From NCBI GenBank assembly GCA_051530055.1, contig CM121343.1, forward strand, positions 1,520,389 through 1,584,388: DNA of 64,000 bases. The letters are read 5' to 3'. The stretch's first letter is position 1; every line of letters starts with the position of its first letter. The stretch comes from Neoechinorhynchus agilis. Its lineage: Eukaryota; Animalia; Acanthocephala. The translations under genes were made by a program, and so were the position numbers. Under the pieces are notes generated by a model. It made no database searches, was not told the origin of the DNA, and saw only the letters and a list, made by a program, of their open reading frames with translations. Below, piece by piece: positions 1 through 64,000 of this stretch.

Positions 1-1207
1 TTCTTAATTGGTTTAAAGTTTTCCACCATTTTCTCGAAAGATCGCGTACGGAAGGCTTATCTCATAATGCTAAAAGGAAATGAAAGATGTTTTACCCGAT
101 AATGCTCAAATTCGATGAAAAACATGAAAAGTCAATATCCACTCAGTGATTGAAGAAAACACCGAAGACTCGAGGCATTTCCAAGCGACTATAGTTCATG
201 TTCCACCGACCACGATTTTGGAATGAACGTAGGTGTAAAAACACAAAACGTAGCCACAATCGCCGATCAAAGCGATTTCAAGTAAGATCCAGCAATCACA
301 TTGGTGTGGCGAGTTTTGGCAAGCTTGTACCAGTCGACTGGATGAAAAATTCCCGTCGCCGAGAATCCGAAAGCTTTCCGCAACCCCTGCATTTGGATAA
401 GAGATTTAGAATGAAATGATCTTCACATTGCTCATCAAATCAGATTGACACAAGGTAGGAAGAGTTAGTATTCTCCACAATTCTAACATCACCTATCGCC
501 TTCTGACGACTTGTCTCTTGTCTTCACCCACTTCTAAGGTGACGTTATAAATCAATGTCTACGAGGAAATACTCGACTGCCACACGAATACGTGCCAAGC
601 TCAACTGCATCACAATCAGCCGAAAAAAAGTTGGTCGTGTTTCTTTGACTACCAAACACTTCGTGTTTATATTCATTACGCAAAGATGCCGATATTCAGT
701 CGATACCAATCAATTAGAAGCTCAAATTTACAGCCAATTTAGAAACTATAGTGTGAATAGTTGTTCTAGACGACAAAAACAACAACCGAAGTACAATCGT
801 AAATTTCACCAGGCAGTATTCACTGGATAATTTACAATAACAACATTTTAATGCTCCCTTTTTTATTAAGCTGCTTAGCCTCTGCAGTGGAAATATAGCG
901 TCGCGAATGAAAACAAATAATTATTATTTTTGCGTAGTAGCACCTAGACAAAAGGGATAAGATAATCGGCTAAAACTCGCGAAAGATCCGGGCGATTCAA
1001 TTTTTATTATTAGCATTGATATGCACCCTAGGCAGCCAAATAAATCATGCATCTAAGTCGAAACATTGCTGAAGTATTGGATAGTTAGCATGGTCGACGA
1101 ATAAATGTTACGCAAATATTTGTTTAAACTTAAATGATCGTCCCTTGGTTGAGGCAAGCGATCCCATTTCTCTCTTCTACGCAAAATGATTTCAAAAACC
1201 TTCCAGA

Positions 1208-2098
1208 TTATGAAGCGGAAATCAAATTATGAGATAAAGCTCTTTCCTTTAAATGAGCAGGAGGGAATCCAATGTGTGCAAGCATTAAATCAATTAAAGT
1301 CATGCACCTTGGAATAACTGGTGGAGTGAACGACACTTCACAGGCGATCCTAATAAGTTCATTGAGACAATGAACAAGTTCGTTGGGATATCCGCTCTGA
1401 AGAGCCAGTATTGAACTACTGATAATTTTGTCAATACCATTATCACTCGTTGCTTCGCTTACCGCCACTGCTGCCGCTGCGGATTTGTACGATGATGGTG
1501 GAACATGCATTAAACTACTTTGATTGGACTGACATGGACTAGAGGCAGAAATCATTTTGCTGGCTAAATGCATTTGTTGCTGCTTCCTGATAAACATTGC
1601 CGGTGACTGAACGTCCAAAAGTACCCGTGAATTCCTAGATCCTCCATTGAACCCACCGGTGAACATGTTACCTTCCTGCAATTTCGAGGCGTCATTGCTC
1701 TTTTCCGGCAGAAGTTCAAACGGCTTAGAAACATAGACAGGGCTGTTCATCTTATCAAACGAATAAAGGTACGAATAGTAAACACTTTTTATGGCTTCTG
1801 ATCCATTTACCAAATCGGAATTTAGACCGTATTGATCAGCCATGCCAGCCCAAAGGTTCCGGTCACTTACTCGCTCTGGTCCGCCACATGCCTTCACAGC
1901 GCGTGATAGTTCATAGAGGTCTATACGTTTGTTCGATATATGAGGAGTCGGTAATTGATCAAGCCGATGGAAAGAAGCCAATCGATTGAAGAAATCCTGA
2001 CGAATTAAAGCCTCACTACCCGCCCGGATCTCGGTAGAATGCGCGACTGAGCACTGCGGCAGTGCATCTGCGGTTCCTGATCGAACATTCGCAGACAT
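1208..2098 (-). CDS. ARID/BRIGHT DNA-binding protein, ARID2/RSC9-like (SWI/SNF-PBAF type)
   Basis: ARID fold (FFNRLASFH...IDLYELSRAVKACGG...W...Y.SYLYSFD), followed by ILALQSGYPNE, which resembles the ARID2/Rsc9 SGLPNE armadillo motif. The ATG at 2098 follows a TTTCTAG acceptor. A GTAAGT donor at 2203 suggests an upstream micro-exon (MPFIE) or a UTR exon. The 3' end may be incomplete. Confidence 0.75.
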   Translation of the reverse strand: MSANVRSGTADALPQCSVAHSTEIRAGSEALIRQDFFNRLASFHRLDQLPTPHISNKRIDLYELSRAVKACGGPERVSDRNLWAGMADQYGLNSDLVNGSEAIKSVYYSYLYSFDKMNSPVYVSKPFELLPEKSNDASKLQEGNMFTGGFNGGSRNSRVLLDVQSPAMFIRKQQQMHLASKMISASSPCQSNQSSLMHVPPSSYKSAAAAVAVSEATSDNGIDKIISSSILALQSGYPNELVHCLNELIRIACEVSFTPPVIPRCMTLIDLMLAHIGFPPAHLKERALSHNLISAS

Positions 2099-2918
2099 CT
2101 AGAAAGTAGCATTCCGAGATGCGAGAGGACCGCACATTACACAAAATTGTAAGGCCTAAAACGAAGGCGCAAAGCCTCAACCACTACGTATGCATATACT
2201 TACCTCAATAAATGGCATTGGTAATTAATCCTTGTAGAATTCTTCCGTAGCTGACACCAAGTACTTTTCGTACTTATGGAAGAAACTTAGCCCGGGATAC
2301 ATGCTTCCAACAGCATGATATTTTGAACATTGGAATTTCAAAATCGTTGCTAGGGAATTTAATAATTGCTTTAATAATTTGGATGCGTGTGAGCTTCTCG
2401 CTAATCCAATCTAATCCGCGTTCCCGGTTAATCAAGTCTCACTGTGATTGCGCGACGTTTTGGTATCAAGATCAAACGTTTTACCGTTTTCGGCCGTGTT
2501 AAACTCAAATTGCAGCTTTGCTAACTTTATGGAATAACAATGCTCTTAGTTTCGTACGTTTTTCAGTTTTGACATCTTTAATCAGCAAAATTTCAAATAT
2601 TTCCCAGAATTTTTGAATAAAAAAATCATTAGTTACATTGCTTTACTCACTCATTTTACAGTAATCCGCACAAAGGTGAAGTGCTATGTCGTGATTTATT
2701 GAATATTTCGTCGTCCCGAATAAAGGATATTTCGCATCTATAAAATATCTTTTATTTGGGGTTATCGACACCACAAATAAAACTTTATCATCCTGATGGA
2801 TTTTCTCTCTATGAAAAATTCGTATTTACTGCAAATTAATCGACATGATGCTTTGATCTTTTTTTCGTTTCGTACTTTTTTTAAACAAAAACTTTTTAAT
2901 CATAACTTAATAAAGTAC

Positions 2919-3305
2919 AAAACGTGCAATCACCACCGTCCACAAAATCTTAGCTTCTCTCCTTCCTCGGCTGTCGCTATCACGCTTGCACATTGCCTCG
3001 TTGTACTGCGAGCGAGATATTTTGTCGCAGGAATACACTTGCTCGTGCGTCGTTGGTCGTTTCTCTCAATTTCTTCGAGAGATCCTGGAGCAGGGTGCCG
3101 AGCTGCCAAGCGCTCCATACGTCTCTACTCCGAAGGGGACAAAATAGTGGACCTTCTCTAAATCCCTATATTTTCGTACCTTCCTCCCTTCCGCTGCACT
3201 GGCTGGACCTCCAGGGATTTCGAGAGAATACGGAATGCTGCTTACTGCGAGGGTGTCCACAGACGTGGCGTCCCAGAGAAGGCATTTGCCCTCCCGCCAC
3301 ATTTA
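2919..3305 (-). mobile_element. 5'-truncated, frameshifted CRE-like non-LTR retrotransposon (RLE-domain C-terminus)
   Basis: WREGKCLLWDATSVDTLA...AEGRKVRKY...HYFVPFGVETYGALG is near-identical to the copy at 25121-25800. The downstream part (QNISLAVQRG) lies in a different frame. Confidence 0.75.
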
Positions 3306-3584
3306 AGTAGAAATTGTTCATCATTTTATTATGAAATAATTCGTTAGAATTTCCTTACTTCAATCGAAACTTTGCTGCTGTTGATTTTTGTTGGATTTTT
3401 ATCGTAAATGTTGTGTGCGATGATCTCATAATTACCTTATTTACGATCTTAACCGGCCGATAAAATTGTTTTTTATTGAGGAAAACATGTGATATCGGAA
3501 AGGATATAAATATTTTTCATAGAAATTCCGGTATATTAAAATTATTTTCACGACTTAAATATGCTGTACTGTCGATGGTTCTGA

Positions 3585-5776
3585 ATGGATCGCACCAATC
3601 TTTTGTCCGCGAATCACATCATTTTTTGCTCTTCAGACATTTTACTATTAATGCAACGTCTTCCAACTCTACCCATACTCGTGAAGGATACAGTACGCGA
3701 ATTTAAGACTTGTCTGTCCAAACTAAACTACAACAATTCAACTGCAATGGTTGCCGAGGCTAAGGCCATATTAGATACATACACGGGCGATGAAATATAC
3801 GTTGCGGTCAATGCAGTAGTGGAAAGAATAGCGCTGGAACCTCTATTGAACTCTCTGTTGACGAGTTTCTGTTGTGCGTTAGTTGAGAAATCAAAGGTAG
3901 TTTCCATTCTGAGCACGGGATTCAACAATAAAGACGGTTCTGGTCAGATAGGGCTAAGCAGTCTCAAAAACGAGGATCTTGGCTCAGACGACTTGTTCTT
4001 CTTAATTCTGATTGAGATGTGCCAGAATTTGTTCGAGAATAGATACTGCGACAGTGGTGAAGAGACTACCTGGAACGTAGTGACCACAACGACTGCCATC
4101 GCAGCAGCGAACTCTACATTTCCTAATAAAAAGCAAGCTTGTCGCCGTCGAGTGTTGGCTGTTATTTCCTTGGTGGGTCGTCTATTTCTGTGCAATTATA
4201 TCCCAGAGACAGTTATTCACTTGATGACTCGGAAACTATTGAGAGTTAACGGTTTCAATGAGTCCCTAGAGCGAATCAGTCGGTCTGCAATGGAGGACGA
4301 AATCCGGTACGGTGCTCGATTAGATGCTTTCTAATCGAACATCATTCCGATTAGAATATTTATGTCGACTTTTAATTTCGACTGGCCCTCGATTGGACAA
4401 TGCGCACTGTTTAATGGATCAGTATATTTTAAGGCTTGAGCAGTTGATAAATCATATTGAAGCATCTCCTCGTGTCCGATTTTTGTGCCTTGATTTAAAA
4501 GATGCTAGGCGTAATCATTGGAATTATGAAAAATCACACAGCGTTCAACAGAGTTCAATGGTGATAGCCGGCGGTGAATGGACTGAAAATCACGATGCCC
4601 AGAATACTTCAATGGCGCAAAAAAGGTATTTCGTTGGACCACGATGTATGTCCCATGGCACATCAAGTCTTCGTTTACACAATGTGACATCGGATCAAGA
4701 AAATGGTCGTTGGAGTCGCCTAACGATCAGCGGAAGCGACCAGTCCGACAGTTCTGACATGGTAAGTGGTGCGATTATCGGACAAATCGATCGGAAAGAG
4801 ACCTCGTCGCCGGTGAACGCATATATAACCGATGAATGCGCTCAAAAGTTGAAAGTTGCGTTCACATCTTCCCGGGCTGAATTCTCTTCTCTTCTGAAAA
4901 AAATGAATCCAAACCATGAGCAAGTTGAACAGCTAATTCATTGCCTTTTATATATGAGTTTAGCTCACAATGCTGACGAAAGGCGTAATACGGTTGCCTT
5001 GATCGGTGAAATTATTGAAATCGAGGATGAATCGCGCCAAATGTTTGTTAGGTCTCTCAATTGCTGATGAAAAAGTATCGATTTTTCAGCTATTGAGTGA
5101 TTTTAAGTCTCTGCAGAAGTGCTTTGCTGAAATAGCTACTTTGGAAAGGAGTTTCACACTTGTTAAGAGCTCACTTGCTCAGGTGTGCGCCATTTTAATC
5201 GTTCGAGATCGTGTTGATTTGCGTGACTTGTTCAGTTCACCCACGCCACATCCCTTTTCACTTCTCCTTCTTCAATTCTTGTCAGAGGAAACTGGGCGGG
5301 ACAAAACGTGCTTTATAATAGCTCACATGACTACGCAAGGAATCGTAGAACTTAGCGATCTTCTTCCTCGATCACGTCTTTTGGATACAGATCAAAGTCT
5401 CCTAAGAAGTGATGAGATCGGTGTGAAAATATTAGAAGACCGAAATCTCGGATTCCTTTGCCCATTTCTTCAAATCAATCGATGCAGCCTACTCTCTCTA
5501 AGAACTGCGAACAATACAAACGAGCTGGACTTACTGATGAAATTCGACGAAAGTTTGGTAAATGCCTCGGTCTGCTATGCTGGAGCATCAATTACGTACA
5601 AAATTATGAATGATTGTTGTGATATGTCCGATGAGAAATTCCTCATTTCTAGACTACGGCGCAATGTTGCTTGTCGAAAATCAATAATCGAGTCCGTAAA
5701 ATATATGTGCTCGGAAACTGTGAAAAAATGCAATCGCCAATATTACGGCTCTTTAATCGATGATACGTTTGATTAG
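3585..5776 (+). CDS. Compact eIF4G-like protein (MIF4G + MA3-like), three exons; introns about 4312-4354 and 5047-5089
   Basis: MIF4G motifs are clear: REFKTCLSKLN, RRRVLAVISLVGRLF, EYLCRLLISTGPRLD...MDQY...SPRVRFLCLDLKDARRNHW. Two 43-nt GT-AG introns join the three overlapping ORFs in frame. Confidence 0.85.
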
Positions 5777-6438
5777 AAAAATCTAATCTTGAAATTGCGA
5801 AGTTCCAATTTACACGTATTTTAACCAATGAAATAAACGTATAAATCAATTTTGGGTTTGCTCTTACGATCTTCACCTTTAAATGTTACCGAGAGCGAAT
5901 TAAAAAACAGGAATTTCGCTCCATCAGCGTTCGAAAAAAAGGTCGGGGTAAGCAATTTAATTTAACATTGTCCTTAATGTGTAGAATTAAGCGATTGGCT
6001 TTGGAAGAGCATGATTGTTTATGAACGACGAAGTGTAACACGAAATTTCTAAGTTCTTGTGAGATCTGTGAATTTGATTGATTAGAAATCAAATGGAGGT
6101 AAAATAATTTTAATCGACCAAGGTGCCTAAGCGCTATCTTGCGCGCTACGTAGTTTTTGCTGTTGTTTAATACCAAAATCAATCAAAAAACAATCATTAT
6201 CCGATCGCACGAGTTCGCTTCAATTCAAATTTCACTTAACTATTTGATCTTTCTGAAGTTCTAAGCAACTCTGCAATTTTACAGAAAAAATTAAACTCGC
6301 ATTTTGCTCTTAAAACAATATTATTTTTTTTAAGCTTTTTAATAGATTTAATTACAAATCTTACGGATGTGAATTTCATCAATCTACATGGAAGTGTAAG
6401 TTAAAATGTGATTTTCAAAAAAAACACCTCAGTCTTGC

Positions 6439-6597
6439 TTGGAATTATTGTTTAGGTCACTACCCGGTAAATAGCGTCGATTACTAACAAACTGATGATG
6501 AACCCGACGAGGTTCGAAACGTCTGTAATAAATAATCATTTACCGGTTGAAGACCTAAACAATAATTCCAATCACATTCCCCGGTATCTTACATATC
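6439..6597 (+). ncRNA. Hairpin mini-element with minimal type I hammerhead ribozyme core (family HH-A, intact core 6492-6523)
   Basis: CTGATGA-T-GAACC-cgacga-GGTTC-GAAAC-GTC sits inside a perfect 20-bp inverted repeat (TTGGAATTATTGTTTAGGTC 6439-6458 / 6552-6571). An inner stem CCGGTAAAT/ATTTACCGG is also present. Confidence 0.65.
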
Positions 6598-6740
6598 GGC
6601 ATTTTCAGTCTTACTTAATTTGAACCCTTGCACTGCATTCTTCCCCTAATTAGGCGCACATTAGCTTTTTCGGCGCGCGGGTGCCAACGATGGCACGCAC
6701 AATATTGTTTTCGTTGAAGTCACATTTTCAGAAGCATTAA

Positions 6741-8259
6741 ATGCCCGTTGATGACAAAAGATTGGATTCTGAGCAACGAGTGAAGCTTTTTGAGTTGACA
6801 GCGTCTGTATGCGAGGAGACGCAGACTTTAAGCCGTGTGTATAGAATGATGTTTGAGATCGATTGTGAGCCGGGTGGATATAGTGCTGTACCGCAGAAAT
6901 TCAAGGATTCTTTGAAATTACGGCTGGAAGGAGTTAAAGAAGAAATCGTGAATGCAGACTCGAATTGCGGATTTGCGCTGACACGATCCTTGTTTGTTTG
7001 GTTAAAGGAATCAATACTTCGGTTGCTTCTCTTTGGAGAGAAATCGAGGCTATCGCCGGCTTTAAGTAGCCTTCTGGATGTCGATAAATACTTGGAAGCG
7101 ATCAGACAAAACTCAAATGATCATAAATGGACACTTTTGGCAATGAACAAATACTCAAAAGCTTGTATAGATGCATGTCAGCAATTGTGCTGTGCTGCTC
7201 GGGACGAACTTGTCCAGGAGACCAGGAGCATTGCTGCAGACATCGATAATGACTACGAAAAAGATATAATTAACGTGGATCGTGAGATCGAATTAATCAC
7301 CAGGATCGCGGTCAATATTCAACTATTTCAAATCGATTTGATTCACTTCACTGTGAGGGCATTCAGACCTCTGGTTCTGTCAGCCTGGCCGGCGTACTAC
7401 CGTAAACACTTCGACATGGTCGTCCAAAGATCAATACGTGAGTTTAACAATTTTGGCGTGCACGATTAGTAAGCGTCTTTGACTTTTAGCGTTCGATATC
7501 GACTGTTTTGTTGGAATTCGCGATTGGCTCACAATGACAATCGATGCGATTCAAAAATTGAGCGATCTAAGAATTCCAGAATGCACAGCCATCGTTGAAA
7601 CCATGAACGTAAGTGCAAGTGCAGCGATCAAAGATATCGTCATTGTAGGGTACGTGGAGTTTTTAAATCCAATGAATGGTCATGTAAAATCGATATTCAC
7701 AAAAGATTCTAAAGTAAGGTCTCCATTGACACTCGAAGTCGAACTTAACCGGTTTGCACCGTATTCTTTGGTGACGCAACGCGTTATCATATGCCAAGCC
7801 ATCTTTATGCTGTGTACTGAGTTTCACGTTAATCCGATCGACGATGTTTTATGTGATCAATTGTATTCGATTTCAGAGGCGTACCCGGAAGAATCTGATT
7901 ACGGAAAGTTGATCGATAACTTAAACGCTCATGTCGCCTTGCGTTTGAAGACCAGATCGGATGTGACCAATGCAATAGAACGCGAACTTGGCTTACATCA
8001 GGGGGAACCCTTACCTGAATATGGCTTACCAATCAAACCGGTTCTCAGTGTTTCTTGGCTCAGAACTAGACGGATTTTAATCGAATACATAACAAACCAT
8101 TTTAAACCCGAGGCGCCGAAAACAATCCAAGGCCATCACGACCGATTCGATAAGCATCTAAACGGGTTCCTGGAAAATTTGTCGCAATTACTTCTACTCA
8201 ATTATGAAGCATTCGCTGATATCTACGAAAGAGAAATTAATCAAGTTCTTTCACGCTAA
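6741..8259 (+). CDS. T-complex protein 11 (TCP11) family protein; intron 7438-7489
   Basis: WLKESILRLLL, LDVDKY, QLCCAARDELV and IDLIHFTVRAFRPLV...YYRKHF match recalled TCP11 motifs. A GTGAGT...TTTTAG intron of 52 nt joins the two ORFs in phase 1. Confidence 0.8.
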
Positions 8260-8495
8260 TTGACGCACTCTATGAAAATTCGATTTTAATAAATATATAG
8301 TTATTCGAAAACCAAAGTTCTTTATTAAGGTTTGTTTTTCGAAAATTCACATTTGGGCTGTTGTAAAGAAGTTCTTCATTTATATATGTGTTCTTTGGTG
8401 ATAGGAAAAATAGATATTCGCATATTTAAAAATGTACAAGCAACCTGAAGTCCGACGAGACGGACGAAATATAGAGAATTAATAAATCAATATCT

Positions 8496-8634
8496 GGAAT
8501 TATTGTTTAGGTCTTACTAACTAACTGACGATGAAACCGACGAGGTTCGCAGAACGTCTTTAATAGAAAAATCATTTACCGGTTGAAGACCTAAACAATA
8601 ATTCCAATCACATTCCCCGGTATCTCATATATCG
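8496..8634 (+). mobile_element. Second HH-A hairpin/hammerhead element; core damaged at GAAA
   Basis: It has the same terminal inverted repeat (8496-8513 / 8588-8605) and the same 3' tail AATCACATTCCCCGGTATCT as the 6439 copy. Core reads CTGACGA-T-GAAACC-gacga-GGTTC-GCAGAAC-GTC. Confidence 0.7.
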
Positions 8635-9188
8635 ACATAAATCAATATCTATTTTTCTTATCACTAAAGGAGAAATCTTTATTTCCGAGCTTTCGCCATC
8701 TTTTGGCTTAAACTCAAAAATCTACAAAGACGAATGGAGTTGTGAAGTTTGTGTTAAGGTAGCGACACTTAAGTGTGGAAATTTCGTCCTGTTTGTTGAG
8801 TAGTTTGGGAGCTTTGTAGAGCTGATGTCCAGAACTCTTTTTCCTCTTCCAACCGCCCAGGATATAAGTAGTGTATCGCCGATAGTTTCACCGGGTCATT
8901 GGCCATAAACCTAACTAGCACGTATTCGGAGAGGTGTTTTGCACATTGTGTGACCATGATTTAGCGCCCGGATTCAGTGCGTCACGAACGTGTTCCGTCA
9001 CCCGTTGACTTAAAATGCCTTTAAGTTTTCCCAAATCGGCCAAACATCGTTCGCAGGTCATCTCGTAGATCACGTTGCTTCGAGTGCAAAATCAAGTAGT
9101 ATTTCGCAAGATTAAAGTTATATAAACAAGCTTTATTTAAAACCAGGAAGAAGAATAAGTCACCGAACGTATTACCTTCGATAATTTT

Positions 9189-9692
9189 ACTATGGTTGGT
9201 AGAAATTGTTGTTGGTTCATTTTGGTTAGTTAATTTGTAGTTGTTGTTTTCCGTTCCTTCCTCTAAATCAATTCGCATTTGGAAGATTGAGCAGTGGGGA
9301 AGAAGGAGCGGAGGTGGAGATTTGTGCGACGAACTGAAAGATGGAAAATGTTGAGGTGACGAGTGTTGTAAGTGTGAGTAAAAGGAGAAATGTGTGGTAG
9401 AAATTGAAGAGGAGGAAGAGAATGAAGGCGCTTTGAGTGCTTTTGAAAGATTAGAGAGAGGTGTTTTTCTAATGGCGCAGATTAGAGCGCACCTCTTGTG
9501 AAATGTATTAAGTTTTTGGCTAGTTTAGAAGAAAAATTGCAGCGTTAGTTGGATGGCGATGTTGTAAAAGTACTTAAGGTCTTTCGCTGATCGTATCGGA
9601 GGCGTTTAAGAAGATAGAGTTTAATGGATCCTTTGTGCAACGAAATTGATATGTGCTTATCAAATTTTAGATTTTTCTGAAAATGGATACCA
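9189..9692 (-). mobile_element. Decayed LINE (CR1/L2/Jockey-group) ORF2 3' fragment; inverted homologue of 41539-42013
   Basis: Minus-strand LKFDKHI...KLYLLKRLR and HTYNTRHLNIFHL..RRTN...SFF are typical post-RT LINE motifs, interrupted by stops and frameshifts. Confidence 0.6.
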
Positions 9693-10879
9693 AAGATGCG
9701 TAAAGTTCTTTATCATCGGAGCGCATTCTAACGCTAAAAAACAATTATGAGGAAGTATACAAAAGTGAAAATCCATTGAACATCGATTGCAATCTATGTA
9801 ATTTCGCTTTGCATTGCGAGAACTTCCAAGGTAATGGACGCTGCTTTACCTTGTTGGTCGTCATGGAAACGTGATCATTGTGTACGCAATGGGATTGGCC
9901 ATCTCCGCTATTTCTTCCTCAGTGACGCTTCATGGTGATAGGTACGCCGAAAGACGTAACGTCATTTCATTGAGTTAACGTTTATCTTCCAAGAGTACTT
10001 TTTGGTAATTGAGAATGACGCTTTGACGGGCCAGGTGACCTGGTTGCTAAAAACACAAGACCGTTGACGTTTGAGACAACAGAGACGTCACCGTTCACAA
10101 GTTCATGCTCGTATACGAAAGAAATGTTAAGAGACCAATATGCATTCTAGAGAGAGAAAGTATTAATCAGTGAGTGTAACACCAACAGCTTTTTCATCAC
10201 TCGGTAAAAAAAAGATGGAATGTCAAAAACACGAGATTAAGCGGGTGGTCAATATTAGGGACACTTGTGCCGACAAAGTACTTGCCGACCGAGCTCGTAT
10301 TTCTCTGCTAAATGAACGTTTCGAAAATTCGAGATTAGGATCGCTTGCCTCGAGGAGAAGGTCGAAAGGAACATGGAATAGAGATCTTTTTACTGACTCA
10401 CACATTCTGATGGAATCTCGAAAGAGCACAGAACACGTTGCTGCGACTGAAAGGTGTTCTTCGGGCCAACTTACAAACGATAACCACGACAAAAACCTTT
10501 TCATGATCGATTCGGACGACTTTGATCTATTTAGCATGAACGACCATCGATGTGGAACCAGCGAGGACAGCAACTTTGTAGAGAGAGACAGCACTCACAT
10601 GACAAATAATTACTAGCGGCACTAAATAATAGTTATCGAAAACCTCCAATATAAATCGATTTCCCTAAAATGTACATTTCTACTTGTTTGTTTGCCGCCA
10701 GTCGTTTTTTAACATGTGCGCTGATTTGTGATTGCGCCGTCAACGCACCAGACGGTTTATGGGAAGAAGCACAGATGAAGATGATTTAATCGCAAGAGAA
10801 CCTTTAGGTACACTGGATGCATAGGTACTGTCAATGGAGGTTCTTTATCCTCTATGTTCAGGTTCGTCCAATTGAGTGT

Positions 10880-12830
10880 ACTGACAAGCACAGATGGCCA
10901 TCGCACACATGTACAAAATTCACATCTGGTATCGAACCATTTATCTGCCAGCAGCGAACGTGCGCGTCCGATCATCACAGGATTGGGCGAGACGTAACCA
11001 CTTAGTTGTCGTGCTGTTTTCGATGCTAACTGGGGTGAGTTTAAGAAGGGGATAAGGAGCAAAAAATGGGAATGCGATTTGCAAGAAGCACAGATGGTCA
11101 TCGCACACATGTACAAAATTCACATCTGGTATCGAACCATTTCTCTGCCAGCAGCAAAAATGCTCGTCCGATCATCACAGGATTAGGCGCGATGTCGCCA
11201 CTTAGTTGTCGTGCTGTTTTCGATGCTAACTGGGGTGAGTTTAAGAAGGGGATAAGGAGCAAAAAATGGGAATGCGATTTGCAAGAAGCACAGATGGTCA
11301 TCGCACACATGTACAAAATTCACATCTGGTACCGAACCATTTATCTGCCAGCAGCGAACGTGCGCGTCCGATCATCACAGGGTTGGGCGAGACGTAACCA
11401 CTTTGTTGTCGTGGTATTTTAATGGCTAAATGTCGTGAGTCTGAGAAGCGGATAAAGAGCAAAAAATGGGAATGCGATTTGCAAGAAGCACAGATGGTCA
11501 TCGCACACATGTACAAAATTATCATCTGGTATCGAACCACTTCTCTGCCAGCAGCAAAAATGCTCGTCCGATCATCACAGGATTATGCGCGACGTCGCCA
11601 CTTAGTTGTCGTGCTATTTTCGTGGCTAATTTTGGTGAGCTTGAGAATCCGATACAGAGCAAAAAATGGGAATGCGATTTGAAAGAAGCACAGCTGGCCT
11701 TCGCACACATGCACAAAATTCACATCTGGTATCGAATGGTTTCTCTGCCAGCAGCGAACTTGCCAGTCCGATCATCACAGGATTGGGCGCGACGTCACCA
11801 CTTAGTTGCCGTTTTGTTTTCCTGACTAATTGTCGTGAGTTTAAGAAGCGGATAAAGAGGAAAAATGGGAATGCGATTTGAAAGCAGCACAGATGGCTAT
11901 CGCACACATGCACAAAATTCACATCTGATATCCAACCATTTCTCTGAGAGTAGCAAACGTGCTCGTCCGATCATCACAGGGTTGGGCGCGACGTCACCTC
12001 TTAGTTGTCGTGCTGTTTTCGATGCTAACTGGGGTGAGTTTAAGAAGGGGATAAGAAGCAAAAAATGAGAACACGATTTGAAAGATGCACCGATGGCCAT
12101 CGAACACATGTACAAAATTCACATCTGGTATCGAACCATTTCTCTCTGAGCAGCAAACATGCTCGTCCGATCATCACATTATTGCGCGGGGCGTCGCCAC
12201 TTTCTTGTCGTGCTATTTTCAGGGCTAACTTTGGTGAGCTTGACAAGGGGACAAAGATCCAAAAATTGGAACGCGATTTGAAAGAAGCACAGATGGTCAT
12301 CGCACACATGTACAAAATTCAAATCATGTATCGAACCATTTCTCTGCCAGCAGAAAAAATGCTAGTCCGATCTTCACAGGATAGGGCGCGACGTCACCAC
12401 CGGGTTGTCGTTCTGTTTTCGTGGCTAATTGTGGTGAGTTTGAGAAGCGGATAAAGGGCAAAAAATTGGAATGCGATTTGAAAGAAGCACAGATGGCCAT
12501 CGAACACATGTACAAAATTCACATCTGGTATCGAACCACTTCTCTGCCAGCAGCGAACGTGCTCGCCCAATCACCACAGGATTGGGCGCGATGTCACCAC
12601 GTTGTTGTCGTGCTGTTTTCCTGGTTAACAGTCACGAGTTTAATTAGGGGATAATGGGCAAAAAATGGGAACGCGATTTGAAAGAAGCCATTTCTCTGCC
12701 AGGAGCGAACGTGCGCGTCCGATCATCACAGGAATGGGCGCGACGTCACCACTTAGTTGTCGTTCTATTTTCCTGGCTAACTGTGGTGAGTCTGCGAAGC
12801 GGATAAAGAGCAAAAAATGGGAAGGGGGTG
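10880..12830. repeat. Tandem array of about 10 units of 200 bp
   Basis: The anchor GCAC(A/C)G recurs at 10888, 11088, 11288, 11488, 11688, 11887, 12087, 12287 and 12487. The last unit, starting near 12687, is internally deleted. Confidence 0.95.
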
Positions 12831-13628
12831 CTCTTAGCAATTCCTAGTGGTATTACGTCATTGCCCTTATTAACATCACTAAAATGTTTTATAAACACGG
12901 ACTACGTCCGACGACCTGAGCGTTCGGCTGGAATGAGGACGCGCGCTTATAAGAGTGAGTGTTAGCGGTGGCGGAAAAATTCGCGCGGCACGCTCATGGA
13001 TTGCACGTACGCTCATTCTTCGTAAATTGCGAGTGCCACACTCGCACAAAGAATTCCGTCCCAGTTTTATTCGAAGTTATGCATCTTTGTCGAATTTGTT
13101 TTGGCTTTAATGATAGAAATTATCTGTTTGGTGGATAAGGCACCTACTGAACGTTCGTTCTTCATGCTTCACAGATTTGAACATGTTGTCGAATGTTGAA
13201 GATTTGCTGGGATCGCTAAAGCATCGGGATTTTGTGAATGATACCAATCTTTAACGCTGTTCCCAAAATTTGCCCGTCGAATCTTTGACCGTACTTTAGG
13301 AGTTGCTTACGAGTGAGTGAAGTAAGCGGGACAACCGAATTTTGTTACCTAATTTAGCTTCTTTATTTTTAAAGAGAACTTTTGATAAATGCCTCAAACG
13401 CAAATTGAAACTCATTTTCACATTATTCGGCCGAAGCCGAGAGTGTGTAGTAATTACAATAAAATGGTCACTTTAGAAAAAGACACTAACAGTTATTGAT
13501 ATTTCTAGCCAATAAGAATCAAGACGAGTAAAAATGCAAAGATGATTAGTTTTTTGTCGTTTTACATAGGCCAATAAGAACATTTAATAAAGAATTACGA
13601 CAACGAAAATTTCATGCAAAGTCCTTAG

Positions 13629-13922
13629 TCAGCCGAGTCCATTGATGAATTTAAGTGTTCGTGGGCTCGGTTTGAATTCGTCATAGATCCGCCGGTCGTG
13701 TCGATGCTCTGTGAATGGCCAGACATTCTGTTGAGTTGGGATGATGTCACCATCGTTCACCTTGCTGTCCGCGATGATTCGGAAGGAATATAGAGGGAAT
13801 CCATGGAATTGTGCCCGAGGACCATTCGCGATTGCCGGAATGATAAGAGCTTCAGGTACGAAACGAGCTTCTAACACAGTGGCGAGCATTACCAACGAGA
13901 GAAATCTTGACACTGCGTTCAT
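13629..13922 (-). CDS. 97-aa secreted protein, candidate amidated-peptide precursor
   Basis: Signal-peptide-like start MNAVSRFLSLVMLATVLEA, a dibasic RR site and C-terminal KFINGLG-stop. An upstream TACTTCAG acceptor near 13951 suggests a spliced 5' UTR. Confidence 0.55.
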   Translation of the reverse strand: MNAVSRFLSLVMLATVLEARFVPEALIIPAIANGPRAQFHGFPLYSFRIIADSKVNDGDIIPTQQNVWPFTEHRHDRRIYDEFKPSPRTLKFINGLG

Positions 13923-14352
13923 TGTGTTCGATTTGATTCCGATGGATCCCTGAAGTATGAAGGAGAACGGAGAAATTACGAGCAAAGGTAATTTAAAATT
14001 TTACAGAACCACAATGGACGTGTCGAAACTCATTCTATCGGTGTTAAAATGAATTCCCCGGGGAAGGGATGCAGCGCAAAATCTGCAAAGTCAGCTTATT
14101 GAAAGTTCCTACGATCTGGTATTTATTGAGCTTTTGAGCGTGCATAATTCCTATTGTTATTTTTAAAAGGTCTCAAGTATCGGCTTTGGAACTAAGTTCT
14201 TCAAAGGCAATTCTCTTTTAAGTTCCGGAACTTTTAGCTATTTTCTTTCAAAGAAGAATATGCAGGGGTTATCGTTTATGCGCCTAAAATGGTTCATTGT
14301 AACATTAGTGGATTTTATTATGCGCGCCACTTTTAACGATAACAAATGTAAA

Positions 14353-17300
14353 TCATTTCTCGGCTCGATTTTGGAACATAAATATTTGTTCAGCTATATT
14401 GACTTTTCGACGTTCAAAGTAATCAGCGATTAATCTTCCATGAGTTGATTCTTTTATAATTTGATTGAACGTATCATATCGGACGACATGTTCACTATCG
14501 CACTTATCGCCGCCACCACCACCACCACCACCACCTTCGAAAGCTTCCCGGTAATCAATTTCGAGATGTAATTCTATTTTTACCTAATGTGTATTTCAAA
14601 CACATTGCTAATGAATCGCACAAACTGTCTTCATTTTCGATTCCCACAAAAAGATCGTATAGTGAATTGAACACATTGACCAGTGTGCAATGATCCGCAG
14701 GAGGCAATGAGTTAACATGAACGTTCTGAGACTGGCCGATGGATAAGTATAGAAAATTCCGGCATAAATCTAACTTATCGTTGTCTTAAAACAAGTTTTA
14801 TTACCCTACAGAGAAAAATTACTCTTTACCTGTTTGGTGTAGCGAATAAAATAGCGATAATTTTAGATCCAAATTACCATTCTGGACGATATCGAGCAAT
14901 CGGATGAAATCAACGAAAGCAACTCCTCTTTTATTTTCATCGCGTACAACCAATTTGTAGAAGCGTAACGCTAATTGGTCATTGCGAACTCCTGTATTCC
15001 ATGCAAACAGTGACGGATAAATTATTAGAAACTCGGTTGCAGGTAATCGAAAACTAGCATGTGATATCCCTTTCGTGCCGTCGTCTTCCGATAGAGTCAA
15101 TATTTTCCGGCAGCTATTCTATGATATAAGAACTAATTTTAATTTATCCAATAATTCTCAGGAAAAGGCATTAATAGGATAAAACGATTATGGAAGAGTC
15201 AACATTATAACCTGACGTAAAAATTAAAAGGAATTATTGGTTTTAATATTTCGGCACAATCTTGTACGCGTTTATCAAGGTTGCTCGTAAGTTTTTAAAT
15301 ACGTGAGTTGAGCAACCTTGATGAACGCGTACAAGATTACGGTACAGAAATATTGGAACCAATAAGTCCTTTTAATTTTTATGCCATAAACAAGCATCAA
15401 CAATTCAATCTTCAAACATTATACCCTGAATTTTTTAAAGCTCTTTATAAAACGTAATTTAAATATTTCGAGCAACTGGAAACATGCAACTAATTAGAGA
15501 TAAATTGGCGACTACTATTGCATGAATGTACTTTTTTTGTGACGATGTTATCCATAGATTGTTTCGGTTTCAATAATTAACAATTCTTAAGAAGTTCCAC
15601 GTAGAGAACGAAATATTAATAAAATTAAATTACTTCTCTTTACTTCGCCTTGACCAAAACATCATCGAAATTAAATTCATTGTTTAGATCTAAGCACGTT
15701 TCGAACCAACGAGGGAACCCCTGGCTTTTATAACTGATGATGAACCCGACGAGGTTCAAAACGTATTAAAAATTTATCTGTCAAATTTTATAATTACGGG
15801 AAATGCCAACGAAATGGTGATTTTAGCACCTACTTTAAATAAAAGAAACAATTCCTTGATTTCGGGACCTGTAAATGCACATATCCACATTTCAAGGTTG
15901 ATTGCTTTTACGGCTTCTTCGGCCAAAGTATCTCCAAGGCATTTTACAACCTGCATTCTGTGCCGCAATCGAGCTGATCGGATATAATCGTTAGTTATGC
16001 TTTGTCCATATGTAGAGTAAGAAAGTCTCAATAGAGAAGTGATATCCTTTATATCCCTGAATTTACTGTTCTTATTTGTGTTTGAAAATTGTTATGATTT
16101 TTGAATTCTAGGTCCAACTTACCGAAAACGGAGTGTGTATTGTTTGAAGATACTGGGATAAGACAGAAAACGAGAGCGATGAATCCGGCAGGTTTAACAA
16201 TCGCTCCTGGTTAAGGGCCAATATTGTCAATGCAAGTTGGAAAAGGACCTATGGTGCTTGTAGAAGATCACTTTTTGATAAAGAAAGAGCAAAGAAACCT
16301 TTACACCGTCAAGTAAGAACATGTCCATGACATAGACTGCTGCTTTGAACGGTATTGTACTGATTTTGGGTTGAAATTTGTCGATAGATAAATACTTACT
16401 TCAAAAATATGGTCAAAAACCAAGAAACCGTTACGCAGCTGATAAGCCCTATATCGCTAAATCTATCAAATAAATCAGGTAAATGCTCTTTAATCAGATC
16501 TTCGAAAACTCCTAATTTGCAGAAATTATCGATCATCGTTGGCTTTAATTCGACATACCTTGATCCACGATTGCTCCCACCACCTTCAAGTCGTAATATT
16601 GAGGAAGTAAATGTTGACTAATTATATTCATCAACCAAAAGCACTCCTCCTCGTTGCAGAACAAAAGAAGAACCGAAACAACAATGTTCATTGCTTGGCA
16701 ATATCCTATGGGGAAATAGAATTCGAAATCACTTCAAAACTGGCTCGGTATTTTTCTTCCCAAAAACACAAAAATCAGTAACGCCAATCGTTTTTAATCT
16801 ATACAACAATGTTCATTGGTCGGCAATATCCTACGGGGAAATAGAATTCGAAATCGCTTCTAAGCTGGTTCGGTATTTTTTCTTCTCAAAAACACAAAAA
16901 TCAGTGACGCGTATCGTTTTGGACCGATACAACAATGTTCATTCATTGACAATATCCTACGGGGAAATTGAATTCGAAATCGCTTCTAAACTGGTTCGGT
17001 ATTTTTTGTTCGTCTCAAAAACACAAAAATCAGTAACGCGTATCGTTTTGGACCCATACAACAATGTTCATTCATTGGCAATATCCTACGGGGAAATTGA
17101 ATTCGAAATCGCTTCTAAATTGGCTCGGTATTTTTCTTCTCAAAAACACAAAAATCAGTAACGCGTATCCTTTTTTGGACCGATACAACAATGTTCATTC
17201 ATTGGCAATATCCTACGGGGAAATTGAATTCGAAATCGCTTCTAAACTGGTTCGGTATTTTTTGTTCGTCTCAAAAACACAAAAATCAGTAACGCGTATC

Positions 17301-20300
17301 GTTTTGGACCGATACAACAATGTTCAATCATTGCCAATATCCTACGGGGAAATTGAATTCGAAATCGCTTCTAAACTGGTTCGGTATTTTTTTCTTCTCA
17401 AAAACACAAAAATCAGTAACATGAATCGTTTTGGACCGATACAACAATGTTCATTCATTGGCAATATCCTACGGGGAAATTGAATTCGAAATCCCTTCTA
17501 AATTGGCTCGGTATTTTTCTTCTCAAAAACACAAAAATCAGTAACGCGTATCCTTTTTGGACCGATACAACAATGTTCATTCATTGGCAATATCCTACGG
17601 GGAAATTGAATTCGAAATCGCTTCTAAACTGATTCGGTATTTTTTCTTCTCAAAAACACAAAAATCAGTAACGCGTATCGTTTTGGACCGATACAACAAT
17701 GTTCATTCATTGGCAATATCCTACGGGGAAATTGAATTCGAAATCGCTTCTAAGCTGGTTCGGTATTTTTTCTTCTCAAAAACACAAAAATCAGTAACGC
17801 GTATCGTTTTGGACCGATACAACAATGTTCATTCATTGGCAATATCCTACGGGGAAATTGAATTCGAAATCGCTTCTAAACTGGTTCGGTATTTTTTCTT
17901 CTCAAAAACACAAAAATCAAAAACGGAAGTTTTGGACCGATACAACAATGTTCATTCATTGGCAATATCCTACGGGGAAATTGAATTCGAAATCGCTTCT
18001 AAACTGGTTCGGTATTTTTTCTTCTCAAAAACACAAAAATCAGTAACGCGTATCGTTTTGGACCGATACAACAATGTTCATTCATTGGCAATATCCTACG
18101 GGGAAATTGAATTCGAAATCGCTTCTAAACTGGTTCGGTATTTTTTCTTCTCAAAAACACAAAAATCAGTAACGCGTATCGTTTTGACCGATACAACAAT
18201 GTTCATTCATTGGCAAATCTGGGAAGAATTCGTGCTTCTAATGTTCGGTATTTTTTAAAAAAATAGCGTATCTTTTATCCTACGGGGAAATGAATTGAAA
18301 TCTTCTAATGGTTTTTTTCTTCAAAACAAAAATGTACGGTATCGTTTTGGACCGATACAACAATGTTCATTCATTGGCAATATCCTACGGGGAAATTGAA
18401 TTCGAAATCGCTTCTAAACTGGTTCGGTATTTTTTTCTTCTCAAAAACACAAAAATCAGTAACGCGTATCGTTTTGTACCGATACAACAATGTTCATTCA
18501 TTGGCAATATCCTACGGGGAAATTGAATTCGAAATCGCTTCTAAACTGGTTCGGTATTTTTTCTTCTCAAAAACACAAAAATCAGTAACATGAATCGTTT
18601 TGGACCGATACAATGTTCATTGGAATATCCTGGGAAATTGAATTCGAAATCCCTTCTAAATTGGCTCGGTATTTTTCTTCTCAAAAACACAAAAATCAGT
18701 AACGCGTATCCTTTTTTGGACCGATACAACAATGTTCATTCATTGGCAATATCCTACGGGGAAATTGAATTCGAAATCGCTTCTAAACTGATTCGGTATT
18801 TTTTCTTCTCAAAAACACAAAAATCAGTAACGCCAATCGTTTTTAATCCATACAACAATGTTCATTGGTCGGCAATATCCTATGGGGAAATAGAATTCGA
18901 AAACGCCTGAAAACTGGTTCGGTATTTTTTCTTCCCAAAAACACAAAAATCAGTAACATGAATAGTTTTGGACCGATACAACAATGTTCATTCATTGGCA
19001 ATATCCTACGGGGAAATTGAATTCGAAATCGCTTCTAAACTGGTTCGGTATTTTTCTCAAAAACACAAAAATCAGTAACGCCTATCGTTTTTAATCCATA
19101 CAACAATGTTCATTGGTCGGCAATATCCTATGGGGAAATAGAATTCGAAAACGCCTGAAAACTGGTTCGGTATTTTTTCTTCCCAAAAACACAAAAATCA
19201 GTAACACGAATAGTTTTGGACCGATACAACAATGTTCATTCATTGACAATATCCTACGGGGAAATTGTATACGAAATCCCTTCTAAACTGGCTCGGTATT
19301 TTTTGTTCATCTCAAAAACACAAAAAATTAGTAACGCGTATCATTTTCAACCGATACAACAATCTTCATTGATCGGCAATATCCTACGGGGAAATTGAAT
19401 ACGAAATCCCTTCTAAATTGGCTCGGTATTTTTCTTCTCAAAAACACACAAAATCAGTAACGCGTATCGTTTTGGACCGATACAACAATGTTCATTCATT
19501 GGCAATATCCTACGGGGAAATAGAATTCGAAATCGCTTCTAAACAGACTCGGTATTTTTTCTCACAAACACGAAAAATCACGGTTCGACTTTCCTACGAC
19601 TATGAAACAGCTTTAGAATCAAAAGACTGAAAAAGTGTACCTAGAATCTGAGAAATAACGGATAATTTGAAGACTAACAATTTAACGCTTGTACTTAAGG
19701 GAAACTCACCAATACTCGGATCGTGTTTGGCATAACACTGCAGAACTCTTCGTAGTGCATCAATGCCATCTTTATTTTGGAAAGCATTGTGCTCAGGTAA
19801 CGAGCGGTGAAGATCTCGTTCAATCTCCTCAAGAATATCTTCAGACAAGTTGTCCAATGAATCATTAATCAATTTGTGGTATAAACCAGGATGCATCAAG
19901 CGGTAATGATTGGCGCCGGATAACTGCATCCATATCCTGGCTCTATGGGACTGCGGTAAACCCGCAAAAAACAATTCACGGAGTGCATTCACGCGGTAAT
20001 ATTGATCCTTCCTGTAATCAAAGGTTACATTTTTCAATCATTGTCGAACTTCATACCAGCAATATAGGTCCCAGTGATATAGCCAATTCGTCTCACGTTC
20101 GACTTCACTCGTTTTCATCTCAACGTTGTCCGAATTGGAGTACTCCAAGTATAAGGGTCCGGCAAGCTCTAAAAAATTTAATTGAAAAGTTGCTAATGTT
20201 TTAAAACTTGATTTTATCCACTTGCAAGTCTCCATCATGGCTTAACAGTTTGAACGTTATCGTATGCCGCTCCTTATTTGTATTATTATAAAAAGAACAC

Positions 20301-22030
20301 AACTACCAATGATATGAACTTTCTTTACCAGCTAAACATTTATTGGACAATCATTATTGTAACAAAGAAATCTAGCATCCGATAAGCAGACATGTCACAG
20401 TCGAAAAGGTACCGGTAAAATATATGAATAGACATTTATTTATAGTAGGTTTGGCACAATCTACTAACAAGAGCGGCTTTGTGGATCTTGAGAGTATAAA
20501 GAAGATGGATTTATTTAGTGCGCTCCTAAAAACATCCAATCAAAATTCTAACCGAAAAAATGTGATTGAAAGCCCCAATCGCCTTATAAGATGGCTTTTT
20601 CGTAAATTCTCAGTGTAAATCCAGAACCAAATAATTTCTTATTTTTATATAATTAAAAACTTATTTCAATGGTTCAAGCGACATTTTGTTGACATTGACC
20701 GAAAACGTTGTATGTGAGATTACAATATTAAGCGCTGTTGTATCAGCTCAGCGAAGTTCGTTCGTCTCGAGGATAACTATCATCATAGATCGAAATGCCT
20801 TAAATTGTCACAGAGAGAACGCCATTGGAAAATCGAAAAATATATCATAATGATGCTTTAAAATACATTCGGAGCCCTTTAAAAGTGCGATAATAGTCAG
20901 CTCAAGGATTCGGTTACCCAGGGCACAAAGGAGCGTGCCTAAAATAGATTCTTATTTTAAACGATTCCATTACTTACCACGAAGAGAACGTTTTTTCTCA
21001 GTAATCACCTTCTCATAATCATTATGGAGTCTACAAAAAACGTTTAAAAATTTGAAAACTAAGGCATCATACTTTAAACACTTCTTTTGGCAGAAACTAA
21101 TAAATCGCTCACAATCTTCGACGATTTCAAATGAGCGTTCGAGGTTAATAAATTCTAAAGATCCAATTGGATCCATGTTTACTTTCATTGAGTAATTTAG
21201 TCCCGATGAGGTTGCACGGTGAATGGATTTGAAGTGTCGAAATGAGAGAACGATTGCGAATAAATGTTTTGTCTAGAAAAAAATAAGAAAATGCATTTTC
21301 GGGTTTTTATTCTTACTTTCGATTGGAATATAAGAAAGTTATTGGTTACGATCAATCTTCCCAAGGATAGTTTCTTACTAAACGGCAAAATAACAGCACA
21401 GGTAGCAGCTTCATGTTCAATACATTCCGTAGACGGCAGTCGAAATTCTTCACTGTTAAAAATGAGTAATGTTCGAGTTAAATTACAAACCGTATGTAAT
21501 CTTGCTTAAGAATTTCTCCAATGTCATCATGCATGTACGCTGCCTCCGTTTTCACGGAATTCTCAGATCGATCATCCGATAGAAAGTGCTGGACCGATCT
21601 GTCGATCATTTTATGAAGAAATCCAAAAATTTCTTCGAAATTCAGAAGCATGGAGAATACATGAGTTGATCCTCTGTTTGTTTGTATTACAATTCTCTGT
21701 GATATTTGGTTGGTTGAGTGTTTCAAATCCTTTTAGCAGCAACAATTAAACTCTCAATTAAATCAAAAATACCGTTATGTCAAGATATTTAATTGCAATT
21801 TTAAAATCGCGACCCATGAAAAAAGCGTAAAAGCACAAGTGTTCGGTGCTGATATACATCCACCCTTGTCTGGGAATAACGTGATTCCAATGACAGCATG
21901 AACAATCTACAAATCATATTTAAAATGTTTGATATACTCCAAGGACCTTACATTTTAATAATTTGTCATCCTTTAAACCAAAGATATCCTTAAACTTTTT
22001 CTCAGCAGATTCGAATTGTGCATCACTTGT
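14353..22030 (-). CDS. TBC1D9: TBC1D8/TBC1D9-like Rab GTPase-activating protein (2 GRAM, TBC, EF-hand), multi-exon; 5' end uncertain
   Basis: Exons read [18 protein letters not shown] (GRAM1) and FRLPSTE...[23 protein letters not shown] (GRAM2). The TBC domain reads [30 protein letters not shown]...PSIG|[14 protein letters not shown]...VVGAIVDQ|GVFEDL...SWFLTIFL. Later exons read [10 protein letters not shown] and [10 protein letters not shown], with the stop at 14353-14355. Confidence 0.88.
15218..15381. mobile_element. Fold-back MITE-like element in a TBC1D9-like intron
   Basis: Arms of about 68 bp (15218-15286 / 15310-15381) form an imperfect inverted repeat, e.g. AATCTTGTACGCGTTTATCAAGGTTGCTC versus GAGCAACCTTGATGAACGCGTACAAGATT. 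Both ends are TA. Confidence 0.7.
15734..15764 (+). ncRNA. Isolated HH-A hammerhead core with a G12-to-A change
   Basis: CTGATGATGAACCCGACGAGGTTCAAAACGTA, lying antisense within a TBC1D9-like intron. Confidence 0.5.
16672..19560. repeat. 126-bp intronic satellite (about 23 units) derived from the TBC1D9-like acceptor/exon junction
   Basis: GACCGATAC recurs at 17560 and 17686 (126 bp apart). The array fills intron 19709-16706 and its terminal unit is the real exon start. Confidence 0.95.
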
Positions 22031-22276
22031 ATCTACATGGCTTAAGATTCACGAGAAAGCAGGCAACTCATAGTTTTAAAGTCCAACTAATTCTTTTTAA
22101 ATTAAACATTTCAGGGTTAATCATCGAGAAAAAATCCTCCGGGATGATGAAGTTGGCGATGTGGTGTTCATAGTAATTCGAATAAAACATGTATTTATCA
22201 GGATAGCAACACATACGGTCCTCAAACCTAGACAATGGTGACCATGAGTACCCGAACCATATAATATAAAATATCT

Positions 22277-22738
22277 AAAACCTTTTATGTCTTGGATTAT
22301 TATCTTCGGGGGAAAAGATATTTGCTTTTGGTAGTTTTGCCACTTCGGATTTAAATTCACTGATTAATTTCCCCGATACTTCACGTCGGATAATTCTGAC
22401 ATTATTCCAAGATTTGTCGTTTTTAGAATCTTTTAATAATTAACAATGACAAACCTTGAGAAAATGTCGGAATTATACGACGTGAAATATCGGAAATAAA
22501 TTAGACAATTTAAATCCGGGGTGTTATAATTACCAAAAGAAAGGATTAAGCTTTTAATATCTTGGATTATTATCTTCGGGGGAAAAGATATTTCCTTTTG
22601 GTAGTTTTGCCACTTCGGATTTAAATTCACTGATTAATTACCCGACGTGAAATATCGGAAATAAATTAGTGAATTTAAACCCGGGGTGTTATAATTACCA
22701 AAAGAAAGGATTAAGCTTTTAATATCTTGGATTATTAC
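22277..22738. repeat. Fold-back element 22346-22518 plus an internally deleted tandem copy 22616-22683 with duplicated flanks
   Basis: Inverted arms of about 55 bp (CGGATTTAAATT...TCACGTCG.ATAATTC.GACA). The flanking blocks TTGGATTATTATCTTCGGGGG and GGGGTGTTATAATTACCAAAAG each occur twice. Confidence 0.75.
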
Positions 22739-23399
22739 CTTGCCCAATGAAAATTATCAGCTGTTTAAGGGATCTTTACCTCAACACTGAACAAAAAAGT
22801 AACCGGCGGTCAGACTTAAGGTAAAAATAAATTAGTCAATTCAGATCTTGAATGTTATAATTACCAAAAAAAATAAAATCTTACAGATGACTGACGAGGC
22901 GAGACTTCTCGAATTATCTCAATAAAATACGTTCTATCCATTTCACTCTTCTTTAGGTGGGTAATATTTTTCGATAACTGACTTTTAAAAACATGTAAGA
23001 TTGAATTTTTACAGCACGAACCATTAACGGGATTCATAAGCGTCAACTTCCTATAATCGCCAAAAAGTTTAGACTAGTTAAATGTTTGCTCGCTTTTTAT
23101 TCTCAGATGACGAAATATAGCCCCTGTACAAGAAAGAATAATCCCCTTAACTTTGCACATTCAATATGAACTGTGACGTCACTCTTTTAGCTCAGAAAGC
23201 GAGCAAAGGTTTGTGAGTTCATTTTTGCCGTCTTCACAGGAAATCCCCCGTTTTTGCTTTATTTTAAATTCCACCGGCGAATATTGGCTTAAGAGCGAGA
23301 ATTTTGCCTAGTTAGGGTGATGTGGCGAAATCTCCAATCCTAAGTTCAATTCTTTTGTTACGCTATTAGCAATATTGATTGCCGCTTCGGAAAATGACG

Positions 23400-23900
23400 T
23401 CAGCCAATCGCTAGCGACCATCGATAATTTGCATGAGCGTATCGGACCCCCAGTTATCCTGAAACGCGATTATCTCCGATTGAATGTTGCCCTTTTCACG
23501 GCTCATAATTTTTCCTTGGTCACACGGCTCATTGATGGCCCAAAATTAAAAATCAAAGCTGGCAGAGTTTGTACATTCCGTAGTTGTGTCGAGGTGGTCA
23601 AGTGGCTAATGCCCTTGATCCCAGTTAAAGGTCAACTGGTTCCAATCCCGTTACCGCGAATGACGCATAACCACAGGGGATGAAATATTGCTGAAGGGAG
23701 GAAACTCACTGGTGAGTCCCGCCTCCCCGGGAGGTATCTGAGGATCCGGAGGAATGTACAAACTCGTAACCGTATGGTTCAGGGTATTAAGTGATTTTAT
23801 GTGCTTCCCTGAACCAAATCAATGGGTTTTGTGCCCAAGAAAAATTATCAGCCGTGGAAAAAGACCACACTTCAAACATAAATTTCTTTAATCGTACGTT
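23400..23900 (-). mobile_element. Decayed LINE AP-endonuclease fragment
   Basis: Remnants of SLYIPPDP, HPLW and NWGSD motifs occur in shifted frames. Segment 23741-23836 is homologous to 59783-59880. Confidence 0.5.
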
Positions 23901-25120
23901 GGCGAATCCTGTCCCCGGTGTTATCGTTACTCATTTATTTGAGAAATATTTTGCAAGATTTTCCTTTCCTCTTCCGCCTTGATAACGATGCTCAATCTTA
24001 TCAAATCCATGAAATATTTTTTCGTTATTGCCGAATAAAAGGAGTAAATAGCCACCGGGATCGTCCGTAAGTTATATCTTTACGAACACAATTAATCAAC
24101 ACATCAAAACTTCGAAAGCTAGTCCTAAGTTAATCTTTTTATCCGCTCAGTGAATTATTTCACCCCAGAAAGTGGCTAGTTAAGATAATTCTTTGTTTTC
24201 GATTACTTTGAGCAATGCAAGTTGTTGATGGATCATTTGCGCAGATATCATGAAAAAAGAACGATGATGTTGAGGCATTGTTCATATTAATGCTTAGAAC
24301 GGAAATGTTTTATTTTCAAAAATACTGAACTTCAATCTTATCCGCCTCATTGTCGAATTTTCTAATCTAGAAGCTCTATTTGCTAAATTCATCATATTTC
24401 TTCTAACTTTATTGTTAACTAAGATGTGTGTAAACTTGGGAGTCGTTTGATCGTGATTAATTCCGCATTTATATTACTTTCGCCCTAGAACACTTAATTT
24501 TTAATGTCATATATCATTGTCCTCGGGGTGAATTTGATTGTGCGTTGGCGAAAGAACGCACACTTAATTTTTATTTATTAACATTTGGATCACTTACTGT
24601 ATTTCGCGGATATAAAGCTAGCGGCGAAAAATTAAATGACACTTTTATATCCTTGCAGGAGTACACTACTGAGCCGTGGGATTAACTTCGCGGACATTAT
24701 CAAGGCCAGAAGAGATTGTGCTACCCTTTGATAGCCAATAAAACGATCTTCATAAGGCTATATGTTTGAGCTCGACGTTCGCTTTCTTCAAACATTTTTA
24801 GTTGATTCTGAAATGCTGTAATCCCGGATAAACTCACCGAGCGGTCAACATGAAAAATGTGCTTAGTTTTAAACGAGGCAACTGAATATTCGATGGATTT
24901 ATATTTAGTTAAGTAGTAAAAAGCCACTGAATAATCTTCCACACTAGCCAGATCAATCGAGAGGTTAGAAACAGAACCTTCACCTTTAATTAATCTTCTG
25001 TGTTCAATCTGAGTATAGTTTCAACTCTATTAGGAAATACAATCAAGATATCCTACTTAAATTATGCGATCTTTGAATATATGTTTCTTTATTATTATGA
25101 GTTTTATATGGTTTCTAAAG

Positions 25121-25800
25121 AATGCTGCGCGGCTGAATGCTCTCCCTGTAGGTAAACTTGGAAATCTCCTTGCTGACTCAGTCGTCAGGATCGCAGTATC
25201 CTTGAGATTGGGCCTACCGATTTACATCCCGCATCGCTGCCGCTGCGGCACTATAGTGGACTCTTCGGGGAGACACGGTCTCATATGCAAGACGTCATCG
25301 GGACGATTTCCAAGGCATGCTGAAATCAATGCCATTCTGAGTAGGACCCTAAAAACACTTTACCTTCCAAACATTCTAGAACCCACTAATCTTTGTAGAT
25401 TAGATGGAAGACGCCCTGATGGCGTGACCGTATTTCCTTGGCGGGAGGGAAAATGTTTGTTGTGGGATGCAACGAGTGTGGACACGTTGGCAAACTCCAA
25501 CATCAGCCACTCGAAAAAAGGTCCAGGAGGAGCGGCGACGGCTGCAGAGGGCCGGAAATGCTCAAAATACAGGGAGCTAATCCGAAATTACCATTTTGTC
25601 CCCTTCGGTGTGGAAACGTATGGGGCCTTGGGAGGGTCGGCATTGGCCCTGCTGAAAGACTTGGGGAAACGAATCAACGCTGCGACTGAAGAGCCAAGAT
25701 CGACGTCGTTCTTGGCGCAAAAAATAAGCATTGCGGTGCAGCGGGGCAATGCGGCTAGCATTTTGGCCAGCGCCGATGAATGGGAGCGTTGATGAAACTA
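25121..25800 (+). mobile_element. 5'-truncated CRE-like non-LTR retrotransposon with open C-terminal ORF (CCHC knuckle + restriction-like endonuclease)
   Basis: HRCRCG...HGLIC zinc motif, RHAEIN, RPDG...WDAT...AEGRK..KY (PD-D-K nuclease), FVPFGVETYG and ISIAVQRGNAASIL; stop at 25790-25792. Confidence 0.85.
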
Positions 25801-27189
25801 TAAATTATGTATGCTTGCTTAAAAAAACTCTTTCGTAAAAAAATCTAGTAAATTGCAATTATATTTTACCAAATGCGCTAAAACTACTGACATGTTGTTG
25901 TTTAAGATAATAAAGTTTGAAAACTTGGGAAACAAATACTTTACAATTTACCAATATGCCCTTTTATATAAAGTCAGTAGTCACATTCCTTAAAGGGAAT
26001 GCTGTCGTTTGCCCACTCGTTATATTGAATGGTGGATCAAAACCTCTGATATCGATAATTTGAGTAGATTCTTTACTGTGTGAAGAAATCACGTCTTCGA
26101 ACTAAGCTTATGCTTTCCTTAAGGTTTTAAATGGAATAATGGACTCATTAAAGAAACTGCACATTCGTGTGATATTTCGCTTGATCACTTTTAGTGTGCA
26201 GGAATTTGATAAGGGTTATTACTTTTGTCTATAGAATTGGAGGTTTTATGTATGAGCGAAAGATTAACTGCGGCTACTTTGTCTAAAATAGTAGATGAAA
26301 ACAAATTATTAAAGGTTGGATTAAATATCCGGCTCGCAAATGTCTTTAAAAACTCTCCACGGTCAAAATTGCAGTCTTTTGATGGACAAATGAAAAGTTA
26401 TGCTCTGCTGTAATTTAACTTTCGACCTATTGTGTTTATTCAATCTTATCAGGATTTTGTTCAGAGTCAAAGGTTGCCGCCACGTTTGCCATGACTCGTC
26501 CTTCAAGTTCATTATATCGCGAACAAAGATCTTTGAATCTGTTGAACATGTTCTCATACTTTGTCTTCCATTCGATCAGGAATAACGATATCCGTTGTAT
26601 CATTCCATTAATCTTTTCGTGACTTTCCTTGCTTAACATGCGGTTTTCGAAAGGCTGAATCCTCATTGTATTTGTTCAAATTGATTCTCCTACGCTGTAA
26701 TAAACGCAGTAAATTCAAATAAAAAATTTCGTATAAAAAAATTGCGTTAACCAGTTCATTTGCCGGTTAAAGTTATTCGATGTCATTGTACCGAACCTAT
26801 TTCACCCATAGGTAGCTTAACAGTTTTGGTCTCGGTTGCAAAATCAATTTCTTGAGATATCTACATTAATTTTGAAAGAGAACAAATTCACCGCGAAGTG
26901 TGCCTCCGGTCGATGCGTTGACTGTGAAAATAAAATCATCAGTAAATCAACTTTTTCTTCTTCTTTTATCCATAGAAAACATATACGGCTCTTTTCTTTT
27001 AAAAACGTAGCATTCTCCGATTTTTAAACACTTTTTGAAATTATGAAGCACTGGAAAGAAAACTAGTACATTCAGATGGATGCGAAGCGATGGACGATCC
27101 ATACACAATCAATTTCCAATGGTGTTCGTAAAGAGCAGAAGTTGGAAATAACAAAAAATTTGAAAACTCGCTCGATATTTGAGGTGCCG

Positions 27190-27272
27190 GTGTATGTGAT
27201 TGTTTTCACCCGATAAAATTTTTTTTATTAAAGACGTTTCGAACCTCGTCGGATTCATCATCAGTTCTAAAA
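27190..27272 (-). ncRNA. HH-A hammerhead copy with intact core (27264 to 27233)
   Basis: Minus strand reads CTGATGA-T-GAATC-cgacga-GGTTC-GAAAC-GTC-TTTAATAA, followed by a tail related to AATCACATTCCCCGG. The terminal inverted repeat is lost. Confidence 0.62.
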
Positions 27273-27599
27273 TGCAAGTGGTTAAATGGTTATTCTACTT
27301 TCAGTTGCCCTCATGATTGATTATATTGTTCCATTTTTTATCCATGAAGACAGGGTTTGTCATCTCGTTGGTCATATATATCCGTTTTCTGTTCTTTGAT
27401 TAAGAAGGCTTCTTTTAAAATAGCCGCTTAACAAACAAAGGTAAACTATTCGGCAATTACCGTCAAATGTCAACAAAACTTAATTTGGTTTCGGAATTCG
27501 AGCCCACATCATAAAACCACTTGTTAGTGAATTTCTATTAGACATTTCAACACCTTAACTTTTGAGCTTTTACTGGCTGCTTGCTTTCCTTTCCATAGT

Positions 27600-27800
27600 C
27601 CGTACTTATCCTAGCTCGGAGCAGGTTATCTTCTCATGAATGAATTTCGATCAAACTCAGTTACTAAAGAGCAAATGCTGTCGACGTTTGAGATCATTCG
27701 CCCATCAGGGCCTGGTGATTGAGTGTATTAAGCGATGCAACAATTAACGTGGGGCTGGGTTCTAACCGCAGCCAGGTCAAAATTGACCATCTAAGGGAAT
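27600..27800 (-). mobile_element. Decayed LINE RT N-terminal fragment
   Basis: IVASLNTLKSPGPDG (SPGPDG at 27701-27718) is followed by a SLVTEFDRNSF...PAPS* remnant with stops. Confidence 0.45.
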
Positions 27801-28607
27801 CCGTCGCTAACACCAGGTCTTTCTTAAGTTCGTCGGCAGATTAAGCGGAAGAGGACCTCTCGGACCCAATGGCTAACCCATGTTGACTGCGACCCGCGCC
27901 CTGCGGGGAGGTGGAAAAATATATCGGCAGCACGTTGCGACCAATTTCAACAAAGCCGCACTTTCATCCCTCTGTAAGGTGTTGCTGGCCCACTGGAACA
28001 CCTTAAATCAACTATTCGGCGGATGTTTCTCGCCCATCCTCTTCGATCGAGAACCGAACTAGAGGGGACGACATAGGAAATTAAATCGAAATGGGGATTA
28101 AGGCGATTTTTGTGTTTAGAATGTTAAAGAATCATAATTAAAACCAATAAAAATGCAGATGATTCTTTTCAATTGGGTTTCAAGTTATAAATGCAATAAA
28201 TGATACACTATTTTGATCTTTTCACTATCCTTCGTTTGAACGTCGAACATCGAATGTATTTCTAGTTTTAAGGACAGGATGCATCATCACTTAAACCTTT
28301 TTTTAATCCGTCAAGTACATTTCTAATAACTATTAGAAAATGCATCCAATCACCGTCGGACACATTGTAGCAATTTAAGAAAGCCGGAATTAAAAGTTTT
28401 TTTTTTTGAGGGACGAGTGTATTTGCTAGGCTGCATTATTTCTGCGGTTATAGAGTATCCTAATAAAAAGAAATAAGTGGAATAAGATAAGACGGCAGCA
28501 TTGATTAGCGTTGCTCAGCTACTCAAATGTTCGGAAATTCCCTCTTTAGAATAAATACATAATTTATTTTTGTTTATAATCAATCCTCCGTTCCAAAAGC
28601 CTTTAAC

Positions 28608-28793
28608 TCACAGGGTCCCATTTCGTAAATATTGGAGTCCATAATAAATGATAATTAAAAATACCACAAAGAAAGTCATTATAATAGGCATAATCGTTGT
28701 AAACCTATAGCAATAATCATAAATTTTTTTGGAATTTTTGCAGTTTCGCTTATCGTTTCCTTCAGCTACATTCAATGTTGTATTGTTGGACAT
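28608..28793 (-). CDS. 61-aa single-pass membrane microprotein, copy 1
   Basis: ATG-started ORF with N-terminal N-x-T sequons (NNTT) and a hydrophobic span IMPIIMTFFVVFLIIIYYGL; identical in both duplicate copies. Confidence 0.5.
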   Translation of the reverse strand: MSNNTTLNVAEGNDKRNCKNSKKIYDYCYRFTTIMPIIMTFFVVFLIIIYYGLQYLRNGTL

Positions 28794-29492
28794 TTTACTT
28801 TTGCGTCTTCGATACTTAACACAAAGCTTTTTAATTCGTCTCTTAGCAACGAGGATTTAATTGACGATTTTGAAAGTTGGCAATGCCATTCAAAGTTCCA
28901 TGGAATCAAAATAATAAGTTATTCAATCGAATGGCGCAAGTTTTGTAAGCTAAAACAGAAAATTATATCGAAATAAAGAGTAATGCGATTTTTATGTTTG
29001 GAGTGTTAAAGAATCATAATTAAGACCAATAAAAATGTAGATGATTCTTTTCAATTGGGTTTCAAGTTATAAATGCAATAAATGATACATTATTTTGATC
29101 TTTTCACTATCCTTCGTTTGAACGTCGAACATCGAATGTATTTCTAGTTTTGAGGACAGGATGCATCATCACTTAAACCTTTTTTTAATCCGTCAAGTAC
29201 ATTTCTAATAACTATTCGAAAATGCATCCAATCACCGTCGGACACATTGTAGCAATTTAAGAAAGCCGGAATTAAAAGTTTATTTTTTTGGGGAAGGACG
29301 AATGTATTTGCTAGGCTGCATTATTTCTGCGGTTATAGAGTATCTTAATAAGAAGAGTTAAGTGGAATAAGATAAGACGGCAGCATTGATCAGCGTTGCT
29401 CAGCTACTCAAATGTTCGGAAATTCCCTCTTTAGAATAAATACATAATTTATTATTGTTTATAATCAATCCTCCGTTTCAAAAGCCTTTAAC

Positions 29493-29678
29493 TCACAGGG
29501 TCCCATTTCGTAAATATTGGAGTCCATAATAAATGATAATTAAAAATACCACAAAGAAAGTCATTATAATAGGCATAATCGTTGTAAACCTATAGCAATA
29601 ATCATAAATTTTTTTGGAATTTTTGCAGTTTCGCTTATCGTTTCCTTCAGCTACATTCAATGTTGTATTGTTGGACAT
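29493..29678 (-). CDS. 61-aa single-pass membrane microprotein, copy 2
   Basis: Identical in nucleotide sequence to 28608-28793. Confidence 0.5.
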   Translation of the reverse strand: MSNNTTLNVAEGNDKRNCKNSKKIYDYCYRFTTIMPIIMTFFVVFLIIIYYGLQYLRNGTL

Positions 29679-30159
29679 TTTACTTTTGCGTCTTCGATAC
29701 TTAACACAAAGCTTTTTAATTCGTCTCTTAGCAACGAGGATTTAATTGACGATTTTGAAAGTTAGCATCCTTCAGTTGAACAAACATTCAAATGCTTAAA
29801 GCGTTACTACAAAAAGCATCCATTTACACTGTCGATCGACGTTGTTTTATTATAAAAAAAAGAATTACATTATTGATTTAATAGCAATCAGATTCTGTAC
29901 TGAAATTTAATCTGCCTCTCGAAATCGGTTTACTGATGATTTCCAAAGAGATATTCGATCCATATCAGTTAATAAAACACGCAGGTGAAACACTTAATTG
30001 AATAATATTGTGAAATTGATGTGGCGGTAAATAAAATACCAAAAAATGTTCCCATTTCCCTATGAATTGTAAGATTCTGGCACTGTAGACAAAAAGATAG
30101 TCAAGATATAAACTGTAATATGTCGCTCTTAGTATTTACATCGAATGTATTTCCTGTTT

Positions 30160-33100
30160 TAAGGACAGGATGCCTTATGACTTTTTTAAAGTCAAAAACG
30201 AAGCTCAACGCCTTCACGACATGGAAACAAAACTTGAAACATAGAATCGTCTTGAGAAAGTCTCTTGTAAGGATTTATACGATCTTGCAGCGAAAAAAGG
30301 AAGGTGTGCGATGGCACAAGCTAAAATTATGCTACTCTAACCGAATTTTGCTTTTTAAACAACTTTCCCCGCATGTAAAGAACACATCACATTGGGTTTT
30401 CGGTTTTCCGAAAGCTCTCGTATCCGAACGATGTCCGTTCCTGATTAATTCGCGGATAAATGACTCGTTCCACTGTAAATACGTTCCGTTTTCTTATTTA
30501 TAATCTGTGGTGGCTTTTAAGTCAAAAAGGAATCTTAACGTCTTCAAGGCATAGAAACAAAACTTGAAACATTGAATCGTCTTGAGAAAGTCTCTTGTAA
30601 GGATTGTAAGGAAGATCTTGCAGCGAAAAAAGTAAGGTGTGCAATGGCACAAAGAAAGGTGATTATTTTCAATAATAAAGCTAAAATTATGCTACTCTAA
30701 CCGAATTTTGCTTTTTAAACAACTTTCCCCGCATGTAAAGAACACATCACATTGGGTTTTCGGTTTTCCGAAAGCTCTCGTATCCGAACGATGTCCGTTC
30801 CTGATTAATTCGCGGATAAATGACTCGTTCCACTGTAAATACGTTTCTTTTTCTTATAATCTGTGGTGGCTTTTAAGTCAAAAAGGAATCTTAACGTCTT
30901 CAAGGCATAGAAACAAAACTTGAAACATTGAATCGTCTTGAGAAAGTCTCTTGTAAGGATTGTAAGGAAGATCTTGCAGCGAAAAAAGTAAGGTGTGCAA
31001 TGGCACAAAGAAAGGTGATTATTTTCAATAATAAAGCTAAAATTATGCTACTCTAACCGAATTTTGCTTTTTAAACAACTTTCCCCGCATGTAAAGAACA
31101 CATCACATTGGGTTTTCGGTTTTCCGAAAGCTCTCGTATCCGAACGATGTCCGTTCCTGATTAATTCGCGGATAAATGACTCGTTCCACTGTAAATACGT
31201 TTCTTTTTCTTATAATCTGTGGTGGCTTTTAAGTCAAAAAGGAATCTTAACGTCTTCAAGGCATAGAAACAAAACTTGAAACATTGAATCGTCTTGAGAA
31301 AGTCTCTTGTAAGGATTTAAGGATCTTGCAGCGAAAAAAGTAAGGTGTGCAATGGCACAAAGAAAGGTGATTATTTTCAATAATAAAGCTAAAATTATGC
31401 TACTCTAACCGAATTTTGCTTTTTAAACAACTTTCCCCGCATGTAAAGAACACATCACATTGGGTTTTCGGTTTTCCGAAAGCTCTCGTATCCGAACGAT
31501 GTCCGTTCCTGATTAATTCGCGGATAAATGACTCGTTCCACTGTAAATACGTTCCGTTTTCTTATTTATAATCTGTGATGGCTTTTAAGTCAAAAAGGAA
31601 TCTTAACGTCTTCAAGGCATAGAAACAAAACTTGAAACATTGAATCGTCTTGAGAAAGTCTCTTGTAAGGATTTTAGATCTTGCAGCGAAAAAGAAGGTG
31701 GCATGGCACAAGCTAAAATTATGCACTCTAACCGAATTTTGCTTTTAAAACTTTCCCGATGTAAAGAACACATCACATTGGGTTTTCGGTTTTCGAAAGC
31801 TCTCGTATCCGAACGATGTCGTTCCTGATTAATTCGCGGATAAATGACTCGTTCCCTGTAAATACGTTTTTTCTTATAATCTGTGTGCTTTTAGTCGGAA
31901 TCTTAACGTCTTCAAGGAAGAAACAAAACTTGAAACATTGAATCGTCTTGAGAAAGTCCTTGTAAGGATTTTAAGATCTTGCAGCGAAAAAAGTAAGGTG
32001 TGCAATGGCACAAAGAAAGGTGATTATTTTCAATAATAAAGCTAAAATTATGCTACTCTAACCGAATTTTGCTTTTTAAACAACTTTCCCCGCACACATC
32101 ACATTGGGTTTTCGGTTTTCCGAAAGCTCTCGTATCCGAACGATGTCCGTTCCTGATTAATTCGCGGATAAATGACTCGTTCCACTGTAAATACGTTCCG
32201 TTTCTTATAATCTGTGTGGCTTTTAGCAAAAAGGAATCTTAACGTCTTCAAGGCATAGAAACAAAACTTGAAAATTGAATCGTCTTGAGAAAGTCTCTTG
32301 TAAGGATTTGTAAGGAAGATCTTGCAGCGAAAAAAGTAAGGTGTGCAATGGCACAAAGAAAGGTGATTATTTTCAATAATAAAGCTAAAATTATGCTACT
32401 CTAACCGAATTTTGCTTTTTAAACAACTTTCCCCGCATGTAAAGAACACATCACATTGGGTTTTCGGTTTTCCGAAAGCTCTCGTATCCGAACGATGTCC
32501 GTTCCTGATTAATTCGCGGATAAATGACTCGTTCCACTGTAAATACGTTCCGTTTTCTTATAATCTGTGGTGGCTTTTAAGTCAAAAAGGAATCTTAACG
32601 TCTTCAAGGCATAGAAACAAAACTTGAAACATTGAATCGTCTTGAGAAAGTCTCTTGTAAGGATTTGTAAGGAAGATCTTGCAGCGAAAAAAGTAAGGTG
32701 CGCAATGGCACAAAGAAAGGTGATTATTTTCAATAATAAAGCTAAAATTATGCTACTCTAACCGAATTTTGCTTTTTAAACAACTTTCCCCGCATGTAAA
32801 GAACACATCACATTGGGTTTTCGGTTTTCCGAAAGCTCTCGTATCCGAACGATGTCCGTTCCTGATTAATTCGCGGATAAATGACTCGTTCCACTGTAAA
32901 TACGTTCCGTTTTCTTATTTATAATCTGTGGTGGCTTTTAAGTCAAAAAGGAATCTTAACGTCTTCAAGGCATAGAAACAAAACTTGAAACATTGAATCG
33001 TCTTGAGAAAGTCTCTTCTAAGGATTTGTAAGGAAGATCTTGCAGCGAAAAAAGTAAGGTGTGCAATGGCACAAAGAAAGGTGATTATTTTCAATAATAA

Positions 33101-33253
33101 AGCTAAAATTATGCTACTCTAACCGAATTTTGCTTCTTAAACAACTTTCCCCGCATGTAAAGAACACATCACATTGGGTTTTCGGTTTTCCGAAAGCTCT
33201 CGTATCCGAACGATGTCCGTTCGTAATTAATTCGCGGATAAATGACTCGTTCT
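30160..33253 (+). repeat. Tandem array of about 356-bp units (about 9 units)
   Basis: GTCAAAAAGGAATC recurs at 30521, 30877, 31233 and 31589. Units differ by a 26-nt segment flanked by AAG. Confidence 0.95.
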
Positions 33254-33611
33254 ATCTTTAATTTCATTTGACTTTTAAGTACGATGGATATTCTAACATG
33301 AAAGAATCGTTCATTTTGACCAGTGTCAACAAGGTCATTCGCAATGTCATGATTCATTCTTTTGCGAACTTAATTGCATTTTTCGTCTAATCGGATCTTT
33401 TTATTTGTGTTTTAGTAAGAATGTTCAATAGAGTAACGATTTTGGGATTTTATTGTAATATTACGGTTTTGATTTTGAGGTCTACCAGTACCGGAAATAA
33501 GCTTTATTTGTGATTTTGGAAGTAGAAAATTCTTTTAATCATAATTTTGATCAACGCGAAGGACAACTGCTCATAAAGTTTCTAAAATTGACGAATGCTT
33601 TTCTTTAGATT

Positions 33612-36600
33612 ATGCTTCAGTCAATTAGATTGAATTCGTCTAAATCGCCGGATTCTCAACAATTATCGAGTGTTATTGAAAATCGTCAACAGCGCTTTAT
33701 TGAATCTCAGAAGCGAGTAATCAGGGTTATTGATCTCAAACGGAACGAAGATTTCGGATTTGGGTTTTCACTTAAGGGTGAGAAACCCTGTCAGTTGATA
33801 AGTGTCCGTGGTCACGCCTTGGACGCTGGTTTGCGCGAAGCCGACATTTTGGTTGAAGTAGATGGTAAAAATGTGACTGATTGGCCCCACGACGAGCTGG
33901 TGGCACTTTTGTGGACTTGGCGTCGGACCGTGAGGCTAAAAGTAATGGACTCAAACGATAAAAATGCATTGCAAACTAATGAGGTCGTTCGCCCATTACT
34001 GGAATTTCGCGGAGCTTCGGCAGTTCCGGAACTTGAATCGGAATCTTTTCTTGAGATGTTACGTCAAATATTCTCTTGCGTGTTAGATTTACGAAATGGA
34101 CCATTTGAACTGTACGACAGCCATAATCGCATTAATTTATTGGCTACATTCATACGATCATTTGAGGTGAAACGTTCGGCTTTATGCAATCCTCGGACTG
34201 TTTCAAGCATTATAACTAAGTTAACAAATTGGTCGCAACGCCCCATAAATCGGACAGCACATATAGTGAGGATATATATGAACGAAAAGAATATGTTTGT
34301 CATTGAACCGATCGATAAAAATCAGTTGGAACCAATCGAGTCATTGGGTGAAACGCAATTATGTGTACCGGAGCAGAACTTGTTGGCGTGTGGACGATTT
34401 CAAAGTTCGGTAACCTCGATGTTAATGGTCCTGTTTGTGAAATTATCTTCACGTCGATTATGTCTTTTAATCGTGAGACGACGTGATGATCATTTGTCGA
34501 ATTCCCGCGACGCAACATCAAACCGAATCTCACAAGAAGACAAAACAAATCTTTATCGTGATCTGAATCAGTTCGATATTGGAGCACGGACTACAAGCTC
34601 GGACCATTGTGAAGGTTATGGTGAGGTAGGAAACTCTCATAGGTCAGGTTTTTGTACATACGAGCAGAATTTCCCTGAAATTTATTGCTAATTTTTGAAA
34701 CTAATCGCAATACGAATCACTTTTGTGCTTTTGCTCGCATCGAAAATTATCTTCTAGATCCTTAGAATGATCGAGTTTTTGTTGACACTTTTTTTGCGAA
34801 TTTATTTAGGCAAACATGGCCGATCAGGCTGATGAAAACGGCGGGAAAAATAAAGCCGATATGCAATTTCCTTGTTCAGACGCATATAAATTCAGGAGAG
34901 AAGGGTCGAAATCACATGAAGTAAGTTAAAATTGGAAATACACCATATTTTCTAATTTAAAATACAGAGAGAAAGTAAAAGTTCAATGCCATTGTGGAAT
35001 CATCGGAATGTGGCTAATGCAGTTGAAACAGTAAAACTACGTTAGTCAAGCACGACGGTGAATCCGCAAAATGCATTCAATTGTCTGCTTTTAAATATAT
35101 TTTCTTTTATTGTTCGTCTCGTTTTTGATCACCGATTGGCAATTTCCTGAAGCCTTGAAAATTTAGTCATTGGTAGTAAATCAGCAAACTTCGATAAGCC
35201 CGATTATTCCATGTCGAGTCCGGCGAAAGAGTATTTCTGCTTTGGATCAGCCCACTGATAATAATGAGAACAATGAATACACTTCCAAAACGTGTTTGGT
35301 AACTCAATCACGTCCAGAGGAAGATCCAACTGTTTTCAATTGGTCAGTATCGTTTTCCGACGTTTTAAATAACCCTGTTAGTCGACAAATGTTTCGGGTA
35401 CGTCGTAGTTTTCAAAATGTTTCAAAATCTCACCTACGTATGGTAGAAATTCCTTCGAATCGAGTTCAGTGAAGAAAATCTAGACTTTTGGTTAGCTTGT
35501 AATCAATACGGAAAGACGGAAAGCTGTGCCGAGAGGCAACGACAAGCAAGGACTATATGGGCTGATTTTCTTAATCCAAATTCCAATCGATTAATTAACG
35601 TAGTGAAACTCGAATTCATTGACTTTTTTATGCGAGTTTCTACCTGAAAGGTCAATGAAATAGACGACCGAATAAAAGACGCTTGCTTTACTCAAATTGA
35701 ATCAGAATCTAACGAATCCTTGCAAATTCCTCATAGAGAGTTATTTTTAAACATTCAGGTGCACGTAAGATCTTTCTTAACATTTTAATGAAATTTAGCT
35801 AACTCATAATCGTGTAGATTTACAATCTCATGAAATATGACGCTTATCCGCGATTTCTCAAATCCAAAATCTACAAAGATTATCTTTCTACATACAAAAC
35901 AACGGGGAACGTATCCGACAATCATGATGATGATTCCATTGCTGGTTTCTCATCTGACTCAGTGGCTCAAACTCTAACTTCCACGGCTGCGATTCCCCCG
36001 CCGCAAGACGCCCCTGTCAAAAATTTAATCACTGATAAACAATTTCAGGTACGTTTGAAGATTGAACTATCCATGTTTTTATATGGCGAAAAGCTTACAA
36101 GCAGCCTTGATAAAAGCACAAAATTTTGAATCCGAACTATCGGTTTCGATAAATTACTTCAATTTTTCTGCCATATAAAAATAATATCAGTTATATAATT
36201 TTACTTCTATCCAATTGTTCCTTCTAGTGGATGTGTATTCTCAATAGCGAATTGTAACATACTCGAGTTTATTGAAATCAACCTTGCGAATTTTCAAGGT
36301 CTCAGCCTCCTTCTCAAGCATTGTTTGCAAGTCTTTTAAGCGAAGGCCTTGAAAATCCGTAAGGTTGATTTCAATGAAACTCGAGTGTGTTACAATTCGC
36401 CATTGAGAATATATAATTTTATCTGAAAAATTCATTTATATTTACAAAGGGAAGTACACTGCTGATTTGAAGCGCTTAATAGTCATGATTAAGAAATGCG
36501 ATGATTCTATTGTAGCCGGAAATGAGTTTTAGTAACCAACTAAGACCTTCGGATTCTGAGCAACTCGATTCACTTATAATCAATACATAAGAATACTTCT

Positions 36601-38219
36601 CAGATGTTGAAATTTGAGTTCTTAACAATAAAATTGCTAATATTCTCGGTTGTATATTGCTCTGAAGAAAGATGGTTCTAGAAAGGATTTCTCGCATCGA
36701 TTGTTTTAGGAATCTGAATTCCAATTACTAGAACTCACTAGATGAATATTAACGGAGAACAAAATCTTTGATACTAAAATTTTACTTTTAATACCAAATT
36801 ATATATTGATGTTGTTTTACGTATTTAGGTTATAAATAACGAATCTATTTTGTATAGGAAAAGACCTATAAACGAATATATTCTTTGCTGCCTTGGACAA
36901 AGGCACTGATGAAATGGAAAAAATATCCAGTCAAGAATCAAGACGCTCGATTTCAAAGCAATTATCGTGCACCATCTCATTCGCCACAAGCTGTCAATTC
37001 TGGAAGTTCTAATCCGCAAGGTACAAGTTCACAAGAACCTCACATGCGAGATGTCGGTGAATGTGCGATTGAACTACCTGATCGATCAATGTTTCGTGTA
37101 CTTATCGAAACACCTTCACCTACTAAAACGAAAACGATGACCTTAGAGTACGTGTTGAAGGAACCTTTGGCCAAACGTGGCTATGTATGGTTTCGAACCA
37201 CATTGCGCAATGCCTTTAGTCTAAAGAGAATCCCATATTCGTTAAACGCTTATGAAGTAGTGGGCCAGCGAATTAAACTGTATGCTGATCGGGCAATCTT
37301 TGTGATCGTTATCGAACATTGCCAGGACTGTCTTCGCCGACAACCTTTAACTGAGCCGGACGTTATCGCATCCGGTTCAGTTATAAAAGAGCACGAAACA
37401 TTCGACAGACACTGGCACACGTTTGCCGTGTCGACCCAGAAGGAGAGTTCACTTCGAATTGCTATTGAATCTATAGGCTGCTCTCGGTTGCCCGCAATAA
37501 CATCGCTGATCTCAGAGGGTTTTCTCTACACAATAGACGGGGAACGGAGAATCGTAAGTTCCGACGAACAAGCATATAAGGTTGATAATCGTTGTCTATT
37601 CTTGACCCAATCGAAATACGCCTCATTCGACGACGTGCCAATGTACGGAGTTGATTTTGGTGGCTGTGACCATTTTGATGGATTTTTAGAAGAAAACAAT
37701 CTTAATGTAATTGAACACTTTTCTACCAAGGACACCGCTGTCGATGTGGACGTTTCCTCGGCTGACGCGGCGAACCAAATCGACAAAACGCCTTCCCCTC
37801 CAACGTTACAAAACCCGGCTTTAACGATCTTCAGACGTTTTAAAAGGAGTATATCCCATTCACGTTTAATCAGCGAATCCTCATATGATGCACCAATTAG
37901 CGACGATAGCTTTCATGAAGGTGACGACTTTGACGATGATGACACTTACAGCTTACCGGATACATTTCGAAGATCTCAAAGAAATCGATTTAAACACACG
38001 GAAAGAGAAACGAGAGCACATTCGCATGACGACAGTTTCGAATCCTGCCATCAGTCGATGGTAACTGATGCTGAATGCAATTCTGATCAACAATTTACTA
38101 TAATTGATGACGAGATGATTCAAGAGGATTCTTTAGAGAGCAAACATAAATTAGAGGATGACGATATTATCAGAGCTTTGAGCTCTCCGAGAAACCGAGA
38201 GCCCATTAATTGGCCCTAA
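33612..38219 (+). CDS. RGS12/Loco-like regulator of G-protein signalling (PDZ, PTB-like, RGS, RBD-like), multi-exon
   Basis: PDZ: GFGFSLKGEKPC...GLREADILVEVDGKNV. RGS exons: WSVSFSDVL, EFSEENLDFWLAC and IYNLMKYDAYPRFLKS. RBD-like CAIELPDRS lies in the last exon 36858-38219. Confidence 0.8.
36236..36411. mobile_element. Fold-back element in an RGS12-like intron
   Basis: Arms of about 66 bp: TATTCTCAATAGCGAATTGTAACATACTCGAGTTTATTGAAATCAACCTTG... versus its reverse complement at 36345-36411, with about a 41-nt spacer. Confidence 0.7.
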
Positions 38220-38363
38220 AAGACAACAGGACATCGCCGTTGCCCCAAACGTGTGAATAAAAGACATTGTGAGTGGGTAAGTTAAGGATATCTAGTTCAG
38301 CAGCAGTCGTAAACTTGTTTAATATAATCTCGCTAATGCGGATAAAACCAAAGAATGACAAGA

Positions 38364-41210
38364 TTACAGGTACAGGTATTCGAGCGAATTATCTGCACGC
38401 TGGGAAAACTCTTGACGATCCACACTTACAATCAAATTCCGATCAGTCGCGTCCTCTATCAATGCACGCCAGTTTTTATCGATGCGTAGGGAAGCTGCGT
38501 GACCGCAAACAATTAGGCAATGCTTTGCCCGAGTGATCGATACATTCATTCGTTGCATTGAAGCAACGAAGCCAATTGATCGACCCTTTTTTCCATGAGC
38601 TCGGACACAAGATAGAATTATTACGTCCTTTTCCCTGCCTTGATACCCGTCTACTGATTTAACCTCAACGCATTCGAACTTCTTACCTAGCATTTTCTTG
38701 ATACATTGCACCTGCTCATTGTAGAATGTAATCACTCCGATCTGTGATGGCTTAAACGTGGTTCGTCTCGTAATCGAAGCAATGGTCCAACGAATAAATC
38801 TCGATTCGTGTACATTGTAGTAGGATTTACCAGACATTTGGCTATCATCCGGTACAATTCGGCGTTTTTCGCGCGCCACCGTTATGTCATAGAAGAGATA
38901 TGGCTTAAAATGAAGGTATATTGAATCACAAAAATCCTGATTTTGGCCGCTTAATTTTTCTAAAAACTAACTTTTCTTACAATAATAAGGCAAAAAACGT
39001 GCAATCACCACCGTCCGCAAAATCTTAGCTTCTCTCCTTCGCTGCTAACTAACAAAATTTCAAATGTTTCTAATTTGTATCATAATTGTGGTCGATGATG
39101 AACGCGTTTTCGTAAAAAAAATAAGCGTAGATTTGCTATAAACGAGCCCACTGATAGCCACAACATCCGTAGATATAAAATTTGCTTATTGAAGGCAAAT
39201 AAGATTACAAAACATGGTCTGATTTATGGCCCTATCGATTTGCTCAACTTAAAATCAAAGTGATTGAAAGTGTAAATACTAACTCTGGGCGCTCACTGAG
39301 TAACAGTCACGTATTGAACGAAAGGAAGTGGGGATTTTCCGATTGTGCAAGTGGAAAAGTTCGTGCAATCCAAAACAATTGAAATGGTCCCTGTCGTGGA
39401 CGTTCAAACGCCGGGAAACATCTTTGCACAATCACAACATAAGATTTCTTAGCTAGGAATCTGAGATTATTTGATCAATGCACTGAAAATTAGCATCCCT
39501 TCAGCAAAAATAACCATTCCTACAGACGATTGTTTTGATTTTTGCTGGACTATAAATGGTATAGAAGTACCAGCCAAGATTAGACGCTAAGAACCTTTAC
39601 CTTGCTCCCGTGAAGAAATGCTTATATACCATCATAAATACATTGCGACTCTTTCTTGCGTTGAGCTGCTAAGTGGCGATCAGTGAAGACATTTGAACCA
39701 TAAATTAAGGAAGACGGAAACCGACATATCTCTGGATGCATCCGGTACTGTTGATTAAGGCGCCTTATTATACCGTGTTTTGCAAAAACCACAGACAGGC
39801 GGGACATAAAAGAATTTCCTAGACCTGCACGTTGGGCTTTCATTGACAGTACTGTTGGCGGCAATTGCTCCGGATCGCCAACCAAAATCATCTTTTTAAC
39901 ATTTAAACGAAGCGGTATAAAACATTCAGTTTCGATCGATTGACCTGCTTCGTCAACGATAACACAATCGAAATAACCACAACATTGATTAAATATAACA
40001 GATCCGGTATAGTTAAGCGTACTAACAATGACAAAAGCTTTTTGCAATAAGTAATTCATTCCGCTCCTATTATTGGGCACCATAGTCCTCATGCATACGT
40101 GCTTCAATTTCACATCGGAAGTTGGTTTGGAAGAGACTCTAAAGTAAGATTTTCTTTATTGTGTAAAGAAAACCTTAGACGAAGAACTTTGTCAAATGGC
40201 AGTACATTCAATAACTTGTTAGTAACGGCATCGCATGCATCGTTGGATGGCGCACAGATCAAGATTTTGCGAAATTTATAGTTTTCTCCGAAAAACATGA
40301 ATTTTACTAAACCTGCTATAACATGACTCTTCCCTGTGCCGGGCGGACCTTGCAAAAAGTGGAATGATGGACCATCTAATTTCATGGAGAAGTAAAGCTC
40401 TGTCATAATTTCCAGCTGCAGGGAGTTATATTCTTGTTCGTTTACATGACACGGTGGATTTTTCGACATACACGTAGTTGACAGGCGAAAGTGTTCAATA
40501 TATCTTGCTGGATTCAGAATAGAACTACAAAGCGATGTATCTCGTAAGTCCGCGAGTGCTTTGAATCTACGTATGTGAGTGATCAACGATGTTAAGCGGT
40601 GCATCTTATTCATTTCCGTCTTAAATGCATTATTGAAAACGACCGTTAATAGAGCATATTTATTCTTTTCGAAGTATTTTTTCGAAAGCTGAATATCGAG
40701 TAATCCTTGATCAGAATGCCGCAACGATCGCTTTTCAAGTATCAGTCCAAGACTTTTTACCGCTGACTCCCCCCCTTGGGTTGCGATCACAAGGTCATGA
40801 GTAGACAACCAGTCTGAATCTTCAATTATGGCATGATAGCCAATGCACGCGTCGAGCCGTATCCCTGACCAAAGTCGATGGCTTAGCGTAAATGGAACGT
40901 GTTTGTCAAACAGTCGAACACCCATCTCGTTCAGACTTTGAACGGCATCCATCCACATCTCGTCCAGGTGCAATGGAACCATAACTGTCACAAAGTGAGA
41001 ATAGTCTCCAAACACAGGGGGAACCGCTGTACGTTTTCCCCCTAATTCAGCGCCTTTCAGAAGATCTTCGTATTTCCAATTGGTGACAATTTCAAAAACT
41101 TTCGGAATTTTAGAACCACCATCAAACAAGGCATCACCTGATCTTTTGCTTCCTATGTTGAATTGTGTAAACTCGTCACAAAGATCCGCAATGCACTCTC
41201 TCTCCAGCAT
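38364..41210 (-). CDS. Sen1/senataxin-like (Upf1-family SF1B) RNA/DNA helicase, multi-exon
   Basis: Motifs LQGPPGTGKS, ILICAPSNDACD, VIVDEAGQ, LVGDPEQLPPTV, QYRMHPEI, IGVITFY, VDGYQGREKD and RMNVSITRAK. A 35-nt intron near 40140-40175 restores the frame. Confidence 0.88.
38994..39040 (-). mobile_element. 47-nt 3'-end remnant of the CRE-like element, inside a helicase intron
   Basis: AAAACGTGCAATCACCACCGTCCGCAAAATCTTAGCTTCTCTCCTTC matches 2919-2965 with one mismatch. Confidence 0.7.
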
Positions 41211-41419
41211 AGCAAAAATCTTCTAAAACAAAAATCCTTTAGAAAATTAAATACACTACGACGAAAGTAGTTAATCTTTCCCTTATTAATATCTAATTAT
41301 ACGCGTTTCTTTCAGCGTTTATGTGCTGTAGCGCTCCTGCGTTCAAACACTATTTCACGTTTAAGGCTTTTTATCACGTTCAGGCAGTTATCTCACGTTC
41401 AAGCATTTTAATCCTCTAA

Positions 41420-42013
41420 ATGTCTTACCCTTAACTTAACCAAGTGATTTAAAATCGCCCCCTCAATCTCAAATAGCCCTTCCGATCAGCCACTTCTTCC
41501 TTTTCCTATCATTCGGGTCTCCTCTGTTCGCATACTTCGTATCCATTTTCAGAAAAATCTAAAATTTGATAAGCACATATCAATTTCGTTGCACAAAGGA
41601 TCCATTAAACTCTATCTTCTTAAACGCCTCCGATACGATCAGCGAAAGACCTTAAGTACTTTTACAACATCGCCATCCAACTAACGCTGCAATTTTTCTT
41701 CTAAACTAGTCAAAAACTTAATACATTTCACAAGAGGTGCGCTCTAATCTGCGCCATTAGAAAAACACCTCTCTCTAATCTTCTCTTCAATTTCTACCAC
41801 ACCTTTCTCCTTTTACTCGCGCTTATAACACTCGTCACCTCAACATTTTCCATCTTTCAGTTCGTCGCACAAATCTCCACCTCCGCTCCTTCTTCCCCAC
41901 TGCTCAATCTTCCAAATGCGAATTGATTCAGAGGAAGGAACGGAAAACAACAACTACAAATTAACTAACCAAAATGAACCAACAGACCAAAAACAATTTC
42001 TACCAACCATAGT
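41420..42013 (+). mobile_element. Decayed LINE ORF2 3' fragment
   Basis: LTLNLTK, RVSSVRIL, LKFDKHI and LYLLKRLR remnants. 41539-42013 is the reverse complement of 9189-9692 with a deletion of about 45 bp. Confidence 0.6.
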
Positions 42014-42229
42014 CCATAGTCAACAGTCAACTTACCTAAGAAAAAAATTCTTCAAATCTCTCAACGAATCTTAAAGAAGTACCGAAATCAATCTTTCGCA
42101 AATTCAAGTGTTCACAAGGATCCAAACATACATGGGTCCTTTTCTTTTGTTAATTATCAAATAAAAATGCCAGCCCATGTGCCTTTTTTGAAAAATTTGA
42201 TCAATCATGCGGCTGGGAAAAAATATTTG

Positions 42230-45200
42230 CAAAGATTTTGTCCATAGATTGTTTTTGATCAGGTGAAAAAAAGAAAATCGATTTAATTTGATTAATATTT
42301 CGTCCTCTACTTGGAACTTCTTCAAAATTGTTAGAGTAATGAGAAACAATAAAGAAAGTAATTTTAAAAATGAAATCCATAATTAATAGATTTTTTTTCC
42401 ATGCACGGCCGAATTGACACACAGTCCACCGACCGGCTGAGCCACATAAAAATTCTAATAAATATCCATAGATTGTTTTTATATGGGCGAAATAAAGAAA
42501 ATTGATTTAATTTGATTAATCTCTCGTCCTCTACGTGGAACTTTTTCACAATTCCTAAAGTACTGAGAAACAAAAATGAAAGCTCTTTTAAGGATGTTAT
42601 CCATAGATTGTTTTTATTTGGGCGAAATAAAGAAAATTGATTTAATTTGATAAATATTCCGTCTACTACGTGGATCGTTTTCAGAATTCTTAAAGTACTG
42701 AGAACAATAATGAAAGCTCTTTTAAAGATGTTATCCATGGATTGTTTTTATTTTGGCGAAATAACGAAAATTGATTTAATTTGATTAATATTCCGTCTTC
42801 TACGTGTAAGTTCATTAGAATTGTTAAAGTAATGAGAAAAGAAAACGAAAGCTCTTTTAAAGATGTTGTCCATAGATTGTTTTTATTTGGGCGAAATAAA
42901 GAAAATTGATTTAATTTGATTAATCTCTCGTCCTCTACGTGGAACTTTTTCAGAATTCTTAAAGTAATGAGAAACAAAAATGAAAGCTTTTTTAAAGATG
43001 TTGTCCATAGATTGTTTTTATTTGGGCGAAATAAAGAAAATTGATTTAATTTGATTAATCTCTCGTCCTCTACGTGGAACTTTTTCAGAATTCTTAAAGT
43101 ACTGAGAAACAAAAATGAAAGCTCTTTTAAAGATGTTATCCATAGATTGTTTTTATTTGGGCGAAATAAAGAAAATTGATTTAATTTGATTAATCTCTCG
43201 TCCTCTACGTGGAACTTTTTCAGAATTCTTAAAGTAATGAGAAACAATAATGAAAGCTCTTTTAAAGATGTTATCCATAGATTGTTTTTATTTGGGCGAA
43301 ATAAAGAAAATTGATTTAATTTGATTAATATTACGTCTTCTACGTGGATCTTTTTCAGAATTCTTAAAGTACTGAGAAACAAAAATGAAAGCTCTTTTAA
43401 AGATGTTATCCATAGATTGTTTTTATTTGGGCGAAATAAAGAAAATTGATTTAATTTGATTAATATTCCGTCTTCTACGTGGATCTTTTTCAGAATTCTT
43501 AAAGTACTGAGAAACAAAAATGAAAGCTCTTTTAAAGATGTTATCCATAGATTGTTTTTATTTGGGCGAAATAGAGAAAATTGATTTAATTTGATTAATA
43601 TTCTGTCCTCTACGTGGAACTTTTTCAGAATTCTTAAAGTAATGAGAAACAATAATGAAAGCTCTTTTAAAGATGTTATCCATAGATTGTTTTTATTTGG
43701 GCGAAATAAAGAAAATTGATTTAATTTGATTAATATTCGTCTTCTACGTGGATTTTTTTTGTTTTTGAATAAGAAAATGATTTAATTTGATTAATTTCGT
43801 CCTCTACGTGGAACTTTTAGAATTCTTAAAGTAATGAGAAAAAAAATGAAGTTTTTAAAGATGTTATCCATAGATTGTTTTTATTTGGGCGAAATAAAGA
43901 AAATTGATTTAATTTGATTAATCTCTCGTCCTCTACGTGGAACTTTTCAGAATTCTTAAAGTAATGAGAAACAAAAATGAAAGCTCTTTTAAAGATGTTA
44001 TCCATAGATTGTTTTTATTTGGGCGAAATAAAGAAAATTGATTTAATTTGATTAATATTCCGTCTTCTACGTGGAACTTTTTCAGAATTCTTAAAGTACT
44101 GAGAAACAAAAATGAAAGCTCTTTTAAAGATGTTATCCATAGATTGTTTTTATTTGGGGATAGAAAATTTATTTGAGTCTAACTTTTCAGAATTTTAAAT
44201 ATGAGAACAAAATGAAGTTTAAAGATGTTATCCATAGATTGTTTTTTTTGGGCGAAATAAAGAAAATTGATTTAATTTGATTAATATTCCGTCTTCTACG
44301 TGGATCTTTTTCAGAATTCTTAAAGTACTGAGAAACAAAAATGAAAGCTCTTTTAAAGATGTTATCCATAGATTGTTTTTATTTTGGCGAAATAACGAAA
44401 ATTGATTTTATTTGATTAATATTCCGTCTTCTACGTGGATCTTTTTCAGAATTCTTAAAGTACTGAGAAACAAAAATGAAAGCTCTTTTAAAGATGTTAT
44501 CCATAGATTGTTTTTATTTGGGCGAAATAAAGAAAATTGATTTAATTTGATTAATATTCCGTCTTCTACGTGGACCTTTTTCAGAATTCTTAAAGTAATG
44601 AGAAACAAAAATGAAAGCTCTTTTAAAGATGTTATCCATAGATTGTTTTTATTTGGGCGAAATAGAGAAAATTGATTTAATTTGATTAATATTCTGTCCT
44701 CTACGTGGAACTTTTTCAGAATTCTTAAAGTACTGAGAAACAAAAATTAAAGCTCTTTTAAAGATGTTATCCATAGATTGTTTTTATTTGGGCGAAATAA
44801 AGAAAATTGATTTAATTTGATTAATCTCTCGTCCTCTACGTGGATCTTTTTCAGAATTCTTAAAGTAATGAGAAACAATAATGAAAGCTCTTTTAAAGAT
44901 GTTATCCATAGATTGTTTTTATTTGGGCGAAATAAAGAAAATTGATTTAATTTGATTAATCTCTCGTCCTCTACGTGGAACTTTTTCAGAATTCTTAAGT
45001 ACTGAGAAACAAAATTAAAGCTCTTTTAAAGATGTTATCCATAGATTGTTTTTATTTGGGCGAAATAAAAAAAATTGATTTAATTTGATTAATATTCCGT
45101 CTTCTACGTGGACCTTTTAATTTTAAAGTGAGAAAAAATAAGTCTTTTAAGATGTTTCCTGATTGTTTTTTTGGCGAAATAAGAAAATTGATTTAATTTG

Positions 45201-48200
45201 ATTAATATCTGTCTCTACGTGGAACTTTTTCAGAATTCTTAAAGTAATGAGAAACAAAAATGAAAGCTCTTTTAAAGATGTTATCCATAGATTGTTTTTA
45301 TTTGGGCGAAATAGAGAAAATTGATTTAATTTGATTAATATTCTGTCTTCTACGTGGAACTTTTTCAGAATTCTTAAAGTACTGAGAAACAAAAATTAAA
45401 GCTCTTTTAAAGATGTTATCCATAGATTGTTTTTATTTGGGCGAAAAAAAGAAAATTGATTTAATTTGATTAATCTCTCGTCCTCTACGTGGATCTTTTT
45501 CAGAATTCTTAAAGTAATGAGAAACAATAATGAAAGCTCTTTTAAAGATGTTATCCATAGATTGTTTTTGTTTGGGCGAAATAAAGAAAATTGATTTAAT
45601 TTGATTAATATTACGTCTTCTACGTGGATCTTTTTCAGAATTCTTAAAGTACTGAGAAACAAAAATGAAAGCTCTTTTAAAGATGTTATCCATAGATTGT
45701 TTTTATTTTGGCGAAATAAAGAAAATTGATTTAATTTGATTAATCTCTCGTCCTCTACGTGGATCTTTTTCGAATTCTTAAAGTAATGAGAAACAAAATG
45801 AAAGCTCTTTTAAAGATGTTATCCATAGATTGTTTTTATTTTGGCGAAATAACGAAAATTGATTTTATTTGATTAATATTACGTCTTCTACGTGGATCTT
45901 TTTCAGAATTCTTAAAGTACTGAGAAACAAAAATGAAAGCTCTTTTAAAGATGTTATCCATAGATTGTTTTTATTTGGGCGAAATAAAGAAAATTGATTT
46001 AATTTGATTAATATTCCGTCTTCTACGTGGACCTTTTTCAGAATTCTTAAAGTAATGAGAAACAATAATGAAAGCTCTTTTAAAGATGTTATCCATAGAT
46101 TGTTTTTATTTGGGCGAAATAAAGAAAATTGATTTAATTTGATTAATATTCTGTCTTCTACGTGGAACTTTTTCAGAATTCTTAAAGTACTGAGAAACAA
46201 AAATTAAAGCTCTTTTAAAGATGTTATCCATAGATTGTTTTTATTTGGGCGAAATAAAGAAAATTGATTTAATTTGATTAATATTCCGTCTTCTACGTGG
46301 ATCTTTTTCAGAATTCTTAAAGTAATGAGAAACAAAAATGAAAGCTCTTTTAAAGATGTTATCCATAGATTGTTTTTATTTGGGCGAAATAAAGAAAATT
46401 GATTTAATTTGATTAATATTCTGTCTTCTACGTGGAACTTTTTCAGAATTCTTAAAGTACTGAGAAACAAAAATGAAAGCTCTTTTAAAGATGTTATCCA
46501 TAGATTGTTTTTATTTGGGCGAAAAAAAAAGAAAATTGATTTAATTTGATTAATCTCTCGTCCTCTACGTGGATCTTTTTCAGAATTCTTAAAGTAATGA
46601 GAAACAAAAATGAAAGCTCTTTTAAAGATGTTATCCATAGATTGTTTTTATTTGGGCGAAATAAAGAAAATTGATTTAATTTGATTAATATCTCGTCCTC
46701 TACGTGGAACTTTTTCAGAATTCTTAAAGTACTGAGAAACAAAAATTAAAGCTCTTTTAAAGATGTTATCCATAGATTGTTTTTATTTGGGCGAAATAAA
46801 GAAAATTGATTTAATTTGATTAATATTCCGTCTTCTACGTGGACCTTTTTCAGAATTCTTAAAGTAATGAGAAACAATAATGAAAGCTCTTTTAAAGATG
46901 TTATCCATAGATTGTTTTTATTTGGGCGAAATAAAGAAAATTGATTTAATTTGATTAATATTCTGTCTTCTACGTGGAACTTTTTCAGAATTCTTAAAGT
47001 ACTGAGAAACAAAAATTAAAGCTCTTTTAAAGATGTTATCCATAGATTGTTTTTATTTGGGCGAAATAAAGAAAATTGATTTAATTTGATTAATATTCCG
47101 TCTTCTACGTGGATCTTTTTCAGAATTCTTAAAGTAATGAGAAACAAAAATGAAAGCTCTTTTAAAGATGTTATCCATAGATTGTTTTTATTTGGGCGAA
47201 ATAGAGAAAATTGATTTAATTTGATTAATATTCTGTCTTCTACGTGGAACTTTTTCAGAATTCTTAAAGTACTGAGAAACAAAAATTAAAGCTCTTTTAA
47301 AGATGTTATCCATAGATTGTTTTTATTTGGGCGAAAAAAAGAAAATTGATTTAATTTGATTAATCTCTCGTCCTCTACGTGGATCTTTTTCAGAATTCTT
47401 AAAGTAATGAGAAACAATAATGAAAGCTCTTTTAAAGATGTTATCCATAGATTGTTTTTATTTGGGCGAAATAAAGAAAATTGATTTAATTTGATTAATA
47501 TTCCGTCTTCTACGTGGATCTTTTTCAGAATTCTTAAAGTAATGAGAAACAAAAATGAAAGCTCTTTTAAAGATGTTATCCATAGATTGTTTTTATTTGG
47601 GCGAAATAAAGAAAATTGATTTAATTTGATTAATATTCCGTCTTCTACGTGGAACTTTTTCAGAATTCTTAAAGTACTGAGAAACAAAAATGAAAGCTCT
47701 TTTAAAGATGTTATCCATAGATTGTTTTTATTTGGGCGAAATAAAGAAAATTGATTTAATTTGATTAATCTCTCGTCCTCTACGTGGATCTTTTTCAGAA
47801 TTCTTAAAGTAATGAGAAACAAAAATGAAAGCTCTTTTAAAGATGTTATCCATAGATTGTTTTTATTTGGGCGAAATAAAGAAAATTGATTTAATTTGAT
47901 TAATATTACGTCTTCTACGTGGATCTTTTTCAGAATTCTTAAAGTACTGAGAAACAAAAATGAAAGCTCTTTTAAAGATGTTATCCATAGATTGTTTTTA
48001 TTTGGGCGAAATAAAGAAAATTGATTTAATTTGATTAATATTCCGTCTTCTACGTGGACCTTTTTCAGAATTCTTAAAGTAATGAGAAACAAAAATGAAA
48101 GCTCTTTTAAAGATGTTATCCATAGATTGTTTTTATTTGGGCGAAATAGAGAAAATTGATTTAATTTGATTAATATTCTGTCCTCTACGTGGAACTTTTT

Positions 48201-48425
48201 CAGAATTCTTAAAGTACTGAGAAACAAAAATGAAAGCTCTTTTAAAGATGTTATCCATAGATTGTTTTTATTTGGGCGAAATAGAGAAAATTGATTTAAT
48301 TTGATTAATATTCCGTCTTCTACGTGGACCTTTTTCAAAATTCTTAAAGTACTGAGAAACAAAAATTAAAGCTCTTTTAAAGATGTTACCCATAGATTGT
48401 TTTTATTTGGGTGAAATAAAGAAAT
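42230..48425. repeat. 135-bp AT-rich satellite (about 45 units) with local 270-bp higher-order periodicity
   Basis: The unit ATCCATAGATTGTTTTTATTTGGGCGAAATAAAGAAAATTGATTTAATTTGATTAAT... repeats throughout. A unique-sequence interruption lies at about 42350-42470. Confidence 0.95.
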
Positions 48426-48555
48426 TATATTTAATTTGAGATGACCACATCTCCAACTCTGTATTTCCGAAGTATTTCATGCGTCTAACGCATTTTAATA
48501 CTTTAAAGATAAGGAACAAAGGATGGGCGACTGAATGTGAAAAGTTAAAGTTTTA

Positions 48556-49450
48556 TTAAGAACCATTTAAATGTTGATTATTGCTGTCTTTTTGAGACTT
48601 GATTTTGTCATCTGATTTTGTGTCCGAGTTTATTGGTTCGTCCGCGTTGGCGAATTCCACTAGAAGATGATTCTCCCTCACTAATTTGAAATGATTGACA
48701 AACACAGTAAATCGTTTGCAAAGATGAGTTTCCTCCTCGAAGGTGTTAAATTCATTTCTGTGATGATAGTAAGAGTGAGTTAAGAACCTATAAATCCTTC
48801 TGCATATAGAAGATAATCGACTTATTGATAATTCATTTAATGTTTTCCCGTTTAAACTACAATAGGGATCAGTCAAAAGTAAAGATGCGCTAACATGCCA
48901 TTGGTCCAAGGCAACCCACCAAATATGAACCATTGGCATCCATATCGAGCGTATGACGTACATAATCGATGGCGGCACAGTTATTCGGTTTGTTATGGCC
49001 CGCACACATATAAACGCTGTTGGAATTATCTACCATGGAAGGACAGCCGAAAGCGGTGCAAACCTCCTGAAGAATAATGACCAATTTGTTCAATTCCTTG
49101 CAGAAATGTCTTACATTTCCATATTTCCACGAGCCAAAAGGATCGATTTTTTGAAGTGCATTGTCAAAGTCCTCGGAATTAACCTCGATGATTGTCTCTG
49201 GAGGCGTATTTAGCATCCAATCGACTTTGTCCGGCGCTTGATTTACTTGTTGCTGAATATATTTGTCAATCATAAAAGAGTCATTTACTTGATCAACGCT
49301 AATTCGTTTAAAATCATTGAATTGCTAAAAAAATCGTGAATAGAAGACCAGTAAAGAAAATCTTACCTTTAAGCTGCAACCTCGATCATTGCGAAACCTA
49401 AGATCGCATTTAGATATAACACCGTTTTTATCAACCGTCCAATCGTCCAT
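48556..49450 (-). CDS. MOB4: MOB4/phocein (STRIPAK subunit), three or more exons
   Basis: LRFRNDRG, KYIQQ, WKYGNVRHFCKELN, MCAGHNKP..CAAIDYVRHTLD and SICRRIYRFLTHSYYHHR...EEETHLCKRFT. AATAAA overlaps the stop codon. Confidence 0.85.
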
Positions 49451-49511
49451 AATCTCAAATAAAACGACGAAATACCCTCTTTGCAGTAATACCGTTCTCG
49501 CTCGTGCAAAA

Positions 49512-49635
49512 GATACTTTTTTCTTGGTTTTGCCACTTCCAATTTAAACTGACGAAATTATTGCCCCGATATTTCACGTCTTACGAAGAAGTCGGAATTA
49601 TCTGACCTGAAATAAATTAATCATTTTAAATCTCG
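49512..49635. mobile_element. Diverged copy of the 22346 fold-back element, just upstream of MOB4
   Basis: Shares GTTTTGCCACTTC..ATTTAAA, CCCCGATA.TTCACGTC and GTCGGAATTAT with 22330-22500. Confidence 0.55.
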
Positions 49636-50034
49636 AGTGGAAAAACAGGAACAAAGTCATAAAGTTCTATTTTGTCGCATAAAATTAGGACACGGCAGCA
49701 AAAATCTAAGGAAGGTCATTCAAATCGGCATAACAACGAAATCGCCACATCCCTCAACCATGCGCACAAAATTTTATGCATCAAAACATTTTCTACCTAC
49801 GTATCAGAAACGGCGCGCATCTCATGGAAACGATCAAAGCGAAGTAAAAATACATCCAGTGTTTACGTCATGCAATGTGCAGTCGCCCTGAATATCTACA
49901 TATCGGCTAATTTGCCGGGACTCGGATTATTTTTCAACTGGGTTATACTTTTTTGAGTTCCTCCAATCCTTCTACGTACATTTGTTGATTGCTGTGCGAA
50001 TCCAGCGAATTAAATGTGGCCGGACACCATTCGG

Positions 50035-51700
50035 AAAACCGAAAACCCAATGTGATGTGTTCTTTACATGCGGGGAAAGTTGTTTAAAAAGCAAAATTCG
50101 GTTAGAGTAGCATAATTTTAGCTTTATTATTGAAAATAATCACCTTTCTTTGTGCCATTGCACACCTTACTTTTTTCGCTGCAAGATCTTCCTTACAAAT
50201 CCTTACAAGAGACTTTCTCAAGACGATTCAATGTTTCAAGTTTTGTTTCTATGCCTTGAAGACGTTAAGATTCCTTTTTGACTTAAAAGCCACCACAGAT
50301 TATAAATAAGAAAACGGAACGTATTTACAGTGGAACGAGTCATTTATCCGCGAATTAATCAGGAACGGACATCGTTCGGATACGAGAGCTTTCGGAAAAC
50401 CGAAAACCCAATGTGATGTGTTCTTTACATGCGGGGAAAGTTGTTTAAAAAGCAAAATTCGGTTAGAGTAGCATAATTTTAGCTTTATTATTGAAAATAA
50501 TCACCTTTCTTTGTGCCATTGCACACCTTCCTTTTTTCGCTGCAAGATCTTCCTTATAAATCCTTACAAGGGACTTTCTCAAGACGATTCAATGTTTCAA
50601 GTTTTGTTTCTATGCCTTGAAGACGTTAAGATTCCTTTTTGACTTAAAAGCGATCACAGATTATAAGAAAAAGAAACGTATTTACAGTGGAACGAGTCAT
50701 TTATCCGCGAATTAATCAGGAACGGACATCGTTCGGATACGAGAGCTTTCGGAAAACCGAAAACCCAATGTGATGTGTTCTTTACATGCGGGGAAAGTTG
50801 TTTAAAAAGCAAAATTCGGTTAGAGTAGCATAATTTTAGCTTTATTATTGAAAATAATCACCTTTCTTTGTGCCGTTGCACACCTTACTTTTTTCGCTGC
50901 AAGATCTTCCTTACAAATCCTTACAAGAGACTTTCTCAAGATGATTCAATGTTTCAAGTTTTGTTTCTATGCCTTGAAGACGTTAAGATTCCTTTTTGAC
51001 TTAAAAGCCATCACAGATTATAAATAAGAAAACGGAACGTATTTACAGTGGAACGAGTCATTTATCCGCGAATTAATCAGGAACGGACATCGTTCGGATA
51101 CGAGAGCTTTCGGAAAACCGAAAACCCAATGTGATGTGTTCTTTACATGCGGGGAAAGTGATTTAAAAAGCAAAATTCGGTTAGAGTAGCATAATTTTAG
51201 CTTTATTATTGAAAATAATCACCTTTCTTTGTGCCATTGCACACCTTCCTTTTTTCGCTGCAAGATCGTATAAATCCTTACAAGAGACTTTCTCAAGACG
51301 ATTCAATGTTTCAAGTTTTGTTTTTATGCCTTGAAGACGTTAAGATTCCTTTTTGACTTAAAAGCGATCACAGATTATAAGAAAAAGAAACGTATTTACG
51401 GTGGAACGGGTCATTTATCCGCGAATTAATCAGGAACGAACATCGTTCGGATACGAGAGCTTTCGGAAAACCGAAACCCCAATGTGATGTGTTCTTTACA
51501 TGCGGGGATAGTTGCTTAAAAAGCAAAATTCGGTTAGAGTAGCATAATTTTAGCTTTATTATTGAAAATAATCACCTTTCTTTGTGCCACTGCACACCTT
51601 CCTTTTTTCGCTGCAAGATCTTATAAATCCTTACAAGGGACTCTCTCAAGACGATTCAATGCTTTAAGTTTTGTTTCTATGTCTTAAAGACGTTGCGCGT
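50035..51700 (-). repeat. Second array of the 356-bp family, inverted (about 4.7 units)
   Basis: Reverse complement of the 30160-33253 units, e.g. GGAAAACCGAAAACCCAATGTGATGTG. Confidence 0.95.
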
Positions 51701-52090
51701 CCCGTTCGACTTTGCAGCCATGACAATTGAAAAATTATAAAAGAATAATTATTATGCTAAATTAGGTCTAATATCCCATTTTCGAATCACGAATTTCCTT
51801 ATAGAGTTTTGCACTTTTGACCTCATGCGAAACCACCTTAAAACTTTTTGCGGCAGTAAAACGCACTTTTATAAAGTTCATGTAGTTGACAAAAATATAT
51901 CTGCATAATTAACGTGTTGATAATCTACGTTTCACGGTATTATTAATTGCCCGGGGAAATTCTTGGGGAGTATAGAGTCGAATATGTGATGATCATAATC
52001 GAGGATAAAACGTATTTTATGTGATTCTTCGCAAAATATATTGATCGAATCAAATATGTTTTTCTCTTGATTATAATCTTCATAAAGCTC

Positions 52091-52286
52091 ATACTTTGTT
52101 TTGGCAGAAAATTGAAACAATTCATTGAATCCGAAATTTCGGCAGACCTGCGTGCCTTTATCGAGGTTGTTATTCGCAAGATTCGCAAATGCTAATAATA
52201 CACTTAAACAACTTTGATAATAGCACGCAGGTCTACCGAAATTTCGGATTCAATTAATTGTTTCAATTTTTCGCCATAACAACGTA
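52091..52286. mobile_element. Fold-back MITE-like element
   Basis: AAAATTGAAACAATTCATTGAATCCGAAATTTCGGCAGACCTGCGTGC versus GCACGCAGGTCTACCGAAATTTCGGATTCAATTAATTGTTTCAATTTT, with arms extending on both sides. Confidence 0.7.
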
Positions 52287-54795
52287 TTAAAAGTTCAATC
52301 TTATACAAAACTTTGAAGCTAGCGTGTTTTGCTGTTATTAATGGTATTTGTTTCATACTTATTATTTCATTCGTTTCCTAGAGTTTTTGAGAACGTTACA
52401 CTTCTCAGCTGCCTTTTTGTTCATCGGGAAGGTGATTCACTTTATCTTTAGGTTTTTATATTATAAAGATTCAGTCATTTTGAGCCGTTAATCTTTATTA
52501 TAATCGCAAAACTCCGAATGAAGATATTTTAACGTTTTGTGAAGTTCCCATGAGATTATTTGATCTTGTTTTTTCAAACCAAAGATTTAGTAATCCATAT
52601 AAACGCAATGGCCACTATATAACAAATCAATTACTGAACGGGATACTACTGAGGGATTTTTGAGATAAATCCAAAACTATGTTTCATCTCTTCTGCTCGA
52701 CTCAATAGCAAAATGTAGCTTGGAGCTGTTTACTTTTGAGTAGCTCTTTAAACCAAGAACCAATGAACTTGATCGTTTTGAGTGCCACCAAGCTCTGTTC
52801 TATTTTCTCTGAGACTTCATTGACCGGAAACAAAAATTAAATACTAACTGTTCTTATCTCTCGGTCTTAGTGACTTTCATAGAGGCTCAGGACTGCACGT
52901 CTATACATCATGAGAAAAATCATAACTTTATTCGTTGAATTACAAATTTAATAATAGAAATAATTGAAGTGAGTGACAGATCGGGCAACTGAGAAAATAA
53001 CTTTTACTTGTAATGATAAACGTATTTACTCCATTAACACTGCTTGTTAAATTCAAGATTTAATCCATGATTATTGGTATGGATTGGTATGCTCGTGTTC
53101 GATTATTAGGTTTGATTGGAGAAATCATTGATTTTGGCGCTCACACGAGTAAATAAAATCTTTAGTCTTTCTAAGGCTTGGCTTATCAGTCCTATTTCTG
53201 TTAGTAACTTCAACATTCCGATTAATCACTCTGCAACATGCATTTCCCTCAATGGCAGTTTATCGAAATCAGTTCAACTTTTGATAGCTTAATCATTAAA
53301 TCGATGAAACTTAAGATGCAAAATGTCCATGATATCCTGGTGAAATATAATAAAATGGACGTTAAGCTATCTTTTGCGGTTCCATGTTCTTTATCGATGC
53401 GACTTAATGGCCTACTTATCGACACGCATTATTAGCGATAATTAAAAAGTGTAAAGCTAAACGCACAGCTCTTGGACCGAAACCGGCGCCATAAAAAGGC
53501 AGTGAGTGTACTCAATGAACTGGGTTTCATTAATAGCAGCAATTTAAGTTTAAAGTGAACGATCAAATATTGTTAAGTTCACTGACAAAAAAGATACATT
53601 GGAATGCAGTGCAGTCGAAGGTGATTATACGCAAAACGAGTGTAATCACGACAATTCTGGATGGAAACCTTATATCCTTACAAAATAGTGTGAGCATTTT
53701 GGTTCCGAGGGAATGGATCAACTTGTTGCCTAAACACAGTGCTCTTTGGCAAAACAAGTCTACAGGAAAAACGTCGGATGATATTAGAATTTAATTTTCT
53801 TTAAGTTGTATGTAAATGTAAACGGTTACGACGCGAGTATAAAACGAACTTTTTCGTCGAAATTTGGTCTTTCTTAATTTTATTATTTTTTCGATGAACA
53901 ACCACATAACTAACAAATCCGTAAGTCGCGCTCTCCTATTTGACACTCGATTATTCCGACATGACTGAACTTTGTGATTAAAAATTCTTAAGAGAAGTCT
54001 TATGGTGATATTCCATTGTTTCCAGAGACCGATTATATATGTAAAGCGAGTTGAAATTACTCCCCTTTGACATCTTGAAATTGTTGACTCTTCGGGAGAA
54101 GAAGGGAGATAACATGATTACTCGACTGTTATTTGCGTTAATTTTTCGTCGTACTTTATTCCATGTCAGTCGGGATGATAATACACTAGTCCATTATTGA
54201 GGAAATTTGGTTTAGTTCCCATAAAAGATAGATCTTCTGATACCGAAATTAAGTTAAGCTTATTCATTGTTTCTAGAAATAACGACTGTTTAGAAGTGCA
54301 TCAAGGAGCTCTGTTGCAACAATCAATGCAAAAAGTCATTCAAGTAAAGTACGCACAATTGACAAAGACTAAACCAATAGCGAATTCATATAGATGGTAA
54401 GGAAATGAGAATGGTTAAGAAAATGAGGATTGATGAAAATTTAGGGCGAAATAGAGCCTATATACTCTTCCACTTTACCCATTGGAATTTTTTTCGATTG
54501 TGGTATGTTTGATATCTTCAAGTAGTTGTTGAAGACTGTGTATATGTCCTTTTGCTATTTGAAAGCGTGAAAGAGGTGTGATTATTGCATTCTAGGATTG
54601 TAAATCCGTTTTTGTTATATCGTAAGCGATCGTGCTGACTGGCAATTGGTTTGCATGATATCATTAGAGATACTTGGGCAAAAGGCCTAGAATTCGCTTT
54701 CTTTTGCTAGATATCTTCAGACAAAAACCCACTTCCAGCAACGGGCTTTAACGCTTTGCTAACTAACAGCAGAGCAACAAGCGAACGCAATATCA

Positions 54796-55368
54796 ATGGG
54801 TTTAAAGCAATCCAAGGAGATCATCGACGATCATAATGAGATCAGCTCTCTCGTCAAAAAAACTGGTTTGGAAGAGGACGTCCTTTCCGCATGGAAAAAG
54901 CAGTTCTATAGAGATTGTCCAAGTGGCAAGATGGGGAAGCGAGACTTTTTTAAGTTCTATAAGTCACTTCGTACTGAACCGGATGGAAAAATCAAGCGTC
55001 TTGCAAACTTCATCTTCAAGGCTTTTGATCGAGACGATAGTGGATATATTGATTTCAAAGAATTCATCGAAGGCTATGCCATTACTTCAATGGGAGACGA
55101 GCGCTCCAAGCTTGAATATATCTTCGCATTATATGACCAAGACAAAAATAATACAATCGATAAGCGAGAAGTCACGGTGGTACTTGAGAGGATCTATGAT
55201 CTTATGTCCATAGATCGGGAGCTATTTCCTCCCGCTATATTTGTTGAGCAAATTTTCTCGGAACTTGGAGACAGCACAAACAAGAAGGTAATTTCAAAGG
55301 AGGAATTCATAAACGGTTGCCTTAAAAACCCAACGTTTATTGAAAAGCTATCACCTTTTAATGTTTAA
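54796..55368 (+). CDS. Neuronal calcium sensor (recoverin/neurocalcin/frequenin family), intronless
   Basis: MG..QSK myristoylation-type start, DCPSG (inactive EF1), EF2 DRDDSGYIDFKE and EF3 DQDKNNTIDKRE; 190 aa. Confidence 0.85.
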   Translation: MGLKQSKEIIDDHNEISSLVKKTGLEEDVLSAWKKQFYRDCPSGKMGKRDFFKFYKSLRTEPDGKIKRLANFIFKAFDRDDSGYIDFKEFIEGYAITSMGDERSKLEYIFALYDQDKNNTIDKREVTVVLERIYDLMSIDRELFPPAIFVEQIFSELGDSTNKKVISKEEFINGCLKNPTFIEKLSPFNV

Positions 55369-55946
55369 AATCACTTATGGATACACGGGTGTGTGGAGTT
55401 GATTATCTATTTGAAGATCGATTCAATTTTACCTGCATGCTGGAAAGTCGTCTTTCTGCATTAAAATAGCTGAATTATACGCTACCTTTTGTTTCAGAGT
55501 GGGCGCCCAAAAAGTGCTCAATAAATCACTAATCTACACCACCCGTAGACCAAGATCTTTTATTGCGCTGTAAAATATCGATAAAAATTCCTGATATTGC
55601 ATATGATTGTTAAATCATGTTCTCTCGAATTAAAAGCAAACACTGCATTCCCTGCTGAATGCTTGTTGGCCACACTAATATTGAGGCTAAACAAATTTAC
55701 GAGATCAGATTATAGACTTTTGCTTTTGACGGATCCGGTGCAGAGCCCACAATAATTCGCTTTCACTATCCTAGAATGCGATAGCGATACATGCAAGAAT
55801 ATAATCGTGACAATATTCTCCGTTTGTTTTATTTAAGCTGCAGTAAATCATGTTGTAAAGAAATTATTTATTATAGTTTCAATTTTTTTTAAACCTGTAT
55901 AATTTTTGAAATTCAATCAATCTTCATTTCTCGAGAATTAACACAC

Positions 55947-56110
55947 TCACCACCTCCCGCCGAATTCCAGCTTTTGTCCTTCCTCGACCGTCGCCATCAC
56001 GCTGGCAGCATTGCCCCGTTGTATTGCCAGCGAGATATTTTGTCGAAGGAATACGCCTGCTCTTGAGTCTCCGGTTGCCTCTCTCAATTTCTTCGAGAGA
56101 TCCTGGAGCA
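55947..56110 (-). mobile_element. Short 5'-truncated CRE-like 3' fragment
   Basis: Shares TCTCTCAATTTCTTCGAGAGATCCTGGAGCAG with the 2919 copy. Minus strand gives FLRQNISLAIQRGNAASV. Confidence 0.7.
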
Positions 56111-56126
56111 GAGAGAGTGCCGAATC

Positions 56127-56240
56127 CAGAAATAGATTTATCTTGGAGTCACACCAACTAACACATTTAAAAACTTACAAGCAATTGACTGAAGAAGGCC
56201 AACGAAAAGGCCGAAAACTTTCAAGATAAATCTATTTCTG
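56127..56240 (+). ncRNA. Second hairpin/hammerhead family (HH-B), core 56189-56220
   Basis: A perfect 19-bp inverted repeat CAGAAATAGATTTATCTTG (56127-56145 / 56222-56240) surrounds CTGAAGA-A-GGCC-aacgaaaa-GGCC-GAAA-AC-TT. A 4-bp stem I (TTGA/TCAA) flanks the core. Confidence 0.5.
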
Positions 56241-56587
56241 AATCAAGCATTGCAAATTGAAACTGAAAGTAACTCATGTATATCGGCGAACTTTTTTTCG
56301 CCTCAGTTGAGTAATATCCGGAGGGTTAGTTTGTGGCAACGTAGGTATTGGCAATAAACTTTGAGCAGTATCGGTTTCCTCGTAAAAACACATTAAAATC
56401 GAACAATACTGGTCCAATGAACTCGGTACACGAATATCTCCATCTCGCTGTATAAAGTCCCATGAGGCAATAAAGAGACGGATCTTTAGATGTCTCTGAA
56501 TGCTTAAACTTCCGATATCGTCTTTTGCGAAGCGGTAACCCATAGCAATGCTGTTTAAGTTGAATCGTATTTCCATCGAAAAGATAA

Positions 56588-58230
56588 ATGTGCTTGTTAG
56601 CAATTTTGATAGCTAATCTTCCATTGTACGTACTTGGCTATTTTGAAATTCTACAGAAAGATGAGGACAAGATTATGAACGTATTTGTGCATCGTGGACA
56701 AGAGCTAAGACTCTACCACATTGAAAATATAATGGAGTCAAAGAGAGATCCGAATAGAGCATTTCAGTGGATTCGATTGCCATCGGAGGAATTGGCTCGA
56801 TTATCCGAAGGGGCATCCAAACAGGGCAAACCAGGAACATTATCGCTTGTAGAATCGAGCGTTCAAGCTGGATGGACTATACCAATCTTTCTTGATCCAT
56901 AAAGATAGTCTTGTTTTGAAAAAGAAAGACTGGGGTATTAGGCAGTTTCAGAGGTTTGCTAAAATTGAAGTACGAGAAATAAAATTGCACCGTCCAATTA
57001 TACATGAAGATGCTGGATTCTACGCTTTAGTTTGTTCGAATGAAAAACGAATGAACGTTATAAAGACCGTTCTAATAGTCGTGGTTCATGAGTTGTCAAT
57101 CTCTTCAACTTCATCGGCGATTACTAGAGCGGGCCAAGATAGTATAATTGATACGAACGTGTTTTGTACGCTAAATTATGAGGCCGGCGGACGAGATATC
57201 GGACATCTTGTACAACTTTCAATACATTTAGACGATGGAGATGAAGAAGATTATAATGTTCCGGTTCGTACAAACATCGTTACCATGATGCCTGGCATTT
57301 TAAAACTTAGATCTTTCTATAGGAGTCTAACCGATCTTCAAAATTCTATATTCTGTCGATTGTATCCACGAGATTGGAATCCGACGGTAAGTAGCGGACG
57401 AATATCTGTTGCCAAAATAGCAGGCGGTGCATTTAAGGACCAGGACAATAAAATTGAGACAATATTTACATTACCGGGCGAAAATGTTTCTTTAAAGTGC
57501 AACGCGATGTGCAATCCGGCTGCCAATTTGTATGAGTGGATCGTTGATGGTTCATTTTATTCTCATGTAGAGGAATGCGATCAATAAGATCGGGTGTCTT
57601 TAATGATTCTTTAACTGACAATACTCCATATATTTGATCTTTTAAATTTCATTTTAAGAGTTATACCTATTGATAAACGATGAGTAAGTTGATGAAATCA
57701 TAGGACGTTGCTTATTTGTCCCAGCCAAGGTTTTGCAATTTCTTTGAGTGCACTGAAGCAAAAAAAGGAAAATGTCTAAGTAGACATTCACGAGCTCAAT
57801 TTGTCGGGTTTTATTTTTCATTTCGCCCAATTATTGAAAGTTCTTTTAAGTTTCCTTTATATCATTTCGTTACATATATAACAATGGATTCTATGGCTTC
57901 CCCTTTTCATAATTTCTTGTCAAATTTTCAATGTCTTATAAATCGCGATTTGTAAGAGATGGGAGCGATTCAATTCAGATAGCATCCGGAAATCATACTG
58001 TTTCATGCACAGCGATTCACTTAAAGGATGACATGAAGATGGCCGAATCTGAGATTCAATTCAGAGTTCGTGGTTATTCAGCTTCTCTTTTAAGTGGTGT
58101 TTCCATGATTAATAAATTTGGAGTAGTATCCATATTATGCCTATTTATGGGTTCCGCTATGTACTTCATGAAGAAGTCCGTTTTCCGGCAGCCGACTGAT
58201 GAGCGTGGCATTATAGCTATTCAAGTTTGA
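56588..58230 (+). CDS. Type I membrane protein with Ig-like domain(s); one apparent frameshift near 56890
   Basis: Signal-like MCLLAILIANLPLYVLG, Ig motif GENVSLKCNAMCNPAANLYEWIVDG...HTVSCTA and TM FGVVSILCLFMGSAMYF. An intron runs from GTAGAG at about 57567 to an acceptor near 57979. Confidence 0.55.
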
Positions 58231-59782
58231 TAAATTCTAAATAAAAGTTTTTGTAGATGATTTTTAGACTTATGATGTGTAAAATGCCGCTTGTGAATCA
58301 TTCACAAAAACGCTATAAAGTCTTCCATTGAAAACAATTCAAGGATAATGTGAACCAAACATTGAATGCTGCGGATAATACATGCATTCCTCACTAGTTG
58401 AGATTTGTTACTCACTGAATGATTATGACCGAGTTTCAGACTCGCAAGAGCTCGGTATAACAACAAGTCGAATTGAACGCTTAACGTAGTAAAATAAAAA
58501 ATTCGGCTGTACTCAAAGCACTAAGTGATTTAATCGAGGCGAAAATCACTTATTTTAATTAGATATCATGCAACGTTTTGTAATGGAAAGCTAGAAGCGA
58601 TTCCCAATGTTAGGAAGCTGAAAACGATTCGAAGGCCACATTTTTGAAAAACCCCGATAAACTTTCAAACGCTCCAAATAATTTAGCGACACCCCGAAGA
58701 CAATCAACTACTTTGTATGTAATTTCTTAGCGGGTGCATATCCTCAAATATCGAATCTTTGGTTGAAATCATTTATGCAGAATTGGAAGCCTTTACGCTT
58801 AATCTTCAAATTAGTATCAGATAGCTAATTCTTGGTATCACTTACGATCATCACGGTTACATTTTCATATCCAAAAGCATCACCTTTCTTGTCTTTAAAA
58901 ATCAGTGCACAATGTTATGATAATGAAAATGTAAGATCTTCTTTCCAGATGATCCAAAAAAATACATGAAAAATCGTCGAAATTTTGTAGTATAAATTAC
59001 TATAAATTTAACATTACTTACATGAGATTTCTCCAAATTGAAGGGCAGCCAAAAAAATTCAATAACGTTGTTGCTAATAAGTGGAACACGGCGACTGTGT
59101 TGCAACATTGAGCGTAAAATCACAGCTAATCGCATTCTCCTTTCGTTAGCAATCTCAAGGGACGAAAAGATATGTTTTACCGTTGATTTATCGAATGCTG
59201 AAAGGTTATTAAGAGTCCATGTTTATCCGTGGATATCGGAACTGGAACTAAATTGATTTAAATGTACATTGATTTGTGGCATATTGAAGTTCGACACGAC
59301 CCAATGGTACGAATAAACGATCAACAATTTGGAATTTCGTTTAAGTATATATGACTAGATTTTGAAATAAAAATATCGTTAGTTGTATTTTGGAGGTTGA
59401 AGACGGGTCTAGCCGATTCGCATGAACGATCCATTGGAACGATAAGATTAGTTCAACAAATATGAGAAACGGCTTATAAAGTATGCACGAAGACAGCCGA
59501 AATCGCTAGGCATCGTTGTCGACCTTCATCTACTTCCGACTCCGTCATCCACTCAAAATTTCCGGATCCGTTATCCGCTCGAAATTCAGGTGATCACAAG
59601 GACCCAGAGGTACATGGTTCCCCTTCTTTAACAAAATGTGTTATTATCACAATGTCGTTAAACTAATCGAAAGTCGGACTCAAAGTTTTTATCGGTCAAA
59701 TATCGAAATTAGTTCATCGTATTTGTGGCTAGCCGGTTATATTGTGAATGTATTTGAAGTTTTCCTACATTACTTATTTATA

Positions 59783-59880
59783 GGGCACACAACCCACCGA
59801 TATGGTTCAAGGAAGCACACAAAATCGCTTAATGCCCTAAACCACAGGGTCATGAGTTTGTACATCCCTTTGGATCCTCG
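59783..59880 (+). mobile_element. LINE AP-endonuclease fragment homologous to 23741-23836
   Basis: GHTTHRYGSRKHTKSLNALNHRVMSLYIPLDP versus GHKTH*FGSGKHIKSLNTLNHTVTSLYIPPDP. Confidence 0.5.
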
Positions 59881-61039
59881 CAGTTTTATTCCTCCCTATT
59901 TTTTGAATTTCGATGACACATTTATCAGTATGGATGAACTATCCTGAATGTGCCTCATTCAAAGCAATTTTCGCAAATACCGCAATGCTGGTTTGATATT
60001 GGAATGACGAGATATAACAGTTCAATTTTATGCACAAAACTTGGGAAAATAGAGGACTATTGGACTACTTTAAAACGCCACTAGTGCTCTTTTTTAAAAT
60101 TCCTCGCAGAACCAAATCCATCTTCTAAATTACCACAATTCAAATTTTTTTTTGTTCATGCTAATCGGCTAAATGATCAAAATAGTATTTTCAACCCTGA
60201 TAGATCTCGTTATGCAAAGATTTTTCTTCAGTCTATTGAAAATTGTGAATAGTAGTTGAAGTTACAAACAATAAAGCTATCGTGTACAGAACTCGTATCG
60301 GAATGAATTGATTTACTATGAACATTTTAATCACTACACGGCTATTCTCGGATAGCATTGGACGAATATGGCTACATAAATTCAAACGTATACAAATGGA
60401 GAGCAAATTGAAATATTACGCATTCGCCCTATAAGTGACTTGATCTCTTTACATCAGCGTAAAAGCTGCAGGTCCATACACTGCGGTCCCTTCGTCGATA
60501 TAAGATTTATCTTCCTAAGACAGTAGGAAAAGACATCGCACGTAAGGAAGCTAATTTTTACACCTAACGCGCACCAGTGCACCTTCATCGTTGCTATTTT
60601 CGATTTAGAAAATCCTACCTCTGATAGCAGTATTTGTTCATTCGTAAGTAAAAATTGATCATTTTTTTTATTCAAGCGTTGTCTCGGATTAACAACCGAA
60701 CGAGATATAACTGTTTTTTTCCGTATGTGTCGTTGCCGGGTATGTAGGCAGCAACAGCAGCAACAGCAGCAGCTTTAGATACCAGAGTAATGTTCAGCCT
60801 GCCTTGGTGGTTTCCTAGTAAATAACGAGTTGTTGCATGTCTATGTAAGATCGGAGGAAATACGAATGCTATCTAACAATCTCTAAGAACCAAGGAACGC
60901 TGCAGCCGCGGAAACATGCTCCATTTATCCTTGTCAGTCATAAATAAAAATTCGGCAAAACGGGAAATTACATAACGACTAAAACAACTTATTTGATGCT
61001 ATACTTTTAGAGTCTTTTCGCAATTGACTCATATACAAA

Positions 61040-62952
61040 ATGGCAGCGATGAAAAATGTGCTCTGTTCTTATTACCAACAACACTACAGGCAGCAACCAG
61101 TTCAGTCTTATAATACCAGGAATCAATCTCAGTTGGTAAACTGTTGCACGGCAACTAAGAAAATATCACCGAATCTCATACAAACGAAAAATGAGTCAGA
61201 TGATGTTAAATTCACTGCAAATATCATATATCGATCAGCACTACAAATCGCCTGTGGAAACCGAGTTACAGAACAGTTTCAACCCACGGCGGTAACAAAA
61301 CCGGTCGTAAAAACAAACCTCGATCGATGTAAATCTTATATGTTCTGGAAACCGCTCCAAAGCTCCGTAAATACGAACAAATTAAGATCTAGAGGAGATT
61401 TTAATGATGCTCGTAATGCCAGTGCAGCCCTAAAGGGATATTTTAGTGACACCGAACACCTTTCAGACCGACGGCTACAAGTTTCCAGCGGAATAAACAA
61501 AATAGGTGCAATGACGCAAATTCGAAAACCATTTGCCAATAAATGGCCTATTGTCGATGGAAGCAACACTTCAAGATGTACAAGAGGTGGAACTACTGAA
61601 CGTATACCTTATAGTAATTCATCATCGTATTCGAGATTAAGTCAAATCCGACAATACTCGGGCAATCCTTATGGTAAGAGTACAAGCATGCCAAAAGAAA
61701 CAAATCTCACCTAAAATAGTTTAAAGATCATCACTTCACGATATTAATATTCTTCAAATTTAAAAAAGGCATTTTGCTGTTGCAGGTTTCATTAAAAGCA
61801 AATGTTTGAGAGATATTTCTACGCTTTTCGTTCAAAGTATCACCCTTTGTCCTATGCTATTGGCGTTATCTTCAGCCGCAAACATGAAGTTAATGAACTC
61901 AGCTAACGTTACTACTCAACTCACCATAAATCGCATACCAAATAAAAGGTTTCGGTCAAAAGCAGTTCCCGTCACAGTACTGTTTGAAGCCATACCGCAG
62001 TCAATGTTAGCGGTTAGCCATCTCTGGGGTTTACAAACGCAGCTATAATGAAGTTTAGATTTAATTGGAAAAATTTTAAAGATTCGGCGCATATTAAGGC
62101 GCACTGTAATTCAAAATTTTACCTTAGCTTTTAAAATATTTTGACTATTTCGTAACGCAGAAAATTTACTGGCACTGTACGTCCTCGTGAGCAAAAAAAT
62201 AAGGAAAGGCTCACTTACAATTTTCCTTAGAAAGTCAAATTAACGAGCGTTAAATCAACACAGGAATTCAAGCCTATGATCATTTTTCGTAGTTACAGAA
62301 GTCGAGAAGATTAACATCGGCGTTTACTTTTAGATCGAAATTATTGCGATTCAAACTTCAATGTCAAAGTTGGCAGCAAATATGTAAGCAATCAGAACAG
62401 ATCAATGGTGCGTACGCAGTATCCGGCGGCCATAGGAACCACAACTACAATGCAGTCCTATAACCAAAGGGTGCGGTCAGATATGAAAAGTGCATATAGT
62501 GAGTTTTCTTCAACGGGCTTTGAGTACCGAATTTGTAACAGGCAGTGTCCCAGCATATACCCAAGGTCAACAAAAGAATTTCTCTTGTAATACGGGAGCA
62601 TGGACTCAATCTGCTGTTCATTGCACTAGCTATCGAAAACCGGCACCCTCTGAATATTGTTCGGCGTATTTTAACGATCAACGAAAAAATGCCACTAAAC
62701 AAATATCCGATAAGCCACTTTTGAATGATCCAAGTAGCAGAAATCGCAGGGCGACTTCCAATCCAATAATTTTAAAGGTATGTAGGAAATTGTCGTAGTG
62801 CCTTACAGTCCTTCAGTGTTCTAGACGATTGAACCGCGAGTGAAATATTCTCTGCTCAATTCTAGAGCTCGTCAATATAACAACGGCAACTCTGTATCGG
62901 AGGATGAGGCATCACGTTCATTCTATAACACGCAATATAATGGAGGCACAAG
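61040..62952 (+). CDS. Unknown S/T/Q/N-rich multi-exon protein; 3' end unresolved
   Basis: A 224-codon ORF with a GTAAG donor near 61674. Downstream exons are joined in frame by GT-AG introns of 43 nt (62499-62541) and 47 nt (62778-62824). No domain recognised. Confidence 0.5.
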
Positions 62953-63107
62953 TTAGTATAGCTATATTTGATTCAAATGGGACTAAAATTTTTGAGAGAA
63001 ATTCTATAAGAAATATCCTTTGGTTACCCTAAGACACCTGATTTTTCACTTGAGCATCAAAAATGGCCATCGTAGTACTTTTAAATATCCTAAAAAATAC
63101 TTAAAAG

Positions 63108-63210
63108 TATTGTTTAGGTCTTCACCTGCGAAGAATTTTTTTATTACGAAGTTCGAAACGTCTTTAATAAAAGATTATTTACATGGTGAAAACTTCTAAA
63201 TAACACAATT
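63108..63210 (+). mobile_element. Degenerate HH-A remnant lacking the CUGAUGA box
   Basis: TATTGTTTAGGTC ... GTTCGAAACGTCTTTAATAAAAGATTATTTAC, retaining a GTCTTCACC/GGTGAAAAC stem. Confidence 0.5.
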
Positions 63211-64000
63211 CTAAACATAGACCCCGGTACCTCCCCACATCACGACATCTTGTAAAAATACTTTTTCTATTGTCGTATATGTTGAAAGGCAGTTTTAAAA
63301 GAAAGTTCACTTTATCGATATACATTAGCATGAAAACTATTCTTAACTTCCGTCTGAGATCAGTGAATGGCATAAAATTCAACGAATTCCGATACTTTCT
63401 AATTCTAAGTGAAATACACAAATCGCAGCTCGTTGGCAGTATTTGAATTATAGCATTCGATTCTTTAAAAAAAAGGCTACCTTCGTTGAAAGCTGGCTAT
63501 TAAATTCAACGACCTTCAATCTGATCAATGTTTGACTGTGCGATTAAATAGAATAGTCAACCAATCAAATTAATTGAGGTTCTTGTGAATATTTTTATAC
63601 TTAAAATTTGAATAAATTTGATTGTGTGAAATATTTGTTGTACTTTTTGTTCTTGCGAATCACGGCACATTATCAGATGGTAATGATCGCCGCAAATTCC
63701 TTCTAGTATTGTCGGAAATACCCGATAATGTTTTATTTTATGCATTCCTTATCTACCGGTGATTTAGAACAAGTCTAATACGCAAATAAATATTCTTGTG
63801 AGGACTGCTTAATTCGACTGATTCTTGTTATTATGATTCACATAACTTAATTCCGAATATCACTTTAAAAAAAGCAATTTTTCGTTCAAAATGAACTTTT
63901 TTATCGGCGAGACATCTTTATCGTCCATTGCCTCGAGGGTGCATCCAGCATTCTCTTTCTGAATCCTTGATTCTCCGATAAAAATAGTTGATTACACGGG

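What the first reader, a model, noticed from the sequence alone, without database searches (positions are those of the whole stretch)
16672..19709. Satellite made from a splice acceptor: about 22 stop-containing decoy 3' splice sites precede the real TBC1D9-like exon
Seen in the sequence: the real junction on the minus strand is tctatttccccatag|GA TAT TGC CAA GCA ATG AAC ATT GTT GTT TCG ([11 protein letters not shown]), with the acceptor at 16707-16706. The 126-bp units repeat this as ttcaatttccccgtag|GA TAT TGC CAA TGA ATG AAC ATT GTT GTA TCG. The phase-1 acceptor is kept, but Ala becomes TGA; variant units stop a few codons later (TAG or TAC TGA). The first decoy (19510) is only 200 nt from the GTGAGT donor (19709), while the true acceptor is 3 kb away, in a genome whose usual introns are 35-52 nt. 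Inference: the gene must skip all decoys, possibly because only the last one has a downstream donor for exon definition, or through stepwise splicing. Otherwise the array acts as a copy-number-tunable poison/NMD switch that cuts the TBC domain before its catalytic Gln finger. I know of no described satellite of this kind, but I cannot search.
Basis: partly seen in the sequence, partly recalled or inferred. Interest (0 to 1): 0.8.

Follow-up and report, generated by a model that had tools for sequence, protein, structure and literature searches.

The report
Splice-acceptor minisatellite inside a RabGAP intron
One intron of a conserved trafficking gene in the thorny-headed worm Neoechinorhynchus agilis has grown from 200 to 3,004 bases by head-to-tail copying of its own end plus the first 35 bases of the next exon, leaving 23 look-alike splice acceptors ahead of the real one; this kind of repeat ('mirage' minisatellite) is already described in amphioxus, and nothing here shows a regulatory role.

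Summary
A 126-bp tandem array (window 16672-19580, minus strand) fills one intron of a GRAM-TBC RabGAP gene (TBC1D8/9-like) of Neoechinorhynchus agilis. Each unit holds about 91 nt of intron end, the acceptor and 35 nt of exon start. There are 23 in-register decoy AGs (21 with an intact core) before the true acceptor at 16707-16706. Every decoy reading checked meets an in-frame stop.

Pfam profile positions and homologues confirm the junction. The spliced model gives an intact 878-aa ORF. Twelve of its 16 introns are 38-52 nt.

The decoy acceptors score as well as the true one. The array has almost no donor-like sites, so only the true acceptor is followed by a donor. This fits exon definition but does not prove it.

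The claim that no such satellite is described is wrong. 'Mirage' minisatellites in amphioxus Adh3 and globin genes, and the human F7 IVS7 VNTR, are direct precedents. The scan's own notes list similar arrays in three other genes of this genome. About 23% of this window is tandem array.

I found no RNA evidence for this gene. The poison/NMD-switch idea is untested. The public annotation splits the gene at this intron.

The parts
19710..20011 (-). Upstream exon of the GRAM-TBC RabGAP gene (TBC profile positions 1-88; contains the Arg-finger motif IERDLHR). It ends with the G that begins the Gly codon split by the intron.
19704..19709 (-). Donor GTGAGT of the expanded intron
   Evidence: PWM 4.1 bits, at the low end of the real donors
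19581..19703 (-). Unique 5' part of the intron. Together with the intronic part of the first unit it forms the inferred ancestral 200-nt intron (19709-19510).
16672..19580 (-). 126-bp tandem array: 23 decoy units plus the real terminal unit. Each unit holds about 91 nt of intron 3' end, the acceptor and 35 nt of exon start. In-register decoy AGs end at 19510, 19384, 19254, 19128, 19006, 18880, 18754, 18630, 18512, 18385, 18280, 18219, 18096, 17970, 17847, 17721, 17595, 17469, 17342, 17213, 17086, 16957 and 16831.
16706..16707 (-). True acceptor AG (phase 1)
16559..16705 (-). Real 147-nt exon ([11 protein letters not shown]...; Gln-finger YxQ motif; TBC profile from position 89). Its first 34 nt are the 3' end of the array.
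16512..16558 (-). Next intron, 47 nt, donor GTATGT. This is the only good donor downstream of any of the 24 acceptors.
18216..18340 (-). Deletion-riddled units inside the array (also 18621-18640). They look like unpolished long-read consensus, so the exact copy number and sequence are uncertain here.
   Evidence: assembly method
14353..23037 (-). Whole gene as modelled here: 17 exons, 878 aa, no internal stop. The first 652 aa align to TBC1D8/9 homologues in one BLASTP segment across the junction.

Best explanation
This is a 'mirage'-type minisatellite. A 126-bp segment spanning the 3' end of an ancestral 200-nt intron, its acceptor and the first 35 nt of the next exon was duplicated in tandem. 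It was then amplified by unequal exchange or replication slippage to about 24 units. Only the last unit is continuous with the rest of the exon, so only it stays under coding constraint. The other units are intronic passengers that drift and homogenise among themselves. The gene (a GRAM-GRAM-TBC RabGAP of the TBC1D8/9 type) stays functional because enough transcripts are spliced from donor 19709 to the last acceptor. The most likely reason is that the last acceptor is the only one followed, 147 nt on, by a usable donor (exon definition across a 3-kb intron). Any use of a decoy would give a stop-containing RNA, as a by-product and not as a designed switch. Shown: the anatomy, the junction, the intact ORF, the equal strength of the acceptors, the lack of donors and the abundance of arrays. 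Inferred: the duplication mechanism, the skipping of decoys and exon definition as its cause.
For: Array and units. Junction: the Pfam RabGAP-TBC profile ends at position 86 at residue 108 of 109 in the upstream exon and resumes at 89 at residue 1 of the downstream exon. Homologues run ...IGYCQAMN... without a gap, and a single BLASTP segment covers model residues 2-596 or 6-652. Intact 878-aa ORF. Three lineages (real unit, type A, type B) differ by 9.7-12.8%. This gives about 3.9% on the real lineage. Neutral substitution at 3.9% leaves this ORF stop-free in only 0.45% of simulations, which indicates continued purifying selection since the array arose. Where the real copy differs from the decoys in the exon part, it keeps the family-conserved Ala or differs only at synonymous third positions; the decoys carry stop, Pro, Ser, Arg or Trp changes. 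Homogeneous centre and diverged edges are typical of unequal crossing-over. Decoy acceptors score 7.0-7.8 bits against 7.0 for the true one, and no array GT reaches the median real donor. Five large arrays cover about 14.5 of 64 kb. The gene's other long introns also hold repeats. Precedents: amphioxus mirage repeats that leave splicing normal by RT-PCR (PMC3087553) and the human F7 IVS7 VNTR (PMC1557585).
Against: I have no RNA evidence that the 19709-16706 junction is used. Three protein searches and the representative search found no transcript-derived N. agilis protein for this gene. The RNA-guided public annotation did not bridge the intron: ACOME3_008862 reads 36 aa into it and stops. 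The age estimate rests on about 3.5 substitutions; at 1% divergence a dead gene would stay stop-free 27% of the time. The splice-site PWMs come from only 15 introns of one gene. Worms with 40-50-nt introns are expected to favour intron definition, which would favour the first decoy.
Confidence: 0.7

Rival explanations
1. The array is a selected, copy-number-tunable poison/NMD switch. A set fraction of transcripts is spliced to decoys, gains a premature stop and is degraded, which sets RabGAP dosage.
For: All 21 core decoys carry in-frame stops. Decoy acceptors are as strong as the true one. The 30 nt before the decoy AGs vary least among units, 3.0% against 6.3-7.5% further upstream.
Against: The stops follow from reading into intron sequence; no selection is needed. 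The TGA is one event amplified with type A. Decoys lack donors, so they are not cassette exons. The lower variability near the acceptor is not tested against the relatedness of units. The same kind of array is noted in unrelated genes of this genome, and arrays cover 23% of the window, which points to a mutational habit. There are no RNA data.
Confidence: 0.07
2. The array-bearing allele is broken. Splicing goes to the first decoy (the ancestral 200-nt geometry), or the intron is retained. The gene is inactive or split in this haplotype, as a rare deleterious variant in the pooled sample or an early pseudogene.
For: The public annotation ends gene 1 inside the intron and starts gene 2 at ATG 16691. 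No spliced transcript was found. The DNA came from a pool of about 50 worms. A scan note reports another array in this genome that marks a rare variant or misassembly (unchecked).
Against: All 17 exons are open and conserved, although the units have diverged about 10%. Repeats were masked before BRAKER, which by itself can explain the split model. The truncated model stops at position 88 of 216 in the TBC profile, so it is not a plausible product.
Confidence: 0.12
3. It is an assembly artefact: the array is inflated or misplaced by the hybrid long-read assembly.
For: Deletion-rich patches at 18216-18340 and 18621-18640 look like raw Nanopore error. The assembly is a MaSuRCA hybrid of Illumina and R9.4 reads.
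Against: The units show shared, structured variants: types A and B, an A-B dimer period at the 5' end and a homogeneous centre. The 2.9-kb array is shorter than the 5-kb minimum read length kept for assembly. Both flanks join the correct exons of one gene.
Confidence: 0.06
4. The intron is removed stepwise (recursive splicing), using each decoy in turn.
For: There are many evenly spaced strong acceptors.
Against: Recursive sites need AG followed by GT to rebuild a donor. Here the donor-side exon ends in ...ATTG and every decoy AG is followed by GATATT or ATTTGC, so no donor is rebuilt. There are no donor-like sites for recursive exons.
Confidence: 0.02

Closest known systems
'Mirage' minisatellites of amphioxus (Adh3: Canestro et al. 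2002, Nucleic Acids Res 30:2871, cited in PMC3087553 but not held in the library; globin genes BflGb6 and BflGb9: PMC3087553)
   Same: These are tandem minisatellite-like duplications whose unit spans an intron-exon boundary. In BflGb6 the unit is the 3' end of an intron plus the 5' part of the next exon, 150-160 bp. The authentic copy sits at the edge. Units are 81-100% identical, show concerted evolution, and the cluster edges are left out of homogenisation. Many units keep the AG signal.
   Different: The globin examples have 3-6 units; this array has about 24. The animal is an acanthocephalan with a compact genome of 40-50-nt introns. In amphioxus, normal splicing and length polymorphism were shown by RT-PCR and haplotypes; neither could be tested here.
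Human F7 intron 7 37-bp VNTR (PMC1557585)
   Same: It is a minisatellite whose terminal element spans an exon-intron boundary, so the authentic splice site is accompanied by identical pseudo-sites that stay silent. It serves as a natural model of splice-site choice.
   Different: It is on the donor side, with pseudo-sites downstream of the real one. The authors explain selection by 5'-to-3' scanning that takes the first site. Here it is the last of the acceptors that must be taken, which that rule does not explain.
Poison exons and NMD-coupled alternative splicing
   Same: Using a decoy would introduce a premature stop upstream of later junctions.
   Different: The decoys have no donor of their own. 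No regulated use and no cross-species conservation is shown.
Other arrays in the same genome noted by this scan (alpha-mannosidase with 21 acceptor copies; HEATR5 with 4; PRP4K with 14 first-exon copies)
   Same: Same genome and same architecture: tandem copies of a splice junction with one functional terminal copy (unchecked notes).
   Different: Different genes and different unit lengths (236 bp and 280-340 bp are noted). I did not examine them myself.

Membership tests
Mirage minisatellite (tandem duplication of an exon-intron boundary) | Head-to-tail array with a minisatellite-size unit | tested here: met
   126-bp period, about 23 copies, 84-93% match
Mirage minisatellite (tandem duplication of an exon-intron boundary) | Each unit contains the intron end, the splice signal and the adjacent exon fragment | tested here: met
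   About 91 nt of intron, the TAG acceptor and 35 nt of exon in each unit
Mirage minisatellite (tandem duplication of an exon-intron boundary) | The authentic junction is the terminal copy, continuous with the rest of the exon | tested here: met
   Pfam profile continuity 86 to 89; homologue alignment across the junction
Mirage minisatellite (tandem duplication of an exon-intron boundary) | Concerted evolution with less-homogenised edges | tested here: met
   Central type-A block at 93% match, 5' end at 84% with an A-B dimer period, last decoy type B
Mirage minisatellite (tandem duplication of an exon-intron boundary) | Regular splicing to the authentic site is not disturbed | tested here: inconclusive
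   No transcript-derived protein was found. There is only indirect support from the intact ORF.
Mirage minisatellite (tandem duplication of an exon-intron boundary) | Length polymorphism or instability between haplotypes | not testable with these tools
   Only one assembly is available; no reads
Poison exon / NMD switch | Premature in-frame stop when the site is used | tested here: met
   All 21 core decoys stop within 19 codons
Poison exon / NMD switch | A complete alternative exon with its own donor | tested here: not met
   No GT in the array reaches the median real donor score; 4 reach the minimum (small training set)
Poison exon / NMD switch | Regulated inclusion seen in RNA, and NMD sensitivity | not testable with these tools
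   No RNA reads could be reached
Recursive splice site | AG directly followed by a GT donor consensus | tested here: not met
   AG|GATATT in 21 decoy copies and the true site, AG|ATTTGC in one
TBC1D8/9-type RabGAP (host gene) | N-terminal GRAM domains plus a complete TBC domain with Arg (IxxDxxR) and Gln (YxQ) finger motifs | tested here: met
   GRAM, two stretches, E 5e-19. TBC profile 1-86, 89-128 and 140-176 on successive exons. IERDLHR and GYCQ are present. The best named hits are TBC1D9, 9B and 8.

The most novel reading that the evidence does not exclude
N. agilis may carry high-copy 'mirage' arrays genome-wide, and its spliceosome may tolerate them through a strict rule: take the acceptor nearest upstream of a donor, whatever the number of equally good acceptors transcribed earlier. 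That would make this worm a natural system for studying 3' splice-site choice. Alternatively, decoy use may leak in proportion to copy number, so the arrays would act as heritable expression dampers.
Probability: 0.1. Interest if true: 0.65.

Novelty: new member of a known kind. Interest (0 to 1): 0.4.

Why it matters
The array is a large natural cis-competition experiment. Twenty-three acceptors, as good as the real one by local sequence, are transcribed before it in an animal whose normal introns are 40-50 nt, yet the gene looks intact. With the published RNA-seq it could show how a short-intron spliceosome picks a 3' splice site across 3 kb. It would also show how much decoy use an essential gene tolerates. 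On the practical side, the array breaks the public gene model: one RabGAP is annotated as two proteins. Together with the other cases noted in this genome, it extends 'mirage' repeats from amphioxus to Syndermata.

Tried and rejected
(1) RNA evidence. I searched the protein collection with the upstream exon at two length ranges, with the downstream exon and without a length limit. The only N. agilis hit was the annotated genomic protein P0083, so junction use stays unknown.

(2) RNA structure that might mask the decoys. Single units and the real junction fold no better than shuffles (z -1.2, -0.15, -1.2). Rejected.

(3) Recursive splicing. No GT follows any decoy AG. Rejected.

(4) The unit as a dispersed element. 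The 34-nt probe matches only inside the array. Rejected for this window.

(5) A brute-force search for the annotated 537-aa downstream model gave spurious intron chains. I replaced it with a hand-guided, homology-checked model.

The per-unit folds cover the question only in part.

(7) The Canestro 2002 paper is not held in the library. Its content is cited only through PMC3087553.
Full report
**What is there**

On the minus strand, Tandem Repeats Finder reports a 126-bp array from 16672 to 19580. It has 12.2 copies at 93% match in the 3' part and 9.9 copies at 84% in the 5' part, with a 248-256-bp higher-order period. The core TTTCCCC[G/A]TAG|GATATTG occurs 22 times at about 126-nt spacing. 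A 34-nt probe across the acceptor matches 21 times, all inside the array, with none expected by chance.

Two further units (AG at 18631-18630 and 18220-18219) are riddled with small deletions but keep an AG. That makes 23 decoy AGs and one true acceptor (AG 16707-16706, exon from 16705).

Each unit holds about 91 nt of intron 3' end plus the first 35 nt of the exon. The array ends 34 nt inside the real exon. Removing the 2,804 nt between the first decoy and the true site leaves a 200-nt intron (19709-19510). The first decoy therefore sits where the original acceptor was.

**The junction and the gene**

- The upstream exon matches Pfam RabGAP-TBC up to profile position 86 at residue 108 of 109. 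The downstream exon starts at profile position 89 at its first residue.
- Full-length TBC1D8/9-type homologues read ...IGYCQAMN... without a gap.
- I mapped the annotated upstream protein onto the DNA and built the downstream exons by frame and homology.
- The model has 17 exons and 878 aa with no internal stop. A single BLASTP segment runs to homologues across the junction, for example model residues 6-652 against P0093.
- The Arg-finger motif IERDLHR and the Gln-finger motif GYCQ are both present, and two GRAM stretches lie at the N-terminus.
- Intron lengths are 989, 45, 43, 38, 44, 42, 809, 45, 3004, 47, 40, 50, 52, 715, 45 and 40 nt.
- The 715-nt and 989-nt introns owe their length to repeats. 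The 715-nt intron holds a fold-back element and a solo monomer of the window's 135-bp satellite. The 989-nt intron holds hairpin and tandem elements. No repeats were found in the 809-nt intron.

**Organism and annotation**

The top hit of the exhaustive search is 100% identical. It is named 'hypothetical protein ACOME3_008862 [Neoechinorhynchus agilis]' and comes from assembly GCA_051530055.1. This 460-aa model reads 36 residues into the intron and stops, at position 88 of 216 in the TBC profile.

A second gene call of 537 aa starts at the ATG at 16691, just inside the real exon. So the public annotation splits one gene at this intron. The genome paper states that repeats were masked with RepeatMasker before BRAKER, which can explain the split.

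**Decoys against the true site**

All 21 core decoys meet an in-frame stop:

- 16 copies have TGA in place of the Ala codon (GYCQ*).
- The deletion-damaged unit u18279 stops at codon 2.
- The other four stop 11-19 codons in.
- Of the two degenerate copies, the one at 18630 stops about 30 codons in by my reading. I did not translate the one at 18219.

The units form three lineages of about equal divergence:

| Pair | Differences |
|---|---|
| real vs type A | 12 of 124 sites |
| real vs type B | 14 of 125 sites |
| type A vs type B | 16 of 125 sites |

The TGA is a single event amplified with type A. Because every decoy runs into intron sequence with stops anyway, the stops need no selective explanation.

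I trained a position weight matrix on the gene's 15 other introns. It scores the decoy acceptors 7.0-7.8 bits and the true one 7.0 bits, against a median of 3.4 for real acceptors. Two type-B decoys (19128, 18880) are identical to the true site from -22 to +9.

By contrast, none of the 197 GTs in the interval reaches the median real donor score, and only 4 reach the weakest real donor. Only the true acceptor is followed, 147 nt on, by a good donor (GTATGT at 16558). Single units fold no better than shuffled sequence. No decoy AG is followed by GT, which rules out recursive splicing.

**Is the gene alive?**

Taking the three lineages as a star, the intronic part gives about 3.5 substitutions in 89 sites, about 3.9%, on the real lineage.

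| Neutral divergence | Simulated CDS copies still stop-free |
|---|---|
| 1% | 27% |
| 2% | 6% |
| 3.9% | 0.45% |

These figures come from one search, which simulated substitutions only. In the exon-derived part, the real copy keeps the conserved [12 protein letters not shown]. Where it differs from the decoys it differs only at two synonymous third positions and at the Ala codon. The decoys carry stop, Pro, Ser, Arg, Trp and Lys changes.

This points to continued purifying selection, and so to enough correct splicing. The estimate rests on few sites.

**RNA**

I could not reach any transcript for this gene. Skipping of the decoys is therefore inferred, not shown.

**Context**

Five large tandem arrays cover about 14.5 kb of this 64-kb window. 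Earlier notes of this scan, which I did not check, describe similar arrays in the same genome. They include 21 acceptor copies in an alpha-mannosidase intron, 4 in HEATR5 and 14 first-exon copies at PRP4K. One note describes an array that proved to be a rare variant or misassembly.

The assembly is a MaSuRCA hybrid of Illumina and R9.4 Nanopore reads from a pool of about 50 worms. This fits the deletion-rich patches at 18216-18340 and 18621-18640. Copy number should be treated as approximate and probably polymorphic.

**Comparison with what is known**

The kind is described.

- Ebner et al. [quoted passage not shown] In BflGb6 the unit is the 3' end of an intron plus the 5' part of exon 2, 150-160 bp, with 3-6 units. 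Haplotypes differ in length, the units evolve in concert, the edges are left out of homogenisation, and RT-PCR suggests regular splicing.
- That paper credits the term to Canestro et al. 2002 for Adh3. The 2002 paper is not held in the library.
- The human F7 intron 7 VNTR is the donor-side counterpart (PMC1557585).

The present array meets the structural criteria of a mirage repeat. It differs in copy number (about 24), phylum and genomic setting.

**Verdict**

It most likely reflects this genome's strong tendency to make tandem arrays, filtered by what splicing tolerates. The poison-switch reading is possible but unsupported.

Noticed in passing
window 13629-23037 (minus strand): The public annotation of GCA_051530055.1 splits this one RabGAP gene in two. 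ACOME3_008862 (460 aa) ends 36 residues into the array intron. A second 537-aa call starts at ATG 16691 and runs to 13629, past the stop at 14353-14355 that my model uses.
   Followed up: partly
window 10886-12823; 30318-33252; 42463-48439; 50030-51694: Four more large tandem arrays (units of 200, 356-361, 135 and 361 bp). The 50030-51694 unit is the reverse complement of the 30318-33252 unit. Together with the splice-acceptor array, about 23% of the window is tandem repeat.
   Followed up: no
window 15592-15619 and 15213-15386: The gene's 715-nt intron holds a solo monomer of the 135-bp satellite that forms the 6-kb array at 42463-48439. Next to it is a fold-back element with nested inverted repeats (arms of 45 nt at 84% and 29 nt at 97% complementarity).
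   Followed up: partly
window 22278-22873: The annotated 989-nt first intron is filled with hairpin-forming elements repeated at 165-270-bp spacing (51-53-nt arms, 76-83% complementary). The 16-nt first exon of the public model is not supported by homology.
   Followed up: no
window 18216-18340 and 18621-18640: Patches where units differ from the consensus almost only by many small deletions. This is the pattern of unpolished Nanopore consensus inside a repeat.
   Followed up: partly
window 25064-25792 (+): A 242-aa ORF with no Pfam match at E 0.01 or better. Its nature is unknown.
   Followed up: partly
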